NCBI GenBank assembly: GCA_036676985.1
Contig: JAKFBU010000067.1
Coordinates: 1-64,000 of the forward strand
Direction of reading: 5' to 3'
Origin: Candidatus Sericytochromatia bacterium
GTDB lineage: Bacteria; Cyanobacteriota; Sericytochromatia; S15B-MN24; UBA4093
Length of the DNA stretch: 64,000 nucleotides
Part shown: in pieces, positions 1 to 64,000 of the stretch
How positions within the stretch are numbered: the first letter of the stretch is position 1
How the letters are laid out: every line of letters begins with the position of its first letter
Translations under genes and position numbers: made by a program
The notes under the pieces: model-generated
Told to the model about the DNA's origin: nothing
Database searches by the model: none
What the model saw: the letters and a program-made list of their open reading frames with translations, nothing else

Positions 1-49
1 TTTCCTGGCTTGCTATACTGAGACCTCGTTGCGGCTCACACCGCGGCAC

Positions 50-122
50 GGCCAGGTAGCTCAGTTGGTAGAGCACGGCACTGAAAATGCCGGTGTCGGC
101 AGTTCGATTCTGCCCCTGGCCA
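50..122 (+). tRNA. tRNA-Phe(GAA)
   Basis: Cloverleaf GGCCAGG/CCTGGCC acceptor, D-arm GCTC-AGTTGGTA-GAGC, anticodon arm CGGCA-CTGAAAA-TGCCG, T-loop TTCGATT; CCA not encoded. Extended -10-like TGCTATACT at 11-19. Confidence 0.97.
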
Positions 123-129
123 CTTAGAG

Positions 130-160
130 AGAGCGCTTCCCTTCGGGGAGGCGCTTTTTC
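130..160 (+). terminator. Intrinsic terminator after tRNA-Phe
   Basis: GAGCGCTTCCC-TTCG-GGGAGGCGCTT stem-loop followed by a T run. Confidence 0.8.
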
Positions 161-826
161 GTTGCGCTGACTGTGGCATGGGGGAGCCGGTTCGGAGGCG
201 ACAGCGCCGCATGCCGTGCTGCCTCACGGGTATATTTTTGATCGGGAGCGGTCGTTGGTCCTGGCTGCTCTCGCCACTAGCCGGTTCGGCTGCACAGGGA
301 GTCAGGAACCGCAGGGTTATGGGCGATCGCCGCTGCTCACGGGGCTGTCCGTCACCCCATGCGGCTGGCCGAGGCCATGTCCGGAGCGGCGCAGGTGGAG
401 GTCTTGCCGGGCTGCCGCCATGTTCCGCACAAAGAGGTCGAATCTATCGTCCTCGAACACATCCGTCGTTTTCTCGCCCGAGCGGTACGCTGAACGACTG
501 GCATCGCTCCTTGTTACTGAAGAGAAGGCGGGTGCCGACACGCGACGTGATGGCTTGAAAGGCCTCCACTGAGGCTCGTGCCTCGTTATCGGCCTTCAGC
601 TCGACTGTGAGCTCAGACTCCTGTTGTTTGGACTCGTCCTGCAGGACCCTAGCCAGGGCCATGTTTGGGCAAGGTGTTCGGCTAATGGCAGCTTTATTAT
701 CCGCCAAGCCATCCCGCAACTTTCCACGGACGCGCCAGAGCGGCTGCTTCTTGAGCAATTGCGATGCGGCGTTAAGATGTCGGTCGAGACTTCGTTCGTT
801 CGAAGGTCTTGCGGGAGGGTAGCAAG

Positions 827-1393
827 ATGAGACAACGAGCCGAATGGGTCGGCCTCGGCATTCTCTTGAGTCTGGGGCTTGCCGGTTGTGGTGCGCCCAG
901 CCCAGTGGCGCCTACACCGGCGAATGCGCCGTCTACCGAGGCCGCGCTTCCCCAAGAGATCGATTTGACCAGTGGTGCCTCAACGTCGGGCACCTACGAG
1001 GTTCAACAGTACTACCGTGACATGGGCGGCGGCATGCGGGGCCCGACGCGTGGTGTGACGCCTACCTACCGAGTGCCCATCCGACGCGGCCCGGTATTCG
1101 TGGGCGGCATCCCCTATACGGCGCCGCCCATCAGCTGGCGTCCTTCCTGGCAACAAGTCCGGGAAGCCCAACTGAGGGCCCGGGCCCGGGAGGCGGCTGA
1201 CATTCAGCGCATGGCCAGATGGCAGGCGATTCAAGAAGCGGTGACAGAAATGCGGTACACGGTGGGCGACTTGCAACGACAGCTAAGTCGGACCAGTGAT
1301 CCGGCGGCTCGAAACAGCATCCTCAACCGGATCAGGTACCTGCAGATGCGCATCGGGCAAGGCATGAGGGAAATGTACTTCCCGAGCCGGTGA
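827..1393 (+). CDS. Lipoprotein, YxVQQ family paralog 1, Arg-rich C-terminus
   Basis: SD GGGAGG at 813-818, signal peptide with lipobox LAGC, clear similarity to the next two ORFs. Confidence 0.85.
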   Translation: MRQRAEWVGLGILLSLGLAGCGAPSPVAPTPANAPSTEAALPQEIDLTSGASTSGTYEVQQYYRDMGGGMRGPTRGVTPTYRVPIRRGPVFVGGIPYTAPPISWRPSWQQVREAQLRARAREAADIQRMARWQAIQEAVTEMRYTVGDLQRQLSRTSDPAARNSILNRIRYLQMRIGQGMREMYFPSR

Positions 1394-1490
1394 CCCGGCG
1401 CCACGCGGGAAGGCCATTCGAAACCGAGCCGGATCCCCCGTATCTCGATCGAGGCGTCCGCCCTTCGGAGGCCTTGTGGGAGGTGACAAG

Positions 1491-2090
1491 ATGAGACATC
1501 GAGCCGCAGTGATCGGTCTCGGCCTGCTTGTGAGCATGGGGCTTGCAGGATGTGGGGCCCCCAGCCCAGTTGCCCCGGCACCAGCGACCGCGCCGTCTAC
1601 CGAGGAAGCGCTTTCCCAAGAGGTCGAATTGACTGGGGAAGCCTCAACGTCGGACACCTACGAGGTTCAGCAGTACTACCGGGACATGGGTGGCGGCATG
1701 GTGGGCCCGACGCGCGGTGTGACGCCTACCAACCGAGATCCGATGATGCGCCGACCGGTGTACATGGGCGGCATCCCCATTTCGGGCCCGCTCGTCGGCA
1801 GGCGGCCAACTTGGCAAGAGTTGCAGGATTTCCGGATGAGGGCGCGCGTCAGGGCGGCGGCCGAGGCGGTGGTGCGAGCGTCTCGCCGAGCCGCCGAAAC
1901 GTACCGCATGGCGCGATGGCAGGCGATGGCCGAGCGGTACGCTGCGGGTCGCCAGGAGCTGCAAAGGCTTCGCTATGCGCTCGACAGGGCTCCGAACCCG
2001 GCCTTCAGGGCCCATCTTCAAAACCGCATCATGCTGCTGGAGCAGCGCCTGACCCAATATCGCCTCGAGCTGCAGTTCGGTGGGCGATGA
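1491..2090 (+). CDS. Lipoprotein, YxVQQ family paralog 2
   Basis: SD GGAGGT, lipobox LAGC, shares GAPSPVAP, TYEVQQYYRDMGGGM and RMARW with paralog 1. Confidence 0.85.
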   Translation: MRHRAAVIGLGLLVSMGLAGCGAPSPVAPAPATAPSTEEALSQEVELTGEASTSDTYEVQQYYRDMGGGMVGPTRGVTPTNRDPMMRRPVYMGGIPISGPLVGRRPTWQELQDFRMRARVRAAAEAVVRASRRAAETYRMARWQAMAERYAAGRQELQRLRYALDRAPNPAFRAHLQNRIMLLEQRLTQYRLELQFGGR

Positions 2091-2149
2091 GCGAATCCTG
2101 CGGCCATCGAGGGGGACTTCGTTCGCTCGATGGCCTAGGCGGAGGTGAG

Positions 2150-2623
2150 ATGATGAGACTGCGAGCCGATTTACTCGGCATCGGCCTACTCTTGAGCATC
2201 GGGCTCACGGGTTGCGGGGCGCCCAGTCCCGTGGCGCCCGCACCGGCTGCCGTACCGTCACAAGCGGTCGCGACGAGCCCTGAGGCGGCCCTTGCTGGGA
2301 CCTACCAGGTCCAGCAGTACCACCGGATGATGCCTCCGACCTCGGGCCTGACGCCCCCCTATCGCCCGGTCTATGGGCGTCGGCCTGTCTACTCGGGCGG
2401 CATGGGGCGAGGCGACATCTACCGAATGGCTCGGTGGATGGCCGCCCGAGACATCAGCGTGAACGCTGCGATGGAACACGCGAGGCTTGCCAATCTCCTG
2501 AGAATGCGACCGGATAGCCTCTATGTAGGTCAGTGGAGGGCCAGACAAGCGGCACTGGAGGCCCGAATGCGCCAAATGCGGCTGGAAATGTATTACGGTC
2601 CGCAGATCGGTCCCCAGTACTGA
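2150..2623 (+). CDS. Lipoprotein, YxVQQ family paralog 3
   Basis: Internal start of ORF 1550..2623 after SD GGAGG; lipobox LTGC, GAPSPVAP, TYQVQQ, RMARW. Confidence 0.85.
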   Translation: MMRLRADLLGIGLLLSIGLTGCGAPSPVAPAPAAVPSQAVATSPEAALAGTYQVQQYHRMMPPTSGLTPPYRPVYGRRPVYSGGMGRGDIYRMARWMAARDISVNAAMEHARLANLLRMRPDSLYVGQWRARQAALEARMRQMRLEMYYGPQIGPQY

Positions 2624-2633
2624 GCGGCAGCGT

Positions 2634-2864
2634 CTAGGATGGCCTGAGTCCCGGATCCGTCCAGGACTCGGGCCCTTCCGTTTCACGCCCGCGACAGGCG
2701 ACAACGACCCGTTGCCGTTGTTCATCCGACATGGAACCCCATGCCGCGATTTCGGAGAGGGTCCGAAAGCAACCCAGACACAGCGACCCGGCCGCATCTA
2801 GCCGGCAGATCTTGCGGCAAGGCGAGGGAACGCTGTTCAAGGGTCGGGCCTCCTGGGGTACCAT
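2634..2864 (-). CDS. DUF1289-like small Cys-rich protein
   Basis: SPCRKICRLD...CLGCFRTLSEIAAW pattern; start uncertain. Confidence 0.75.
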   Translation of the reverse strand: MVPQEARPLNSVPSPCRKICRLDAAGSLCLGCFRTLSEIAAWGSMSDEQRQRVVVACRGRETEGPESWTDPGLRPS

Positions 2865-2895
2865 GGGGACGTTCGGATCCATTCTAGGGGGTACC

Positions 2896-3678
2896 GTGCC
2901 CTACGTCATCGTTCCCGCCGTGGCCCTCGTCGCCGCCCTGCTCACCTTCTTCTCGGGCTTCGGCCTCGGCACGCTGCTCATGCCGGCCTTCGCCCTGTTC
3001 TTCCCGGTCCAGGTCGCGATCGCCGCCACCGCCGTCGTCCACCTTCTCAACAACCTCCTCAAGGCCGGCCTGGTCATGCGCCACGCCGATCGCGCCATCC
3101 TCGTGCGCTTCGGCGCCCCCGCGGTCCTCGCGGCGTTCGCCGGCGCATGGCTCCTGACCTGGGTCAGCGGCCTGCCCGCGATCCACACCTACGAGCTGGG
3201 GGCCCGGACCGTCGCCGTCACACCCGTCAAGCTGCTCGTCGGCCTCCTGCTCGGGACCTTCGCGATCCTGGACCTCTTGCCCTGGTTCCAAAGGCTCCAG
3301 GTGCCGCCTCGCTGGATGCCCATCGGCGGGCTGCTCTCGGGCTTCTTCGGCGGGATCTCGGGCTTCCAGGGCGCCCTGCGCTCCGCGTTCCTCGTGAAGG
3401 CCGGCCTGAGCAAGGAAGCCTTCATCGGCACCGGGGCCCTCATCGCCGTGCTCGTGGACCTGAGCCGCCTCTCCCTCTACGGGTGGGAGTTCGCCACCGG
3501 CGGCCTCGGCGGCGCTCGGGTCGGCCTCCCGCTCCTCGCCGTCACGACCGGGGCCGCCCTGGCGGGGACGCTCATGGGCAACCGGATGCTCCCGAAGGTC
3601 ACCATGGGCGCCATCCAGCGGCTCGTGGCGTTCATGCTCGTCCTGCTCGCGGTCCTGATGGCGCTGGGACTCGTCTGA
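2896..3678 (+). CDS. Sulfite exporter TauE/SafE family membrane protein
   Basis: Multi-TM protein with SGFGLGTLLMP and GGLLSGFFGGISG motifs; GTG start after AGGGGG. Confidence 0.85.
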   Translation: MPYVIVPAVALVAALLTFFSGFGLGTLLMPAFALFFPVQVAIAATAVVHLLNNLLKAGLVMRHADRAILVRFGAPAVLAAFAGAWLLTWVSGLPAIHTYELGARTVAVTPVKLLVGLLLGTFAILDLLPWFQRLQVPPRWMPIGGLLSGFFGGISGFQGALRSAFLVKAGLSKEAFIGTGALIAVLVDLSRLSLYGWEFATGGLGGARVGLPLLAVTTGAALAGTLMGNRMLPKVTMGAIQRLVAFMLVLLAVLMALGLV

Positions 3679-3785
3679 GGCCGCCGCTGGCGGGGAGGCC
3701 GGGGTTGATCCGGCGGGGTTTGGGATTAGGATAGGGCTAACCGATCCCCTGTCCCCTACTTGGGTGCTATACGGAGGCTCGCCCG

Positions 3786-6104
3786 ATGATCGAGACCACC
3801 CCCGCCATGGTGCGTTCCATCTACCAGAAGATGGAGGAGCGGCTCAAGACGGTCCGCGGGCGCCTCGGACGCCCCCTGACCCTCGCCGAGAAGATCGTCT
3901 TCGGGCACCTCGACAAGCCCGCCGAGCAGGCCATCGACCCGGGCGTCGCCTACCTGGACCTGCGCCCCGATCGCGTCATCATGCAGGACGCGACGGCCCA
4001 GATGGCCATCCTCCAGTTCATGCAGGCGTGCCTGCCGCGGGTGAAGATCCCCGCCTCGGTCCACTGCGACCACCTGATCCAGGCATACGAGGGGGCGCTC
4101 GCCGACACCGCCCGGGCCGAGGTCACCAACAAGGAGGTCTACGACTTCCTGCGCAGCGCCTGCGCCAAGTACGGCATCGGCTTCTGGGGCCCGGGCTCGG
4201 GCATCATCCACCAGGTGGTGCTCGAGAACTACGCCTTTCCGGGCGGGCTCATCATCGGGTCCGACTCCCACACGCCCAACATGGGCGGCCTGTCCATGGT
4301 CGCCATCGGAGTGGGCGGCGCCGATACCGTCGACGTCATGGCGGGCTTCCCGTGGGAGGTGCTGCAGCCCAAGCTGGTCGGCGTCAAGCTGACAGGCGAG
4401 ATGAGCGGCTGGACCTCCCCCAAGGACGTCATCCTCTACGTGGCCGGGCGCCTCACGGTCAAGGGCGGCACCAACCGGATCGTCGAGTACTTCGGGCCCG
4501 GCGCCCGGACCTTCAGCGCCACCGGCAAGGCCACCATCACCAACATGGGCGCCGAGATCGGCGCCACCTCGTCGGTCTTCCCGTACGACGCCCACAGCGA
4601 GACCTACCTGCGGGCCACCGAGCGCGGCGAGCTCGCGGACCTCGCCAACCAGTACCGGCACCTCCTGGAGGCTGACCCCGAGGTCGAACAGTTCCCCGAG
4701 CGCTTCTTCGAGGAGATCGTCGAGATCGACCTCTCCACCCTCGAGCCCCACATCGTGGGACCGCACTCTCCGGACGTGGCGCGGCCCGTCTCCCGGCTCA
4801 AGGAGGACGTCGCCCGGCACCAGTATCCCGAGAAGATCTCGGTGGCCCTGGTGGGCAGCTGCACCAACTCCAGCTACGAGGACATCGTCCGCGCCGCGGA
4901 CGTGGCCGAGCAGGCCTGCGCCCACGGGGCCCGCATGCCCATTCCCTTCATGGTGAGCCCGGGCTCGGCGCAGGTGTTCGAGACCGTCCAGCGGGACGGC
5001 TTGCTGGCGAGCCTCGAGGCGGTGGGCGCCACGGTCCTCGCCAACGCGTGCGGCCCGTGCATCGGCCAGTGGAAGCGCGACGAGGTCAAGAAGGGCGATC
5101 GCAACACCATCGTGACGTCCTTCAACCGCAACTTCCCGGGCCGCAACGACGCCAACCCGGAGACCTTCGCCTTCGTGGCGAGCCCCGAGATCACCATGGC
5201 CTACGGGCTCGCGGGGACCCTCGCCTTCAACCCCCTGGAAGACGAGCTGACGGCGCCCGACGGCACCAAGTGGCGGCTTCAGGCACCCAAGAAGGCTCCC
5301 GAGGTCCCCGCAGCGGGGTTCATCGGCCGCCGCAAGGGATACGTCGCGCCGCCCGAGAACGCCGCGGGCGTCGAGGTGCTCATCCCCTCGGGCAGCGATC
5401 GCCTCCAGGTGCTCGAGCCCTTCGAGCCCATGGTCGACGACAAGTACGCGGACATGCCCGTGCTCATCAAGACCAAGGGCAAGACCACCACGGACCACAT
5501 CTCGCCTGCTGGACCCTGGCTGCGGTTCAGGGGCCACCTGGACAAGATCTCGGACAACATGCTGACCGGCGCCATCAACGCCTGGACCGGTGAGCGGGGC
5601 CGGACGCACAACGTCTTCACCGGCGAGGAGGACATGGACGTGCCCGCCGTCGCGCGCGACTACAAGGCACGGGGCATCCCCTGGGTGATCGTCGGGGACG
5701 AGAACTACGGCGAGGGCTCGAGCCGCGAGCATGCGGCCATGAGTCCCCGCTTCCTGGGCTGCCGGGTGGTCGTCGCGCGGTCGTTCGCGCGCATCCACGA
5801 GACCAACCTCAAGAAGCAGGGCATCCTGCCGCTCACGTTCGTGAACCCCGACGACTACGAGAAGATCCGGCAAGGCGACCACATTTCCCTGGAGTATCTC
5901 AGCGAGCTGGATCCGGTGCGCACCGTCAACATGCTCGTCCACCACGCCGACGGGTCCTCGGACGTGGTCGCCACGCGGCATACCATGAACCTGGAGCAGA
6001 TCGGCTGGTTCTATGCGGGGTCCGCCCTCAACCTGCTCTCCAAGGTCACCGGCGAGTCATTACAGGCCCTGAGCGCGGGCCAGCCCAAGGGGGCCATGCC
6101 TTAG
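3786..6104 (+). CDS. acnA: Aconitate hydratase (mitochondrial-like type)
   Basis: QDATAQMA, HCDHL, DSHT, GSCTNSS, CGPCIGQW, TTDHIS and GSSREHAA motifs. Confidence 0.95.
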   Translation: MIETTPAMVRSIYQKMEERLKTVRGRLGRPLTLAEKIVFGHLDKPAEQAIDPGVAYLDLRPDRVIMQDATAQMAILQFMQACLPRVKIPASVHCDHLIQAYEGALADTARAEVTNKEVYDFLRSACAKYGIGFWGPGSGIIHQVVLENYAFPGGLIIGSDSHTPNMGGLSMVAIGVGGADTVDVMAGFPWEVLQPKLVGVKLTGEMSGWTSPKDVILYVAGRLTVKGGTNRIVEYFGPGARTFSATGKATITNMGAEIGATSSVFPYDAHSETYLRATERGELADLANQYRHLLEADPEVEQFPERFFEEIVEIDLSTLEPHIVGPHSPDVARPVSRLKEDVARHQYPEKISVALVGSCTNSSYEDIVRAADVAEQACAHGARMPIPFMVSPGSAQVFETVQRDGLLASLEAVGATVLANACGPCIGQWKRDEVKKGDRNTIVTSFNRNFPGRNDANPETFAFVASPEITMAYGLAGTLAFNPLEDELTAPDGTKWRLQAPKKAPEVPAAGFIGRRKGYVAPPENAAGVEVLIPSGSDRLQVLEPFEPMVDDKYADMPVLIKTKGKTTTDHISPAGPWLRFRGHLDKISDNMLTGAINAWTGERGRTHNVFTGEEDMDVPAVARDYKARGIPWVIVGDENYGEGSSREHAAMSPRFLGCRVVVARSFARIHETNLKKQGILPLTFVNPDDYEKIRQGDHISLEYLSELDPVRTVNMLVHHADGSSDVVATRHTMNLEQIGWFYAGSALNLLSKVTGESLQALSAGQPKGAMP

Positions 6105-6153
6105 CGGGGCCCGACGGGCCGTCCTGAGCCCACGCTTGGTGTAGAATGGCGGC

Positions 6154-7047
6154 ATGGATCGTAAGTCCCGTGCCGCCCTCCTCTCTGTCGCCTCCAACAC
6201 CGGCCTCGTCGGCCTCAAGCTCGGCGTGGGCCTCTTCACGGGCTCGGTCGGCGTCCTGTCGGAGGCCATCCACAGCGCCATCGACCTCCTGGCGGCAGGC
6301 ATGGCCTTCTTCGCCGTACGCGCCGCGAGCAAGCCCGCCGACGAGGATCACGCCTACGGGCACGGCAAGTACGAGAACCTGAGCGGCATGCTCGAGGCCG
6401 CCCTCATCTTCGTGGCGGCCGTGCTCATCGCCTTCGAGGCCGTCGACCACATCCGCCATGCGGCGCCGCCGCCTGTCGTGGACCTGGGCCTCTGGGTCAT
6501 GGCCGCGAGCTCGGGCGTCAACTTCGTCGTGTCCCGCTACCTCTTCAAGGTGGCCCGCGAGGAGGACTCGGCGGCCCTCGAGGCCGACGCCCACCACCTC
6601 TCGACCGACGTCTATACGAGCCTGGGCATCTTCGCGGGCCTCCTGCTCGTCAAGGTCACGGGCCTCGGCGTCTTCGACGCCCTGACGGCACTCGGCGTGG
6701 CCGTCCTCATCTCCCGGATCGCCTGGGACATCTTCGCCCACTCCACGGGCATCCTGCTCGACACGAGCCTGCCCACCGAGGAGCGGGCCGAAATCGAGCG
6801 CATCCTCGCCGATCACACGCCGCCCCTGATCGACTACCACGACCTGCGCACCCGCAAGTCGGGCGCCCACCGCCACGTGGACGTGCACCTGACGGTGCCC
6901 GCCGAGATCACGGCGGGCGAGGCTCATGCGATCGCCGAACAGATCGAACGCGCCATCGGTGAGGCCCTGCCCAACACCCAGGTCATCACCCATGTGGACG
7001 TGGGGGGCGTGGACGCCCTCACCGGCCGCCCCTGGCGCAGCGACTAG
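6154..7047 (+). CDS. Cation diffusion facilitator (FieF-like) transporter
   Basis: EAIHSAID, HAYGHGKYE, ADAHHLSTD motifs and C-terminal ZT-dimer-like region. Confidence 0.92.
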   Translation: MDRKSRAALLSVASNTGLVGLKLGVGLFTGSVGVLSEAIHSAIDLLAAGMAFFAVRAASKPADEDHAYGHGKYENLSGMLEAALIFVAAVLIAFEAVDHIRHAAPPPVVDLGLWVMAASSGVNFVVSRYLFKVAREEDSAALEADAHHLSTDVYTSLGIFAGLLLVKVTGLGVFDALTALGVAVLISRIAWDIFAHSTGILLDTSLPTEERAEIERILADHTPPLIDYHDLRTRKSGAHRHVDVHLTVPAEITAGEAHAIAEQIERAIGEALPNTQVITHVDVGGVDALTGRPWRSD

Positions 7048-7304
7048 CCTCCGCACACCTGCCCTCGCGTCGAGCCTCACGGCGATCCGTCCGCCCTCCT
7101 GGCGGTGGGGAGTGCGATTGTTATGCGAACGGTGGGTCTGCCTACCCTTGGGGTTGAAACACGAACGATGGATAGTTGTACGAGTGGGCTATAACCCAGG
7201 TCAGAACAAGATTTGCCGTAAACCACCGCTTGAAACCTCGCGGATTTTATAGTAAGTTCATTAACAAATGTGAACGCTCTCGCGATTTCAAGGGATGGTG
7301 CGCT

Positions 7305-8141
7305 ATGCGTCAAAATCAAACCGTTCGTCGCGTCGGCTTGCGAACCAAGCCCATGGGTGGGAGCTCCCTGCCCAGCCCCTCGATCGACATCCTCAAGCGG
7401 AGTCTCGAGGTGGCGGGCGTCAATCGCAAGACCTTCGTCAAGGAAACCGGCCTGAGCTACGAGTACGTGTCCCGGATCTTCAACAACAAGGTGAAGTTCC
7501 CGACCGTGCGCGAGACCCTCGAGCGCTTCGCCGAGGTCGCCCGCATCGACCCGATGGTCTTTCCCGAGTACCAGCAGCTCGTCAGCGTGCTTCCGGAGTC
7601 CACCCGCAAGCTCTGGAACCGCCTGCAGGAGCTGGGTCTGAGCCGTCAGGAGTTCGCCAACCAGGTGGACATCAGCCGGACCTACATGTACGAGATCCTG
7701 CGGGGCGACGTGCCCTTTCCCCGCAACCCCGAGGTGGTCGAGAAGATCGCGGCCGTGCTCGAGGTTCCGCCCGAGACCTTCGCCGAGTACCTGGCTCCTG
7801 TCCAGGACTGGGCGGAGCGCAACCCGCTCGCCATCGAGCACGTGTTCATGAACCTCCTGGTCACCAAGATGCTCATCGCGCGCGGCTACCTCAAGGCCGG
7901 CGGGTCGGCGGACAAGATCTCCGACGAGATGCTCTCCATCTTTCCTGCCGAGGAGCGCTACGAGCCCCTCGTTCGCCAGATCATGGCCGAGATGGGCAAG
8001 CGCGGCCTCGACGTGCGCCAGCTCTCCTTGACGGCCGAGGTGCCCGAGCGTGACGTGCGTCTCCTCCTCATGGGCCAGATCCAGACCGAGGATCTCCCGG
8101 AGACTACCGCCAAGCTCAAGGACATGTTCCAGATCTCCTAG
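7305..8141 (+). CDS. XRE-family regulator with three HTH-like repeats
   Basis: GVNRKTFVKETGLSYEYVSRIF, GLSRQEFANQVDISRTYMYEIL, GLDVRQLSLTAEVPERDVRLLL. Confidence 0.8.
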   Translation: MRQNQTVRRVGLRTKPMGGSSLPSPSIDILKRSLEVAGVNRKTFVKETGLSYEYVSRIFNNKVKFPTVRETLERFAEVARIDPMVFPEYQQLVSVLPESTRKLWNRLQELGLSRQEFANQVDISRTYMYEILRGDVPFPRNPEVVEKIAAVLEVPPETFAEYLAPVQDWAERNPLAIEHVFMNLLVTKMLIARGYLKAGGSADKISDEMLSIFPAEERYEPLVRQIMAEMGKRGLDVRQLSLTAEVPERDVRLLLMGQIQTEDLPETTAKLKDMFQIS

Positions 8142-8148
8142 GCTCAAC

Positions 8149-8172
8149 GGGGGCGGGATGTCCCGCCCCCTC
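8149..8172. terminator. Hairpin between convergent genes
   Basis: GGGGGCGGGA-TG-TCCCGCCCCC inverted repeat. Confidence 0.6.
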
Positions 8173-8193
8173 TTCGCCTGTACGCCGTGGGTC

Positions 8194-9030
8194 TCAGCGG
8201 GGCGCCGGCACGCGGCCGGCTCCGCCGCCGAGCAAGGGTGAGACGGCCGTCTGGAAGGACATGGCCCTCAGCTCGCTTCCGCGGAGCCCCTTGGCGACGA
8301 TGACCTGTTCCAGGTGGGCGATCCGATCCTCGACGCGCGGGTGCGTCTCCAGGGGCCCTAGCCAGGCCGGACGCTTTCCCTGCTTTCCCAGGACCTGGAG
8401 GTAGGCCTCGAGCTGCCGCGGGTCGTAGTTCGCCCGGGCTGCGAAGGTCGCGCCCAGGGCGTCCGCCTCCAGTTCGGCCTCGCGGCCGTAGCCGCGCAGG
8501 ACGATCTGGGCCCCGATCTGGCCTGCGATCTGGGCGGCCTGTGGGCTGCTACCCAAAGCGGAGATGAGCAAGCCGCGCGCGATGAGCGCCCGGCGGATCT
8601 GCTCGACGCCGTGGCGGGCCGTGACGTGTCCGATCTCGTGACCGAGCACGCCGGCGAGCTGGGCCTCGTTGGACATGGCCCGCAGGGCCCCGGTGGTGAT
8701 AAAGATGAAGCCGCCGGGCAGCGCGAACGCGTTCTGCTGCGGGGCGTCGATCACGAAGAAGCGCCACGGCAGGTCCACTCGCCCCGAGCGCTGGACCATG
8801 GTCATGCCGACCCTCTGCACGTAGGTGAGCACCTTGGGGTCGGTGTAGAGCCTGACGTCGGGGCGCGCGAGGATCTGCTGGGCCGCGGCCGCGCCCATGG
8901 CGACCTCCTGCTCCTTGCTGACGGGCAAGAGCCCCTGCAGGATGCCGAACCCGCCGACGATGAGCTGGACGCAGCCGCTCGTGCCGACGAGCGTGATAGC
9001 GAGGGCACAGGCCGTCAGAAGCTTGCGCAT
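8194..9030 (-). CDS. M48 family zinc metallopeptidase, lipoprotein
   Basis: NAFALPGG, HEIGH, ELEAD, THP motifs; lipobox TSGC. Confidence 0.92.
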   Translation of the reverse strand: MRKLLTACALAITLVGTSGCVQLIVGGFGILQGLLPVSKEQEVAMGAAAAQQILARPDVRLYTDPKVLTYVQRVGMTMVQRSGRVDLPWRFFVIDAPQQNAFALPGGFIFITTGALRAMSNEAQLAGVLGHEIGHVTARHGVEQIRRALIARGLLISALGSSPQAAQIAGQIGAQIVLRGYGREAELEADALGATFAARANYDPRQLEAYLQVLGKQGKRPAWLGPLETHPRVEDRIAHLEQVIVAKGLRGSELRAMSFQTAVSPLLGGGAGRVPAPR

Positions 9031-9285
9031 GGCATCCTCCGTGCGCCGCGAACGCGGGCCATGCTACGGCCCCGGGGGGGGCCGGGACTTCGGCCATCCT
9101 GTCCGGAGATGCGGCCTCGGGCTTGTGAGCGGGCGTCGGCCCGGAGTGCGGATGCCAGCGGGGACCGGCGGTGCGAAGGGATAAGGATGCGTTGTTGGCG
9201 GGTCATGGCTGTGCTAGGGTTGCACGCAATCGAGTGCATGGGTGCAACAACCGCGTTCAAGGGTGTGGTCGTATGGAGGTGCGGC

Positions 9286-10095
9286 ATGCGTCATAACAAA
9301 GGGTTGGTCCTGGGACTGGCGGCGGTGGCCACGACGTGCTTGGCCGCGCCGGCTCACGCGCAGGCTTTCCGGGCGGGGGCCGGCGTGTTGCAGGGCCCGA
9401 CGAATTACTACTCGGTGCCCCGGGCCTACGTTCGCCCGGGCGGCAACAACCTGGTCGGCACGACCCTGTACCTGGGTCAGGGCAACATCGGCCTGCCGAC
9501 CAACGCCCTCGGCCTGCGGGCCGAGATGGGGATGGGGAACAACTTCCAGCTCGACACGGGCATCGCGGCCGTCACGGCCATCCCGTGGCGCGGCTACCTG
9601 AGCATGGCCGGCAAGTGGGGCCTCATGCGGGAAGGCGGCGCGAGCTTCGCGAGCATCTCGGGGCTGGTGGGGGGCCTGTTGGCGGTGGACGTCAACGGTC
9701 AGCCGTCGCTGGGGCTGCAGCTCGGCCTGCCCATCTCGCACATGTTCGCGTTCAACCGCGTGAACTCGCTCAACCTGTCCCTGGTGCCCGCGTTCAACAT
9801 GGGCGTCTGGAACGCGTCGGCCCTCTTGCCGGGCGGCGCGTGGCCCTTCTCGTCGAGCTTCGTGTCGCTGGGGCTGGGGGCTGACTTCGCCATCCTCCAG
9901 AACCTGCACATCATCGGGGACACGCAGATCGGCATCCCGGGCATCACCGGGGTGGGCACGCAGAACAACTTCGGCATCCGCTGGGGCGTGACGCCGTCGG
10001 TGGTGCTGGACCTGTTCGTCGGCGCGAATGCCACGGGCCTGGGCCTCGGCACCTTGCCGGCATCGCTCGGCCTGTCGGCCCACTGGGCCTACTAA
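9286..10095 (+). CDS. Secreted protein, probable outer-membrane beta-barrel
   Basis: SD GGAGGT, signal peptide ending AHA, alternating Gly/aromatic strands, C-terminal HWAY. Confidence 0.65.
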   Translation: MRHNKGLVLGLAAVATTCLAAPAHAQAFRAGAGVLQGPTNYYSVPRAYVRPGGNNLVGTTLYLGQGNIGLPTNALGLRAEMGMGNNFQLDTGIAAVTAIPWRGYLSMAGKWGLMREGGASFASISGLVGGLLAVDVNGQPSLGLQLGLPISHMFAFNRVNSLNLSLVPAFNMGVWNASALLPGGAWPFSSSFVSLGLGADFAILQNLHIIGDTQIGIPGITGVGTQNNFGIRWGVTPSVVLDLFVGANATGLGLGTLPASLGLSAHWAY

Positions 10096-10108
10096 CGCCC
10101 ATCTAGGG

Positions 10109-10139
10109 GGCGGCCCCGCCGACAGGCGGGGCCGCTTTC
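10109..10139 (+). terminator. Intrinsic terminator
   Basis: GCGGCCCCGCC-GACA-GGCGGGGCCGC-TTTC. Confidence 0.75.
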
Positions 10140-10301
10140 GGCGTCTGGCGCGATCTCCAGCCGATCGGGTATGATAATCTTAGACTTTGGTCTAGTAATT
10201 GTTGTCGGAATGTGGCGTCGCCCGGCGTCAGGTCGTTCGGCTGGCTCGGACTCCGAGCAGCCGGCTCGCCGAGGGATGGAGCCGGAAGGAAGAGGTTCAG
10301 C

Positions 10302-10922
10302 GTGACTCGGGTGAAGGAAGCGTCCCCCAGCCGGCCCCTTGGGCGCTTGTTCGGACTTGGGGCGCTCTTGCTCGGCATGCTGTCGTCGCCGGCCGCGGCC
10401 GAGGAGGCCTTCGGGCCGCTCAATCCGGCGGAGCAGGATCGCGTCGACCGGGGCGAGATCCTCGTCCAGGTGGACCGGACGTCGGAGGCCCTGAAGTCCT
10501 TTCGGGCGGTCGGCCAGGTCAAGGCTCCGGCCCAGCGGGTCTACGACGTCTTCACGGATTACGAGCACTACGCGGACATCTTCGAGCTCAAGGAGTCCAA
10601 GGTGCTCAGTCGCAGCGGCAACCGCCTCATGGTCCGGGCGGTGCTCGGCCTGCCCTGGCCCGTGGGCGATCGCTGGGTGACCAACGAGACGATCGTGTCG
10701 CCCGAGACCCTCTCGTTCGGCTATACACGGCGGGAGGGCACCATCCTTCGCTACGAGGGCACGCTCAAGGTCGTGTCCAGGGGGCCGTCCCTGAGCCAGG
10801 TCTTCTACACGGCCAAGGGGGATCCGGGGATCCCGCTCCTGCCCACCTGGCTGTTGAACCAGTTCCAGGCCAAGCTCCTGCCCGACTCCATCCAGCGCGT
10901 CCGCAGCTACGTCGCCCGCTAG
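10302..10922 (+). CDS. Secreted SRPBCC/START (polyketide cyclase-like) protein
   Basis: VKAPAQRVYDVFTDYEHYADIF, LPWPVGDR and LPTWLLN; signal-like N-terminus; start uncertain. Confidence 0.75.
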   Translation: MTRVKEASPSRPLGRLFGLGALLLGMLSSPAAAEEAFGPLNPAEQDRVDRGEILVQVDRTSEALKSFRAVGQVKAPAQRVYDVFTDYEHYADIFELKESKVLSRSGNRLMVRAVLGLPWPVGDRWVTNETIVSPETLSFGYTRREGTILRYEGTLKVVSRGPSLSQVFYTAKGDPGIPLLPTWLLNQFQAKLLPDSIQRVRSYVAR

Positions 10923-11169
10923 CAGCCGAATCGGCGGCCCGCCGCGATGGGGTTCCGGCCAGCGGCGCTAAACCGCCTTGGCGACGTGCGGCGGACCAGG
11001 TGGTCGAACCCTGACGGGCTCGCCGTGGAGCCCTCGCCCATGGCCATGCTTCGCTCGATATTTCGGCCAGGCCTACCCCTGCCATGCGTGGGGCGCTGGC
11101 CTATGCTGGTCACAACTCGACGTCACGAGCGCCGGGCCATTGAAGGACGAAGCCCGGGAGGATGGCCCC

Positions 11170-12237
11170 ATGCCGTCACGCGTGCTGCAGACCCCGTTCG
11201 GACTCTCGCTCGTACTCGGCAGTGCGATCTTCCTCGTGGTGGCCGGACTGCACCTCACCGCCGGCCTGCTGGCTCCGATCCTCTTGGCGTACACCCTGGC
11301 CATCGCCCTTTTGCCCATGGTCAGGCGTCTGGAGAACAGAGGTTTACCCCGCCCTCTGGCCCTGGCCGGCGTCTTCCTGTCGGCGTTCCTGGTGGCGGCC
11401 CTCGTCATGGGCTACTTCATGCTCGAGCTCCAGCAGTTCGCCCGCCGCCTCCCGGACTATCAGGGCATGCTCGAAACCCGCTTCGCCCAGGTGGAGGCCC
11501 TGGTCGCGCGGTGGGGCTACTCGCTGAGCGACCTGCTGGCCGGCAGTCAGGTGCTTCCGCAGCAACTGACGCGGGTGGCGCTGAACCTGATCTCCCATGT
11601 GCTGGGCGCCTCGGCCTCCCTGCTGCTCTTCCTGTTCATCCTGCTCACCATGGCCATGGAGTTTCCCGGCATCAGCCGGGCCTTTTACGGACATGCCGGC
11701 TACCAGGGGGCCCTGTACGGGCAGGTGCGCAGCCTGATCGGCGAGATCCAGACCCATTTCCGGCTGCAGAGCCTCAGCAACCTGGTGAGCGCGGTCGCCG
11801 TGACGGCGGCCTACCTGGGCTTTCGCGTGGAGTTCGCCTTCCTCTGGGGGCTGCTGACCTTCTTCCTCAGCTACATCCCGCGCATCGGCATGCTGCTGAG
11901 CTTCATTCCGCCCGTCCTCATGGCCTTCCTCCAATACGGGACTGGACGGGCCCTCGTCCTCTTGCTGGTAAGCTTCGTGCTCAACGCCCTCATGGACAAC
12001 TTCGTCGCGCCCATGCTCACCAAGAAGGGCCTGGCCCTACGTGCCTCGACCGTCCTGATCGCCTCCCTCGCATGGATGTGGATCTTCGGTCCGCTCGGAG
12101 CGTTGCTCGCCATGCCCATGACCTTGCTCGTCCGCAAGCTCCTGGAGAGCGACGATCAGACGCTCCCCCTGGCCTACGCCATGAGCACGGACGATTACCA
12201 ACCGCGGGCGCCGCAGGGCGACGTTGGGGGCGGATGA
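11170..12237 (+). CDS. AI-2E family transporter
   Basis: LWGLLTFFLSYIPRIG, DNFVAP and WIFGPLGALLAMP motifs; SD GGAGG. Confidence 0.9.
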   Translation: MPSRVLQTPFGLSLVLGSAIFLVVAGLHLTAGLLAPILLAYTLAIALLPMVRRLENRGLPRPLALAGVFLSAFLVAALVMGYFMLELQQFARRLPDYQGMLETRFAQVEALVARWGYSLSDLLAGSQVLPQQLTRVALNLISHVLGASASLLLFLFILLTMAMEFPGISRAFYGHAGYQGALYGQVRSLIGEIQTHFRLQSLSNLVSAVAVTAAYLGFRVEFAFLWGLLTFFLSYIPRIGMLLSFIPPVLMAFLQYGTGRALVLLLVSFVLNALMDNFVAPMLTKKGLALRASTVLIASLAWMWIFGPLGALLAMPMTLLVRKLLESDDQTLPLAYAMSTDDYQPRAPQGDVGGG

Positions 12238-12426
12238 GTCCCGCCATGAGCGACAGGTAGCGGTCGGCGTCGCCCCCGTCCCGCGGCAGGCTCCCTAATG
12301 GAGGCATGCCCGATCGACGGTGAGTCATCAATAAGTTGGTCGCGATGCCAGAAGGCGGATCCCGGACGAACGAGTAGTGTCTCCGTGTGTGCTTGTCTGC
12401 TTGGACTCAGGAAGGAGCCGGCACCG

Positions 12427-13602
12427 GTGTCGCATCCGCGCAAAGCCCTAACGATCTGGGCCGCCGTGGTGTTGATGGGCCTCTGGCTCAGCTCCTGCAG
12501 CTCCCATCCGCCGTCCACCCCGATCAAGCCGGCGCAGCAAGCCGGGACCTCCGACCGGGCGACCCCGGAGCCGGCCCCCACTCCGGGGCCGACCCCCAAG
12601 CCCGCGGAGTACTACGCCTTCGCGTTCCGGTCGCTCGACACCACGATCATCGCCCGGTACCGGGATCACTTCAAGACCGTGGAGTATTTCTGGCAGGCGG
12701 GCTTAGACGTTGGCAGCGTGAGCGAGCCCTATCGCTACGTGTTCCTCTACGACCTGGACGACTCCATCTTTCTGTACGACGCGAACTTCGAAGAGCGGAT
12801 CAAGCTCGTGGACGGCCGCGAGGTTGGCGGGTTCGCCTTTTCGCCCTCCTTGAGTCGCGACGACGTGCTCTGGTTCCTGGGGACCTCGGATCCAGATCTT
12901 GCCGCCCAGGGCATCGGCTTTGCCTACGTGAAGTACCCCCCGCCCAAACCGCCCGAGGTAGACGCCGCCCCGCCCGCCGCGCCGTCGCCGGCGGCCTCCC
13001 CCACGCCGACGCCGGCCCCGACCCCCTCTCCCGCTCCGACGCCGCCGCTCCCCCCCACGCCAGCGCCCTACGAGTTCCACTGGCCGCGGGACGGCGCCGG
13101 GACCGGCGTCGCCTATGCCGTGGCGCCCATCAACGCCTTTGCCGTGCTCCACGGGGGCATCACGTCGCTCCGTATCGCGAGCTACGGGACGTTCGCCGTG
13201 TTCTCGACGGCGGACGGCGGCCTCTACCTGTACAGCATCTTCGATAAAAAGGTGCTGAGCCTGTTGCCCAACCAGCTCCTCGAACAGCGACACTTCGCGG
13301 ACGCGCCGCGCGTCGATCCGTTCTACAACCGCCTGCTCGTCTGGCAGGATCTGCGCCACAACACCGTCTACCTCATGGACCTCTGGACGGGGGCGGTCGA
13401 TACGGTGCCGACCCTGAACCGGTTCACGCGCGGGGTCGTGGAGCCCGATCCCAAGTTCATCGACGCCTTCCACGTCGCCTTCACTTACCAGGTGTCTCCC
13501 GACGACGTCGTCAGTCGCATCGCGGTCTACAACGTGCTCTCCCAATCGATCTTGGCCCTGGTGACCCCCGACGTCTTCCCGATTCGCCGCAAGCATCCGT
13601 GA
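12427..13602 (+). CDS. Lipoprotein with beta-propeller-like region and Pro-rich insertion
   Basis: SD AAGGAG, GTG start, lipobox LSSC, PTPAPTPSPAP tract, repeated (L/I)(Y/F)LY(D/S) strands. Confidence 0.7.
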   Translation: MSHPRKALTIWAAVVLMGLWLSSCSSHPPSTPIKPAQQAGTSDRATPEPAPTPGPTPKPAEYYAFAFRSLDTTIIARYRDHFKTVEYFWQAGLDVGSVSEPYRYVFLYDLDDSIFLYDANFEERIKLVDGREVGGFAFSPSLSRDDVLWFLGTSDPDLAAQGIGFAYVKYPPPKPPEVDAAPPAAPSPAASPTPTPAPTPSPAPTPPLPPTPAPYEFHWPRDGAGTGVAYAVAPINAFAVLHGGITSLRIASYGTFAVFSTADGGLYLYSIFDKKVLSLLPNQLLEQRHFADAPRVDPFYNRLLVWQDLRHNTVYLMDLWTGAVDTVPTLNRFTRGVVEPDPKFIDAFHVAFTYQVSPDDVVSRIAVYNVLSQSILALVTPDVFPIRRKHP

Positions 13603-13639
13603 CCCGTCGGCAAGGTCCGCTGCCCCGGGCACGCAACGC

Positions 13640-13667
13640 GAAGGGAGGGGACGCTTCCCCTCCCTTC
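13640..13667. terminator. Hairpin between convergent genes
   Basis: GAAGGGAGGGGA-CGCT-TCCCCTCCCTTC. Confidence 0.65.
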
Positions 13668-13704
13668 ACTCGGAATGGCGACCGCTAGGGCGGCCTGGTG
13701 GTGG

Positions 13705-14202
13705 CTACATGAAGAAGTAGCGGAGCCCGAACTCGTAGTTGACGCCACCGGCCCCGCCCGACAGGGGCTGGAGGTAGCCGACGCCGAGCAAGAGGCCCAC
13801 GTTGGGCATGGGCATGAGCTGATAGCCCACGTTGCCGAACACGCCGGTGCTGGTGGGGGTGTAGCTGACGCCCGCGCCCAGGTATGGCCCACCGGCCAGG
13901 GCCATGCCGGGCATGGGCATGTGGAACTGGATGGCCGGCGCCACGCCGAAGGCTCCGGTCGGCGTCAGACCGGCCTGGAGGTCCAGCGACATGTTGGGCG
14001 AGGGGTTCACGATGAGGTCGAGGCCCGTGAATCCGAGGCCGTTACCGGCCTTGTAGCCGATGCCGACCATGTTGCCGGTGCCGGCGGCCGGGGCCTGGGC
14101 GGTGCTGCGCGAGGTCCGCATCTGGGCGCTGGCGGGGACCTGCAGGGCCATCACCACGGTGCCGGCCACGAGCAGGGAGCTGAGAAGCTTGACGTGAGTC
14201 AT
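13705..14202 (-). CDS. Small outer-membrane beta-barrel-like protein
   Basis: SD AAGGAG, signal peptide ending ASA, PYLGAGVSY, C-terminal FGLRYFFM. Confidence 0.75.
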   Translation of the reverse strand: MTHVKLLSSLLVAGTVVMALQVPASAQMRTSRSTAQAPAAGTGNMVGIGYKAGNGLGFTGLDLIVNPSPNMSLDLQAGLTPTGAFGVAPAIQFHMPMPGMALAGGPYLGAGVSYTPTSTGVFGNVGYQLMPMPNVGLLLGVGYLQPLSGGAGGVNYEFGLRYFFM

Positions 14203-14616
14203 GAGGGCATCTCCTTTGCTTGGTAGGGTCAACGTCGAGGGCGAACGGTATCCCCCCTGTATAGCCGACCTCTCCAAGACGAGCAAGTGTTCGCCAGAAG
14301 CGATGCCATCGCGCCGGTTCGAGCGATTGAGCGGGCGTCCGAGCCGGGGCCGACGAGACGCGCCCCGGCCCGGAAACCCGTTGATGCTCAGGACCCGATG
14401 GCATCTGCCATCAGACTCCGACGTTAAGCCTTTCGGTCGCAGATCGCAATCGTCGTTTCGACGTCAAGGCGGAGTCGGAGAATGGCGGACAGGGGCCAAT
14501 CCGACGTGCCGCCGCCCGTGCCCACCCCAATCCTCCGCTTCCATGTTGCCTATTCCGACGCCAGCCATTTAGATGGCGCCACCATGGTGGCCCTCTCCAG
14601 CGGAAGGAGGAGTCCG

Positions 14617-14922
14617 ATGAAAGTTGCTCGAGCCAGCCGACACGCGAGTCTCGTCCTGCTGACCGGGCTGTTGGCCGCGTGTAGCACGGGGCCCACTCAG
14701 CCGACCGGAGGAGAGCCGCCCAAGGCGGCCTATCAGACGCAGCAACTCACGTCCTATCCGCCGTTTGGATCGGTCTCTCCGGGCGACTACCAGGCGGCAC
14801 GCCAAAGCGCCTGCCGACGCTACTGCGCGGGCTTCTCTTACACCTCGCGGCGCTGGTACCTCATGCAGGGTTGCATCCGGCGCTGCATGACCGGAGGACC
14901 CACGGACCAGTTCGCTTACTGA
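14617..14922 (+). CDS. Small lipoprotein with YQTQQ motif and CX3C-X15-CX3C C-terminus
   Basis: Strong SD AAGGAGG, lipobox LAAC, AAYQTQQ, CRRYC...CIRRC. Confidence 0.75.
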   Translation: MKVARASRHASLVLLTGLLAACSTGPTQPTGGEPPKAAYQTQQLTSYPPFGSVSPGDYQAARQSACRRYCAGFSYTSRRWYLMQGCIRRCMTGGPTDQFAY

Positions 14923-15189
14923 CGAACCGGGCGTTGTGCCCTGTCGGGGAATGACCACCCATTCGAGTCAGGCTGGCGTGCAGGAATGGGGGGCCGGGCC
15001 TACTCCTGGGTGCGGGGCAATCGTCGCCTCCGGTGCGTCCTTAGGGAGACCCGGCTCGACCTCGCCATGGTGGCCGAGCCAGGTCTTCTCGCTCGCGTGC
15101 CCGAAGTCGCGGCGGCGGCTCCGCTCGTCCTGGTCGAGGAGGAGAAGTCATGTCGGGCGCGCCGGCCCTTGGAGGCCTACCCTCCTAGG

Positions 15190-16251
15190 TTAGTTGCGGT
15201 CGAGACTTCCGTTGCATGGGGTAATGGCAATCCCACGAGGAAGGTTGCCAACGGGTACGGTGGCAATGACTGCGTTCGTACGGGTATCAATGACCGAAAC
15301 GGTGTTGTCACTGCTATTTGAAACGTAGGCTCGGTCCCCGTCCTGGGTGGTATCAACGCCGAAGGGTTGGGTCCCAACCGGGATGGTCGCCATCACGCCG
15401 TCGGTTTTGGTGTTGATGACCGTTACGGTGTTGCTACCGATGTTTGGCACATAGGCGCTTTGCCCATCCAGTGGGATCTCGACCTCGATCGGGGCTAAGC
15501 CGGTCGGGACGGTGGCGACCACGGTGTTGGACTTGGTATCGATGACCGTTACCGTGGTTTGGCCGCTGTTGGCGACATAAGCGCGGTGTTCGAGATGGGT
15601 GAACGCTACGCCGAAGGGTTGGAGGCCCACAGGAATGGTGGCGGTGACGGCATTGGTCTTGGTATCGATGACCGAGACGGTGTTGCTGTTGCGATTGGTC
15701 ACATAAGCTAGTTGGCCGTTCCAGGTGACAGCCACATCGATCGGAAAGGCCCCGACCGGGATGGTGTCCACGACCGTATTGGTCTGGGTCTCGATAACCG
15801 ATACCGTGTTACTGGTCAAATTCGTGACGTACGCAAACTTGCCGTTAGGCGTGAGGTCAATCCCTCTGGGATTAACGCCTACCGGAATGGTGGCCTGGAC
15901 GGTGTTGGTCTTGGTCTCGATCACGGTAACCGTATCTCCACCCTGGTTGGTCACGTAGGCTAGCTTCGCATCAGGCGTGATGGCGGCATCGACCGGGCCC
16001 ACTCCAGTCGGAACGGTCGCGACTACCGCGTTGGTCCGGGTATCGATGACCGAAACCGTGTTGCTGTTGAAATTCGTGACATACGCGAAAGAAGGACAGG
16101 ACGTTCCCTTGCCCCCGCCCGCGGCGGCGAGATCGACGCCCGCTTGCCCGGCGGCTCTGTCCCGGACCGCATTCGGGATGGCCTGACATCCCGCGAGCAC
16201 GCAAACGGCCAGTTGCAGGCTTATGGACAGCCGAAACCAAGGACGAGCCAT
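15190..16251 (-). CDS. YVTN-type seven-bladed beta-propeller lipoprotein
   Basis: Seven ~42-aa AYVTN..SNTVSVID..TN.V.ATIPVG..P repeats; lipobox LAGC; SD GGAGGT. Confidence 0.92.
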   Translation of the reverse strand: MARPWFRLSISLQLAVCVLAGCQAIPNAVRDRAAGQAGVDLAAAGGGKGTSCPSFAYVTNFNSNTVSVIDTRTNAVVATVPTGVGPVDAAITPDAKLAYVTNQGGDTVTVIETKTNTVQATIPVGVNPRGIDLTPNGKFAYVTNLTSNTVSVIETQTNTVVDTIPVGAFPIDVAVTWNGQLAYVTNRNSNTVSVIDTKTNAVTATIPVGLQPFGVAFTHLEHRAYVANSGQTTVTVIDTKSNTVVATVPTGLAPIEVEIPLDGQSAYVPNIGSNTVTVINTKTDGVMATIPVGTQPFGVDTTQDGDRAYVSNSSDNTVSVIDTRTNAVIATVPVGNLPRGIAITPCNGSLDRN

Positions 16252-16633
16252 CGGTCACACCTCCCTGTGAACAAAAAACGAACCAACGCATGCTAGCAAG
16301 CAATGGTTTGCGCCTCGATAGTCGTTTTGCCGAAGTCGCCTGTCAAAGTCAGCAGCGTGTGCCGACAACGCCGTCCGGAGGGTGCGTTCGTCCTTGAACG
16401 AGCCCGGACCGAAACCGCATGGCAGCCCGGTGAAAACCCAGCGGGCTGAGTGGTTGTTTTAGTGCACTAGGCCGGACGGTCTTCGAACCTGCTTGGCCGA
16501 GCTATCCGACTGGCAGTGCATTCCCTCCGTCTCACCTGGAAGCAAGATCCTGCTCAGTCCGCCTTTCGAAAGGTACTCGGTTTCCGATGGGGACGCCTTG
16601 CATGGGCTGTCTTGCCTCGCATACAGCCAAGGG

Positions 16634-16662
16634 TTGACGATAGGACTAACTAGTACTATTCT
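16634..16662 (+). promoter_or_regulatory. Sigma70-like promoter of doxX
   Basis: TTGACG-N17-TATTCT upstream of 16732. Confidence 0.6.
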
Positions 16663-16731
16663 CAAGATTGTTCGACGTAGAACGATTTTGTTCGTCTCGC
16701 GGCATGCTGCCGGTGCATAAGGAGAATAGTC

Positions 16732-17232
16732 ATGGCGACCCAAGTGGACACCCTCCCATCGCCCACTCTGGCGGGCACCCTGTTTCAAAAACTTCTGGCC
16801 ACGGACAACGACCACGGCGCCCTGGTGGCCCGCATTGCCCTCGGCCTGGTCATCCTGCCACATGGGGCCCAAAAAGCCCTGGGCTGGTTTGGCGGTTACG
16901 GCTTCGAAGGCACCATGGGTTTCTTCACCCAGCAGATGGGCATTCCGGCGCCGCTCGCGCTGCTCGCGATCGCGGCCGAGTTCCTGGGCGCGCTCGGCCT
17001 CATCACCGGATTGCTCGGCCGTGTCTCGGCCTTCGGGGTGGGCGTGACGATGCTGGTGGCGGCGCTGATGGCCCACCTGCCCAACGGCTTCTTCATGAAC
17101 TGGTTCGGCGCCCAGAAGGGCGAAGGCATCGAGTACTTCGTGCTCGCCATCGGCCTTGCGCTCGTCGTGATGGTGAAGGGCGCCGGCGCGTACTCGCTCG
17201 ACCGAGTGATGGCGAAGCGGACCGAACGTTAA
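16732..17232 (+). CDS. DoxX family membrane protein
   Basis: HGAQKALGWFGGYG, AEFLG, GIEY and GAGAYSLD motifs. Confidence 0.92.
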   Translation: MATQVDTLPSPTLAGTLFQKLLATDNDHGALVARIALGLVILPHGAQKALGWFGGYGFEGTMGFFTQQMGIPAPLALLAIAAEFLGALGLITGLLGRVSAFGVGVTMLVAALMAHLPNGFFMNWFGAQKGEGIEYFVLAIGLALVVMVKGAGAYSLDRVMAKRTER

Positions 17233-17238
17233 GGCGGC

Positions 17239-17340
17239 CACAGCGGAAAACCACCGGCAAAGGCGCCGGTGGCTTTCCGCTGTGTGTTTCAGCCTGCCCG
17301 TAACAGTGAAGCCCCGCCTGAGTTTCAGGCGGGGCTTCAC
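17239..17340. terminator. Two adjacent hairpins terminating doxX and tRNA-Glu
   Basis: CACAGCGGAAA...TTTCCGCTGTG and GTGAAGCCCCGCCTGA-GTT-TCAGGCGGGGCTTCAC. Confidence 0.7.
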
Positions 17341-17343
17341 TAG

Positions 17344-17416
17344 TACCCGATACGGGATTCGAACCCGTGTTACCGCCGTGAGAGGGCGGCGTCCTAGGCC
17401 TCTAGACGAATCGGGC
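17344..17416 (-). tRNA. tRNA-Glu(CTC)
   Basis: Reverse complement GCCCGATTCGTCTAGAGGCCTAGGACG-CCGCC-CTCTCAC-GGCGG-TAACACGGGTTCGAATCCCGTATCGGGTA; CCA not encoded. Confidence 0.95.
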
Positions 17417-17593
17417 GTCTCGATGAATTCATCATAGCAGAATCTCCGGGGCATGCAAGGGGAAATTCCAAAAGTTTTACAATCCCTTACCTTTGCTTAG
17501 CCTGCATTACCTGGTGCCGGCGCGGCCGAGTGGTCCGTTTAGGGCGCCTGGAAGCGAGGGTATACCCCATGCAACACACGAGGAGTCTGGCCC

Positions 17594-18175
17594 ATGCGTT
17601 CTTGGATGGCGGCGATCGCCCTCATCACCCTCTTGCCCGGTTGCGGTCCCAAGTTCGACGAGCGTCACCTGGACGGCATCGACCTGTCCGGGGCGACCAT
17701 CGCCGAGTTTCGGCGCAAGTACGGCCCCGAAGACGAGCGCAACCCGCTCTACGTGCTCGGCGTGCCCATCTTCCACCGGCTCCGCTTCCGGCTCGCGCAC
17801 GAGGACGCCAAGCGCTTCACCACCGCGCCGTCCGGCCCGCTCTTCGTCGACGAGGGATCCTCGCACAACGCCATCCGGGTCTGGTTACCGCTGCCCAAGG
17901 CGCCGCGCAGCTACGAGGACGCCAAGAACGCCTGGGGCGACCCCAAGCGCTCCACCATCATCCAGCCCTCCCAGGTCTCCACGCTGCCCGTCAACCTCGT
18001 CGGCATGAACTACACCGAGTTCGAGGTCACGGACATGGAGGTGGGGCTGTTCTACGACGGGGAGTCGGACCGCATCGCCATGATCACCTGGGCTCCCCTC
18101 CTCAAGGACGAGGAGGGCCCCAAGGACGGCGAAAAGCCCTCAGGCGAGTCCGGTGAGGATGGGAGCGGGCACTAG
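17594..18175 (+). CDS. Hypothetical lipoprotein
   Basis: SD GAGGAG, lipobox LPGC, GC-rich third codon positions. Confidence 0.75.
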   Translation: MRSWMAAIALITLLPGCGPKFDERHLDGIDLSGATIAEFRRKYGPEDERNPLYVLGVPIFHRLRFRLAHEDAKRFTTAPSGPLFVDEGSSHNAIRVWLPLPKAPRSYEDAKNAWGDPKRSTIIQPSQVSTLPVNLVGMNYTEFEVTDMEVGLFYDGESDRIAMITWAPLLKDEEGPKDGEKPSGESGEDGSGH

Positions 18176-18612
18176 GCTCCCCGCAGGTGCTTGACCATGA
18201 CCACCTCCTGGCGGCCCTCGCGGGTCGTCCGGAACATGACCAGGTCCATCAGCTGTTGCATGAGGAAGATGCCGAGGCCGCCGGTGCGGTGCTCGGCCAG
18301 GTGGCGATTCAGGTCGACCGTCGGCAAGAGGTTGCCGTCGAAGGCCAGGCCGTCGTTGCTGACGATGAGGCGCACGTGCTCGGCGTCCCGGTAAAGCTTG
18401 AGCTCGATGGTGGCATCCGCGGGCAGGGCGGCATGTTCGATGACGTTGGCGACCGCCTCGTCGACGGCCATCTCGATGTCGTTACGGGGGGCGTCGGGCA
18501 AGTCCGCGAGCGTGCGCTGGACGAACTTGCGGGCGCTGGACAGGGCCTTGGTGTCCGGACCGAGGGTCAGCTCGGCATAGACGTCCACCTTGAGGGGAAT
18601 CGACACACACAC
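18172..18612 (-). CDS. RsbW-like anti-sigma factor / Ser-Thr kinase (HATPase_c_2)
   Basis: MAVDEAVANVIEHA, NDG.AFD, GGLGIFLMQQLMD. Confidence 0.9.
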   Translation of the reverse strand: MCVSIPLKVDVYAELTLGPDTKALSSARKFVQRTLADLPDAPRNDIEMAVDEAVANVIEHAALPADATIELKLYRDAEHVRLIVSNDGLAFDGNLLPTVDLNRHLAEHRTGGLGIFLMQQLMDLVMFRTTREGRQEVVMVKHLRGA

Positions 18613-18695
18613 CTCCCGGGTTCGAAGCGATAGACGCTACGATGCCACCCCGAGATTACGAAAACTTTACAAGGGAGTGTCTGGGACGTATTCGA

Positions 18696-18893
18696 TCAGG
18701 CTTGCAGGGCCGTCAGGGGTATGGTCGTCGACGTCCCGGCCTGGGAGCTGACGATGAGGGCGTTGCCTTCGTCCTCGTAGATGGCCGCGATGATACGGCA
18801 GTGCCGACACTCGTACAGCCGCGCCGTCGCATGGTCGAGGGCGCGTTGACATGACGGGCAGTGCAAGGGTTGCTCGTTCGGCATACACCCCAT
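18696..18893 (-). CDS. Small putative zinc-ribbon protein
   Basis: CPSC and CRHC pairs in a 65-aa ORF. Confidence 0.45.
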   Translation of the reverse strand: MGCMPNEQPLHCPSCQRALDHATARLYECRHCRIIAAIYEDEGNALIVSSQAGTSTTIPLTALQA

Positions 18894-18950
18894 GTACCCA
18901 ACCGACGCTTGGATGGTTTCGACGCAAACAAGACTTAATATGAAAGCTCG

Positions 18951-21173
18951 CTAGGGGGCCATCCGCTGGCTCCAGATACCGCTCGAACCCTGGATCCAGA
19001 GGGCGACGGCATCGGTGCCGAGCCCCGAGACGGCCGGCTGCTTGAGGTCCGGCCCGAGCATCACCGCAAAGGGGGCACCGGGCGCAGCCAGGTCCTTGTC
19101 GAGCACCTGGGCGAACACGCCGGGTGCGTCCGCACGCCCGTCCACCCAGCTCAGGAGGTAGCGCGCGCCGTCCCACGCGAGGCGCGGCGATCGCTCCTCC
19201 CCGTGTCCGGGGTGCGACGGGCCTAGGGACGCCGCGCTCCCGACGGGGGTGCCGCCGACGATGCGCCTGGCGAAGAGCTCAAGTCCGCCCGAGCGCGGCT
19301 CGGTCCACACGGCGAGCATGTGCCCCAGGCCCGCGGCGAGGCTCGGCGATCGCTGCGGGGCGACACCGGTGGCCACCGGCACGGCGGCCGAGCCCGCGGT
19401 GCCCGTGATGTCGACGAAGCGGGCCATGACATCGGAGTCGCTCCCGACGCCTTGCTGCCAGCCCACCCAGTAGGCGGACCCGTCCCATGCAGCCGTCGGT
19501 ACGCTCGCGTTGCTCGCCACAAGCGCCACGGGCTGGCCCATGCCCGCCGAGGCCAGCCGCGCGACGATGGCCCCGCTCGACTCCTGCCAGGCCACCAGGA
19601 CGTCTCCGCCGCGCGGCGCGAGGCACAACCCCTGGGCCCCGACCCGGTTGGCCGCGATCACCGTGGCGCCGCCCGCTGGGCTGCCATCGGCGTTCAAGGT
19701 CTGCACCTTGATCTGGCGCCCGGCCATGGGGCCGTCCGCGTAGGCGAGCCAGAATTTGCCGAGGCCGGCATCCCATGCGACCACCGGGCCCGGGTCGGCC
19801 AGGAAGGTGGCAGCCGGGGAGACGTCCTGTGGCGACCAGGGGGTGCCCGAGAGGCGCTGCCCCAGGATTCGGTACAGGCCGTCCGCCTGGTCGCTCCAGA
19901 AGGCGAGCGCGCCCGACGATCCGAGGGCGACCGAGGCCATGGTCCCGTTGCCGTGGGGGTAGGGCGCTCCCACCGTAGGGCTCACGAAGACCTGGGCGCT
20001 CGCCGAGAGGTCGCCGACCCCGATGAAGACGACCCCGCTGCCCGTCTCGCGGCCCTGCACCAGCCCCGAGGTGGCGCTGTCCAGGCTGAGCCGCGTGTCC
20101 GGCGAGGCCATCCACGTGGTCAAGGGCCCGTTGAGGGTAACGCCGACGCTGTCGGTGCCCTCGGCCGTGAAGCGCAAGGAGCCGTTGAGGGGCAGGACGA
20201 TCGGTCCCTTGGGGACCAGCGAGAGCTCGCGCAGGACCCGGAACTCGCCCGGGCTCGCGCCCGAGATGAGTCCGACCTTGACCACCACGCGGCCCGATTG
20301 GGCCCCTGCCGGGACGCGCGCCCGGATGAGCTGGTCGCTCTCGACGGTGAGTTCGCTCAGCCGGACGCCGTTGAGGTAGACCTCGACGGTGTTGCCGCCC
20401 GTGGTGCTCTTGCCGAAGTTGGCGCCCACGATCTCGAACTGGCTGCCCGGACCGCCCACCGACGGCCGGAGCTCGGAGACGGCGGGCGGCGTCAGCGAGA
20501 GGCCGATGGGCTCGATGGTCGTCACCTCGCCGGGCTTGACCTCCACGTCCGCGCGCTCGCCGCGCCCGAGCCCCTGATTGCTCGCCACCAGACGGAACCG
20601 TCCTGCCGGGACGTTGCTGATCCGGAAGTTGCCCTCCTCGTCGGTCTTGACCATGTAGCTGAGGCCCGGCGTGAAGACGTCCGTGCCCAGCAGGTTCAAT
20701 CCCCCGACCGAGGGCGTGATGACCCGGCCCGCAATGGTGCCCGTGGGCAGGAGGCGCATGTCGCCAACGTCCAGCATGACGCCCGTACGGACGGCGACCG
20801 AGAGCTTGACGGCCTTGCGATCCTCGCTCTGGACGGCTTCGAGGTTGACCTCACCCATGGGCGGATTGGCGAAGGCGAAGCGCCCGTCGCCGCCCGTGCG
20901 CACCTCGGTGGTGGCCTGGCCGTCGGCGGCCGCGATGCCGAAGGGGATGGCGTTGGTGAAGGGGATGGCGTTGGTGAAGAAGGCCCGGACCACGACGCCC
21001 GCCACGGGCTTGCCGCTCTGGTCCACGATGCGGCCCGCCAGGGGCGAGGACGTGCTGGACGGCCCGCCCCACGGCCAGGGACACCCGCCCAGCGCCAGCA
21101 GGGCGGCGAGGGCGAGGATCGAGAGCCACTTGGGGGTGGGCGCGGCGGTGAGGCGCATGCGGTGCCTTTCCAT
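18951..21173 (-). CDS. Large surface lipoprotein with carboxypeptidase-regulatory-like, IPT/TIG and repeat domains
   Basis: Lipobox LGGC, GRIVDQSGKPVAG, TDEEGNFRISNVPAG, IPT-like GGPGSQFEIVGANFG, repeated AWDG units. Confidence 0.85.
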   Translation of the reverse strand: MERHRMRLTAAPTPKWLSILALAALLALGGCPWPWGGPSSTSSPLAGRIVDQSGKPVAGVVVRAFFTNAIPFTNAIPFGIAAADGQATTEVRTGGDGRFAFANPPMGEVNLEAVQSEDRKAVKLSVAVRTGVMLDVGDMRLLPTGTIAGRVITPSVGGLNLLGTDVFTPGLSYMVKTDEEGNFRISNVPAGRFRLVASNQGLGRGERADVEVKPGEVTTIEPIGLSLTPPAVSELRPSVGGPGSQFEIVGANFGKSTTGGNTVEVYLNGVRLSELTVESDQLIRARVPAGAQSGRVVVKVGLISGASPGEFRVLRELSLVPKGPIVLPLNGSLRFTAEGTDSVGVTLNGPLTTWMASPDTRLSLDSATSGLVQGRETGSGVVFIGVGDLSASAQVFVSPTVGAPYPHGNGTMASVALGSSGALAFWSDQADGLYRILGQRLSGTPWSPQDVSPAATFLADPGPVVAWDAGLGKFWLAYADGPMAGRQIKVQTLNADGSPAGGATVIAANRVGAQGLCLAPRGGDVLVAWQESSGAIVARLASAGMGQPVALVASNASVPTAAWDGSAYWVGWQQGVGSDSDVMARFVDITGTAGSAAVPVATGVAPQRSPSLAAGLGHMLAVWTEPRSGGLELFARRIVGGTPVGSAASLGPSHPGHGEERSPRLAWDGARYLLSWVDGRADAPGVFAQVLDKDLAAPGAPFAVMLGPDLKQPAVSGLGTDAVALWIQGSSGIWSQRMAP
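20940..20979. repeat. Perfect 18-bp tandem repeat (2.2 copies) encoding FTNAIP-FTNAIP-F
   Basis: GAAGGGGATGGCGTTGGT twice followed by GAAG. Confidence 0.9.
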
Positions 21174-21245
21174 AGGGCCTGGCTGCTTGCTCGATGATAG
21201 TCAAACGACGCCCGTCAGGCGTTGTCGGGCTTGGCCAAAGTCCTT

Positions 21246-24200
21246 CTAGCCGTCGGGTCCTCCCGCGGGATCCGGGGGGGACCAGAGCAGGCTTTCGCGC
21301 TCGTGCCGGACGCCGAGCGTCGTGAAGAGGGCATCGGCCGCGCGGGCGGCGTCCGCGGCCGCCTCGAACCGCCCCTCGGCGCGCAAGAGCCGGCTGTCCA
21401 GGGCATGCTGCCTTGCCGTCTCGAGGGGTGCCGAGCGATCGGCGAGCTGCCCGGCCGCACGGTCCATCCAGAGGCGCGCCTGGGCGAGGTTGCCCACCTC
21501 GAGGGCCATCTGGGCTTGGGCGCGTGCCACCGATGCCTGACGCACCTGGTCTCCCAGCCGCCGAGCGGCCTGCATGGCCTCGGTTAGCCAGCGCTGGGCC
21601 TCGGGGTAGCGGCGCGCGGCGAGCTCCACCTGCCCCAAGGCCTCGCAGGCCTCGGCCACGAGCTCGGCTTCTCCGAGGGTCAAGAGCTCCGAGAGCCCTT
21701 CGCCGAGGGAGTGGCGGGCCTCCTCGAGCTCCCCGCGCCGGCGCAGCGTCTCGCCCAGAGCGCAGAGGGAGGCCGCGACGCCGAAGCGATCGCCCAGGTT
21801 GCGCCTGGCCTGCAACGCGTCCCGGTGGAAGCGCTCGGCCGCCTTGAGGTCGCCCCGGCGGGTGCACAGGTCGCCCAGGTTGTTGTGCACGGTGGCGACG
21901 TGGCCGCGATCGCCGATCCGCTGGTACAGCGCGAGGCTGCGCTCGTAGTGGACGAAGGCCTCCTCCCACTGACCGAGCTCGGCCTCGACCATGCCGAGGT
22001 TGTTGAGCGACGAGGCGATGCCGGGCAGGTGCCCGGAGGCCTCGCGGTACGTGAGCGCCTCCTGGTGGGCCTCCTTGGCTTCTAGCCAGCGCCCGGCGCG
22101 GTAGGCCGCGATGCCCAGGATGCTGTGCGCGCGGGCCCGCTCCAGGCCTTCGGCCAGTAACTCCAGCGCCTCTCGGCAGAGGGACTCCGCGCCCGCGAGG
22201 TCGCCTGCCCGCACCAGGAGCCACGCTCGGTCCACCGCGAGGCCGCCGTGCATGCCAGGCTGGGTCGAGGCCGCGGCGGCCGTCTGGTAGCAAGTGCGCG
22301 CGCCCGTGAAGTCCCCTTGTCGCTCGTGGATGAGGCCCTTGGCCCGCCAGAGCTCGCCCGCGAGCGCTTCGTCGGGCGTGTCGAGGCCGCGCTCGAGCTG
22401 GATGAGCGCCCCTGGGTAATCGCCGAGCAGGCTCAGGGTCATGGCGAGCTTGAGCCGCACGCCCGCCGTCTCGGAAGGAGGCGCCAGCGCGGGCTCCCGT
22501 TCAAGGATCTCGAGGGCCTGCTGCCAGAGATGGACGGCCTCCTGGTTGGCGAACGCGAGGCGCGCCCGCTCCGCGGACTGGACCAGGTAGCCGAGCGCTC
22601 GCTCGGGGGCCTCGGCGATCACGAAGTGGCGCGCGAGGTCGGGAGCGAGGCCCGCGTGGCCGCCGCTCTTGGCCTCCAGGGCCTCGGCCACCCGGCGGTG
22701 GAGCTCGCGGCGCTTGCGCAGGAGGATGCCGTCGTAGACCACCTCGTGGACGATGGCCTGGGTGAAGGCATGACCGTCCGGATCCGACGGGCGCACCAGG
22801 TCGCGCTCGCCCAAGGAGAGCAGGATGGCATGGGGATCGGGTTGGCCCAGGAGCGCGGCCACCACCTCGGGATCGAAGGTCCGGCCCATGACGGCCGCAA
22901 GCTCCAGGAACTCGCGCTCGGTGGGCAGGAGGCGGTCCAGCCGGGAGGCGACGAGTCCCTTCAGGGACGGCGTGAGGACCTCGCTCGCCCCTTCGAGCTG
23001 GGCGCGGACCAGCTCGCGCAGGACCATGGGGTTGCCCTCGGAGCGCCGGACGAGGGCCGCGATCGTCCCGGCGTCCCGGGCCGGGCCGTGGCTGTAGAGC
23101 ACCTCGGCAAGCCGCCAGGTGTCGTCGGGGCTCAGGGGACGCACCGTGGTGAGCGCCCGGTCCAGGCCCGACCGGGCCCTGGCCTCGGGCAAGGGGGCGC
23201 CGGGACGGGCCTGGGCGAGCACGAGCAGGGGCAGCTGCTCACCGGCCAGGCGCTCCGCGAGGGCTTCGAGCCAGCGCTGGCTCGAGGCATCCGCCCAGTG
23301 CAGGTCCTCGATCACGAGCAAGGACGGTCGGCTTTGGGCCTGGGCGCAGAAGGCCTGGACGGAGGAGGCGATCGCGGCCTCGATGCGCTGAGCGTCCGAG
23401 GCGCCCTTGAGGGCGTGGTGATCGACGCCGAGCAAGAGGGACACGAGGTCCGTCTCTTCGGGATCCGGCCAGCCGAGCTCCTGGAGCTTGCGCCTGAGAG
23501 CCCGGCTCACGTCCTCGGGGTCCGCGTGGCGGGGCATGCCCGTCCATGCATGCAACCACTGGGCCGTCAGGTCGAAGGCCCGCTCTTGCTGGTAGGAGAC
23601 GCCGCGCAGGGCGATGACGGGCACCTCGGGTGCTAGCCCGCGCCGGAACTCGTCGACGATCTGGGTCTTGCCGATGCCGGCCTCGCCCATGAGCGTGATC
23701 CAGTGGGGCCGTCCGTCCTGCACCCGGGCCCAAGCCTCGGAGAGGGCCTCGACCTCGCGCTCGCGCCCGATGGTCCGGTTGGGCAGCACCCGCACCGGGC
23801 CCGCCTCGTGGGCGCCCGTCACCTCGTAGGCCTGCACCGGCTGCGCCTTGCCCTTGACCTGCAAGGGGCTGAGGGCCTTGTAGGCGAAGCGATGGGCCGT
23901 GAGGCGGTAGGTCTCCTGGCTGACGAGGATGCTGTCGGGGCGCGCGGCGGCCTCCATGCGCTGGGCGAGGTTGACGGTGTCGCCCATGACCGTGTAGTCG
24001 CGCTTTTGGTCGCCGCCCATCTCGCCCGCGACGACCAGTCCCGTGTTGAGGCCGATGCGCAGCTTGAGGGAGAGCCCGGTGCGGGCCTGGAGGTCCCGCG
24101 CGAACGAGCGAGCCGCGGCCTGCATCGCGAGGGCGGCGAGCACGGCCCGCTCGGGGTCGTCCTCATGGGCGACCGGAGCCCCGAAGAGGGCCATGACGGC

Positions 24201-24464
24201 GTCGCCGATGTACTTGTCGACCACGCCCCCGTACCGGTAGACCGGCGTGGTGAGGGCCTGGAAGCACTGGTTGACGATCTCGGCCACGGCCTCGGGGTCC
24301 AGCTGCTCGCTCATGGCCGTGAAGCCCGAGACGTCGGCGAAGAGGACGGTGACCACCCGGCGATCGCCGCGCGGGGAGGCTGCGCCCGCGATCCGGGCGC
24401 CGCAGCGGCTGCAGAAGTTGGCCTCGCGGTCGACGGGTTTGAGGCAGGCGGTGCAGGTCGTCAT
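21246..24464 (-). CDS. Zinc ribbon + class III adenylate cyclase + AAA/STAND ATPase + TPR protein
   Basis: CTAC/CSRC; VLFADVSGFT, DKYIGDA, GDTVNLAQR; Walker A GEAGIGKT, Walker B VIEDLHWAD; TPRs with SLNNLG. Confidence 0.92.
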   Translation of the reverse strand: MTTCTACLKPVDREANFCSRCGARIAGAASPRGDRRVVTVLFADVSGFTAMSEQLDPEAVAEIVNQCFQALTTPVYRYGGVVDKYIGDAVMALFGAPVAHEDDPERAVLAALAMQAAARSFARDLQARTGLSLKLRIGLNTGLVVAGEMGGDQKRDYTVMGDTVNLAQRMEAAARPDSILVSQETYRLTAHRFAYKALSPLQVKGKAQPVQAYEVTGAHEAGPVRVLPNRTIGREREVEALSEAWARVQDGRPHWITLMGEAGIGKTQIVDEFRRGLAPEVPVIALRGVSYQQERAFDLTAQWLHAWTGMPRHADPEDVSRALRRKLQELGWPDPEETDLVSLLLGVDHHALKGASDAQRIEAAIASSVQAFCAQAQSRPSLLVIEDLHWADASSQRWLEALAERLAGEQLPLLVLAQARPGAPLPEARARSGLDRALTTVRPLSPDDTWRLAEVLYSHGPARDAGTIAALVRRSEGNPMVLRELVRAQLEGASEVLTPSLKGLVASRLDRLLPTEREFLELAAVMGRTFDPEVVAALLGQPDPHAILLSLGERDLVRPSDPDGHAFTQAIVHEVVYDGILLRKRRELHRRVAEALEAKSGGHAGLAPDLARHFVIAEAPERALGYLVQSAERARLAFANQEAVHLWQQALEILEREPALAPPSETAGVRLKLAMTLSLLGDYPGALIQLERGLDTPDEALAGELWRAKGLIHERQGDFTGARTCYQTAAAASTQPGMHGGLAVDRAWLLVRAGDLAGAESLCREALELLAEGLERARAHSILGIAAYRAGRWLEAKEAHQEALTYREASGHLPGIASSLNNLGMVEAELGQWEEAFVHYERSLALYQRIGDRGHVATVHNNLGDLCTRRGDLKAAERFHRDALQARRNLGDRFGVAASLCALGETLRRRGELEEARHSLGEGLSELLTLGEAELVAEACEALGQVELAARRYPEAQRWLTEAMQAARRLGDQVRQASVARAQAQMALEVGNLAQARLWMDRAAGQLADRSAPLETARQHALDSRLLRAEGRFEAAADAARAADALFTTLGVRHERESLLWSPPDPAGGPDG

Positions 24465-24628
24465 GGCGGCCTCCGGGCGGGAACCATGTCCACCATACGA
24501 GCGAGCGTCTGGGATGACTAGCGGACGATGGCCAAGCTTTTTCGCAGTGCGTCCGGACCGGGAGCGGCCCGGGCTCGGGAGGTATAATGGGGGCTCGATA
24601 GGCCTCGTCTGGCTGGAAAGGACCGACC

Positions 24629-25066
24629 ATGTCCCCCCTCGAACCCTCGCCAACCGCTGTCCGCCGGGTCTTCCTCGTCGGAGGCGCCTTGCTGGGCTTC
24701 TTCCTGGCGACGCTCCTGGCCTTGATCTTCCTGACCGGGCCCAAGTACGAGGCGCCTTCGGGCCTGCGCGCGCCCTCGGGCTACGTCGAGGAGGAGTTCG
24801 CCCGCCGCATGGAGAAGGGGGGCCATGAGGTCGCGTACTTCTCGGGCGGGCAGGTGAGCGTGCTGGTGTCGGAAAAGGAGTGGGCGGAGCTCGGCGAGCA
24901 GGGCCGGTTCGCGCGACACCGCTTCCTCGCGGACGCCAAGTCGGCCCTGGTGGCCGTCCAACGCGAACGTGGGGACAAGACCCTCTACGTCATGTCCGTG
25001 AAGAGCGCCGATGACCGCCGCCTGCTCGCCGAGGAGACGGACTTCAACCCCAAGTTCTATGACTAG
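24629..25066 (+). CDS. Hypothetical protein with N-terminal TM helix
   Basis: SD AAGGA, one hydrophobic segment, operonic with the ABC genes. Confidence 0.7.
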   Translation: MSPLEPSPTAVRRVFLVGGALLGFFLATLLALIFLTGPKYEAPSGLRAPSGYVEEEFARRMEKGGHEVAYFSGGQVSVLVSEKEWAELGEQGRFARHRFLADAKSALVAVQRERGDKTLYVMSVKSADDRRLLAEETDFNPKFYD

Positions 25067-25067
25067 C

Positions 25068-25805
25068 ATGACGCCCGCCATCCGGCTCGACGGCCTGGTG
25101 AAGCGCTACGGCTCCCTGCGCGCCGTGGACGGCCTCTCCTTGACCATCGAGTCCGGCGAGTTCTTCGGCCTCCTGGGCCCGAACGGCGCCGGCAAAACCA
25201 CCACCATCAACTGCATCGTCGGCCTGAGCACGATCCAGGGGGGCAAGGTCGAGGTCTGCGGCCACGACGTGGTCAAGGACTACCGGGCGGCGCGCCGCTG
25301 CATCGGCCTGTCGCCGCAGGAGTTCAACTTCGATCGGTACCTGACCATCCGGGAGGTGCTCCTCTACACGGCGGGCTACTTCGGCATCCCGACCAAGGTG
25401 GCCGCGACGCGGGCGGACGAGCTCCTGAAGCGCTTCGATCTCTACGGCAAGAAAGACCAGAGCTTTACCAAGCTCTCGGGCGGCATGAAGCGTCGCCTGA
25501 GCCTCGCGCGGGCGCTCATCTACGAGCCCCGGGTGCTGATCCTGGACGAGCCGACGGCAGGCGTGGACGTGGAGCTAAGGCTCGAGCTATGGGACCTCAT
25601 GCGCGAGCTGAACAGCCAGGGCATCACCATCGTGCTCACGACCCACTACCTGGAGGAGGCCCAGCGCCTCTGCAAGCGGATCGGGATCATCAACCACGGG
25701 CGCCTCATCACGCTGGAGCCCACCGAGACGCTCATGGCCAAGTACGGGGAAGGCAAGAGCCTGCAGGACATCTTCCTGGAGCTTACGGGGCGCGCCAATG
25801 GTTAA
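25068..25805 (+). CDS. ABC transporter ATP-binding protein (YadG-like)
   Basis: GPNGAGKTT, LSGGM, ILDEPTAG. Confidence 0.95.
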   Translation: MTPAIRLDGLVKRYGSLRAVDGLSLTIESGEFFGLLGPNGAGKTTTINCIVGLSTIQGGKVEVCGHDVVKDYRAARRCIGLSPQEFNFDRYLTIREVLLYTAGYFGIPTKVAATRADELLKRFDLYGKKDQSFTKLSGGMKRRLSLARALIYEPRVLILDEPTAGVDVELRLELWDLMRELNSQGITIVLTTHYLEEAQRLCKRIGIINHGRLITLEPTETLMAKYGEGKSLQDIFLELTGRANG

Positions 25806-26562
25806 CTGGATCGGGCTGTGGACGCTCATCAAGCGCGAGTTCAAGCGCCTGATGATGATCATCAACCAGGCGCTCTGGCCGCCGATGATCTCGACGCTGC
25901 TGTACTTCTTCATCTTCGGGCTGGGGCTGGGCAGCCGGATCCAGACGGTGGACGGCGTGCCCTACCTGGTCTTTCTGGTGCCGGGGCTCGTGGCCATGAA
26001 CGTCATCGAGACCTCGTACTCGGAGACCTCGGCGTCCTTGTTCAACACGCGCTTCACCAACAGCATCCAGGAGGTGCTGGTGGCGCCCTTGTCCTACGTG
26101 GAGATGGTGCTCGGCTTCGTGTTCGGGGCCATGGTGCGGGCGTTGCTCATCGGGAACCTGCTCATGGGCATCGGCTGGCTCGTGACGGGGGCGCATCCGA
26201 CGAACTGGCTCTTGTACCTGACGATGATCACGGTGGTGTCGGCGGGCTTCGCGGGGCTGGGGCTGATCCTGGGGCTGGCCGCGGAGACCTGGGACAACCT
26301 GGCCATCCCGATGACGTTCTTCATCACGCCCCTGGTGTTCTTCGGGGGGGTGTTCACGTCGATCCACTTCCTGCCGGAGCAGGTGCAGCCGTTCGTGAAG
26401 CTGAACCCGTTGTTCTACCTCATCGACGGCTTCCGGGCGTCCATGACCGGGCGGTTCGAGGCGTCGTTGGGGGCAGACCTGGCGGTGACGTTCGGGCTGG
26501 CGGCCGTGACGCTGGTGACGGCGGTGACGCTGTTCCGGCGGGGGTACAAGCTGCGGACTTAA
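25798..26562 (+). CDS. ABC-2 permease (YadH-like)
   Basis: VPYLVFLVPGL, ITPLVFFGGVF, LNPLFYLIDGFR. Confidence 0.92.
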   Translation: MVNWIGLWTLIKREFKRLMMIINQALWPPMISTLLYFFIFGLGLGSRIQTVDGVPYLVFLVPGLVAMNVIETSYSETSASLFNTRFTNSIQEVLVAPLSYVEMVLGFVFGAMVRALLIGNLLMGIGWLVTGAHPTNWLLYLTMITVVSAGFAGLGLILGLAAETWDNLAIPMTFFITPLVFFGGVFTSIHFLPEQVQPFVKLNPLFYLIDGFRASMTGRFEASLGADLAVTFGLAAVTLVTAVTLFRRGYKLRT

Positions 26563-26602
26563 GGGGGCGGGAGTCTCACGAGTCCCGACGGATCTGCCCC
26601 CC

Positions 26603-26718
26603 CATCCCCCCCTGCTAGGGGGGGCATTCGGCCCCCTAGCGGGGGCAAATTGAAAGTGGAAAGCTTTCGTCCGCCTGCGAAGCAGGCCACAAAAAGCCCC
26701 CCCTAGCAGGGGGGGATG
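26603..26718. repeat. Perfect 23-bp inverted repeat bounding a MITE/REP-like element
   Basis: CATCCCCCCCTGCTAGGGGGGGC (26603-26625) and GCCCCCCCTAGCAGGGGGGGATG (26696-26718). Confidence 0.85.
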
Positions 26719-26742
26719 AGGGGGTGGAACGAGCCGCGCCCC

Positions 26743-27288
26743 CTAGAGCGCCACACGCTCCGTCTCCTCTTCCGACGGCTCGTCCGGCAACGGATCCAGC
26801 GCGAAGGTCCCCACGATGCGCTCGAGGTCCTTCCGCACGCTCGCAAACGTCTTCTGGTCCGCGCTGCAGTTGATGGCGTAGCCCGTCCCGCCGCGCACCA
26901 CGAAGTATTCCAGCGTCGAGAAGCTGATCTTGCCCATGCGCCCCGAGAACACGTACCAGGTCGCGGGCGAGCCCGCGACCGTCGTCGTCCCCTGCTCCTG
27001 CGACCGGAAGTCCGAGAACATCTCCTCGAACGCCGCCATGCCGAGCTGCCCGTAGGACTCTGAGGTCGCTCCCAACCCGAGCAGGTCCGTGCACACGTTC
27101 ACCCGCGCCTGCGTCCGGGGATCATAGGCGAAGACCAGCGTGCCCGCGAAGTTCTCGCGCACTAGCCAGCCCACCGGAAAGTCGATGGTAAAGCCCTGCT
27201 CCGGATGGTAGTACCGCGTGCCGTCGGCCATGGCCGGAGCCGCCAGAACCAAGGTAATCGCGAGCCCGAGGCCCAACTCCTGGCGCAT
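26743..27288 (-). CDS. Secreted PsbP/DcrB-like protein
   Basis: Signal peptide ending AMA, GFTIDFPVGW, TTVAG.PA, IVGTF. Confidence 0.7.
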   Translation of the reverse strand: MRQELGLGLAITLVLAAPAMADGTRYYHPEQGFTIDFPVGWLVRENFAGTLVFAYDPRTQARVNVCTDLLGLGATSESYGQLGMAAFEEMFSDFRSQEQGTTTVAGSPATWYVFSGRMGKISFSTLEYFVVRGGTGYAINCSADQKTFASVRKDLERIVGTFALDPLPDEPSEEETERVAL

Positions 27289-27359
27289 GCCGGCTCCTTT
27301 CGCACATGAAGACCCCCGAACCGAGGGTTCGGGAGTCTCGTACCCCGCGAGGAGACGGG

Positions 27360-27788
27360 CTATGCGTGGCCGCGCTGGCAGAGCTCCAAGAGCACGCCAT
27401 GCGTGCTCTTGGGATGCACGAAGGCGATGAGTGCCCCGCCCGCGCCCACGCGCGGCTTCTCGTCGATGAGCTGGCAGCCCCGCGCCTTGAGGTGCTCCAA
27501 GGCCGCCGCCACGTCCTGCACGCCGAGGGCCACGTGGTGGATGCCCTCGCCCCGCTTCTCGAGGAACTTGGCGATGGGGCTCTCGGGACTGGTGGGCTCC
27601 AGGAGCTCCAGACGGCTCTCGCCGACCATGAAGATGGCCGTGCGGACCTTCTGGTCCTCGACCTCCTCGGTCTCGTGGATGGGCAGCGTGAGCGTGTCCG
27701 TGTAGAGCGGCAAGGCCGCCTCCAGGCTCTTCACGGCGATGCCCAGGTGATCGATCTTGCCGATGGCCAACAGAGTGGGGTCGATCAT
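27360..27788 (-). CDS. mce: Methylmalonyl-CoA epimerase
   Basis: [36 protein letters not shown]. Confidence 0.93.
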
Positions 27789-27789
27789 G

Positions 27790-29475
<1,686 letters not shown>

Positions 29476-29476
29476 C

Positions 29477-31240
29477 TTACTTCACCACTGCGAGCACCTG
29501 ACCGCCTTCGACGGTCTGGCCCGGCTTCACATGCAGCTCGACCACCGTGCCCGCCACCGAGCTCGGGATCTCCGTCTCCATCTTCATGGCCTCGAGCACC
29601 ACCAGGGGCTGGCCCGCCTCGACCGTCTGGCCGAGCTCCACCAGCACCCGCGAGACCGTCGCGTGCATGGGGGCCGTGAGCGAGCCGCTCGCCGCAGCCC
29701 CCGATCCGGCCTTGCCGGTGCTGCCGGGGCGCTTGGGCTTGACGGCCGTCAGCATCTGCTGGCCGCCGATCTCGCTGACGGTCACGGCGAACAGCTCCTG
29801 GTTCACGACCACCTCGAAGAGGCGCTCCGCCCCGCGGGCGCGCGGCTCGTCACCCGGAGGAACGGGCAGAGCTGCGGCAGGCGCGGGGGCGGCCAGCTGG
29901 GCGAGGTCCGCCTTGGTCAGATCCTGGCCGATGAAGTGGGTCGAGAGGTCGCCCGACACGAAGGCCGGGTGATCCAAGAGGGCCAGGTGCAGGGGGATGG
30001 TGGTGGGCACGCCTTCCACGACCATCTCCTTGAGGGAGCGCTTCATGCGGGCGATCGCCTCGGCGCGGTCCTTGCCCCAGGTGACGACCTTGGCGATCAT
30101 CGAGTCGTATTGATCGGGGATGCGGTAGCCCGAGTAGGCGGCGTCGTCGATGCGCACGCCGGGGCCGCCCGGCCGCCGGTAGCGGGTGATGAGCCCGGGC
30201 GAAGGCCAGAAGTTCTGGCTGGGGTCCTCGGCGTTGACCCGGCACTCGATGGACCAGCCGCGCGGGGCGCGGGGCACCAGGAGCTCGGGGGCCATGGGCT
30301 CGCCCGCCGCGATCCGGATCTGCTCCTTGACCAGATCCACGTCGTAGACCATCTCCGTGACGGTGTGCTCGACCTGGATGCGGGTGTTCATCTCGAGGAA
30401 GTAGAACGCGCCGTCCTGGAACAGGAACTCGCAGGTGCCCGCGCTGTCGTAGCCGACGGCCCGGGCCATGCGCACGGCGGCCTCCTGCATGGCCTCGCGC
30501 AATTCGGGCGTGAGGGCCACCGAGGGGCACTCTTCGATGAGCTTCTGGTGGCGGCGCTGGATGGAGCACTCGCGCTCGCCGAGGGCCACGCAGTTACCGT
30601 GCCGGTCCGCCAGCACCTGGATCTCGATGTGCCGCGGCTTGCCAAGGTAGCGCTCGATGAACACCTCACCCGAGCCGAAGTAGGCCTCGCCCTCGCGGAT
30701 GCCCTTGGCGATCGCGGCCTCGAACTCCTCGGCACAGGTCACCACCTGCATGCCGCGCCCGCCGCCGCCCGCTGCCGCCTTGATGACGCAGGGGTAGCCG
30801 TGCTGGTCCGCGAAGGCGATGGCGACCGAGGCCTCCGTCAGGGCCTCGGTGATGCCGGGGACGACGGGCACGCCCGCGTCGGCGGCCATGCGTCGGGCGA
30901 CCGTCTTGGAGCCCATGAGGGCGACGGCCTCGGGGTTGGGGCCGATCCAGGTGATGCCGCGCGCCGCGCAGTCCCGCGCGAAGTCCGCGTTCTCGGCCAA
31001 AAAGCCGTAGCCCGGATGGATGGCGTCCGCTCCGGCGCGCTCGGCGATGGCGAACAGGGTGGGCGTCGAAAGGTACGTGTCGGAGCCGAGGCTGTAGGCC
31101 TGGTCGGCGAGCTGGACGTGGCGTCCCTCGCGGTCGGCCTCGGTGTAGACCGCCACGGTGGGGATCCCCATCTCCTGGCAGGCGCGGATGATGCGGACGG
31201 CGATCTCGCCTCGGTTGGCGATGAGCACTTTCGAAAACAT
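29477..31240 (-). CDS. Acyl-CoA (propionyl-CoA) carboxylase biotin carboxylase + biotin carrier subunit
   Basis: [44 protein letters not shown]. Confidence 0.93.
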
Positions 31241-31521
31241 GCGAAGAATCCTTCTGGGTCGCAAGGGGCGCGCGGAGGGCCGTTGCCCGGGACGCTAGGC
31301 CGCCCCGGCAGGCCTCCCATGATACCAGAAAGGGTCGATTGTCGCCGTGTGGCTAAGGCCGTTGCGACGCGCTCTTGCGCCGGCCCGCGCGGGCCCGGAT
31401 CCGGCCGTCACTCCAGTCGGACATCCGAGCGTCATGCGCCCTGCGGCTTCCGGGTGGGGCCCAAGTTTTTTGGCCCTGTCGCCTTCCAAGCGAGGGCAGG
31501 CCCTCGCGTTAGGATGGACCA

Positions 31522-31752
31522 ATGATGCGCCGAGTTCGACGGAGCCCGAGGGCTCTCATGTCTATCGCTTGCCTTCTGGTGGGGGTGATGGGCGGCTGCC
31601 AGTCCCCCCCGTCGTCGGCCACCCGGCCCAATGGCGCCCCGCCGAGGGTCCTCGATCCCGACGGGGAGTGGCGGTTCAAGGCCTATCGCAACTATTCCCC
31701 GTCCCCGGCGGCGTCGGCCTCCGCCCGGCCGGCGTCGGGGCCGAGACGCTAG
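31522..31752 (+). CDS. Possible small lipoprotein
   Basis: Basic N-terminus, hydrophobic stretch, MGGC; short and low complexity. Confidence 0.45.
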   Translation: MMRRVRRSPRALMSIACLLVGVMGGCQSPPSSATRPNGAPPRVLDPDGEWRFKAYRNYSPSPAASASARPASGPRR

Positions 31753-32021
31753 CTCACAAGCCTGTCAATACCCGGGCGGGGCCTGTCCCCCATGGGACAC
31801 CGAGCCCCCGCAGCGCTCTGCGTCGCGGGGGCTTCGTCCTGCTGACGCGCCTTTCGGCCTCCTGTGCGGCGCCAAGATTTGACGCAAAGCGGACGAACAT
31901 TTAACGAGCCGTTGATTTTCTTCGACAACCCTTAACTCGGCGCTCGGCATAATAGATGCGGACGAGCCGTCGCCCGGGGGATGGGCGAGCTCTTGGTCCA
32001 CGCACGATCCGGGAGGAACGC

Positions 32022-33359
32022 ATGTTCAACATCAACGATGTCACGGCTGCTGGTGGAACGGGCCCCTTGCGGCGCCCGGGTTCCCAGGATCCCGCCCAGG
32101 CTGCCGCCGAGGGTGTGGCTCCGACGGCCGCCGAGCTCACCGTTCCTGCGGCCGGGCCGGTGCAAGACCAGACCCAGACCGCGCCCGCCGGCGAGACGTC
32201 GGGTTACGAGCTGGCCGCCACCCCGCTGGTCATCAACTCGGGCACGCCCGGAGCGCCGGCCGACGTGATCCCCGACCACATCAAGGACTACAAGGCCCCC
32301 CTCGATCCCAAGAAGCTCACGGCCGACGACATGAACCGGTTCAACCTGGTTCAGCAGATCTTCCAGATGAAGACCGAGTCGGCGAGCGCCATCGCCAACG
32401 AGACGAACCACGACACTTCGGCCAAGGCGACGGCCCAGTCCAAGAAGGCGGACGCCCCGAAGAAGAAGAAGGGCGGCTTCTTCTCCAAGCTCAAGAACCT
32501 GGTCATGAAGATCCTGCCCGTCCTGACCCTCATCACCATGTTCGTGCCCGGCCTGCAGGTCCTCTCGATGGCGCTCAAGGTGGCTCAGATGGCCATGAAG
32601 GCGATCCAGATGATCGAGGCCCTCAAGAACGGCGACTGGAAGGCCGCGCTCGGCTCGATTGCCGGCATGGCGGCCTCCTTCGGCGGGCCCATCGGCGAGA
32701 TCGCCAAGTGGGGCTCCAAGGGCATGGAGGTCCTCAACGCCGTCGAGAAGGGCGGCCTGGCGGGCGGCCTGAGCGCCATGGGCGGCCTGGTCGGCGGCGA
32801 GGTCGGCGGCTACCTGAACACGGCGGCCAAGGCCGTCACCGCCATCGAGAGCGGCGACCCGATGGCGATGCTCGACGCCGTCGGCGGAGACGCGCTCAAG
32901 GGCCTGGTGGACGAGAAGACCATGGGCATGCTCAAGGATGCGGTGGGCGTGGCCAACGGCATCGTCAAGGGCGACGCCGCGGCCGCTCTCGCGAGCCTCG
33001 GCTCGGCGGCGGGGGCTGCGGGCATCGAGGGGGCGGACACCCTCAAGTCCATCGGCTCGGTGGTCGACGCCTACAACTCGGGGGATGTCTCCAAGCTCTA
33101 CGATGCGGTCAAGGGCACGGGCGTGCTCCCGGACGGCATCACCAAGACGCTCGACGGGGCCGTGCCCCAGGCGATGGCCGCCTACAAGGCCTTCGAGTCG
33201 GGCGACCTGGGCGAGATCATGCGGGTGGCGGGCGACGCCATGCCCGAGGATTTCAAGAAGACGATCACCGAGGCTTTCAACAGCGAGAACCTCAACCAGG
33301 TGGACGATCTGCTGGGCCTCAACACCGCCACGCCGAGCGGCGGCGCCGTCACGGCCTAG
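32022..33359 (+). CDS. Gly/Ala-rich helical protein, translocator- or pore-former-like
   Basis: SD GGGAGG, highly biased codons, no signal peptide, KKKKGGFFSKLK followed by hydrophobic helices and repeated (N/S/K)GD helical units. Confidence 0.8.
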   Translation: MFNINDVTAAGGTGPLRRPGSQDPAQAAAEGVAPTAAELTVPAAGPVQDQTQTAPAGETSGYELAATPLVINSGTPGAPADVIPDHIKDYKAPLDPKKLTADDMNRFNLVQQIFQMKTESASAIANETNHDTSAKATAQSKKADAPKKKKGGFFSKLKNLVMKILPVLTLITMFVPGLQVLSMALKVAQMAMKAIQMIEALKNGDWKAALGSIAGMAASFGGPIGEIAKWGSKGMEVLNAVEKGGLAGGLSAMGGLVGGEVGGYLNTAAKAVTAIESGDPMAMLDAVGGDALKGLVDEKTMGMLKDAVGVANGIVKGDAAAALASLGSAAGAAGIEGADTLKSIGSVVDAYNSGDVSKLYDAVKGTGVLPDGITKTLDGAVPQAMAAYKAFESGDLGEIMRVAGDAMPEDFKKTITEAFNSENLNQVDDLLGLNTATPSGGAVTA

Positions 33360-33379
33360 GCCTCTACCGGAAGGGACCT

Positions 33380-33411
33380 CACGACGGGGGCGCTGCGGCG
33401 CCCCCGTCGTG
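33380..33411 (+). terminator. Intrinsic terminator-like hairpin
   Basis: CACGACGGGGGCGC-TGCG-GCGCCCCCGTCGTG. Confidence 0.7.
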
Positions 33412-33424
33412 TTAGCATGGCGCC

Positions 33425-34513
33425 ATGACGCAACCTTCCCCGATGCCCGGCGCGCTCCTCGCGTGGTTTGACGACCACCAGCGGCCCATGCCCTGGCGCG
33501 AGACGCGCGACCCTTACCACATCTGGATCTCGGAGGTCATGCTCCAGCAGACCCAGGTCGCCACCGTGATTCCCTACTTCGAGCGCTTCACCGCCCGCTT
33601 CCCGACGGTGGGGGACCTGGCGGCGGCCCCCCTCGACGACGTGCTCAAGCACTGGGAGGGGCTTGGCTACTACTCGCGTGCGCGCAACCTCCAGAAGGCC
33701 GCCCAGCAGATCGTCACGGAGCACGGGTCCGTCTTTCCGGATGACTACGCCGCCATCCGGGCCCTGCCGGGCGTCGGCGACTACACGGCGGGGGCCGTCG
33801 CGTCCATCGCCTTCAACCTGCCCGAGCCCGCCGTGGACGGCAACGTCTTCCGGGTGCTCGCGCGGCTCTTCCTGATCGCGGACGACATCGCCCAGCCCCG
33901 GTCGCGCCGCCGCTTCGAGGCGGTGGCCCGCGAGCTCATCCCGCCCGGAGAGGCATGGCGTTTCAACCAGGCGCTCATGGAGCTCGGGGCGACCGTGTGC
34001 ACCGCGGCGAACCCGCGCTGCGGCGAGTGCCCCGTGGCCGCGTGGTGCCAAGCGCGCGCGACCGAACGGGTGCGTGAGCTGCCCGTCAAGTCGAAGAAGA
34101 CGGTCGTCAAGGAGGTGGAGTTCCTCGTGGGGGTGGTCCGGGATGCGGAGGGCCGCTACCTGATCACGCGCCGTCCTGCCAAGGGGCTGCTCGGCGGGCT
34201 ATGGGAGTTCCCGACCGTCGAGGCGGCGGGGCCCGCGGAGGCCGCGGCGCTCGTGGCGTGGTGGCGAGCGGCCTTCGGGGCGGAAATCGCGGCCGCGACG
34301 AAGCTCTTGAGCGTGCCGCACCTGTTCACGCACCGCAAGGCCCTGTTCCATGCCTTCACGGCGGAGCTCGCGTTAGGAGCGCCGGTGCCCGCGAGCCGCG
34401 AGGACCAGCGCTGGGTGGCGCCGGACGAGCTCGACGGGTTCGCCTTTCCGCTCGCGCACAACAAGATCCGCCAGGCCCTGGGTCGGCCGGAGCAGCTGGG
34501 GCTCAACTGGTAG
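33425..34513 (+). CDS. mutY: A/G-specific adenine glycosylase
   Basis: WISEVMLQQTQV, WEGLGYYSRARNL, HhH LPGVGDYTA, VDGNV, CX6CX2CX5C. Confidence 0.97.
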   Translation: MTQPSPMPGALLAWFDDHQRPMPWRETRDPYHIWISEVMLQQTQVATVIPYFERFTARFPTVGDLAAAPLDDVLKHWEGLGYYSRARNLQKAAQQIVTEHGSVFPDDYAAIRALPGVGDYTAGAVASIAFNLPEPAVDGNVFRVLARLFLIADDIAQPRSRRRFEAVARELIPPGEAWRFNQALMELGATVCTAANPRCGECPVAAWCQARATERVRELPVKSKKTVVKEVEFLVGVVRDAEGRYLITRRPAKGLLGGLWEFPTVEAAGPAEAAALVAWWRAAFGAEIAAATKLLSVPHLFTHRKALFHAFTAELALGAPVPASREDQRWVAPDELDGFAFPLAHNKIRQALGRPEQLGLNW

Positions 34514-34570
34514 GACCGGCCTCCGTCACCCATAGACCGGCGCGGAGGCCGGTCCTACTGGAAGTTGGTT

Positions 34571-34822
34571 CTACTCGTTGCGGGCGATCGCGGCCAACTC
34601 CGCGCGCACGGCCATCTGGGCGGCGATGTAGCCGGAGAGGATGCCGTCCTCGAAGTTGTACTGGGAGTCCTGGTCGAGCTCCGGGAAGTCGTGCGGGTTG
34701 AGCACGTCGTCCGGGGTGATCTGCGGGTTGATCTCGCGGGCGATGCGCAGCACCTTGGCGCGTTGGGACTGGATCATGGCCTCGAACAGGGCTTCGAAGC
34801 GGTCGAACGGGATCTCGGTCAT
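34571..34822 (-). CDS. Small hypothetical protein
   Basis: SD GAGGA, 83 aa, ITPDDVLNPHDFPEL...FEDGILSG. Confidence 0.7.
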   Translation of the reverse strand: MTEIPFDRFEALFEAMIQSQRAKVLRIAREINPQITPDDVLNPHDFPELDQDSQYNFEDGILSGYIAAQMAVRAELAAIARNE

Positions 34823-34919
34823 GGGGGTTCCTCTCTGTGCGGGCATGATACCACGCAAGCGAGCGCCCCTTTTCCGCTGCGGGCCGAGATCGTAGCATGG
34901 TCGATCGAAGGAGAGCGCC

Positions 34920-35726
34920 ATGCCCGAGCTGCCCGAAGTCGAGACCATCCGCCGCGATCTGGCCCCCCTCCTGGAGGGGCGCACCATCACCCGGGTCACC
35001 GAGGCGATCGCCGACCCGCACTACCGCCAGCTGGCCGATGCCGTGGGCCGCACCATCCATCGCCTGCGCCGCCGCGGCAAGTACATGATCGCGGACCTGG
35101 GCGATCGCGAGCTGGTCGTGCACCTCGGCATGACGGGCCAGGTGGGCGTCATGGCCGCGGTGCCGCCCGAGCTCAGGCACGTCCACGTGCGCTTCGACCT
35201 CGACGACGGGACGGTCTTCTTCTTCAACGACCAGCGCCGCTTCGGCTACCTGATGGTGGTGGAGCCCGGCGACTACCGGGAGATCCCGACGCTCGCGGCC
35301 ATGGGCCCCGAGCCGCTCGAGCCCGAGTTCGCCTTCGAGCCCTTCGCCCGGGCCATGGCGAAAGCCAAGACCGTCAAGCCGCTCCTCTTGAGTCAGCGGG
35401 TGGTGGCCGGCCTCGGCAACATCTACGTGGACGAGGCCCTGCACCGGGCGAAGCTGCACCCGGAGCGCGGCGCGCTCACGCGCCCCGAGGCGCGCCGCCT
35501 GTACGACGCCATCCGCGCGGTGCTCGCCACGGGCATCGCGAACCGGGGCACGACCTTCAAGGACTACCGGGACGGCATGGGCCGCTACGGCACGAACCAG
35601 GCCTTCCTGTGGGCCTTCGACCAGGAGGGCAAGCCGTGCCGCATGTGCGGCGGACTCATCGAGAAGACGCGGGTCGGCAACCGCGGCACCTACCTGTGTC
35701 CGCGTTGCCAGCGTGCCAAGCGCTGA
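34920..35726 (+). CDS. mutM: Formamidopyrimidine-DNA glycosylase
   Basis: MPELPEVE, HLGMTG, GLGNIY, C-terminal zinc finger. Confidence 0.97.
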   Translation: MPELPEVETIRRDLAPLLEGRTITRVTEAIADPHYRQLADAVGRTIHRLRRRGKYMIADLGDRELVVHLGMTGQVGVMAAVPPELRHVHVRFDLDDGTVFFFNDQRRFGYLMVVEPGDYREIPTLAAMGPEPLEPEFAFEPFARAMAKAKTVKPLLLSQRVVAGLGNIYVDEALHRAKLHPERGALTRPEARRLYDAIRAVLATGIANRGTTFKDYRDGMGRYGTNQAFLWAFDQEGKPCRMCGGLIEKTRVGNRGTYLCPRCQRAKR

Positions 35727-35773
35727 GGCATGGCCTATAATCCGGTAGACACGCGCTTGGGCAGGAGGTTTAC

Positions 35774-38566
35774 GTGAGGCTGGTTCCGCTCCTGGTGGCC
35801 CTGGGCCTCCTCATGCCGCTCTCGCGGCCGACCCCGGCGGCCCCGCCCCCGCGCGATCCGCTGTACGTCAATCTGGTCTGGCACCAGCACCAGCCCCTCT
35901 ACCCCAAGGAGCCCGGCACCAACATCTACAAGATGCCCTGGGTGCGCCTCCATGCGCTCAAGGACTACGTGGACATGGCGGCCGTGGTCGAGCGTTACCC
36001 CGGCCTGCGCCTCACCTTCAACCTCACGCCGGTGCTGCTGCAGCAGCTCGAGGACTACCGCCGGGGGGCGACCGACCGCTACCTGATGCTCGCCTACCGT
36101 CCGGCCGGCCGCCTGTCGGCCGCCGAGAAGACGGCCATCGACAAGGGCTTCTTCCAGGCCTCCGAGGAGACCTTCCGCCGGATGCCCGCCTACCGGGCCC
36201 TACGCGACAAGCCGCGGGATCGCTACACGGAGGCGGACTGGCGTGACCTGCAGGTCTGGTTCTCGCTGGCATGGATGGATCCGGACGACTTGGCGCGTCC
36301 GCCCTTCTCCCTGCTCGTCAAAAAGGGCCGCGGCTTCAGCGAGGAACAGAAGCTGGAGCTCCTGCGCCAGCAGCGCTCCATCGTGGCGAGCGTCATCCCC
36401 CTGCATCGCCGGCTCCAGAACGAGGGCAAGATCGAGATCGCAACGACGCCCTACTACCATCCCATCCTGCCCCTGGTCCACGATTCGCGGCTCGCGCGCG
36501 AGGCCCTGCCGGGCGTCGAGTTGCCCGAGCGGTTCAGCTTCCCCGAGGACGCCGCCAAGCAGGTGCAGTGGGCCGTCGAGACCTATCAGCGCCTGTTCGG
36601 ACGCGCACCGCGCGGCATGTGGCCAGCAGAAGGGGCCGTGGCCCAGGCGGTCGCTCCCCATTTCAAGCAGGCGGGCATTCGCTGGATCGCCTCCGACGAG
36701 GGGGTGCTCGCGACCTCGCTGCGCACCGCCGTGCGCCGCCAGGAGCGGGTCGTGCGGCCCGACCTGCTCTACCGCCCCTACCAGATCCAGGACGGTCCGG
36801 CCATCGTCTTTCGCGATCGCAAGCTCTCGGACGACATCGGCTTCAGGTACGGCCGGATGGACGGGCGTAAGGCGGCCCAGGACCTCTTGCGCCAGCTGAA
36901 GGCGATCGCCTTCCAGCGATCCATGCCGCAGACCAAGCTCGTGAGCATCATCCTGGACGGCGAGAACGCCTGGGAGCACTACCCGGATGACGGCAAGGCC
37001 TTCCTCGACGAGCTGTACCGGGGCCTGACCACCTCGGACTGGGTCCGCACGACCACGCCGTCCGAGTTCCTCGCACGCAACAAGCCCCAGCCGCTCTCAC
37101 GCCTGGCGGCGGGCTCCTGGATCCGCGCCGACTTCGCCACCTGGATCGGCGAGGCCGAGGAGAACCGGGCCTGGGACATGCTCCTGGCGGCCCGTCAGGC
37201 GCTGGCGGCCTATCGCCGGGACCGCGGCGAGGACGCGCGCTACCGCCAGGCCGAGCGCACCATGCTCGCAGCGCAAGGCAGCGACTGGTTCTGGTGGTAC
37301 GGCACCGACCAGGACTCGGGCCGGGATGCGGACTTCGACGCGGGGTTCCGGGATCTGGTGGCGGACGTCTACCGGACGCTCGGCCAGACGGTCCCGGCGG
37401 CCGTCACCGGCGAGATCCATCGCCTCAACCGCCTGGCGGACCGCATGCCCGCGGGTTACGTGAGCCCCGATCTGGACGGACGCCTGGAGACCGCCTGGGA
37501 CCAGGGGGGGCTCGCCTCGCCCCTCGGCGGCACCATGCAGCGGGGCTCGGGCGGGCTCGCCGAGCTGCGCTACGGCTGGGACGCCGAGACCCTCAGCCTC
37601 GCCATCGGGTTCGATCGCCCGCCCGAACCGTTCCGGATTCGCCTCAAGAGCGCGGAGCGGTCGCGCGAGTGGACGCTCGTAGTGGATCCGGTGGCAGGCT
37701 CGGCGCGTCTCTTGTCGGCTGGCGGGGGGACGTCCGCGCCGGTGCGCGTGGCGGTGGCCGGGCGACAGCTCGAGCTGAGCGTACCGTGGCGCCATTTCGA
37801 CGGCCTGGGGCGCGAGCTGCTGTTGCAGGTGGAGGCGGGCGATCGCCCCTTCCCCCGGGAGCCGCTGCGCATCCCGCGCCCCCTGCCCCACGGCACGTTG
37901 ATGGTCGCGCTTCCGGACGCTGCGGGCGACGCCCTGGGAGCGGGCGACCTCGCGCCTCCGAGGAGCCCGCGCATGGCGCTGCCGAACTTCGATCTGCGCC
38001 AGCTCGAGGTTGCGGAGGCGGGCGACGAGTGGATCTTCACGGTGCACATGGGCCAGATGGACAACCCCTGGAAGGCCCCGAACGGCCTCGGCCTGCCGAC
38101 CCTCGACCTGTACCTGAGCTCGCACGAGCAGCCGGCCTCGCCGTCGGCGCTGTTCGCGGCGCGGGGGGCCACGGGCGATCGCCCCTGGGACGTGGCCCTG
38201 CGCCTGGAGGGCTGGCTGAGCGGGCTCTATCAGCCGTCGGGCGTCAAGCTCATGGACCTCGTGCCGCAGGCGGACCCGTTGGGTCGCAAGGTGGCCGTGC
38301 GGATCCCGAAGCAGCTCGTGCCCGGCGACCCCCACAGCTGGCGGTATCTGCTCATCGCCCTGGCGCAGGACGGCAACGCGCCGGGTCGCGTCCGGCCGCT
38401 GATGCCGCAGCCGACCCTCTACTACTTCTCGGGCAAGGGGGCTCCGATCCTGGATTGGCTGGATGACGGGCGGCAGGAGCTGGTGCTCGGCATGCGGCCC
38501 ATGCCGGTACTTCCGTTCGTGGCGCCGGGACGGCCGGAGTTCAAGCCGCGGGGCGACCGGTTCTAG
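35774..38566 (+). CDS. Secreted GH57 amylopullulanase with glucodextranase-like C-terminal domain
   Basis: WHQHQP, PWVRLH, GMWPAEG, ILDGENAWE, AQGSDWFWW; C-terminal DAAGDA.G.G and NPWKAPNG; signal-like N-terminus. Confidence 0.9.
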   Translation: MRLVPLLVALGLLMPLSRPTPAAPPPRDPLYVNLVWHQHQPLYPKEPGTNIYKMPWVRLHALKDYVDMAAVVERYPGLRLTFNLTPVLLQQLEDYRRGATDRYLMLAYRPAGRLSAAEKTAIDKGFFQASEETFRRMPAYRALRDKPRDRYTEADWRDLQVWFSLAWMDPDDLARPPFSLLVKKGRGFSEEQKLELLRQQRSIVASVIPLHRRLQNEGKIEIATTPYYHPILPLVHDSRLAREALPGVELPERFSFPEDAAKQVQWAVETYQRLFGRAPRGMWPAEGAVAQAVAPHFKQAGIRWIASDEGVLATSLRTAVRRQERVVRPDLLYRPYQIQDGPAIVFRDRKLSDDIGFRYGRMDGRKAAQDLLRQLKAIAFQRSMPQTKLVSIILDGENAWEHYPDDGKAFLDELYRGLTTSDWVRTTTPSEFLARNKPQPLSRLAAGSWIRADFATWIGEAEENRAWDMLLAARQALAAYRRDRGEDARYRQAERTMLAAQGSDWFWWYGTDQDSGRDADFDAGFRDLVADVYRTLGQTVPAAVTGEIHRLNRLADRMPAGYVSPDLDGRLETAWDQGGLASPLGGTMQRGSGGLAELRYGWDAETLSLAIGFDRPPEPFRIRLKSAERSREWTLVVDPVAGSARLLSAGGGTSAPVRVAVAGRQLELSVPWRHFDGLGRELLLQVEAGDRPFPREPLRIPRPLPHGTLMVALPDAAGDALGAGDLAPPRSPRMALPNFDLRQLEVAEAGDEWIFTVHMGQMDNPWKAPNGLGLPTLDLYLSSHEQPASPSALFAARGATGDRPWDVALRLEGWLSGLYQPSGVKLMDLVPQADPLGRKVAVRIPKQLVPGDPHSWRYLLIALAQDGNAPGRVRPLMPQPTLYYFSGKGAPILDWLDDGRQELVLGMRPMPVLPFVAPGRPEFKPRGDRF

Positions 38567-38567
38567 T

Positions 38568-39449
38568 TCAGATGGGCTGGCTCTTCACGTCCCCCAGGGA
38601 CGTCGAGCCATGCGATTCCGGCTCGCCGTGCCCCCCCGACTCCAGCGGCAGGTTCTTCGGCGACTCGATGCCGATGGCGAGCAGCTGGTCGTCGCCCGGC
38701 ATGGTCACGATCTTGACGACCACTCCGCCCTTGAGGAACTTCATGGGCTGCAGGCCCGCCACCATGTCCTCCTCGATGGCCGTGCCGTAGAGCCGGCTCG
38801 CCTTGCCCAGCCGATCGCCGACCGAGAGACCCTCGCTCGTCTTGAAGCCCTTCTCGAGGACGCCCACCTGGTACACCTTGTCGTCCAGGAAGGTGACCGT
38901 CAGGTCCGCCACCGCCGTCTCGCCCTCCTGCGTGAGGCCGTACTGCCACATGATCACCCGGTGCTGCTCCCCGTCCGGGCCGTTCCAGAGCAGCTCCGAG
39001 TCGCGGCGCTCCGGCGCCCCGAGTTTCTGCTCCACCGCGTTTTTCGACTCGCCGACCTGAACGCCCGCGAGGCTCGGCGCCTTGGTGCCCGAGCCGAAGA
39101 TCTGGCTGCCGGCCTGGGCCGCAAGCCACAGGGCCCCGGCCGCCAACGTCGCCGTCGCGAGCCGCGTCAGCCGCGATCGCCAGGGCAGCCCCCGCGCGGG
39201 CGCGGGGCGCAGGCGCGCGGGCAGGTAGGCGCCGCAGGCCGCACAGTGCGGCGCATCCGGCTCCGCGATGGCTCGGCCGCACGCCAGGCATGCCGTCTCG
39301 TCCGGCCGAAGGAGCGACTCGCCGCAGTGGGCGCAATAGCTCGCCGCACCCCGCGTCGTCTCCCCACACTGGTGGCAATGCACGACGACCACGGACGCCG
39401 GCGGCGTGCTGGGGGGCGGGTCGAGGGGGTTATCGAGACGATCCGTCAC
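38568..39449 (-). CDS. Double zinc-ribbon membrane protein
   Basis: Four CxxC pairs, one TM helix, C-terminal repeats GVQVGES..AVEQKLG and GLSVGD....ASRLYG. Confidence 0.8.
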   Translation of the reverse strand: MTDRLDNPLDPPPSTPPASVVVVHCHQCGETTRGAASYCAHCGESLLRPDETACLACGRAIAEPDAPHCAACGAYLPARLRPAPARGLPWRSRLTRLATATLAAGALWLAAQAGSQIFGSGTKAPSLAGVQVGESKNAVEQKLGAPERRDSELLWNGPDGEQHRVIMWQYGLTQEGETAVADLTVTFLDDKVYQVGVLEKGFKTSEGLSVGDRLGKASRLYGTAIEEDMVAGLQPMKFLKGGVVVKIVTMPGDDQLLAIGIESPKNLPLESGGHGEPESHGSTSLGDVKSQPI

Positions 39450-39634
39450 GCCGACTCTCCACGTCGAGGGTCACGGGCGGATCATAGCGTAACGAATCGT
39501 GAAGCTCCAACATGCAAGCGAGCTTTTCGGCCACCTTGGCCAACGGCCGCCGAGTCGCATGGGGGGCTCGAAAAAGCCCGCCTGATCGGGTATATAGCAA
39601 TCGCCAGGACTCCAATACCGTGAAAGGAACGCCC

Positions 39635-40534
39635 ATGCGTCGAACCGTCCGCACCCTCGCCCTCGCCACCGCCTGTTCGCTGCTCGTCGCCGCCTGTGAT
39701 GCGGTGGGCACGGCCAACGTGCTGCCCGCGCTCAAGTCGGTGCGGCTGAGCGGTCAGCAGCAGACGATCGCCAACCAGCTCGTGACGGACGTGGTGGCGA
39801 ACGCGCAGGCCTACACCGACCTGGATCTGGCCGCCCTGTTCACGGACGGCGGGAGTGCCGCGGCCTATCGCGCCCAGCGTGCCGGTGGCAAGCCCCCTGC
39901 TGCCCAGCAGCGCGACACCAAGGTCAAGGAGCGTTTCAAGCAGCAGCTGGACAAGCACAAGGGCGGCATGAAGGCCACGAGCGTCGCGACGGAGTCGGTG
40001 ACGGTGGACGGCGTGGCCTGCGTCGCCACCACCACCCAGCTCCAGTTCAGCCGCGGGGCCGTGACGCAGAGCCAGACCCTCACGCGGACGGTGGATCCCG
40101 ACGGCGACGTGCTCAAGGTGGTGCAGGACATGAGCCGCACCTTCCAGAACGGCCACTCCTTCACGGCCCACCGGGAGCGCACCAACGCCGCGGACGGCTC
40201 CTACACCGTCCTCTACCACTCGGAAGCCACCATGAAGGGCCGGACCCGGGTGGTGGACTGGACGCGCACGGGGGCCGCGGACGGCAGCGAGACGGGCACG
40301 GGCACGATCAAGCGCGCCAACGGGACGATCGTGACCATCACCGTCACCAAGACGGCCGACGGCGTGACGACGACCGTCACCAAGGACACCGCCGCCAAGG
40401 TCGGCGTCGAGGTCGCTCAGACCGACGGAGCTACCGAGGCCACGGCCAAGGTCACGGACTCCTCGACCGGAACGGAGACCGTGGCGGGGACGGTCACGGT
40501 GGATGCCGAGGCCACCGAGCCCGCAGCGGAGTAA
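39635..40534 (+). CDS. Thr-rich beta-repeat lipoprotein
   Basis: SD AAAGGA, lipobox VAAC, repeated (A/P)DG(S/T) hairpins. Confidence 0.8.
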   Translation: MRRTVRTLALATACSLLVAACDAVGTANVLPALKSVRLSGQQQTIANQLVTDVVANAQAYTDLDLAALFTDGGSAAAYRAQRAGGKPPAAQQRDTKVKERFKQQLDKHKGGMKATSVATESVTVDGVACVATTTQLQFSRGAVTQSQTLTRTVDPDGDVLKVVQDMSRTFQNGHSFTAHRERTNAADGSYTVLYHSEATMKGRTRVVDWTRTGAADGSETGTGTIKRANGTIVTITVTKTADGVTTTVTKDTAAKVGVEVAQTDGATEATAKVTDSSTGTETVAGTVTVDAEATEPAAE

Positions 40535-40573
40535 ACCAAAAGGCCCCCGCCCATCGGGCGGGGGCCTTTTGGT
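40535..40573. terminator. Bidirectional terminator
   Basis: ACCAAAAGGCCCCCGCCC-ATC-GGGCGGGGGCCTTTTGGT. Confidence 0.85.
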
Positions 40574-41109
40574 CAGTCGCGTCGAAAGAGCCGGCTCAGC
40601 TGGTAGCCGAGTGATCGCTGCTTCTTGAGCGTCGCCTTCGCCTGCTTGAACTCGGCGAGCGCCCAGGCCTGCTGCTCCCGGCGGGAGTTGGCCTCGCCCA
40701 CCGAGAAGGCGATGTGCTCCGCTGTCAGATCGCTCAGCCGCTGCCGGGCCAGCCCGTGACCCGGGTCCCGCAGGAGGGCCTGGCGGTACTGGGCGATCGC
40801 CCACTCACGCTTGCCCGCAAGGGCGTAGACCTCGCCGATCCGGAACACGGGCTCGGCGTCCTGCGGGTTGAGCTTGAGCAGATGGTGGTACTGGACGATG
40901 GCGTCGTCGTAGCGGCCGAGATCCGCGAGCAGGGCTCCGAACGACAGCCGCGAGACGCGCCAGTCGGGCTGGAGTGCGAGCGATGCCTCGAACTCCTTGA
41001 CGGCCTCCTCCTGGCGACCTTCGGCCGCGAGCGACAGCGCCTGGTCCAGATGGACCTGGGCCGGATCCTTGTCTTTCTTCTTACGCCAGAACCACATGCC
41101 TGCAGTCAT
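40573..41109 (-). CDS. TPR protein
   Basis: About three TPR units, e.g. LADLGRYDDAIVQY. Confidence 0.85.
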   Translation of the reverse strand: MTAGMWFWRKKKDKDPAQVHLDQALSLAAEGRQEEAVKEFEASLALQPDWRVSRLSFGALLADLGRYDDAIVQYHHLLKLNPQDAEPVFRIGEVYALAGKREWAIAQYRQALLRDPGHGLARQRLSDLTAEHIAFSVGEANSRREQQAWALAEFKQAKATLKKQRSLGYQLSRLFRRD

Positions 41110-41152
41110 TCCTTCGAGCGGGGGCGCCCCTACTATACCCGAGCGATGCGCC

Positions 41153-42034
41153 TTATAGGCTGGGCTTGGACTCCATGACCTTCTTGCCGGTCGGAGTGAT
41201 GGCCAGACCGCCGCAGGCCGTCTCCTTGTAGGCCGCGGGCATGGCCTCGCCGATCTCCTTCATGGCCGAGATCACCTCGTCGGGCGGGATGAAGCTCTCG
41301 ATGCCCGCGAGTGCCAGCTCGGCGGCGACCGTCGCCATGGCGCTGTACAGGGCGTTGCGCTTGACGCAGGGCACCTCGACGAGCCCGCCGACCGGGTCAC
41401 AGGCGAGGCCGAGCGTGTTCTTCACGCCGAGCGCCATGGCATGGACCACCTGGCGGGGCGTGCCGCCCGCCAGCTCGCAAGCTGCCCCTGCGGCCATGCC
41501 CGTGCTGACGCCGACCTCGGCCATGCAGCCGCCCTTGGCCCCGGAGATGGTCGAATTGTTGGCCATGACCATGCCGAGACCCGCCGACACGAAGAGCGCG
41601 TTGACGATCTCGTCGGGCGTGCTGCCGAGCCGCTGCGAGGCGCCCCACAGGACCGCGGGCACGATGCCCGACGAGCCCGCCGTGGGGGCCGCGACGATCC
41701 GCTCCATGCCGGCGCTGCACTCGTTGACGGCGAGCGCCCGCGCGGCCATCTGGGCGGCGATGGGGTCCATGAGCTTGGGCGTGTGATGCGCCATGCGGTA
41801 GCCCGTGCCGCTGACCAGGCCGCCGAGGCCCGTCTTGGCGGTCTCGGTGCCGCGCTGCATGGCCTCGCACATGATGCTCCAGCGCGCGAGCATGGCGTCG
41901 TGGATGAATTGCCGCGGGAAGCCCGAGGTCTGGATCTCGTAGCGGAGCGTGAGCTCGCCGATGCCGATCTCGAGCGTCTCGGCCAGCTGCAGCAAGTCCG
42001 CGATGGTGTCGAAGCGAAGTTCCAACTCGTCCAT
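41153..42034 (-). CDS. sdaAA: L-serine dehydratase alpha subunit
   Basis: VAAPTAGSSG, SGAKGGCMAEVG, GLACDPVGGLVEVPCVKRN, KETACGGLA. Confidence 0.93.
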   Translation of the reverse strand: MDELELRFDTIADLLQLAETLEIGIGELTLRYEIQTSGFPRQFIHDAMLARWSIMCEAMQRGTETAKTGLGGLVSGTGYRMAHHTPKLMDPIAAQMAARALAVNECSAGMERIVAAPTAGSSGIVPAVLWGASQRLGSTPDEIVNALFVSAGLGMVMANNSTISGAKGGCMAEVGVSTGMAAGAACELAGGTPRQVVHAMALGVKNTLGLACDPVGGLVEVPCVKRNALYSAMATVAAELALAGIESFIPPDEVISAMKEIGEAMPAAYKETACGGLAITPTGKKVMESKPSL

Positions 42035-42044
42035 GGGGGCCTCT

Positions 42045-42722
42045 CTAGCTCAGTTTGGGCAGGTAACGCACCATCTTCATCTCGGGCAGGGCCGCGATGA
42101 CGGAGAGGGCTTGGGCGGGAATCTCATGGTCGCCCTCGATGGTCATGAAGGCGTCCTTGCCCTTTTGCTGGCGCGCGACGTTCATGAAGGCGACGTTGAT
42201 GTGGTGCTCGGCGAGGATGTTGGTGACGCGCTGGATCACGCCCGGGGTGTCGGTGTGCACCGTGACCAGGGCCGGGAACTCGCCCGAGAGGCGGACCTGG
42301 TAGCCGTTCACCTCGGTGATGGCGACGTTGCCGCCGCCGATGGAGGTGCCGATCACCTGGATCTTGTCGCCGTTGGCGGCCTCCAGCGTGAGCCGGGCCG
42401 AGCAGGGGTGAATCTTGAGGCCCAGATCGACCTTGCCGATCGTCACGTCCATGCCGGCCTCGATGGCGCGCTCGTAGGCATGACGCACGTCCGGGTCGTC
42501 GGTGGCCATGCCGAGCAGGCCTCCCACCAGGCCCTTGTCGGTGCCGTGGCCGGGGCCCGTGTCGGCGAACGAGCCGTGCAGCTCGATCTTGGCGCGGCGC
42601 GGGGTGGCGCCCAGGATGGTGCGGGCGAAGGCGCCGATCCGGACCGCGCCCGCCGTGTGGGAGCTGGACGGTCCGACCATCACCGGCCCGATGATGTCGA
42701 AGACACTCTTGTACTTGCTCAT
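42045..42722 (-). CDS. sdaAB: L-serine dehydratase beta subunit with ACT domain
   Basis: SVFDIIGPVMVGPSSSHTAGA, GHGTD, SIGGG, DTPG. Confidence 0.93.
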   Translation of the reverse strand: MSKYKSVFDIIGPVMVGPSSSHTAGAVRIGAFARTILGATPRRAKIELHGSFADTGPGHGTDKGLVGGLLGMATDDPDVRHAYERAIEAGMDVTIGKVDLGLKIHPCSARLTLEAANGDKIQVIGTSIGGGNVAITEVNGYQVRLSGEFPALVTVHTDTPGVIQRVTNILAEHHINVAFMNVARQQKGKDAFMTIEGDHEIPAQALSVIAALPEMKMVRYLPKLS

Positions 42723-42823
42723 GGGTTCCTTCTGCAGCAGCGGCGCGCGTGTCGCGCGACCAGTGGGTCCATGCTACCACATGGTGCCGCCCTGGCAGCG
42801 CTGAACCGTTAATGAGCGCGGAC

Positions 42824-42835
42824 TGAGGTACCTCA
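42824..42835. promoter_or_regulatory. Palindrome TGAGGTACCTCA, candidate CRP/FNR-family site
   Basis: Perfect 12-bp palindrome with TGA-N6-TCA core between divergent sdaAB and nosB1. Confidence 0.45.
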
Positions 42836-42947
42836 TACCGCCACGCGGGGCCCGGTGATAGCCTGAAATCAAGGAACTGGCCCACCTAGGCGCCCCCAGA
42901 GGCGCATGGCGCAGGCCGGATCCGGAGAATATGGAAGGAAAAGCCCG

Positions 42948-43619
42948 ATGAAAACGATTGCCCTGCCCCTGCCCGCTCGCGCCCTGCACCGGACTCCCCC
43001 GGATCGGCCCGCGCTCGGCGCGCCGGCCCGCATCGCCACGGTGCTGGCCATCGTCCTCATCGCCGCGTCCTTCCTGTTTCCGCTCTGGACGCTCCACCTG
43101 AAGGCCCCGCAGTACCCCGAGACGCTCAACCTGCACGTCTATGCCTACAAGTTCGCGGGCAGCGGCAACCCCGCGATCGACGACCTCGCCGAGATCAACA
43201 CGCTCAACCACTACATCGGCATGGCGGAGCTGCACGAGCAGGACTTCCGGGAGCTGGATCTGCTGCCGCCGGCGATCGCCGTCTCGGGCCTGGCCCTCGC
43301 GGCGGGCCTGGCCCTCGCGGCCCCCTTGCTGCTCGCGACCGGGACGGGCCTGTTGGCCCTGACGGGCGGCCTCGGTCTCGGCTCGGCCTACTTGAAGCTC
43401 TATGCCTATGGACACAACCTGGATCCCGCGGCCCCTCTGAAGATCGACGGCTTCACCCCGCCCCTTTTGGGCAGCAATCGGCTGGTCAACTTCGAGACGA
43501 TCGGCATGTTCGGCCCCGGCGGCTTCATGCTCGTGGCGGCCGGCGGTCTCCTGCTCTTCGCTCTCTGGCATACCTGGCGCTCGGCGATCGGGCGGCGCGG
43601 GACGGTCGTCCGCGGGTGA
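42948..43619 (+). CDS. nosB: NosB-like membrane protein, copy 1
   Basis: PLW.L.L.APQYPE, INTLNHYIGM, YGHNLDP.AP, PPLLG; adjacent to nosZ. Confidence 0.85.
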   Translation: MKTIALPLPARALHRTPPDRPALGAPARIATVLAIVLIAASFLFPLWTLHLKAPQYPETLNLHVYAYKFAGSGNPAIDDLAEINTLNHYIGMAELHEQDFRELDLLPPAIAVSGLALAAGLALAAPLLLATGTGLLALTGGLGLGSAYLKLYAYGHNLDPAAPLKIDGFTPPLLGSNRLVNFETIGMFGPGGFMLVAAGGLLLFALWHTWRSAIGRRGTVVRG

Positions 43620-43853
43620 TGCAAAAACGAGCGGACGTTCATCGGGGCGGCCAAGTTCGTTTGGCCGCCCTGTCCGTGGTCACGGTGCCCCGCCATGTGG
43701 CACACACGGAAGGGGACCGCTGACAAAGACCACGAGGCATGCTAGCTTTGGTTCAATCCACGCGGCAACGATTCTCTACACATGAGGCCGCCTCCGGCCG
43801 GAGGCAGACATACTAATGACATGGCTCCCACGTCGATGGGGGAAAGGATGGTT

Positions 43854-45710
43854 ATGAGGAATCAAGCGAGGAGACTGACGGTCGCCTTGACGGCCGTGAG
43901 CTTGCTGGCGCTCGCCGGCTGCGCGCCGCAGGGCGAGAAGCCCGCCGGAAACGGAGGCGCCAAGGACGACCGGATCGCGCAGGATGCGGCGCAACGCACC
44001 TTCGTGCCCCCTGGGCAGCTCGACGAGTACTACCTGTTCTATTCGGGCGGCCATTCCGGCCAGGTCTACGTGGCGGGCCTTCCGTCCATGCGCCACATCG
44101 CAACCATCCCGGTCTTCGCTCCGTATTCGGCCACCGGCTACGGCTTCGACGAAGAGACCAAGGAGATGCTGGGGGGCTACACGTGGGGCGACCTGCACCA
44201 CCCCTCGCTCTCCAAGACCAACGGCGACTACGACGGCCGGTGGCTCTTTGTCAACGACAACGCCAACAACCGCGTGGGCCGCATCGACCTGCGGGACATG
44301 AAGACCCACCAGATCATCAAGATCCCCAACATCTCGGGCAACCACGGCTCGAGCTTCGTCACCAACAACTCCGAGTACGTCCTCTCGGCCTCTCGCTTCT
44401 CGGCCCCGCTCGCCGGCGGCTGGGCGCCCGTCAGCGAGTACAAGGCGAAGTACAAGGGCGTGGTCGCGGGCGTGAAGGTCGATCCGCAGACCGGCGCCAT
44501 GTCCAACGGCTGGCAGGTCATGATGCCGCCCTTCGACTTCGACCTGGGCAGCACGGGCAAGGGTCCCTCCGAGGGGTGGGCCTTCTGGACCTGCTACAAC
44601 TCGGAGCGCGCCACCGGCCGCCTGGAGGTCACGGCCTCCAAGAACCCCAAGGACTACGTGGTCGCGTGCAACTGGAAGGCCGCCGAGGCGGCCGTCAAGG
44701 CCGGCCAGGCGCAGATGGTCGGCGGCGTGCCCGTCATCGACCCCAAGAAGGTCCCGGGCGTGGTCTACCTGCTGCCCACGCCCTCGAGCCCGCATGGCGT
44801 GGACGTGACGCCCGACGGCAAGTACATGGCGGCCTCGGGCAAGCTCGCGCCGGTCGTTACCATCTTCGACTTCGAGAAGCTCCAGACGGCCATCCAGAAC
44901 AAGCAGTTCTCGGGTGACGAGGACGGCATCCCCGTCGTGAACTTCGAGGCCGTCAAGACCGCCGAGGTGCCCGTGGGCATGGGCCCCCTGCACACGGAGT
45001 ACGACGACCAGGGCAACGCTTACACCTCGCTCTTCCTGGAGAGCGCGGTGGCCAAGTGGAAGGTCGGCACCTGGGAGGTGCTCGACAAGATCCCCGTCGC
45101 CTACAACGTCGGTCACATGGTGGCCGCCGGCGGCAACGCGGCGCACCCGTACGGCAAGTACCTGGTGTCCATGAACAAGCTTTCGAAGGGCCGTCACATC
45201 ACGACGGGGCCGTCGCAACCCGAGAGCTCCCAGCTCATCGACATCTCGGGCAACAAGATGACCATGCTCTACGAGGCCTTCACGGAGCCCGAGCCCCACT
45301 ACGCCCAGATCATCAAGGTGGATGCCGTCAAGCCCATCGAGGTCTACCCCAAGGCCGAGAACAAGCATGCCAATGCCATCTGGAACCCCAACGACGCCAA
45401 GATCACGCGGAACGGCAACAACGTCGAGATCAAGATGTTCACCATCCGCACCTTCTTCGCGCCGACCGAGATCCCCGTCAACCAGGGCGACCGGGTGACG
45501 ATCCACGTGACCAACGCCGAGCAGACCCGCGACGAGATCCACGGCCTCGGCATCAACGAGTACAACCTGAACGTGGTCATCGACCCGGGCGAGACCAAGA
45601 CCGTCACGTTCGTGGCGGACAAGCCAGGTGTCTTCCCCTTCTACTGCACGAACTTCTGTTCGGCGATGCACCAGGAGATGCAGGGATACCTGACGGTCAA
45701 GCCCCGCTAG
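43854..45710 (+). CDS. nosZ: Clade II (Sec-dependent) nitrous-oxide reductase, lipoprotein
   Basis: SGGHSG; CuZ His motifs DLHHP, GNHG, SPHG, GPLHT, NVGH, EPHY; CuA IHG...CTNFCSAMHQEM; lipobox LAGC. Confidence 0.97.
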   Translation: MRNQARRLTVALTAVSLLALAGCAPQGEKPAGNGGAKDDRIAQDAAQRTFVPPGQLDEYYLFYSGGHSGQVYVAGLPSMRHIATIPVFAPYSATGYGFDEETKEMLGGYTWGDLHHPSLSKTNGDYDGRWLFVNDNANNRVGRIDLRDMKTHQIIKIPNISGNHGSSFVTNNSEYVLSASRFSAPLAGGWAPVSEYKAKYKGVVAGVKVDPQTGAMSNGWQVMMPPFDFDLGSTGKGPSEGWAFWTCYNSERATGRLEVTASKNPKDYVVACNWKAAEAAVKAGQAQMVGGVPVIDPKKVPGVVYLLPTPSSPHGVDVTPDGKYMAASGKLAPVVTIFDFEKLQTAIQNKQFSGDEDGIPVVNFEAVKTAEVPVGMGPLHTEYDDQGNAYTSLFLESAVAKWKVGTWEVLDKIPVAYNVGHMVAAGGNAAHPYGKYLVSMNKLSKGRHITTGPSQPESSQLIDISGNKMTMLYEAFTEPEPHYAQIIKVDAVKPIEVYPKAENKHANAIWNPNDAKITRNGNNVEIKMFTIRTFFAPTEIPVNQGDRVTIHVTNAEQTRDEIHGLGINEYNLNVVIDPGETKTVTFVADKPGVFPFYCTNFCSAMHQEMQGYLTVKPR

Positions 45711-45717
45711 CCACCGC

Positions 45718-45752
45718 GAGGGTCCCGGGGAGCCCCGGGACCCTCTTCTCTT
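45718..45752 (+). terminator. Hairpin after nosZ (terminator or mRNA stabiliser)
   Basis: GAGGGTCCCGGGG-AG-CCCCGGGACCCTC followed by TTCTCTT. Confidence 0.65.
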
Positions 45753-45773
45753 CGCGCCTGGGAGGTGCAAGTC

Positions 45774-46388
45774 ATGGCTGAGGCCACCGCCGCTTCGAGC
45801 GGCCGCTCGACGAATCGACTCCCCTGGATCCTGACGGCCGCGGCCGCGGCGTTGGTCTTGCTGTCCTTCTTGTTTCCGCTCTGGATCCTGCACCTGACCG
45901 CGCCGCAGTACCCCGAAACCCTCAACCTCAACGTCTACGCCTACAAGTTCGCGGGCAGCGACAATCCGGTCATCGACGACATCCAGGAGATCAACACGCT
46001 CAACCACTACATCGGGATGGCCGAGATCCACGAGCGCGACTTCCCCGAGCTGCGCATCCTGCCGGTGGCGCTGGTGGCTTGCGCGGCACTCCTGGGCCTC
46101 GCTGCCGCCCTCCGGACGGGTTGGCTCCTGGTGCTCGGCACGGCGTTGCTCGCCGTCACGGGCGTGGGCGGGCTCGGCTCGGCCTACTTCAAGCTCTATA
46201 CCTACGGACACAACCTGGATCCCTCGGCGCCCCTGAAGGTCCCGGGTTTCACCCCGCCCCTGCTCGGCACCAACAAGCTCGTGAACTTCATGACCACGGG
46301 CATGTTCGGGCTGGGGGGCTACATGCTGATCCTGTCGGGCGTCCTCCTCTTGACGGCCATCTACCTCTGGCGGCGTCAGGAGGCCTGA
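45774..46388 (+). CDS. nosB: NosB-like membrane protein, copy 2
   Basis: Same motifs as copy 1; SD GGAGGT; canonical position between nosZ and nosD. Confidence 0.88.
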   Translation: MAEATAASSGRSTNRLPWILTAAAAALVLLSFLFPLWILHLTAPQYPETLNLNVYAYKFAGSDNPVIDDIQEINTLNHYIGMAEIHERDFPELRILPVALVACAALLGLAAALRTGWLLVLGTALLAVTGVGGLGSAYFKLYTYGHNLDPSAPLKVPGFTPPLLGTNKLVNFMTTGMFGLGGYMLILSGVLLLTAIYLWRRQEA

Positions 46389-47722
46389 TGCGACACGTGA
46401 TCTGGCCGGCGATCGCCCTCATCCTCTGCGCAGCCCCGGCCTCTGGAGCCGAGCTCACGGCCTCGGGCTCCATCCAGGCGGCCATCCGCTCGGCCCGTTC
46501 CGGGGACGTCATCCGCATCCCCGCCGGCCACTATCGCGAGCACCTGGTGCTCGACAAGCCCGTGACGCTGCTAGGATCGGACATGCCCGTCATCGACGGG
46601 GGCGCGACCGGGGACGTGGTGACCATCCTGGCGCCGGACTGCCGGATCGTCGGCCTGCATGTCACGGGCAGCGGAATCGCGGCCCTCTCCGATACGGCGG
46701 CAGTCAAGATCGCCGCCAAGGGGGCGGTGGTCGAGGACTGCCGGATCGACCAGAGCCTCTACGGCATCTTCGTGGACAGCACGCAGGGCGCGCGCCTCTT
46801 GAACAACACCATCGAGGGCATGCCCGAGCTCGGGCTCACGGTCCGCGGGGACGGCATCCGGCTCCACGCGGCGTCCCACAACCAGGTGGTCGGCAACCGC
46901 ATCCGGAACACCCGCGACGGCATCTACATCAACGCCTCGCCCTTCAATTCCATCCGGGACAACGAGATCCGGCGGGTTCGCTACGGGCTGCACTACATGT
47001 ACTCGGATGACAACTCCTTTTCCGGCAACCGCTTCACCGAGACCGAGGCGGGCTCCGCCCTCATGTTCAGCCGCCGGATCACGCTGCGCGACAACACCTT
47101 TGCCGGCAACCGCGGTTATCGCGCCTACGGCCTGCTCGTCAAGGACTGCGAGGACAGTGTCGTCGAGGCCAACGCCCTGCTCGGCAACCGGGTGGGGTTG
47201 TTCATGGACGGCGCCTACGGCATCCGCGTCGCTCGCAACCGGGTGATCGGCAACGACCTGGGCTTCGAGATCCGCGGCAGCTCGGAGGGCAACACCTTCG
47301 ACGGCAACACCGTCGCGGGCAACACCGAGACCGTCGCCTCGCCGACGGGCATCGGGGAGAATACCTGGCAGGGCAACTACTGGAGCGACTACCGCGGCTA
47401 CGACCTCGACGGGGACGGCACGGGGGACGTCGCACACGAGGCGGGCAGCGTCTTCTCCTACCTGATCGAGAACTTTCCGCCCGCCCGCCTGTTTCTCCTG
47501 AGCCCGGCCATCCAGGCCCTGGAGTTCGCCGAGCGGAACTTCCCCCTGGTCGATGCCCCGGGTATCCGGGACGCGTCGCCCTCCATGCACCCCGCAACGG
47601 CCTCCGAGCCCTCGCGGCCCAGCGATCGGGGCACGAGCCCCCTGCTCCTCGCCGTCGCGACGGCCGTCCTCCTGGCCGGCCTCGTGCCCCTCCTCTTGTC
47701 CCGGAGAGCCTTCCACGCATGA
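46388..47722 (+). CDS. nosD: Nitrous oxide reductase maturation protein NosD
   Basis: Beta-helix repeats, RGDGI, RDGIY, RYGLHYMYS, GNYWSDY.GYDLDGDG.GD. Confidence 0.95.
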   Translation: MRHVIWPAIALILCAAPASGAELTASGSIQAAIRSARSGDVIRIPAGHYREHLVLDKPVTLLGSDMPVIDGGATGDVVTILAPDCRIVGLHVTGSGIAALSDTAAVKIAAKGAVVEDCRIDQSLYGIFVDSTQGARLLNNTIEGMPELGLTVRGDGIRLHAASHNQVVGNRIRNTRDGIYINASPFNSIRDNEIRRVRYGLHYMYSDDNSFSGNRFTETEAGSALMFSRRITLRDNTFAGNRGYRAYGLLVKDCEDSVVEANALLGNRVGLFMDGAYGIRVARNRVIGNDLGFEIRGSSEGNTFDGNTVAGNTETVASPTGIGENTWQGNYWSDYRGYDLDGDGTGDVAHEAGSVFSYLIENFPPARLFLLSPAIQALEFAERNFPLVDAPGIRDASPSMHPATASEPSRPSDRGTSPLLLAVATAVLLAGLVPLLLSRRAFHA

Positions 47723-48645
47723 TCCGCCTCGAGCATCTTTCCAAAGCATACGGTTCAGTCAAAGCCCTGGACGACCTCAGCCTCGAGTCCCGTCCAGGTG
47801 AGGTCCTGGCCCTTCTGGGCCCGAACGGTGCAGGCAAGAGCACCACGATCAAGAGCATCGTGGGCCTGGTCCGGCCCACCTCGGGGCGGGTGCTCATCGA
47901 CGGGATCGACGTGGCAAAGGAGCCGCGGCGGGCCCGCTCGCTGATCGGCTATCTGCCACAGCGGGTCCACTTCTACGACAACCTGTCGCCCCGCGAGGTG
48001 CTCGCCTTCTACGCGCAGCTCCGCCGCGCCCCGACGACCCAGATCGACGCCTTGATCGAACGCGTGGGGCTTTCGGCCGCGGCCGATCGCCGGACGGCGG
48101 GCTTCTCGGGTGGCATGCTCCAGCGCCTCGGGCTCGCGGTCGCGCTGTTGGGCGAGCCGCGCCTGATGATCCTGGACGAGCCGACGGCCGGGCTCGATCC
48201 CGCCGGCACCATGCTCTTCAAGGACATCATCCAGGAGCGCCAGCAGGCCGGCACCACGGTGCTCCTCAGCTCGCACTTCCTCGCAGAGGTCGAGAGCATC
48301 GCCGATCGCATGGCCATCTGCGACCGGGGGCGCATCGTGGCCCTCGACAGCCTGGAGGCCCTGCGCCGCGACCTCGCCCTGCCCACCCGCATGATCCTGG
48401 CCCTGTCGGGCGGTCCTGCGGACCCAGTCGCCCTGGCGCGCTCGGTGGGGGCCGAGGACGCGGCCTACCGGGACGGGGCGCTGCGCGTCACGCTCCGCCC
48501 CCCTCAGAAGGCGGCCATGATCCGGGCCTTCGAGGACCAGGGCGCGGCCATCCAGGACCTGCGCATCCTCGAGCCGAGCCTGGAGGACATCTTCATGGCC
48601 ATCGTTCAGCAGCCCACGCCGTCCGGAAAGGAGCTCCGCCCATGA
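47719..48645 (+). CDS. nosF: ABC ATPase NosF
   Basis: GPNGAGKST, FSGGM, LDEPTAGLD; between nosD and nosY. Confidence 0.9.
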   Translation: MIRLEHLSKAYGSVKALDDLSLESRPGEVLALLGPNGAGKSTTIKSIVGLVRPTSGRVLIDGIDVAKEPRRARSLIGYLPQRVHFYDNLSPREVLAFYAQLRRAPTTQIDALIERVGLSAAADRRTAGFSGGMLQRLGLAVALLGEPRLMILDEPTAGLDPAGTMLFKDIIQERQQAGTTVLLSSHFLAEVESIADRMAICDRGRIVALDSLEALRRDLALPTRMILALSGGPADPVALARSVGAEDAAYRDGALRVTLRPPQKAAMIRAFEDQGAAIQDLRILEPSLEDIFMAIVQQPTPSGKELRP

Positions 48646-49079
48646 GGCCCTCGCCTCTCATCGCCCTCGCCCTCTTGAGCCTCTCGCTCGTCGGCTTCAC
48701 GAGCCAGGGCCAGCCCGTCGACATCCTGCCCGAGGCCGACGAATGCGCCACCTGCGTGATGGCCATCGAGAACCTTCCGGTGGCCTCGGAGCTGACGCTC
48801 CGGGACGGAGACGTCAAGAAGTTCGACGACATCGGCTGCATGGCCCAGTACGTCAAGCGCAAGCGCCTGAAGGAGTCGGCCATCAAGGGCATGTTCGTCC
48901 ACGATTTGCCGAGCGGGCGCTGGGTGCCGCTCGAGCGCGCCACCCTCGTCAAGAGCTCGTACCCGACCCCCATGCGCTACGGCATCGTGGCCTTCGCGAC
49001 GCCCGCAGGCGCCAAGAAGATGGCTGCCAAGTACAAGCCCAAGCTCGTGAGCTGGGCTGACGTGCTGAAGGGGATCTAG
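48642..49079 (+). CDS. nosL: Copper chaperone NosL
   Basis: CATCVMAI, KFDDIGCM, TPMRYGIVAF. Confidence 0.88.
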   Translation: MRPSPLIALALLSLSLVGFTSQGQPVDILPEADECATCVMAIENLPVASELTLRDGDVKKFDDIGCMAQYVKRKRLKESAIKGMFVHDLPSGRWVPLERATLVKSSYPTPMRYGIVAFATPAGAKKMAAKYKPKLVSWADVLKGI

Positions 49080-49907
49080 ATGGACGCGTCGCTCATCTGG
49101 GTGATCGCCCAGCGGGAATTGGTGGATGCCCTGCGCAGCCGCCTCATCTGGGTGTTCGCGGGCGTGTTCGCCGTGCTCGCCCTCGGGCTCTCCTATTTCG
49201 GGCTCGTGGGGGCGGGCTACGCGCAGGTGACGGGGTTCGCCAAGACCTCGGCGAGCCTCTTGAACCTCGTCTTGATCCTGTTCCCCTTGGTGGCCCTGTT
49301 TCTCGGGACCTCCAGCCTGACGAGCGAGCGTGGCGCCCTGGAGCTCTTGCTCTCGCAGCCCGTGACCCGCTCGGAAGTCATGGTGGGCAAGTTCGTGGGG
49401 CTGGCCTTGACGCTCGTCTCGTCGACCCTGGTGGGCTTCGGCGTGGCGGGCGTGGTCATCGGCCTCCTGGCAGGCGGAGCGGACGTGGGGCGTTTCCTGG
49501 CCCTGACGGGCCTCGCGTGCGCCCTGGAGGTGGCCTTTTTGAGCATCTCCATGCTCATCGCGTCTCTCTTGCCCGACCGGGTGCGGGCGCTCGGCGCGGC
49601 AGTGGCCGTTTGGTTCACGACCGTCATCCTCTACGACCTGCTGGTGGTCGGAGGCGCGGTCCTGATTGGCGCCAAGCAACTCTCGGGAGCGCTGGTGCTG
49701 CTCTTGCTCTTCAACCCGGTCGATCTGGTCCGGGTGCTCGGCATCCTGAGCCTGGACTCCGTGACGGCCTTCGGAGCCACCGGCGCGAGCCTCATGCGGA
49801 TGTTCGGGCTGGCCGGGGCCGTCGTCGCCCTGGTCGTGGCGCTCCTCGGCTGGATGGTCGGGCCGCTGGCCGTCGCGCTCAGACGCTTCGAGCGCTCGGA
49901 CCTTTAG
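49080..49907 (+). CDS. nosY: ABC permease NosY
   Basis: ERGALELLLSQPVTR..V..GKF.G, LYDLL, NPVDLVR. Confidence 0.9.
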   Translation: MDASLIWVIAQRELVDALRSRLIWVFAGVFAVLALGLSYFGLVGAGYAQVTGFAKTSASLLNLVLILFPLVALFLGTSSLTSERGALELLLSQPVTRSEVMVGKFVGLALTLVSSTLVGFGVAGVVIGLLAGGADVGRFLALTGLACALEVAFLSISMLIASLLPDRVRALGAAVAVWFTTVILYDLLVVGGAVLIGAKQLSGALVLLLLFNPVDLVRVLGILSLDSVTAFGATGASLMRMFGLAGAVVALVVALLGWMVGPLAVALRRFERSDL

Positions 49908-49919
49908 CCCGCCAGGGCG

Positions 49920-50330
49920 TCAGTCGGACTTCATGGGCGCGCCGTTGATGGGCGCGGCGTTGGGATCCTCCTGCTGCAGGGTTTGCGGCGGCGGATACCG
50001 GTCGGGGCTGCCGAGCGGCGGTTCGCCGGCCCCGCCGCCCCCGCCGCCGCCCTGAGCGCTCGGGTCGACGTTGCCCGGACCGATGCCGCTCGGGTCCATG
50101 GCGCCCATGGGCGGGCCGCCGTAGCTCTTGACGCCGCCGGTCGGCCCGTGAACCAGCCGCGCGTTGGGAACGCCCTGCACGGGGCTCGGGTTGATCTGGG
50201 GCACCATGGTGCCGGTGCCGCCGCCGCCGCCTTCGGTTGGTTGTTCCGGCGGCTGCGCGGCCTGTTCGGTCCTCTGGCAGCCCGGTAGGATCAAGGCGAT
50301 CGCAAGCACCGCACCGGCCAATGCCTTCAT
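49920..50330 (-). CDS. Small Gly/Pro-rich lipoprotein
   Basis: SD GAGGAG, MKALAGAVLAIALILPGC; C-terminal part of ORF 49920..51200. Confidence 0.7.
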   Translation of the reverse strand: MKALAGAVLAIALILPGCQRTEQAAQPPEQPTEGGGGGTGTMVPQINPSPVQGVPNARLVHGPTGGVKSYGGPPMGAMDPSGIGPGNVDPSAQGGGGGGGAGEPPLGSPDRYPPPQTLQQEDPNAAPINGAPMKSD

Positions 50331-50494
50331 AGGGGGACTCCTCTCTCGATCGTCGGTTGCCTCCTGGCGGTCCGTCCAGGTCAGCGTAGTACGATCCAGG
50401 GGGAATTGAAAACGCTCCCTCGCATGCGCCGCATGTACCCCAATACGACTAGTCCCCGACCGATGGGCCGGGGACTGATCGAAGGGTGGGCGGG

Positions 50495-51820
50495 TTACGG
50501 CTCGGGAGTTGGCTCCGCCTCGCGCTGGAGCACGGCCTCCCAGCGCCGGCCGGTGCGCGGGTCGAGCCACTGCATGCGCGTGAAGCCGATACCCGGCTCC
50601 AGCCACTCGCTCCAGGAGATCGTCTTGCCGTTCTGGACCCGGGCGAAGTCGACGCGCCAGGCACCGTCGACGTAACGGGCCCGGGCCGAGACGTCGGTGG
50701 CGGCGCGCCAGGTCTGGCCGTCCGCCAGGGGCAGCGGGTACTGGACCTGGGGCCGGTAGGCCGCCGAGAACTGGACGCCGGTGGGAGTCCGCTTCATCAG
50801 GAAGCGCATCTCGCGATCCGAGTGGCTCCAGCCGCTCTCCTCGCGGCCCGTGATGAGGACGCCGTTCGGCTTGGCGCTGACCTTGACGACCTCGCGCACC
50901 ATGGTGCCCGCGACCTGACCCTCCTCGTCCATGAGGTCGTAGGTCCAGCGCTGGCCCATGTCGGCCACGAAGAGCGAGAGGTCCGCCACCTGCAGGCTCG
51001 AGGTCGCCACGCTCGCTGTGGCCACCGACGGGGTGGCCACGGCCAGGCGGGGCAGCACGCTCGCAGTCGGCACGGGGGTGACGCTCGTCGTGGCGCTCGC
51101 GGTCGCGGCCGGGATGCGCGTCGCGAGCACCTCCGCCAGGGCGCGGGTGAGGATGGGATCCAGCCGGGCGATGGACTGGGCGGTGTCCAGCACCGTCCAC
51201 TGGCGGCCCAGGTTGGGCAGGTAGCTCGGGTCGTAGGCGCCGTCGCGGCCGCGGATGGCCTGGTCCACCGTCTCGGTGCCGCTCTGGATCTTGTCGTAGG
51301 GCAGGTGGACCAGCTCCTCGTAACGGAAGCGCTGGGCGATCTTGCTGGTGACGAGCGTGCTCGCGAGGGTGATGGAGAAGACGGGCGCCGTCTCGTCCGG
51401 GCTGCCGGCGAGCACCAGGGCCGTCATGGAGACGGTGCCGCCCGGCGCCTTGAACTCGGCGCGAATGGGCGTGAGGCGCCCCTGGGGCACGGCGAGGCTC
51501 GCGAAGCCGAGGTCGTCGGTGGTGTCCTGGGCATTGGTCTGGCCGTCGAGGAAGACCTTGGCGCCCACCACCGAACGATCGTCCAGGTGGCCGCCCGAGC
51601 GGGTAGCCTGCTCGGCGCTGTAGGGAGCGAGCGTCAGGCCCTGGGCCAGGCTCGCGGGGATGAGCACGCGGAAGCGGGCACGGACCATGCGCGTCCCTTG
51701 GGACGCCTCGGGCACGGTGCTGTCGCCGCTCAGGCCCATGAAGCCCGGCGCCTGGCAGCCCGTCAGGGCGATCAGGGCGAGGGCGATGGTCATGGATCGA
51801 CGCAAGGCCTGGGTGCGCAC
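50495..51820 (-). CDS. Hypothetical two-domain lipoprotein
   Basis: Lipobox LTGC, Thr/Ala/Ser linker, C-terminal GQRWTY...WLEPGIG domain; start uncertain. Confidence 0.75.
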   Translation of the reverse strand: MRTQALRRSMTIALALIALTGCQAPGFMGLSGDSTVPEASQGTRMVRARFRVLIPASLAQGLTLAPYSAEQATRSGGHLDDRSVVGAKVFLDGQTNAQDTTDDLGFASLAVPQGRLTPIRAEFKAPGGTVSMTALVLAGSPDETAPVFSITLASTLVTSKIAQRFRYEELVHLPYDKIQSGTETVDQAIRGRDGAYDPSYLPNLGRQWTVLDTAQSIARLDPILTRALAEVLATRIPAATASATTSVTPVPTASVLPRLAVATPSVATASVATSSLQVADLSLFVADMGQRWTYDLMDEEGQVAGTMVREVVKVSAKPNGVLITGREESGWSHSDREMRFLMKRTPTGVQFSAAYRPQVQYPLPLADGQTWRAATDVSARARYVDGAWRVDFARVQNGKTISWSEWLEPGIGFTRMQWLDPRTGRRWEAVLQREAEPTPEP

Positions 51821-51956
51821 GGGGTAGCTCCCACCAGAGGTCCGGGAGCGCTCAGCCATCGAGCGGTCAACCGAACCAAGTGATTGTAACGGAAGTCACA
51901 GCCTCCGGCAATCCGTAGCTACTATGTACCCGGTGAGCGGGCCACCGTACCGCCGG

Positions 51957-53201
51957 CTAGCGGCGGGCCAGGTCGAAGGTGGACAGCATGGTGTTCTGCA
52001 CCATGGCCTGCCGCATGGCTTCTTGGTGGTTGGGCGCCGAGAGCCGGATGAGCTCGTAGGCATCGACCATGCTGCCCACAGCGGGCTTGCCGTTGCCCTT
52101 CTGGAGAGCCGCCCAGAGCGGCTTGAACTCGATGGCGACGTCGTCCTTGCCGTCCTGGTGCGTGTCGTAGAGGTCCCAGAGGGCAGCACCCGTCCACCAC
52201 TCGTTGGAAGGTCCGCCGCACACGTCCGCGGGCACGTTCTCGATGCGGATGGGCGATCGCCGGGGCACCATGTACTGGAACTTGGCGTCGGGATCGTTGC
52301 GCTCGAGGCTCGCGGCCGCCGAGATGAAGCTAGCGAAGCCCTCGGACCAGGCGAGGTTGGTGGTGTAGCACTCGTCGATCTTGTGCTGCCCGCCGCCCAT
52401 GCGGCCGTTGATGCCGAGGTCATGGACCGCATGGCCGATCTCGTGCCCGTTCACGTCCCACCACTCGGGGTTGGAGAGGTTGACCGTCCCCCACGAGTAG
52501 AAGTTGCCCTGGGCGGGCCACTTGGTGTCGAGCTGGCGGTTCCACCAGGCGAGACCCACGCCCGAGCGCTCGAAGAGGGCCTGGACGCGGTTGTAGATCT
52601 CGTGGATCCAGGCGGACTGGGCGTTGGCCGTGCCGGCCACCAAGGACGTGGTGCCCACGTCCGTATCCTGATCGACCGAGAGCTCGGGGCCCTGGTAGCG
52701 GTCGTCGCGGATCTTCCAGCGGGAGTTGGCGAGCTGGTACTGGATGGAGACCTTCTTGCCCGCGAGGCTCCGGCGCTCGGCGGACTGGCTCCAGGCGCCG
52801 GCGGCATCCGTGAGCGCGCTCGCCACCTGCTTGCCGTCCACGAGCACGAGCACGGTGGCGTTGGCCACCGGTGCCTGCCGGCCCGCGAGGTTGGCGGCCT
52901 CGAAGCGGCCCGAGAGCTTGACGACGTCCGCCTCCAGGCGGTGGCCGAGGCGCTTGGCCGCAGTGCTCTTGGTGCCGAAGACCATGCCTTTGTTCGTCTT
53001 ACGGAGCGCCTCCGCCTCGAGCTTGGCGGTCATCAGGGAGAGCGATCGCACGCTCGGCACCAGGTCCTGGTCGTCGATGATCGTGCCCTGGGCGTACAGC
53101 GCCTCGGCGGCGTCCCTCGCCGGCTGGGAGGGCTGGAGGCCGCAGCTCGTCACGAGCGCGAGGGCGGAAAGGGCGGCGAAGACGCGGGTCCGGCGGGGCA
53201 T
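51957..53201 (-). CDS. Lipoprotein zinc metalloprotease (gluzincin-like)
   Basis: Lipobox VTSC, HEIGH, downstream AWSEGFA, ALWDLYD. Confidence 0.8.
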   Translation of the reverse strand: MPRRTRVFAALSALALVTSCGLQPSQPARDAAEALYAQGTIIDDQDLVPSVRSLSLMTAKLEAEALRKTNKGMVFGTKSTAAKRLGHRLEADVVKLSGRFEAANLAGRQAPVANATVLVLVDGKQVASALTDAAGAWSQSAERRSLAGKKVSIQYQLANSRWKIRDDRYQGPELSVDQDTDVGTTSLVAGTANAQSAWIHEIYNRVQALFERSGVGLAWWNRQLDTKWPAQGNFYSWGTVNLSNPEWWDVNGHEIGHAVHDLGINGRMGGGQHKIDECYTTNLAWSEGFASFISAAASLERNDPDAKFQYMVPRRSPIRIENVPADVCGGPSNEWWTGAALWDLYDTHQDGKDDVAIEFKPLWAALQKGNGKPAVGSMVDAYELIRLSAPNHQEAMRQAMVQNTMLSTFDLARR

Positions 53202-53234
53202 GGCGCATCCTTTCTTCAAAAGCGAATTAAGGAT

Positions 53235-53264
53235 ATTTTAAGCTTTGGTAAAGCCAGCCGTCAA
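53235..53264 (-). promoter_or_regulatory. Sigma70-like promoter of the protease gene
   Basis: Minus strand TTGACG-N18-TAAAAT in an AT-rich spacer. Confidence 0.5.
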
Positions 53265-53337
53265 CCGATCGTTTCGCCGGGTTAGCGGGGCGGGCGCCGG
53301 GGGGTAGAATGGAGCGTCCCCACCGCGTGAGGCAGCG

Positions 53338-54114
53338 ATGTTCGATTCCTCCGATCCCTTCGACGAACCCCAGGTGCGCCTGGGCATGGCCTATGCCGCC
53401 TCGGGCTCCCGCGCCGAGGCGATCGCCGCCTACTACCGCGCCCTGCATGACAATGCCGACTCCTTTGGCGCGCACTTCCTGCTGGGGGTGGCCGCCGTCG
53501 AGGACGCCCAGTGGGAGGAGGCCTTCCGGCACTTCGTGGCCGCCATCGACCGGGCTCCGGCCCATGCGGAGCCTTACAACAACCTGGGCGTGGTCTACTT
53601 CCACCAGGGGGACCTGCCGAGCGCCCGTACGTGCTTCGAACGAGCCCTCAGCGTCCGGCCCCGCTTCGCGGACGCGGTGACGAACCTCGGCATCTACTAC
53701 CTGGCCTCCGGGCGGGCCGTCGAGGCGCGCACCTGCTTCGAGCGGGCCGTGGCCCTCTCGGCGCGCTCGGCCTCTGCCTACAACAACCTGGGCGTGAGCC
53801 TTTTTCGAGCAGGGCAGTTCGACGACGCCACGGCGTGTTTCGAGCGTTCCATCGCCCTGGACGCCCAGCTCGCAGCCCCCCTGCGCAACCTCGCGCACAT
53901 TTACCTGTGCAAGGGCCAGGACGCCGAGGCCCAGAGCTGCTACGGCCGGTCGGCGGTGGTGCGCCGCCGGGCGGCCTATCGGCTCGATCCCTTCGACGTG
54001 CTGTTGCCCATGGCCGAACGACTAGGCGCCGCCCCGGAGGACGACGCCTATGAACCCGATGAGGAGGTGGTGGTCTACGAGCTCGACGAGTCGGACCTGG
54101 ATCCCGAGCTCTAG
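53338..54114 (+). CDS. TPR protein with acidic tail
   Basis: Repeated YNNLG / TNLG TPR units. Confidence 0.88.
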   Translation: MFDSSDPFDEPQVRLGMAYAASGSRAEAIAAYYRALHDNADSFGAHFLLGVAAVEDAQWEEAFRHFVAAIDRAPAHAEPYNNLGVVYFHQGDLPSARTCFERALSVRPRFADAVTNLGIYYLASGRAVEARTCFERAVALSARSASAYNNLGVSLFRAGQFDDATACFERSIALDAQLAAPLRNLAHIYLCKGQDAEAQSCYGRSAVVRRRAAYRLDPFDVLLPMAERLGAAPEDDAYEPDEEVVVYELDESDLDPEL

Positions 54115-55586
54115 ATCACGAACTCCAGGGCGGCCTTGGGCCGCGCGTCGAACTCTTCCTTGTAGCGGGCCATGTCGGGACGACCGAGATTCCCGAACAT
54201 GAACTTCTTGTACTCCTCGACGCCCGGCTGATCGAGCGGGTTGATGCCCATCAGGTAGCCCTCGGCGAGGGTCGCGAGCTCGAACATGTAGAGGAGCTGA
54301 CCCAGGGTGAAGGCGTTGAGCTGGGGGATGAGCACGTTCATGCTCGGCCGGCCGGCCTTGGCGTAGGCGTAGGCCGTCCCCTGGGCGGCGCCAATCACCA
54401 TGTCCGAGAGGTGCTTGTCGGCCACGTAGTTCAGGCCGTCCTCGTCCGCTTCGAGGCGAGGCACCACCACGTCGTAGTCGGGCGACTGGAGGAGCAGGTT
54501 GGTGACGACGGTGTTGCGCAGCCCCTCCTGGATCTCCTGGCCGCGCGAGTGCAGGTCCCGGGTGTTGACCGTCGAGATGGGGATGCGCCCCTGCTCGTCC
54601 TTGCCCAGGCTCTCGGCGCACAGCTGGTCGTACCAGAAGGTGAAGTACTCGAGCCGCTTGGTCCACGCGGCCATGATCGAGATGGGCCGGCGGGCCTTGT
54701 AGGAGAGGTACTGTAGGGCCGCGTAGGTGTAGGCGATGTTCGCGTGCAGGTCGGGATTCTTGCAGCGATCGGCCATGTAGCGGGCACCGGCGACCAGCGC
54801 CCGGATGTCGACGCCCGACACCGCGGCGGGCAGGAGGCCGACGGCGGTCAGCACCGAGAAGCGGCCGCCCACGTCGTCGGGAATGGGGAAGGTCTGGTAG
54901 CCTTCGGCGTCCGCGATGGCCTTGAGCTTGCCCTTCTTGGCGTCGGTGGTGGCGATGAGGTACTCGGCGTGGTTCTCGCCGTAGACCTGCTCGAGGCGCT
55001 GCTTGAAGAAGCGGAAGGCGACGGCCGTCTCGAGGGTGGTTCCGGACTTGGAGATGACGTTGACCGTGAAGGCGTCGTCGACGGACTCCGGCGTGCTGGT
55101 GGGCAGCAGGTTCATGAGGGCGTGCATGGTGTCGGGGTCGACGGCGTTGCCCTCGTAGTAGATCTTGGGGCGGCCGTTGCGCTGGGCCCGGGTCAGCTCG
55201 CTGCGGTAGGGGTTCTTGAGCGCCTCGATGACGGCCCGAGCGCCGAGGTAGGACCCGCCGATGCCGAGCACCACGTGGCGATCGCCCAGCGCCGCCAGGC
55301 GATCGGCCGCGTCGACGATGGCGTCGAGCTCGTCCGCGCTCTGATAGGGCAGATCAAGGAAGCCGAGGAAGTCGTTGCCCCGCCCCGTCCGCTCGGTGAT
55401 CTGCCGATGCACGTCCAACATGCGGTGCTGCATGCCCCAGACGTCCTCGGCCTTGAGGCCTTCCGCCGATCCGAGCGCGGCGTCGAGCATGTTGTTGAAG
55501 TCCAGCTTGAGCGACATGCTGCGCTGCCAGGCGGGATCCAAGTAGTACGAGGCGTTCTCAGAGGCGGTCGAGGTTGAATTCTGCAT
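54111..55586 (-). CDS. pgi: Glucose-6-phosphate isomerase
   Basis: GIGGSYLG, ISKSGTTLET, VGGRFSV, AESLGK, DQPGVEEYK. Confidence 0.96.
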   Translation of the reverse strand: MQNSTSTASENASYYLDPAWQRSMSLKLDFNNMLDAALGSAEGLKAEDVWGMQHRMLDVHRQITERTGRGNDFLGFLDLPYQSADELDAIVDAADRLAALGDRHVVLGIGGSYLGARAVIEALKNPYRSELTRAQRNGRPKIYYEGNAVDPDTMHALMNLLPTSTPESVDDAFTVNVISKSGTTLETAVAFRFFKQRLEQVYGENHAEYLIATTDAKKGKLKAIADAEGYQTFPIPDDVGGRFSVLTAVGLLPAAVSGVDIRALVAGARYMADRCKNPDLHANIAYTYAALQYLSYKARRPISIMAAWTKRLEYFTFWYDQLCAESLGKDEQGRIPISTVNTRDLHSRGQEIQEGLRNTVVTNLLLQSPDYDVVVPRLEADEDGLNYVADKHLSDMVIGAAQGTAYAYAKAGRPSMNVLIPQLNAFTLGQLLYMFELATLAEGYLMGINPLDQPGVEEYKKFMFGNLGRPDMARYKEEFDARPKAALEFVI

Positions 55587-55650
55587 GAACGGGGCCTTTC
55601 TGAATGAGACGCACGGTTGCGTTCTGAAAGCAGTTGGCTTACAGTTTTGG

Positions 55651-55666
55651 ACTTGTCTAGACATGG
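55651..55666. promoter_or_regulatory. Candidate GntR/HutC-family operator
   Basis: ACTTGTCTAGACATGG with perfect core TGTCTAGACA between divergent pgi and pfkA. Confidence 0.5.
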
Positions 55667-55756
55667 GCGCGACGAGGGGCCCCGTCTTTCGTACGGATCA
55701 TAGCTAACGGACCGCTCGGATGGCAAACGGTCGGTCCCCGGAGGACATTTTTCACC

Positions 55757-56842
55757 ATGACCAAGCGCATCGCAATCTCGACCGGCGGTGGGGATGCCCC
55801 TGGCCTCAACGCCGTCATCCGGGCCGTCACCAAGATGGCCATCTCCGAGTACGGCTGGGAGGTGGTGGGCATCCGGGACGGCTTCGACGGCCTCCTCAAG
55901 CCCGACCTCATCATGCCCCTCGGTCTGGACGACATCCGCGGCATCATCGCCCGGGGCGGGACCATCCTGGGCACCACCAACCGCGGCAACCCCTTCAAGT
56001 ACCCGGTCCTCGAGAACGGCCAGACCGTCCTCAAGGACGTGTCGGACGACGTCATGCGGCGCTACCATGACCTGGGCCTCGACGCCTTGGTCCTCATCGG
56101 CGGCGATGGCACGCTCGGCATCGGCCACCAGCTCGCCCAGAAGGGCATGAACGTGGTCGGCGTCCCCAAGACCATCGACAATGACCTGGATTCGACGGAC
56201 ATCACCTTCGGCTTCGACACGGCGCTCATCACGGCCACCGAGGCCATCGACAAGCTCCTGACCACGGCCGAGAGCCATCACCGGGTCATGGTGCTCGAGG
56301 TCATGGGCCGGACCGCCGGCTGGATCGCCCTCGAGGCGGGCATCGCGGGCGCGGTCAACGTGATCCTCCTCCCGGAGATCCCCTTCGACATGGAGAAGGT
56401 GGCCCATGTCGTCTACGAGCGCTCGGAGGCGGGCAAGAGCTACTCCATCGTGGTGGTCGCCGAAGGTGCCGCCCCCTCGGGTGGCGAGGCCATGTACGCG
56501 GACTTCGATCCCTCCAAGGGCGTGGCGCGTCTGGGCGGCGTGGGCAACTGGGTCGGCAGCGAGATCGCCCGCCGCACCGGCCTCGAGACCCGCGTGACGG
56601 TGCTCGGCCACCTGCAGCGCGGCGGCACGCCGTCGCCCTTCGACCGGATCCTGGGGACGCGCCTCGGCGTGGCCGCGGCGCGGTGCATCCACGAGGGCAA
56701 GTTCGACCGGATGGTCTGCTTCCGCAACTGGCAGGTGACGTCGGTGCCGATGGAAGAGGCGCTCGATCGGCTGAAGCTGGTCGATCCCAACGGGGAGCTC
56801 GTCCTCACCGCCAAGGACACGGGCGTTTACTTCGGGGACTAA
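55757..56842 (+). CDS. pfkA: 6-phosphofructokinase
   Basis: GGGDAPGLN, GGTILGT, IGGDGT, PKTIDND, EVMGR, LGHLQRGG. Confidence 0.96.
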   Translation: MTKRIAISTGGGDAPGLNAVIRAVTKMAISEYGWEVVGIRDGFDGLLKPDLIMPLGLDDIRGIIARGGTILGTTNRGNPFKYPVLENGQTVLKDVSDDVMRRYHDLGLDALVLIGGDGTLGIGHQLAQKGMNVVGVPKTIDNDLDSTDITFGFDTALITATEAIDKLLTTAESHHRVMVLEVMGRTAGWIALEAGIAGAVNVILLPEIPFDMEKVAHVVYERSEAGKSYSIVVVAEGAAPSGGEAMYADFDPSKGVARLGGVGNWVGSEIARRTGLETRVTVLGHLQRGGTPSPFDRILGTRLGVAAARCIHEGKFDRMVCFRNWQVTSVPMEEALDRLKLVDPNGELVLTAKDTGVYFGD

Positions 56843-57354
56843 TCCGTTCCTCGCAAAGCGCCCTCGCCTTCGATCGTCGCCCTAGAGTGACGCAGGATGG
56901 CGAGGGCTTCTTGCTTCTTGTCGTGCGGCGGGTTCAGCATGAGGATGTAGTGCCGGTGCGTCAGACGTCGCCGGCTGGGCCGGAACTCCGCGGCGACGGC
57001 CCCCACCATGGCGCCCAGGATGGCGCCCGTGAGCAGCCAGCTCGTGACCACGCAGAGCTGTACCAGCCACTCGAGCCACGAGACGTGCATGGTGGTCGGC
57101 AAGGGCCACCAGACCAGGGCCGCGCCGAAGCCGAGCCCCAACAGGCCGCCCCCGATCTGCCCCCCCGTGATGAGCCGCTCGGCGCAGGCGTCCCTGGCAC
57201 GGGCCTGCTCCTCCTGGCACGCCGGGCAGTCCTCGTTGACGACCAGCGAGATGTGCTCGTCGTCCAGACCCTCCTCGCGAAGGCGCTTGTAGGCGCGTTC
57301 GGCAGCCTCGATCTCCGTGAAGGCCCCCGCGTAGCCAGACGATTCGGCGAACAT
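56839..57354 (-). CDS. Hypothetical two-TM membrane protein (general stress protein-like)
   Basis: SD GGAGG; F.....AERAY..L..EG...EHISLV N-terminus and two Gly-rich TM helices. Confidence 0.65.
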   Translation of the reverse strand: MFAESSGYAGAFTEIEAAERAYKRLREEGLDDEHISLVVNEDCPACQEEQARARDACAERLITGGQIGGGLLGLGFGAALVWWPLPTTMHVSWLEWLVQLCVVTSWLLTGAILGAMVGAVAAEFRPSRRRLTHRHYILMLNPPHDKKQEALAILRHSRATIEGEGALRGTD

Positions 57355-57504
57355 CGGCATCCTCCATGAGTGCGTGTGGGTCTGGTGTAGCACACGGCGA
57401 CGCGGCGGCACAACGAATGCTCTGCCCATCGAGGCAGCATTGGGCGTGGTAAACTGGGGCCACTGGGGGCAAGCAGCGCCCCGGCCCCCCTCTCGAGAGT
57501 CGCG

Positions 57505-58737
57505 ATGATACCCGTCGAACAAGCCATCCAGACCATCCTCGCCACCGTCCATCCGCTCGAACCCGTTTCCGTCCCGCTGCACGAGGCCCTCGGCCGTGTG
57601 CTCGCCGAGGACGTGGCCGCCCTGGACGACCTGCCGCCCTTCGACAACTCGGCCATGGACGGCTTCGCCGTCCGCGTGGCGGACCTTGAGGGGGCGAGCG
57701 CCGAGCGTCCCGTGGAGCTTGCGATCGCCTCCGAGGTCGCCGCGGGCACGCCCGCCGAGCAGGCCGTCCCCGCAGGAGCCGCCGTCCGGATCATGACGGG
57801 CGCGCCCACCCCGCCTGGCGCCGAGGCCGTGGTGCGGGTCGAGGACACCGAGGCTGCGGGCGATCGCGTCCGCATCAAGGTCACGGCCCCGGTGGGCGAC
57901 AACATCCGCCTGGCGGGCGAGGACGTGACCCGCGGCCAGCAGGTTCTCTCGGCGGGCATGGTCCTCAACCCGGCCCGGATCCAGATGGCCGCGGCCGTCG
58001 GTCGATCCGAGCTCCGGGTCACCCGGCCCGTGCGGGTGGGCATCCTCGCGACGGGCGACGAGCTCGTGGACCCGGGCGCACCCCTGGCACCCGGGCAGAT
58101 TCGCAACAGCAACGCCTACGGGCTCTACGCCCAGGTGCTCGCGGCGGGGGCCATCCCCGTTCCCCTGGGGGTCGCGAGGGACACCCGGCAGGACACCGAG
58201 GCCAAGCTCAAGGCCGGCCTCGAGCAGGCCGACGTGGTCGTCTCCTCGGGCGGGGTCTCCATGGGCGAGTACGATTACGTGGCCGCCGTCCTCAAGGAGC
58301 TCGGCACGGTCCACTTCACGGCGATCGCCCAGCAGCCCGGCAAGCCGCTCACCTACGCGACCGTCTCGGGCAAGCCCTTCTTCGGGCTGCCGGGCAACCC
58401 GGTCTCGACCATGGTCTCGTTCGAGCAGTACGTGCGCCCCGCCCTGCGCCGCATGATGGGCCACCGCGCCCTCTTTCGCCCGCAGGTCACGGCCGTCCTC
58501 ACCGAGGGGCTCCGCAGCCCCGCGGGCAAGGTGTCGTTCTTGCGCGCCGTGGTCGCCCGCCGGGCGGACGGGTTCGCGGCGGCCCTCACGGGCCCCCAGG
58601 GCTCCGGCATGATCCACTCGATGGTCGCGGCCAACGCGCTCCTCGTGATCCCCGCCGAGACCCGGCGCATGGAGGCCGGCGAGACGGTGACGGCCCTGCT
58701 CATCGAGCAGCCGGAGGAAGCCCATGACGGAGTTTAG
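57505..58737 (+). CDS. moeA: Molybdopterin molybdenumtransferase
   Basis: [38 protein letters not shown]. Confidence 0.96.
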
Positions 58738-59200
58738 CCACTTCGACGAGTCGGGCCGCGCGCGCATGGTGGACGTGTCCGAGAAGACCGAGACCGTCCG
58801 CGAGGCCCGGGCCCGGGCGGTCGTGACCATGCGCCCCGAGACCCTCGCGATGATCCGCGAGGGCCGCCACGCCAAGGGTGACGTGCTCGCCGTGGCCCAG
58901 GTCGCGGGCATCATGGGGGCGAAGAAGACGTCGGATCTCATTCCCATGTGCCATCCTTTGCTGCTCGAAAGCGTGAAATTGGCCTTCGATTACGGTACAC
59001 AACACTTGGAGATCGTGGCCACGGCTCGCCTGACGGGCAAGACGGGGGTCGAGATGGAAGCGTTGACGGCCGCCACGGTGGCGGCGCTGACCGTGTACGA
59101 CATGTGCAAGGCCGTCGACAAGGACATGGTGATCGGCGACATCTGCCTGCTCTCGAAGACGGGCGGGAAGAGCGGTCCCTACGAACGGCAGGACGGGTAG
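58724..59200 (+). CDS. moaC: Cyclic pyranopterin monophosphate synthase
   Basis: [37 protein letters not shown]. Confidence 0.97.
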
Positions 59201-59203
59201 ACG

Positions 59204-59713
59204 ATGGCCTATGCGGTCGGGATTCTGACCTTGAGCGACCAGGGCGCGAAGGGCGAACGCGAGGACAGGAGCGGTCAGGTGATCCGCGAGCTGCTAGCGT
59301 CGGACGCCTTTACCGTCGTGCGCGCCGAGATCCTGCCCGACGATCGCGCGACCATCGAGTCGACCCTGCGGTCGTGGGCGGACGAGGGCCTGGCGCTCGT
59401 CGTCACCACGGGCGGCACGGGCCTCGGCCCCCGGGACGTCACGCCCGAGGCCACCCGCGCGGTCGTCGAGTACGAGGTGCCCGGCATGGCCGAGGCCATG
59501 CGGGCCGCGGGGATGCAGAAGACGCCCATGGCCATGCTGAGCCGCGGGGTGGCGGGCGTGAGGGGCGGCACCCTCATCGTGAACCTGCCCGGCAGCCCCA
59601 AGGGCGTCAAGGAGAACCTGGAGGCCATCCTGACGGCACTGCCTCACGCGCTCGACATCCTGCGCGGCCGGGTGACGGACCATGCCCGCGTGCCGGGCTT
59701 CGAGACGCCATGA
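59204..59713 (+). CDS. mog: Molybdopterin adenylyltransferase (MogA/MoaB)
   Basis: TTGGTGLGPRDVTPEAT, LSRGVAG, NLPGSPK. Confidence 0.9.
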   Translation: MAYAVGILTLSDQGAKGEREDRSGQVIRELLASDAFTVVRAEILPDDRATIESTLRSWADEGLALVVTTGGTGLGPRDVTPEATRAVVEYEVPGMAEAMRAAGMQKTPMAMLSRGVAGVRGGTLIVNLPGSPKGVKENLEAILTALPHALDILRGRVTDHARVPGFETP

Positions 59714-62700
59714 CCACCTTTCCCCTCATCAAGCGCAAGCTCAAGGCTCCTGCGGTGCCCGACACCTTCGTCCGGCGCCCGGGCCTCGTCGAGCGTCTGA
59801 CGGAGGGACTCGATCCCCGCAAGAAGCTCACCTTCGTCTGTGCGGGACCGGGCTACGGCAAGAGCACCACGGTGGCGGACTACGTCAAGGGCACGGGGGC
59901 CCGTCACTGCTGGATCAACCTGGAGCCCTTCGACGCGGACCTCACATCCTTCCTGCACTACCTGATCGGCGGGGCCACTGCCGCCTGGCCCGAGGCCACG
60001 AGCCCGGCCCGCGAGCTGCTGTCCGCCACCGCCAACCCGGAGGCCATCGTCCCGAACCTCATGGGCCTCTTTGCCGAGGAGCTGGGCGATCGCGGCGAGG
60101 AGCCCTTCGTGCTCGTCCTGGACGACTTCCATGCGGTCCAGGACTCCGAGCCCGTGGTCAAGGCGCTGGAGGCGTTCGTCGGCTATCAGCCGGAGAACGT
60201 GCAGCTCGTCGTCATCTCGCGCAGCCAGGTGCCCCTGCGCCTGCCCCAGATGAAGGTCCGGCAGCAGCTCGTGGAGCTCGGCATCCCCGAGCTGCGCTTC
60301 AACCCGCCCGAGGTGGGGGACCTGATCCGCTCGGTTTCGGGCCGCGAGCTCGCACCGTCCGAGGCAGAGGCCCTCTTCGCCTCGACGGAGGGCTGGGCCG
60401 CGAGTCTCATCCTCGCTGCGCAGCAGGAGGGCCAGCTCGCGCTGCCCCTGGAGGGCGCGCCGTCCCTCTTCGACTACCTGGCCCAGGAGGTCTTCTCGGA
60501 CCTGCCCGAGGAGCGCCAGGAGTTCCTCTTGCGCACGTCGCTCTTGCCCACGGTCGATCCCGAGGTCTGTGAGGCGGTGCTCGGCTTGCCGCAGAGCGAA
60601 GCCACGATCCAGGTCTTGCGCCGCTCTAACCTGCTCTTGAGCCGGGGTGAGGCGAGCGAGAGCTATTACCATCCTATCTTTCAGGCCTTCCTCCACGCCA
60701 AGCTTCAGGAGCACCTGAGCCAGGAGGATGAGCGGGCCTTGCGCGCGCGCATCGGCGCCCACCTGCGCTCGGAGCATCCGGAAGACGCGCTTTCGGTCTA
60801 TCTGGACGGCAAGCTCCACGCCGAGGCCGCCGAGGTGGTGGCGGAGCTGGCCCCCCACTACATCGCGCAGTTCCGCCTGGAGGCCCTGGATCGGATCCTC
60901 CGGCGTTTCCCGCCCGAGGTGCTCGAGGCCTCGCCCTGGCTCCTGCTGCACGCGGGCGACGTGCAGCGGCTCTGGGGGCAGTCCGACGCGGCCCTGACCC
61001 GCTTCGAGCGCGCCGAGTCGCTCGCCCGCGAAGCGAAGGACAAGGCAGCGGAGGGCCGAGCACTCGCCTATCAGGCGGCGGTCTGGGGCAGCCGCGGGGA
61101 CGCCCGGCTCAAGGAGCTCTCCGAGCGGGCGCTCGAGGTCCTGCCCGAGGGCGAGCTCGCCGGGCGGGCCTTCGCCTGGAACGCCCTCGGCATGTCCTTC
61201 CAGATGGCGAACGACGTCAAGGCGGCGCTCGCCGCCTTCGAGCAGGCCTTGGACTTCTACCGCCAGGCCGAGGATCCCATCGGCCAGAGCAAGATTCTCC
61301 ACAACATGGGCCTCGCCTATACGCGCCTGGGTGACTTCGCCCGGGCGTCGGCCACCTACCGCGAGTCCATCCGGCAGGCCGAGATGGCCGGCCGCCGCGC
61401 GTATCCGGCCACCTATAACAACCTCGCGGCCATCCATCACTCCCTGGGCGAGTTCCAGGAGGGGTGGTCGGCGGCCGAGCAGGGCCTCACGCTCGCGCAG
61501 CAGCTGGGGGCGCGCCGGGACGAGCTCTGGACCATCCTGACGCTCGGCATGATGGCAAGCGCTCTCGGTCAGCAGGCCAAGGCGGACGATCTCTTCCAGC
61601 GCGCACGGGAGGGCGCCGTCTCCATGGGCGATCGCCCGCTGGAGGCGCAGGCCCTGAGCGGCCTTTCGGAACTCGCGCGCCTGCAGGGGCGCCTGGACCG
61701 GGCCCTGGAACTGTTGAATCAGGCGATCGCCCTGCGCGGCATGCCCATCGAGGCCCCGGGCATGGTGGATCTGCAGATCCCCATGGGCCAGCTGTCCCTC
61801 GAGCGGGGCGAATGGGATCGGGCCCTCGAGGTGCTCGGGCTCGCCCGCAAGACGCTCGAGGCCCAGGGCCTCCGCTACCGGCTCGCCCAGGTCCTCTTCT
61901 ACGAGGCGCGCGCTCTCCGGGCCAAGGGGGACGGACTCCACGCCGAGCGGCTGCAAGAGGCCCGGACCCTCTGCACGGCGAACGGCTACGCGTATTTGCT
62001 CGCCCAGGAGCCCGAGCCTACGCCCGATGCCCCGCCGGCCGACGCGCCGGAGGTCGTGAAGGTGGTGCCCGTCGCCACGGAGCCCGGCCTCAGCATCCGC
62101 TGCTTCGGGACCTTCGAGGCCGCCACCGACGGGGGCGCGATCGCCACCAAGCAGTGGCAGGGCACCAAGACCAAGCTCGTGCTCGCGTTCCTCCTGCACC
62201 ATCGGCAGGGCGTCACGCGCGAGCAGCTGGCCCAGCTCCTCTACGGCGACGAGGACGTCTCGCGTTCGGCGATCCTCATGATCATCAGTCGCCTGCGCCA
62301 GGCCCTGGAGCCGGACCTCGCGAAGAACGCCCCGTCACGCTTCATCCAGTGGCGGGACGGCAGGTACTTCTTCAACTTCGGCGCACCCTACCGCCTGGAC
62401 GTTCAGGAGTTCGAGTTCCACCTCGAGCAGGCCAAGGCCGACGGGCTCTCCGCCGTTCAGCAGATCGAGGAGCTGTCCCGGGCGCTGGGTCTGTATCGTG
62501 GCCGCTACCTCAAGGACATGGACGAGAGCCTCTGGGTGCAGTCGGTCCAGGAGCACTTCCACCAGCGGGCACTCGCGGCCTTCCAGCGCGTGATCGCCTT
62601 CCACGCGGAAAAGGGAGATCACCAGCAGGCCATGGACTGGGCCGACCGGACGATCGCCGTGGACAGTTGCGCCGAGTTCGCCCACCAGGCGAAGATGCGG

Positions 62701-62841
62701 GCCTTGCACCAGCTCGGCAACCGGCAGGGCGCCATCCGGCACTTCCAGCAGCTCGAAGAGCTCCTGCAGCAGGAGCTGGGCGTCGATCCGGCTCCCGATA
62801 GCCGCCGACTCTACGAGCAGATTGTCTCCGGAAAAGTTTGA
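59710..62841 (+). CDS. MalT-like STAND ATPase + TPR + C-terminal wHTH/BTAD regulator
   Basis: AGPGYGKST, LVLDDFH, TEGWAA, FDYLAQEV; TPRs; RCFGTFE, LDVQEFE, LYRGRYL, QELGVDP. Confidence 0.9.
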   Translation: MTTFPLIKRKLKAPAVPDTFVRRPGLVERLTEGLDPRKKLTFVCAGPGYGKSTTVADYVKGTGARHCWINLEPFDADLTSFLHYLIGGATAAWPEATSPARELLSATANPEAIVPNLMGLFAEELGDRGEEPFVLVLDDFHAVQDSEPVVKALEAFVGYQPENVQLVVISRSQVPLRLPQMKVRQQLVELGIPELRFNPPEVGDLIRSVSGRELAPSEAEALFASTEGWAASLILAAQQEGQLALPLEGAPSLFDYLAQEVFSDLPEERQEFLLRTSLLPTVDPEVCEAVLGLPQSEATIQVLRRSNLLLSRGEASESYYHPIFQAFLHAKLQEHLSQEDERALRARIGAHLRSEHPEDALSVYLDGKLHAEAAEVVAELAPHYIAQFRLEALDRILRRFPPEVLEASPWLLLHAGDVQRLWGQSDAALTRFERAESLAREAKDKAAEGRALAYQAAVWGSRGDARLKELSERALEVLPEGELAGRAFAWNALGMSFQMANDVKAALAAFEQALDFYRQAEDPIGQSKILHNMGLAYTRLGDFARASATYRESIRQAEMAGRRAYPATYNNLAAIHHSLGEFQEGWSAAEQGLTLAQQLGARRDELWTILTLGMMASALGQQAKADDLFQRAREGAVSMGDRPLEAQALSGLSELARLQGRLDRALELLNQAIALRGMPIEAPGMVDLQIPMGQLSLERGEWDRALEVLGLARKTLEAQGLRYRLAQVLFYEARALRAKGDGLHAERLQEARTLCTANGYAYLLAQEPEPTPDAPPADAPEVVKVVPVATEPGLSIRCFGTFEAATDGGAIATKQWQGTKTKLVLAFLLHHRQGVTREQLAQLLYGDEDVSRSAILMIISRLRQALEPDLAKNAPSRFIQWRDGRYFFNFGAPYRLDVQEFEFHLEQAKADGLSAVQQIEELSRALGLYRGRYLKDMDESLWVQSVQEHFHQRALAAFQRVIAFHAEKGDHQQAMDWADRTIAVDSCAEFAHQAKMRALHQLGNRQGAIRHFQQLEELLQQELGVDPAPDSRRLYEQIVSGKV

Positions 62842-62941
62842 GCCACGATTTTTCGCACGTGACCGGCATGTGATCGCCCATGTTAGCGGGCGCCACTAAC
62901 ATCCTCCTTGTCAAGGCCACACGACCCGACAGGAGGACCCC

Positions 62942-63808
62942 ATGCGTTACGCCCGCCTTGCTCTTGCGCTCATCGCTTCGTCCATCGCCGTCTCCCCGCT
63001 GACGGGCTGTGTCATCTCCGATCGGAGCATCTACGTCGGCGAGCCCATGACGGGCCATGCCGGTACCACGACCCGCGCCTCGGGCCAGGTCTTCGAGATG
63101 ACCGGGTCCAGCCTCTTCGATGCCCAGCACGCCGTCAACCGCTATCTCACCCTGCACTACCCCACGGCCGACCTGGTCCGCATCAACGCCTTGATGGTCG
63201 GCACCAACGCCAAGATCGCCAAGACGAGCGCGTGGGAGTTCACCTACCGCGTGAAGATCCAGACGGCCGACCCCGCGCCCTCGGCCACGCCGGTGCCCAC
63301 CCCGAGCGCGAGCCCGAGCTTCGGTCTCCAGGCCGTCACCATCCCCACCACCTACCAGTATCGCCTGCTCACGTTCGTCTACACCGGCGCCGGCCAGCTC
63401 TTGGCCCCCGAAGAGGTGGACGACACGGGCGACACGCTCGCCAAGATCGACTTCAACCGTGCGATCCAGCTGAGCAAGGCCATCGACACGGCCCTCGATA
63501 TCGGCATGGGCGTCGGCGACCCCGGCATGCAGGTGACGCTCCGGACCACCGTGAACGGCGGAGCCGTCTACGAGATCGACTCCAGCGTCGGCACCCGCCA
63601 GATCCTCGGCTACTACGACTACCCGAGCCGCGGCTCGTCGTACGATCGCTGGGATGACGACAGCTACGACGAGGACGATTACTACTACTACCCCACGCCC
63701 GCTCCCAAGCCGACGGCCACTCCGACTGCCAAAACCGCGTATGTTCGGGGTAAATACTTGATCGATGCCTACACCGGAGCCATACTTGAGCGGCCGAACA
63801 GGCTCTAG
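62942..63808 (+). CDS. Lipoprotein with PepSY-like elements
   Basis: SD AGGAGG, lipobox LTGC, IQLSKAIDTA and YLIDAYTGAIL, Pro/Thr tracts. Confidence 0.8.
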   Translation: MRYARLALALIASSIAVSPLTGCVISDRSIYVGEPMTGHAGTTTRASGQVFEMTGSSLFDAQHAVNRYLTLHYPTADLVRINALMVGTNAKIAKTSAWEFTYRVKIQTADPAPSATPVPTPSASPSFGLQAVTIPTTYQYRLLTFVYTGAGQLLAPEEVDDTGDTLAKIDFNRAIQLSKAIDTALDIGMGVGDPGMQVTLRTTVNGGAVYEIDSSVGTRQILGYYDYPSRGSSYDRWDDDSYDEDDYYYYPTPAPKPTATPTAKTAYVRGKYLIDAYTGAILERPNRL

Positions 63809-63836
63809 GTCCGTTCCGCCGAGAGGGGGTGACGAG

Positions 63837-64000
63837 GTGCGCCTACCAACCATAGTCCTCAGCTTCAGCCTGATGGCGGCCTCGGTCGCGATCGCAGGGT
63901 GTCCAGGCTTCCCGATTCCCGGGCAGTCCCCGGCGCCCTCGGACCCGACCAAGCAGTTCAACGTGGACGTCGAGAAGCAGGAGCTCAACCAGCTCATCGA
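63837..64000 (+). CDS. Lipoprotein, truncated at window end
   Basis: GTG start after GAGGGGGT; MRLPTIVLSFSLMAASVAIAGCPGFP. Confidence 0.65.
   Translation, partial: MRLPTIVLSFSLMAASVAIAGCPGFPIPGQSPAPSDPTKQFNVDVEKQELNQLI

Follow-up and report, generated by a model that had tools for sequence, protein, structure and literature searches.

Tandem YxVQQ lipoproteins of a Sericytochromatia bacterium as candidate lipid-tethered envelope proteins with lysine-free C-terminal modules

Three adjacent genes near the start of the window (the whole 64,000-nucleotide stretch of Sericytochromatia DNA that was analyzed) encode small paralogous proteins in which a lipobox and a tether lead to a Y-x-V-Q-Q box. 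The original prediction regarded them as lipid-tethered precursors from which a cationic payload is released or exported to the surface at that box. The question raised by this locus is whether the box marks a site of release or whether the mature proteins stay in the cell envelope.

Gene A (P0001; positions 827 to 1393) encodes a hairpin-type YxVQQ lipoprotein of 188 amino acids, gene B (P0002; 1491 to 2090) a paralog of 199 amino acids, and gene C (P0003; 2150 to 2623) a shorter paralog of 157 amino acids, all on the plus strand. Each ATG follows, at a distance of 6 to 8 nucleotides, a GGAGG ribosome binding site, found as GGGAGGG at 813 to 819 for gene A, GGGAGG at 1478 to 1483 for gene B, and GGAGG at 2141 to 2145 for gene C. 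The open reading frames, ribosome binding sites, and sequences agree with the prediction of three co-oriented paralogs with lipobox-GAPSPVAP. A strong plus-strand stem-loop 3' of gene C (2641 to 2674), then CUUCCGUUUC, is the likely terminator of the three-gene unit; its minimum free energy is -41.9 kcal/mol (z, -3.72), and none of 200 shuffles folded equally well. The best explanation is that A, B, and C are small paralogous lipoproteins whose genes are transcribed as one unit.

All three are genuine genes subject to constraint, as is evident from the ribosome binding sites, the lipoboxes, dN/dS values of 0.21 to 0.59 in every region of the A-B comparison, the identity of orthologs (84 to 87% for the orthologs of gene A, P0005 and P0006, and 57% for that of gene B, P0004), and near-identical strains, a few bases apart, in contigs of four runs from four studies. 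The GC3 of the three genes (0.70 to 0.73) is below that of the best-coding open reading frames of the genome, which could reflect low expression or young genes. Among the 21 sequencing runs listed, none was an RNA run.

All three proteins start with a positively charged n-region, a hydrophobic h-region, and a lipobox: MRQRAEW-VGLGILLSLG-LAGC in A, MRHRAAV-IGLGLLVSMG-LAGC in B, and MMRLRAD-LLGIGLLLSIG-LTGC in C. They match the lipobox pattern [LVI][ASTVI][GAS]-C and have L-[AT]-G-C-GAPSPVAP in common, with the plus-strand Cys codons at 887 to 889 in A (L-A-G-C), 1551 to 1553 in B, and 2213 to 2215 in C. The genome has two matches to LspA (PF01252; E = 6.4e-35 each) and seven to Omp85, and the Omp85 genes show that the envelope has two membranes. 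The lipobox, the two LspA genes, and this envelope setting support the assignment of A, B, and C as putative lipoproteins with a Sec/LspA-type signal. The tethers that follow are 29 to 35 amino acids long, rich in Pro, Ala, Ser, and Thr, and fast evolving. They contain no Lys, no Arg, and 1 to 6 Asp plus Glu residues, as expected from the acidic linker without basic residues that had been described. About half of the outer membrane lipoproteins of Escherichia coli have long disordered N-terminal linkers, according to the accessible part of one report (10.1101/2021.01.05.425367).

The tether ends at the box, where variability stops and conservation starts. On the plus strand the box reads T-Y-E-V-Q-Q in A (992 to 1009) and B (1656 to 1673) and T-Y-Q-V-Q-Q in C (2300 to 2317), with Tyr encoded at 995, 1659, and 2303, exactly as first located. 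It is invariant in six of six family members, the E or Q at position 3 excepted; the family 3 profile aligns with gene C up to the box. The box is more frequent than expected by chance: of 481 open reading frames with a lipobox, 7 have [VIT]QQ[YHF] within the first 90 residues of the mature part, versus 0.7 expected, and gene C, which bears the box too and escaped the regular expression, is counted outside these 7.

The Lys-free C termini of the original prediction extend to the whole of A, B, and C, which contain no Lys at all. Genome-wide, Lys has a frequency of 3.15%, and 153 of 5332 proxy open reading frames, many of them spurious, are Lys-free. Among 23 parsed superfamily proteins there is no Lys in 2312 residues after the motif, and there are 5 Lys in 600 tether residues. 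When three further proteins inspected by eye are included, 26 of the 26 proteins examined are Lys-free after the motif.

Conservation continues well beyond the box. In B, a conserved Arg/Tyr/Gly/Pro/Met segment (the RYG segment) of about 45 amino acids (residues 62 to 107; 1674 to 1811, plus strand), predicted to be disordered, leads to an Arg-rich helical hairpin (1812 to 2078, plus strand) that includes R-M-A-R-W. RMARW had been considered the sole conserved element after QQ; ten further positions (R64, M70, P73, T74, G76, T78, P79, R82, P89, and G93 in P0002 numbering) are invariant in six of six family members. The RYG segment is 67% identical between A and B and 88 to 93% identical among A-type orthologs. 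In the AF2 model of B, pLDDT is below 50 over most of residues 22 to 97, four residues excepted, and helices are predicted at residues 108 to 165 and 170 to 196, with block-mean pLDDT of 87 to 97 across residues 111 to 190. In that of C, residues 18 to 85 are disordered and helices at residues 87 to 119 and 126 to 149 (pLDDT, 77 to 94) make up the hairpin (2408 to 2596, plus strand). C-terminal helices are therefore predicted confidently, as proposed, but their amphipathicity is only moderate (maximum hydrophobic moments of 0.64 for A, 0.63 for B, and 0.36 for C). The hairpin of B has a net charge of +12. All three proteins are Met-rich, and none has a Cys after the lipobox. A copper-binding Met motif (MGGGM) was considered and rejected because its first Met is Val in three of six members.

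The array had also been likened to polymorphic effectors, with conserved N termini and variable C termini. The array does not fit that reading. The C termini of A, B, and C, which are 20 to 35% identical to one another, are diverged homologs, and gene C differs from A and B mainly by a 33-column deletion, with the first half of helix 1 missing. Among orthologs the hairpin is 87 to 96% identical and the tether only 41 to 71%. Diversification is likewise not apparent, with dN/dS below 1 and strains separated by few single-nucleotide polymorphisms. Where A and B have the same amino acid, they use the same codon at 55 of 73 positions in the 5' half and at 15 of 34 positions in the 3' half (Fisher p = 0.002), and pS is 0.26 to 0.33 in the 5' half versus 0.74 in the 3' half. 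These values suggest that the similarity of the 5' ends is partly due to recent gene conversion, and the contrast between conserved N and variable C termini in A and B would arise largely because the 5' halves were recently converted.

The search for members with other C termini that had been suggested was productive: P0007, P0012 to P0014, and an open reading frame on contig C30 were found in this genome, and others in genera g2 and g4. Members come from genera g1, g2, and g4, and none was found in g3. The shared part is an N-terminal module of about 55 amino acids, consisting of lipobox, tether, and [YFR]-x-[VTA]-Q-Q. In this genome and sister genera it precedes at least four C-terminal types other than the hairpin (at least five with it), namely an RYG/W tail, twin-Cys cationic hairpins, W/G-rich regions, and YG plus REGGGG repeats. 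The cationic segments of relatives carry twin C-x6-C or C-x3-C, and one sister-genus member (G008:C66) has the pattern C-X3-C...C-X3-C. Comparison with hhalign gave probabilities of 95.8% for family 1 versus family 2 and 96.8% for family 1 versus family 3, the latter alignment stopping at VQQY, scores that are inflated between families by shared signal peptides. In both A and B, the match to the family 2 profile starts at the signal and extends to a W-R-P box about 45 residues beyond QQ. In addition to A-B-C, P0013 and P0012 are in tandem, and P0004 and P0005 share one contig, as do P0010 and P0011. In family 1 the tether has a net charge of -1 to -6 and the part after the box one of +9 to +15, but the acidic propiece originally proposed is not general, as family 3 tethers have 0 or 1 acidic residue each. 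Nor is a cationic payload the rule, because some C termini are W/G-rich or consist of REGGGG repeats.

Homologs are very scarce, with 2 clusters among 1.84 billion representatives, and the superfamily was found only in one taxonomic family of uncultured two-membrane soil and groundwater bacteria. Profile scans of genome contigs (36 pattern stretches) and of metagenome contigs (121 pattern stretches) yielded no relatives. Candidates that were rejected include a match to the family profile in the same-genus genome G001, which is a different lipoprotein similar in signal and tether only; chance pattern matches in G001:C200, G017, and G026; and the xQQ lipoproteins of C41:205438, C73:77160, C6, and C28, in all of which Lys is present.

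Searches of Pfam, NCBIfam, PHROGs, and PADLOC with the array proteins returned nothing above cutoff. The best subthreshold family matches were DUF6381 (E = 0.049) and slr1601_fam (17.7 bits; cutoff, 70), and a match to an Rz-like spanin (E = 0.027) was confined to the signal peptide. All four PDB sequence matches at E <= 10 (best, 0.29) were on the signal and tether, the best ESM Atlas score (0.76) was uninformative, and among 500 Foldseek matches counted, none had E <= 0.001. Literature searches on lysine-free periplasmic proteins and on Sericytochromatia lipoproteins returned nothing related. The sequence database searches support the view, shared with the original prediction, that the family of A, B, and C is previously undescribed.

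The array is flanked by genes for tRNA-Phe, DUF1289, TauE, and aconitase, so that, in agreement with the earlier statement, neither a protease gene nor an immunity gene adjoins it. The stem-loop at 2641 to 2674 overlaps the convergent DUF1289 open reading frame at its 3' end, and an Rfam search of window positions 1 to 3000 found nothing beyond the tRNA. No protease, exporter, or immunity gene adjoined the array or the other loci examined as a recurrent partner: across 11 loci compared there was no conserved neighbor gene and no ABC exporter or Tmk match, and contexts differed. The single adjoining ABC exporter (contig C47; 619 amino acids) has, by eye, no extra N-terminal domain and is not kept beside other members. 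The aconitase-TauE-DUF1289 order is kept in G001, where the contig ends; that synteny was absent in G002, G004, and G007, and neither TauE, DUF1289, nor the array was matched at any of 80 aconitase loci from other phyla. The best aconitase matches, to a Chthonomonadia MAG (71%) and an Acidobacteriota MAG (68%), are ambiguous as to phylum.

We infer that YxVQQ is a recognition box shared across the superfamily rather than a boundary peculiar to the A-B-C array. The reading that we favor, tentatively and at somewhat less than an even chance, is that YxVQQ lipoproteins serve in the envelope as lipid-tethered "sticker" or scaffold proteins with the motif as this shared box. The mature proteins would remain lipid anchored in the envelope as tethered binding or scaffold modules, their Arg/aromatic-rich parts would bind each other or an envelope polymer of anionic or carbohydrate nature, and the box would be recognized by one trans-acting envelope factor for sorting, docking, cross-linking, or cutting. 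The W/G-rich, YG-rich, and REGGGG tails have the look of low-complexity proteins with a structural or adhesive role, unlike peptides. However, the twin-Cys cationic relatives resemble helix-loop-helix antimicrobial peptides, which counts against a tethered scaffold, and a simple scaffold role leaves the complete avoidance of Lys unexplained. An invariant short box that ends a variable tether and heads at least five modules also resembles a signal for processing or sorting.

That the proteins are cleaved or cross-linked at the motif is a minority possibility. In one version, which we consider unlikely, the proteins are pre-pro-proteins: a protease encoded elsewhere would cut at or next to Y-x-V-Q-Q and free the Lys-free module from its tether as an antimicrobial, signaling, or matrix component. 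The position of the box exactly where conservation begins, the presence of one module ahead of at least five C-terminal types in three genera, the tolerance of Lys before the box but never after it, and the tandem arrays or same-contig pairs are all consistent with such processing. The twin-Cys cationic relatives are also similar to alpha-hairpinins, which are cut from precursors according to the accessible part of one source (PMC7191063). However, protease, exporter, and immunity genes are absent beside the loci examined, and products of 100 to 140 amino acids would be large for peptides, which the W/G-rich and REGGGG tails do not resemble in any case. The homology between families 1 and 2 that extends some 45 residues past the box, purifying rather than diversifying selection, and the near absence of strain variation also argue against it, and a product freed in the periplasm of a two-membrane cell would still require an export route.

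In another version, which is improbable, the Gln-Gln, or a new N terminus there, would be cross-linked to a wall or protein amine by a transglutaminase- or transpeptidase-type reaction, and the absence of Lys would prevent self-linking or mislinking and leave each module attached at a single defined point. This would account jointly for the invariance of QQ within a flexible region and for the Lys-free rule in all 26 proteins. Tyr/Gly/Trp-rich tails may resemble cross-linked structural proteins, which also counts in its favor. The Lys in a few tethers is awkward if self-linking is avoided, and Arg-rich helical hairpins are atypical of structural-matrix proteins. More broadly, YxVQQ could be a new posttranslational signal of a lipoprotein-borne pro-protein system, with Gln-Gln as the site where an envelope enzyme specific to the lineage cuts or cross-links. 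One of at least five interchangeable modules without Lys (long helical hairpins, twin-Cys hairpins, or low-complexity tails rich in Arg/Tyr, Trp/Gly, or Tyr/Gly) would thereby be freed or covalently fixed at a single point; we rate this proposal as a minority possibility.

There is also a small chance that the box and tether direct lipoproteins to the outer membrane or cell surface by a lineage-specific route. In support of such sorting, the spacing between the lipid-modified Cys and the box is constant, at 17 to 37 residues across parsed superfamily proteins. Lipoprotein sorting may be unusual in this bacterium because its genome, scored 100% complete, has no LolA match, which is weak evidence because the LolA model detects only 5 of 14 control genomes. 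Most predicted lipoproteins of the genome do not have the box, however, and sorting leaves the Lys-free rule unexplained.

A lipid-anchored periplasmic helical-hairpin stress chaperone or metal binder of the CpxP/Spy/ZraP kind is very improbable because, although ZraP chains (3lay) ranked second to fifth in Foldseek, the hairpin is cationic, and the proteins are Met-rich, the Foldseek match has an E value of 0.71 (22 to 27% identity over 70 to 76 columns), VIA-align found generic hairpins only (Z <= 9.9, with roughly 13 needed for helical folds), LTXXQ and metal-resistance Pfam families gave no match at E <= 10, and the first Met of MGGGM is not conserved.

For an orphan family, the rules that its sequences obey are unusually sharp: an invariant five-residue box, no Lys in the more than 2300 residues that follow, and C-terminal modules of at least five exchangeable types, which together point to a shared trans-acting machine for sorting, cutting, or cross-linking. 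If the tethered-scaffold reading is correct, these proteins would be new lineage-specific building blocks of the envelope in little-known uncultured bacteria, a group whose envelope biology is essentially unstudied, and their Arg/aromatic, Lys-free modules are natural test cases for periplasmic sticker-type self-association or polymer binding. If the posttranslational signal exists, the absence of Lys would leave the new N terminus or the acceptor of the partner as the sole reactive amine, a logic for which we know of no precedent among the envelope proteins of bacteria.

Several known systems share parts of this design. Substrates of double-glycine leader (PCAT) systems have a Sec-less leader, a Gly-Gly cut site, and an adjacent C39-peptidase ABC exporter, whereas the signals here are of the Sec/lipobox type, and neither gene C nor families 4 and 5 have a Gly-Gly following the box. 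Braun's lipoprotein Lpp is, like the proposed role of the array proteins, a small helical periplasmic lipoprotein of the abundant type that serves as an envelope tether. However, its trimeric coiled coil directly follows the anchor and it is linked to the wall via a C-terminal Lys, whereas the array proteins are without any Lys and 85 disordered residues precede their helices.

The SitA toxins of myxobacteria, as far as the accessible part of the source describes them, are lipoproteins in which the lipobox is followed by a disordered stretch, with a family-defining N terminus and exchangeable C-terminal modules. They have escort domains of about 375 amino acids and nucleases at the C terminus, and their operon always includes the immunity gene sitI (PMC8546572). 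In contrast, the array proteins have just 157 to 199 amino acids, no toxin domain in Pfam, PADLOC, or PHROGs, and no immunity gene. Plant alpha-hairpinins are described, in the portion of the source that was accessible, as helix-loop-helix peptides defined by C-X3-C...C-X3-C and excised from precursors (PMC7191063). Alpha-hairpinins and defensin-type pre-pro-peptides are like the array proteins in having a signal, a spacer, and a cationic helix-loop-helix module, but A, B, and C lack a Cys after the lipobox, their hairpins are two to three times longer and lipid anchored, and the Cys motif occurs only in the relative G008:C66.

Lipoproteins of the LpoB, RcsF, Pal, and NlpD type in E. coli are unrelated to the array proteins in sequence and fold. 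To our knowledge, nothing in such linker-type outer membrane lipoproteins corresponds to the invariant YxVQQ box, to the conserved RYG segment, or to the complete lack of Lys. The architecture is nevertheless alike, with a lipobox, a disordered Pro/Ala-rich tether, and a functional C-terminal part, which in the E. coli proteins reaches its partner across the periplasm.

The three tandem genes for lipoproteins with a Y-x-V-Q-Q motif (the box) are co-oriented, and each has a GGAGG upstream. Gene A lies at positions 827 to 1393 (188 amino acids), gene B at 1491 to 2090 (199 amino acids), and gene C at 2150 to 2623 (157 amino acids); an ORF at 1550 to 2623 is the gene C frame from an upstream ATG and not a separate gene. 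The array is preceded by a tRNA-Phe gene (50 to 123), the first gene of the window, and followed by a strong stem-loop (2641 to 2674; −41.9 kcal/mol, z = −3.72, with none of 200 shuffled sequences as stable), a convergent DUF1289 gene, and then genes for a TauE-type permease and aconitase. Therefore, the array is a self-contained unit without partner genes. On the tRNA-Phe side, the window begins at the contig end. The DUF1289 ORF (2634 to 2882, minus strand) overlaps the terminator-like hairpin with its 3′ end, and the hairpin may be common to both convergent units. The approximately 700 nucleotides between the tRNA and gene A (124 to 826) contained neither a convincing ORF nor a match to Rfam. 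The G+C content of this stretch is 0.60 to 0.63, versus 0.67 for the genome, and the GC3 of the three genes is only 0.70 to 0.73. About 45 nucleotides preceding the ATG are alike in A, B, and C, and the 5′ leader was thus part of the unit that was duplicated. A small stem-loop lies just 5′ of the ribosome binding site of each gene (780 to 826, 1440 to 1490, and 2100 to 2149); the gene C copy is a strong one (−29 kcal/mol, z = −2.56, with 4 of 200 shuffled sequences as stable).

The sequence features on which the original prediction was built were correct. The Tyr codons of the boxes are at 995, 1659, and 2303; alignment gave L-[AT]-G-C-GAPSPVAP in all three proteins; the tether, the Pro/Ala-rich linker from the lipobox Cys to the box, has acidic but no basic residues; and there is no Lys anywhere in A, B, or C. 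Their signal peptides are built of an n-region, an h-region, and a lipobox. Given two matches to LspA and seven of the Omp85 type in the genome, the host is a two-membraned bacterium that makes lipoproteins. LolA had no match in the genome, with a model that gave matches in no more than 5 of 14 controls. AlphaFold2 models were made from a six-sequence alignment, a depth that limits the method. Most of residues 22 to 97 of gene B (four excepted) had pLDDT below 50, followed by a confident hairpin of helices 108 to 165 and 170 to 196. The gene C model is disordered over residues 18 to 85 and has helices at 87 to 119 and 126 to 149, a 33-column deletion having removed the first half of helix 1. 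Fold searches with the hairpin returned generic matches only (best Foldseek E = 0.66), and VIA-align gave Z of 9.9 at most, where helical models need about 13.

This family (family 1) is isolated. A, B, and C had no match in Pfam, NCBIfam, PHROGs, PADLOC, PDB sequences, or the ESM Atlas. Of 1956 candidates from a word-indexed search of 5.8 billion proteins, 5 reached E ≤ 0.01, two of them the window's own and three from short metagenome contigs. HMMER, run as a full profile search against 1.84 billion representatives, yielded 2 clusters at E ≤ 0.001. Among 61 related genomes, family 1 is present in the window's own genome only, and scans of genome contigs and metagenome contigs found no family 1 relatives. 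Metagenomes from several studies, of soil and groundwater, carry near-identical DNA. The only other profile match among the related genomes, in one of the same genus (G001), is a different lipoprotein, with similarity limited to the signal and tether.

The metagenome sequences include orthologues of gene A (P0005 and P0006) and gene B (P0004, on one 2403-bp contig with P0005). Identity between A-type orthologues is 41 to 71% in the tether, 88 to 93% in the conserved Arg/Tyr/Gly/Pro/Met stretch after the box (the RYG segment), and 87 to 96% in the hairpin region; constraint is therefore strongest at the C-terminus and weakest in the tether. The corresponding values for the A and B paralogues are 74, 67, and 35%. 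Between A and B, pS is 0.26 to 0.33 in the first 104 columns and 0.74 in the remainder, and codons of identical residues are DNA-identical more often in the 5′ half (55 of 73) than in the 3′ half (15 of 34; p = 0.002). At synonymous sites the 5′ halves (827 to 1140 and 1491 to 1804) are much younger than the 3′ halves. This pattern indicates that recent gene conversion underlies the 5′ likeness of the tandem paralogues. The array is thus not the conserved-N/variable-C polymorphic effector array that had been proposed. The A/B dN/dS of 0.21 to 0.59 in every region shows purifying selection. Contigs from four runs of four studies have single-base differences from the window, and such limited strain variation, together with orthologue conservation, argues against an arms-race effector. 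In one divergent contig from a groundwater run (against 2217 to 2300), the gene C signal peptide and YQVQQ are kept and 82 tether letters are replaced by 79 others, so that the tether is again the free part. In another short contig, the match is confined to 989 to 1030, around TYEVQQYYR of gene A, and the flanks differ. These two contigs suggest that further, unassembled family members may exist in nature.

Members with other C-termini, as had been predicted, were found by profile and pattern searches, which recovered the lipobox-tether-box module in two further families and additional types. The family 1 profile weakly matches P0007 (E = 2.3e-5), a single-copy lipoprotein of the same genome (G000:C41, L005:1348-1812, minus strand), which with two metagenome relatives, tandem on one contig, makes up family 2. 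P0007 has two Y-x-[IT]-Q-Q boxes, a YRYRYRY run, and a W-R-P box and lacks the helical hairpin. In the reciprocal comparison, the family 2 profile covers A and B from the signal as far as the W-R-P box about 45 residues past QQ. Family 3 was revealed by [VIT]QQ[YHF] within 90 mature residues (7 matches among 481 lipobox ORFs versus 0.7 expected). It comprises small Lys-free lipoproteins with an invariant V-Q-Q-[YH]-x-G-G and then an Arg-rich stretch with a twin C-x6-C, which probably folds as a disulfide-stapled helical hairpin: the tandem P0012 and P0013 (G000:C47, L107:5974-6297 and 6356-6646, minus strand) and P0014 (G000:C37, L106:5645-6001, plus strand). Of 31 related genomes, 5 carry family 3, and all 5 belong to the same taxonomic family; relatives are present in the sister genus g2. 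The hhalign probabilities of family 1 with family 2 (95.8%, residues 3 to 71) and family 3 (96.8%, stopping at VQQY) are inflated by shared signal peptides.

An order-wide DNA pattern search, in which only inspected lipoproteins were counted as members, gave 5 matches in the window's genome and 8 in the other 26 genomes versus 17 control matches; three of the 8 (G001, G017, and G026) were chance. A lipoprotein-like ORF of the window's genome (C30:2408-3142, plus strand) has G-Y-H-V-Q-Q-Y followed by a Trp/Gly-rich tail. This type, G-Y-x-V-Q-Q-Y with an extraordinary Lys-free tail (19 Trp and 42 Gly in 185 residues), recurs as W/G-rich G004:C36 (L121) among the sister genera, which also have Y-S-V-Q-Q-Y with a twin C-x3-C (G008:C66), YG and REGGGG repeats (G004:C49), and a further variant (G005:C21). 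The superfamily is restricted to one taxonomic family. The original observation thus stands and is extended, and its interpretation holds in part: an undescribed modular lipoprotein system is present, the polymorphic effector array is the part that failed, and release at the box is hypothetical.

The array combines lipoprotein signals, an invariant box, structure-poor conserved Arg/aromatic segments, and a cationic hairpin with an absence of linked genes. Our preferred reading, put forward tentatively, is that the proteins stay anchored as tethered binding or scaffold modules, the box being a putative recognition element common to the whole superfamily. The relatives of the W/G, Y/G, and REGGGG types have the look of structural or adhesive proteins and not of peptides. 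A generalized precursor model, in which a cut at the box would release the C-terminal module, is less likely; in its favor are a box at the tether/module border, exchanged modules, and twin-Cys cationic relatives that recall plant alpha-hairpinins (PMC7191063).

Lys is absent from the 2312 residues running from the box to the C-terminus in 23 proteins parsed by script; their tethers (600 residues) have 5 Lys, 4 Arg, and 42 Asp plus Glu. In three unparsed proteins (P0020, G002:C50, and G005:C21), inspection by eye likewise showed a Lys-free part after the box, which brings the total to 26 of 26, although kinship within families means that independence rests on about five C-terminal types rather than 26 cases. 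Lys frequency is 3.15% genome-wide and averages 3.4% in 369 predicted lipoproteins, 24 of which are Lys-free, several being spurious frames. Cross-linking would account for both QQ and the avoidance of Lys but is quite improbable. Use of the box as a sorting signal, a weaker proposal, is similarly improbable, and a Spy/ZraP-like chaperone, also weaker, is very improbable.

Lpp requires a C-terminal Lys, which is absent from A, B, and C. SitA toxins resemble the array in having a family-defining N-terminal part and exchangeable C-termini; however, they have escort domains of about 375 amino acids and nuclease domains, and they require immunity genes (PMC8546572); each of the three was looked for in the array and was absent. 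The YxVQQ lipoproteins share their layout with disordered-linker lipoproteins (10.1101/2021.01.05.425367).

Follow-up and report, generated by a model that had tools for sequence, protein, structure and literature searches.

A Cys-rich lipoprotein with a predicted helical hairpin, and its probable twin-CX6C relatives, in one family of Sericytochromatia

What is the function of a short, Cys-rich lipoprotein whose Cys pattern is that of a plant defence peptide, when it is encoded in the genome of a bacterium? The question is raised by an ORF at nt 14617–14922 (+ strand) of the window, the 64,000 nt of DNA from Candidatus Sericytochromatia contig JAKFBU010000067.1 that was analysed in the current study. 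An earlier note, made from the sequence alone, had taken the 101-residue product for the fourth member of a family of small lipoproteins encoded by an array near the start of the window, and had seen in its C-terminal part a hairpinin-like payload attached to a junction shared with the array. The explanation favoured here, with a little more than even confidence, is that the protein is a tethered, cationic envelope lipoprotein with a Cys-braced helical hairpin, and that it represents the CX3C form of a new family found in Sericytochromatia only.

The ORF begins with ATG and ends with a stop codon at nt 14920–14922. Reading of the upstream sequence shows a Shine-Dalgarno-like element, GGAAGGAGG (nt 14601–14609, + strand), about 6–7 bases 5' of the ATG, and the paralogues described below carry similar GGAGG boxes. 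A gene call of 146 aa (P0001), beginning at an ATG at nt 14482, was judged less likely than the 101-aa start, because the homologues begin at the equivalent of nt 14617 and the Shine-Dalgarno sequence is located there. The parts of the protein listed in the earlier note (lipobox, Pro-rich linker, YQTQQ and a CRRYC/CIRRC tail) are all present as described, and follow one another in the order MKVARASRHASLVLLTGLLAAC, STGPTQPTGGEPPKAA, YQTQQ, CRRYC-AGFSYTSRRWYLMQG-CIRRC. Residues 1–22 (nt 14617–14682; this and the following features are all on the + strand) form a predicted lipoprotein signal peptide, with K2, R5 and R8 in the n-region, LVLLTGLL as the h-region, and A-A-C22 at its end. The lipobox, L-A-A-C (LLAAC), fits the pattern [LVI][ASTVI][GAS]C of Lgt/LspA substrates, and Cys22 is the predicted lipidated residue. 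Next comes a tether rich in Pro, Thr and Gly, the STGPTQPTGGEPPKAA region (residues 23–38, nt 14683–14730), and then the junction motif YQTQQ (residues 39–43, nt 14731–14745), which starts 17 residues past Cys22. The pattern CRRYC-X15-CIRRC spans nt 14812–14886, with C66 and C70 in the first CX3C (nt 14812–14826) and C86 and C90 in the second (nt 14872–14886). The inter-motif X15, AGFSYTSRRWYLMQG (residues 71–85, nt 14827–14871), is rich in Arg and aromatic residues and contains the turn together with a conserved S/T-R-x-W. In the C-terminal tail, M-T-G-G-P-T-D-Q-F-A-Y (nt 14887–14919), both T-G-G and the near-end aromatic residue are conserved, and the twin-CX6C paralogues likewise finish in aromatic-rich tails.

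The gene is monocistronic, with a divergent outer-membrane-protein-like gene on one side and a convergent gene for a YncE-like beta-propeller lipoprotein on the other. A scan for promoters and terminators gave 0 sites, a result that is uninformative in DNA of 68% G+C. In DNA of this composition the ORF might have arisen by chance, or it might be a decaying paralogue, and in either case there would be no functional gene. Consistent with this, its GC3 of 0.75, although that of the best stop-free frame, is below the value of about 0.9 typical of most genes in the window (the array genes are also low, at 0.70–0.73), and the twin-CX3C regular expression is by itself common in GC-rich frames, with 131 matches when the all-frame ORF segments of the genome (7.13 million residues) are scanned. 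Contigs of metatranscriptome run X18 map to nt 13853–14399 and 16043–16143 and none to the ORF, but contigs cannot show absence. Such an origin is nonetheless extremely improbable, as the ORF has a Shine-Dalgarno box, an identical copy in contigs of DNA run X4 from a separate study, and four homologues in which the Cys residues, lipobox and motif are invariant. Judged on this sequence conservation, nt 14617–14922 is a real, conserved gene. The X18 contigs at nt 13853–14399 represent a relative's version of the neighbouring outer-membrane-protein-like gene.

The four homologues are 33–59% identical to the window protein and keep the lipobox and all four Cys. An exhaustive HMMER search of 1.84 billion representatives recovered P0002 (107 aa) and P0003 (105 aa), both at E 1e-26 and with 57% and 63% identity, respectively, in that search; P0007 (101 aa), from a compost metagenome, was found by profile search; and a six-frame scan of 41 related genomes revealed a 91-aa protein in genome G008 (L008:1489–1764; E 1.3e-4, BLASTP 2e-7). 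The genome-contig scan also returned the G008-type locus, L017. The five aligned proteins show no variation at the lipidated Cys, the four hairpin Cys, R62, G93 or F99, or in QTQ.Q; the G008 protein has an additional SYSVQQY a few residues downstream of QTQ.Q. Cys spacing, which the earlier note had named as a point on which its reading could fail, proved to be fixed: both CX3C motifs are preserved in all five proteins, while the inter-motif length varies (X15 in the window protein; X12, X16, X19 and X20 in the homologues).

Several weaker candidates were discarded. Two further HMMER matches, P0004 and P0005, are repeat proteins (678 and 253 aa) without the Cys motif and are spurious. Of the 41 related genomes, 34 gave a match at E ≤ 1, and apart from that in G008 the inspected or range-read places were signal-peptide or low-complexity sequences, or contained stops. 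Among them, the translation of the match on C63 of G009 (E 0.003) has stops and no Cys motif, and the weak matches in G035 and G034 reach only residue 49 or 36. Another weak match, in G020 (E 0.009), has one TGA. A word-index homologue search returned only the protein itself, a pattern scan of metagenome contigs gave 31 matches with no relative among them, and a search for longer or fused forms found none. In Pfam, the window protein had 0 family matches at E ≤ 0.1, and P0002 and P0003 had 0 at E ≤ 1; the L008 protein had a single match, weak and to an unrelated family, DUF6491 (E 0.04). No NCBIfam family matched, and the ESM Atlas provided no usable match.

The array (nt 827–2623, + strand) lies 12.0 kb from the 101-aa gene, in agreement with the 12 kb given previously, and consists of three genes in tandem (nt 827–1393, 1491–2090 and 2153–2623). 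Their products are Cys-less lipoproteins sharing an N-terminal module of lipobox, Ala/Pro tether and TY[EQ]VQQY (TYEVQQY or TYQVQQY). The narrowest pattern that spans both the array and the 101-aa protein is Y[EQ][VT]QQ, and this was scanned against all stop-to-stop segments of 50 aa or more (45,216) from every frame of the 4.68-Mb genome G000 (7.13 million residues). It occurs just five times, in the three array proteins, the 101-aa protein and one further small lipoprotein, all of them small lipoproteins of this group. The looser pattern [YF].[VTI]QQ, placed no more than 90 residues after a lipobox-like pattern, was seen 10 times against 0.21 expected. Across the superfamily described below, the motif begins about 15–45 residues past the lipidated Cys, and one member repeats LQVQQ some 80 residues in. 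The junction that the earlier note had seen in both places is a genuine family signature. One of the ten matches to the looser pattern, in a 393-aa protein of C26, may be due to chance.

Similarity between the 101-aa protein and the array outside this motif is a different matter. No direct match was found at E ≤ 10 in a search of its own genome, and comparison of the mature regions of the CX3C and array proteins by hhalign was not significant (P = 0.27). A MAFFT alignment that juxtaposes RMARWQA with SRRWYLMQ (array versus hairpin) is unsupported by hhalign. A connection to the array runs by way of a second group of proteins, the twin-CX6C lipoproteins, whose profile matches all three array proteins among the 45,216 ORF segments (E 7e-5 to 1e-3). 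Comparison of the CX6C and array mature regions by hhalign was not significant (P 0.008 over 11 motif columns).

The newcomers brought in by the motif scan of G000 include three twin CX6C-Xn-CX6C lipoproteins (C37:5645–5998, C47:59858–60145 and C47:54599–55030) and a Cys-less, Tyr/Arg/Gly-rich, motif-bearing member (C41:116959–117420). A CX6C profile adds C47:59476–59796, in tandem with C47:59858–60145; a tandem triplet on C18, the middle copy of which is broken by an in-frame TGA; and C26:183208–184293, a twin-CX6C copy without [YF]x[VT]QQ. There are thus eight twin-CX6C copies in G000 (one on C37, three each on C47 and C18, and one on C26). Others occur in G001, G002, G005 and G008, which together with G000 are the only 5 of 47 class genomes matched by the profile, and all five belong to the window's own family. 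Each of the five translated new members from the other genomes has a lipobox, [YF]x[VT]QQ and twin CX6C. In total, about 20 proteins emerged from the 47 class genomes and from collections of 5.8 billion clusters and 1.84 billion representatives. They make up an unnamed superfamily, marked by a lipobox, a tether, [YF]x[VT]QQ and mostly a twin-CXnC hairpin, that is confined to one family of Sericytochromatia.

The 101-aa protein shows the layout of this superfamily, each of its two predicted helices bearing a CXnC motif of the same spacing, with n being 3 as opposed to 6 in the others. Direct tests of the relationship fail. No paralogue in the genome is recovered by the CX3C profile, for which the next match has E 0.054 and C47a is at E 1.2, and hhalign of CX3C against CX6C mature regions is not significant (P 0.04–0.09). 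For this reason, the case for membership is built on the shared architecture, on the rarity of the motif and on profile matches that connect the groups transitively. These matches run from a CX6C-only profile, with no CX3C sequence inside, to the CX3C protein of G008 (E 3.3e-4), and from there to the window protein (BLASTP 2e-7). On these grounds it is likely that the 101-aa protein belongs to the twin-CXnC superfamily. The proposal of a fourth family member holds as far as the rare motif and the transitive links go, but not as direct homology to the array. The idea that an unrelated payload had been swapped onto the junction does not survive, since most relatives carry a four-Cys, twin-CX6C hairpin, of which the CX3C payload would be a spacing variant; it is the Cys-less array proteins that are the exception within the superfamily.

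Structure prediction, suggested in the earlier note as a check, returned a helix-turn-helix with one CX3C in each helix. Using an alignment of four sequences, AF2 predicts disorder to about residue 51, a first helix at residues 55–73 (nt 14779–14835, + strand), a turn at residues 74–76, and a second helix at residues 77–92 (nt 14845–14892, + strand). The mean pLDDT of the 101-aa model is 57.5, with values of about 62–79 in the helices and below 50 at residues 31–51. M83, C86, I87 and C90 fall on one face of helix 2 (hydrophobic moment 1.07), and in all five proteins the C-terminal domain is 18–22% Arg, with a net charge between +4 and +8. The payload is probably a cationic two-helix hairpin, as predicted with moderate confidence. 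For the CX6C proteins (nine-sequence alignment), AF2 predicts helices at residues 49–68 and 71–87, with a pLDDT of 86–89 and Cys at positions 53, 60, 76 and 83. The turn in this model is within about 1.5 residues of the centre of a C1-C4/C2-C3 arrangement, while in the 101-aa model it falls about 3 residues to the N-terminal side of residue 78, the centre needed for symmetric pairing of this kind. Whether the spacing is i+4 or i+7, both Cys of a helix end up on the same side of it, an arrangement that corresponds to a cross-braced hairpin.

Fold searches identified no close counterpart. Foldseek comparison of the 101-aa model with the PDB returned nothing at E ≤ 0.001, the alpha-hairpinin 6o3q (vicilin-buried peptide-8, VBP-8) appearing at E 6.7; a VIA fold search gave generic hairpins only (Z ≤ 3.9, including Tim8-Tim13, 3cjh_B, at Z 3.2); and the best match in a PDB sequence profile search was viral VP1 (E 0.18). 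The best Foldseek rows for the CX6C model, also non-significant, were the disulfide-stabilised helical-hairpin toxins acrorhagin I (6ux5) and neurotoxin B-IV (1vib), at E 4.7–8.9, with a TM score of 0.55–0.61 on the target and an rmsd of 1.8–1.9 Å. The Cys frameworks of these toxins differ from that of the CX6C proteins, the toxins are eukaryotic, and no homology is implied.

Helical hairpins stapled by Cys are known from plant defence peptides, proteins of the mitochondrial intermembrane space, and animal toxins. The mitochondrial examples, the twin-CX3C small Tims and the twin-CX9C (CHCH) proteins, resemble the proteins described here in having two CXnC motifs on antiparallel helices in an oxidising extracytoplasmic compartment, the helices being predicted and the oxidising conditions presumed in the present case. 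As in the twin-CXnC design generally, the Sericytochromatia superfamily varies n (3 or 6), and a dedicated thiol oxidoreductase is possibly encoded nearby. It differs in that Pfam gives no match to zf-Tim10_DDP or CHCH and the Z score of Tim8-Tim13 is not above background; its members would be substrates of the Sec/lipoprotein pathway, not of Mia40, and there is no sign of a hexameric chaperone assembly.

Candidates for such an oxidoreductase are found beside the twin-CX6C genes. A gap of 79 bp separates C47b from two same-strand genes for thioredoxin-fold proteins (AhpC-TSA/Redoxin) with an N-terminal membrane anchor and a CPHC or CQHC motif. In both G008 and G002 a CX6C gene likewise lies directly 5' of a gene for a membrane-anchored CPHC thioredoxin, bringing to three the number of genomes with this pairing. 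Genome G000 has only three TlpA-like genes, two of them at the CX6C locus; the third encodes a WCPPC protein and has no hairpin neighbour. CPHC thioredoxins are encoded at L030:6984–7520 and L030:6309–6950, both on the minus strand. CPHC is the active site of the oxidase DsbA. The conserved pairing with thioredoxins links the Cys of the family to thiol-disulfide chemistry, and fits oxidation or reduction alike. At the 101-aa gene and at L017, the locus of its G008 homologue, there is neither a thioredoxin neighbour nor shared synteny.

If the thiols were held reduced by the TlpA-like thioredoxins, the Cys could bind metal, and the hairpin would then be a periplasmic metallochaperone or buffer for Cu(I) or Zn. 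A precedent for the reducing role is rhizobial TlpA, which keeps ScoI and CoxB reduced. Genome G000, rated 100% complete, gave no match to DsbB, VKOR or Thioredoxin_4, nor was an exported DsbA found in it: its one strong DSBA-family match is without a signal peptide, and a TGA interrupts CPWC at the first Cys. Nor do 353 predicted lipoproteins, a set that is crude in both gene and signal prediction, show a preference for even numbers of Cys (106 have one, 43 have two). These findings are compatible with reduced, metal-binding Cys, as are the thioredoxin-fold genes adjoining the paralogues and a nosZ-type Cu-enzyme gene in the window (43.8–45.7 kb), identified by sequence reading alone. Even so, metal binding is unlikely. 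The nos genes are 29 kb distant, no conserved His or Met ligands accompany the Cys, and the neighbouring thioredoxins have CPHC or CQHC, unlike the WCPPC of the third paralogue. In addition, the two Cys of a CX6C helix are two turns (about 10 Å) apart, which is beyond the reach of a single Cys4 site and would allow only two separate bis-Cys sites; because of this distance, two inter-helix braces are favoured over one metal centre.

In the favoured explanation, that of a braced and tethered hairpin, lipidation at Cys22 would anchor a small envelope lipoprotein, and a floppy tether of about 30 residues would carry a compact, strongly cationic helix-turn-helix knob. The two helices would be braced by the four invariant Cys, most likely through C66-C90 and C70-C86 disulfides, with oxidation probably carried out by the membrane-anchored, TlpA-like CPHC thioredoxins encoded beside the twin-CX6C paralogues. 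The rigid knob, rich in Arg and aromatic residues, would stay tethered in the periplasm or at the cell surface, with no free release, and may bind an anionic envelope component or a partner protein.

Plant alpha-hairpinins are defined by the motif C1X3C2X4-20C3X3C4, a helix-loop-helix fold, and C1-C4/C2-C3 disulfides (PMC11591084 and PMC7191063). Their precursors comprise a signal peptide and 2–12 modules, with or without a vicilin domain, and are cut by plant proteases (PMC7191063). The CX3C-Xn-CX3C pattern of the 101-aa protein, conserved in all five proteins, matches the definition given in PMC11591084, as the earlier note had recognised, and n falls within the published range of 4–20 for this group, to which EcAMP1, VhTI, BWI-2c, MBP-1 and the vicilin-buried peptides belong. 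The modelled protein resembles these peptides further in its predicted helix-loop-helix with one CX3C per helix, its unstructured tails, its cationic, Arg-rich surface and its putative secretory origin. It differs from them in showing no sequence similarity (PDB profile search) and no significant fold match, and in being a single bacterial module behind a lipobox signal and tether, probably retained by its lipid. We do not place the 101-aa protein in the plant alpha-hairpinin family, although in structural terms it may operate in a similar way, and the likeness is at best convergent. Of the earlier suggestion of a bacterial hairpinin-like peptide, there remain the Cys pattern and the predicted helix-loop-helix, while these searches detected no kinship in sequence or fold.

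The same likeness could indicate a role in defence, in which the lipoprotein serves as an anchored precursor and proteolysis at or close to [YF]x[VT]QQ frees a cationic, amphipathic hairpin that acts as an antimicrobial against competitors. The Cys motif (as defined in PMC11591084), the Arg content and charge of the domain, and the conservation of the junction motif between tether and payload are all compatible with this, and the paralogues are fast-diverged and arranged in tandem arrays. An ABC exporter gene lies directly 5' of two paralogues, though an exporter is unnecessary given the Sec/lipoprotein signal, and the Foldseek match to 6o3q noted above points the same way without being significant. 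A defence peptide is nevertheless decidedly improbable, as a lipid-anchored product would be expected to stay in place, none of the members has a conserved protease or immunity gene next to it, the cleavage is purely hypothetical, and no homology to plant hairpinins was detected. If the defence idea were true, this would be the first bacterial alpha-hairpinin analogue.

Some plant hairpinins are inhibitors, with the reactive Arg positioned in the segment that separates their two CXXXC motifs (PMC7191063). By analogy with VhTI and BWI-2c, a loop Arg in S/T-R-x-W (R78/R79) could be the P1 residue of a tethered inhibitor that shields the envelope from a trypsin-like protease. Consistent with this, the four closest homologues retain S77 and an adjacent Arg. 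The loops of the G008 homologue and of the CX6C paralogues are different, however, and no protease gene is linked; moreover, Arg is abundant throughout the domain, and the loop Arg is therefore not a specific signal. An inhibitor is, on balance, very improbable.

A more far-reaching proposal combines several of these elements. The twin-CXnC lipoproteins and the adjacent CPHC thioredoxins would constitute a novel envelope thiol-redox system, operating where DsbB, VKOR and exported DsbA are absent, as a bacterial counterpart of the mitochondrial twin-CXnC/Mia40 logic, and the CX3C branch would be a true convergent bacterial alpha-hairpinin with a role in defence or inhibition. We regard this as improbable, to a marginally greater degree than the defence peptide. 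If the disulfides of the favoured explanation are real, the family would offer a handle on how envelope proteins are oxidised without DsbB or VKOR, as well as a compact scaffold of which nature already supplies variants, differing in staple spacing (i+4 or i+7) and in loop length (12–22 residues).

A literature search at the level of titles and abstracts turned up nothing on hairpinin-like or twin-CX6C lipoproteins of bacteria, nor on the lipoproteins of Sericytochromatia. The family is lineage-specific and of narrow distribution within Sericytochromatia, a poorly known, non-photosynthetic sister group of the cyanobacteria, and it combines a conserved junction motif with, beside the CX6C members, a conserved CPHC thioredoxin neighbour. 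Among bacterial lipoproteins, a comparison can be made with the T2SS pilotin OutS/PulS, which has a lipid anchor and, connected through a flexible N-terminal linker, a small helical domain that needs a disulfide both to fold and to bind its partner (PMC3276575). There is no sequence similarity to OutS/PulS, and the pilotin has four helices, one disulfide and associated secretin genes, as against two helices, four Cys and no secretin neighbour in the present case. What the two have in common is that a lipid anchor and a flexible linker carry a small domain made up entirely of helices, such a domain being predicted here.

Within 9 kb of contig C47 of the window's own genome, G000 (nt 53308–62203, corresponding to nt 6309–15203 of locus L030), are found genes for two membrane-anchored thioredoxins (CPHC/CQHC) together with three twin-CX6C lipoprotein genes, i.e. 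probable superfamily relatives of the 101-aa twin-CX3C lipoprotein gene (the hairpin gene) of the window. The same locus encodes a fused ABC exporter of 619 aa, the gene for which lies immediately 5' of two of the twin-CX6C genes. A thioredoxin next to a twin-CX6C gene was seen again in two related genomes of the same family, G008 (locus L037) and G002 (locus L041).

In-frame TGA codons occur in two other G000 genes, both on the reverse strand. The first encodes a DsbA/FrnE-family oxidoreductase (C27, nt 15176–15763; L032, nt 1471–2160) that is without a signal peptide, and here TGA replaces the codon for the first Cys of the CPWC site. With TGA read as U the site becomes UPWC, and the product is probably a selenocysteine-containing DsbA-like protein. 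The second is the middle copy of three tandem twin-CX6C lipoprotein genes (C18, nt 14469–15764; L034, nt 6470–7705), which are preceded upstream by a MHYT-PAS histidine kinase gene. Its single TGA falls between tether and hairpin, and the interrupted copy could be a pseudogene, a case of read-through or an assembly error.

Four lipoproteins lack Cys but share the lipobox-tether-Y.VQQY module, three of them in the window array (nt 827–2623) and one on C41 of G000 (nt 116959–117420, reverse strand). Past the motif, all three array proteins have Gly/Pro/Arg-rich stretches followed by long predicted Arg-rich helices with RMARW. The C41 protein is rich in Tyr, Arg and Gly. None of the four matched a Pfam family.

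Convergent with the hairpin gene is a reverse-strand gene for a YncE-like seven-bladed beta-propeller lipoprotein (window nt 15190–16251; GC3 0.71). It is contained in a stretch (nt 15190–16800) with a G+C content of 0.57–0.61, compared to 0.68 window-wide, and this stretch may be acquired DNA. Also on the reverse strand (nt 13705–14199) is a gene for a small Gly-rich protein with a signal peptide, which had no matches in Pfam; the protein terminates in LRYFFM and looks like a small outer-membrane beta-barrel. Contigs of X18, a rhizosphere metatranscriptome run, cover nt 13853–14399 and differ from the window by 4–13 letters per contig, their source being a relative.

Two further lipobox-bearing genes of the window are on the forward strand. 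The smaller (nt 31525–31752) specifies a predicted lipoprotein of 75 aa (lipobox VMGGC), the sequence of which has neither the QQ motif nor Cys pairs. The larger (nt 43821–45710; about 620 aa), read from sequence, resembles a nitrous-oxide reductase of the NosZ type. Downstream of this putative NosZ-type gene, several more forward-strand genes extend to about 49.9 kb.
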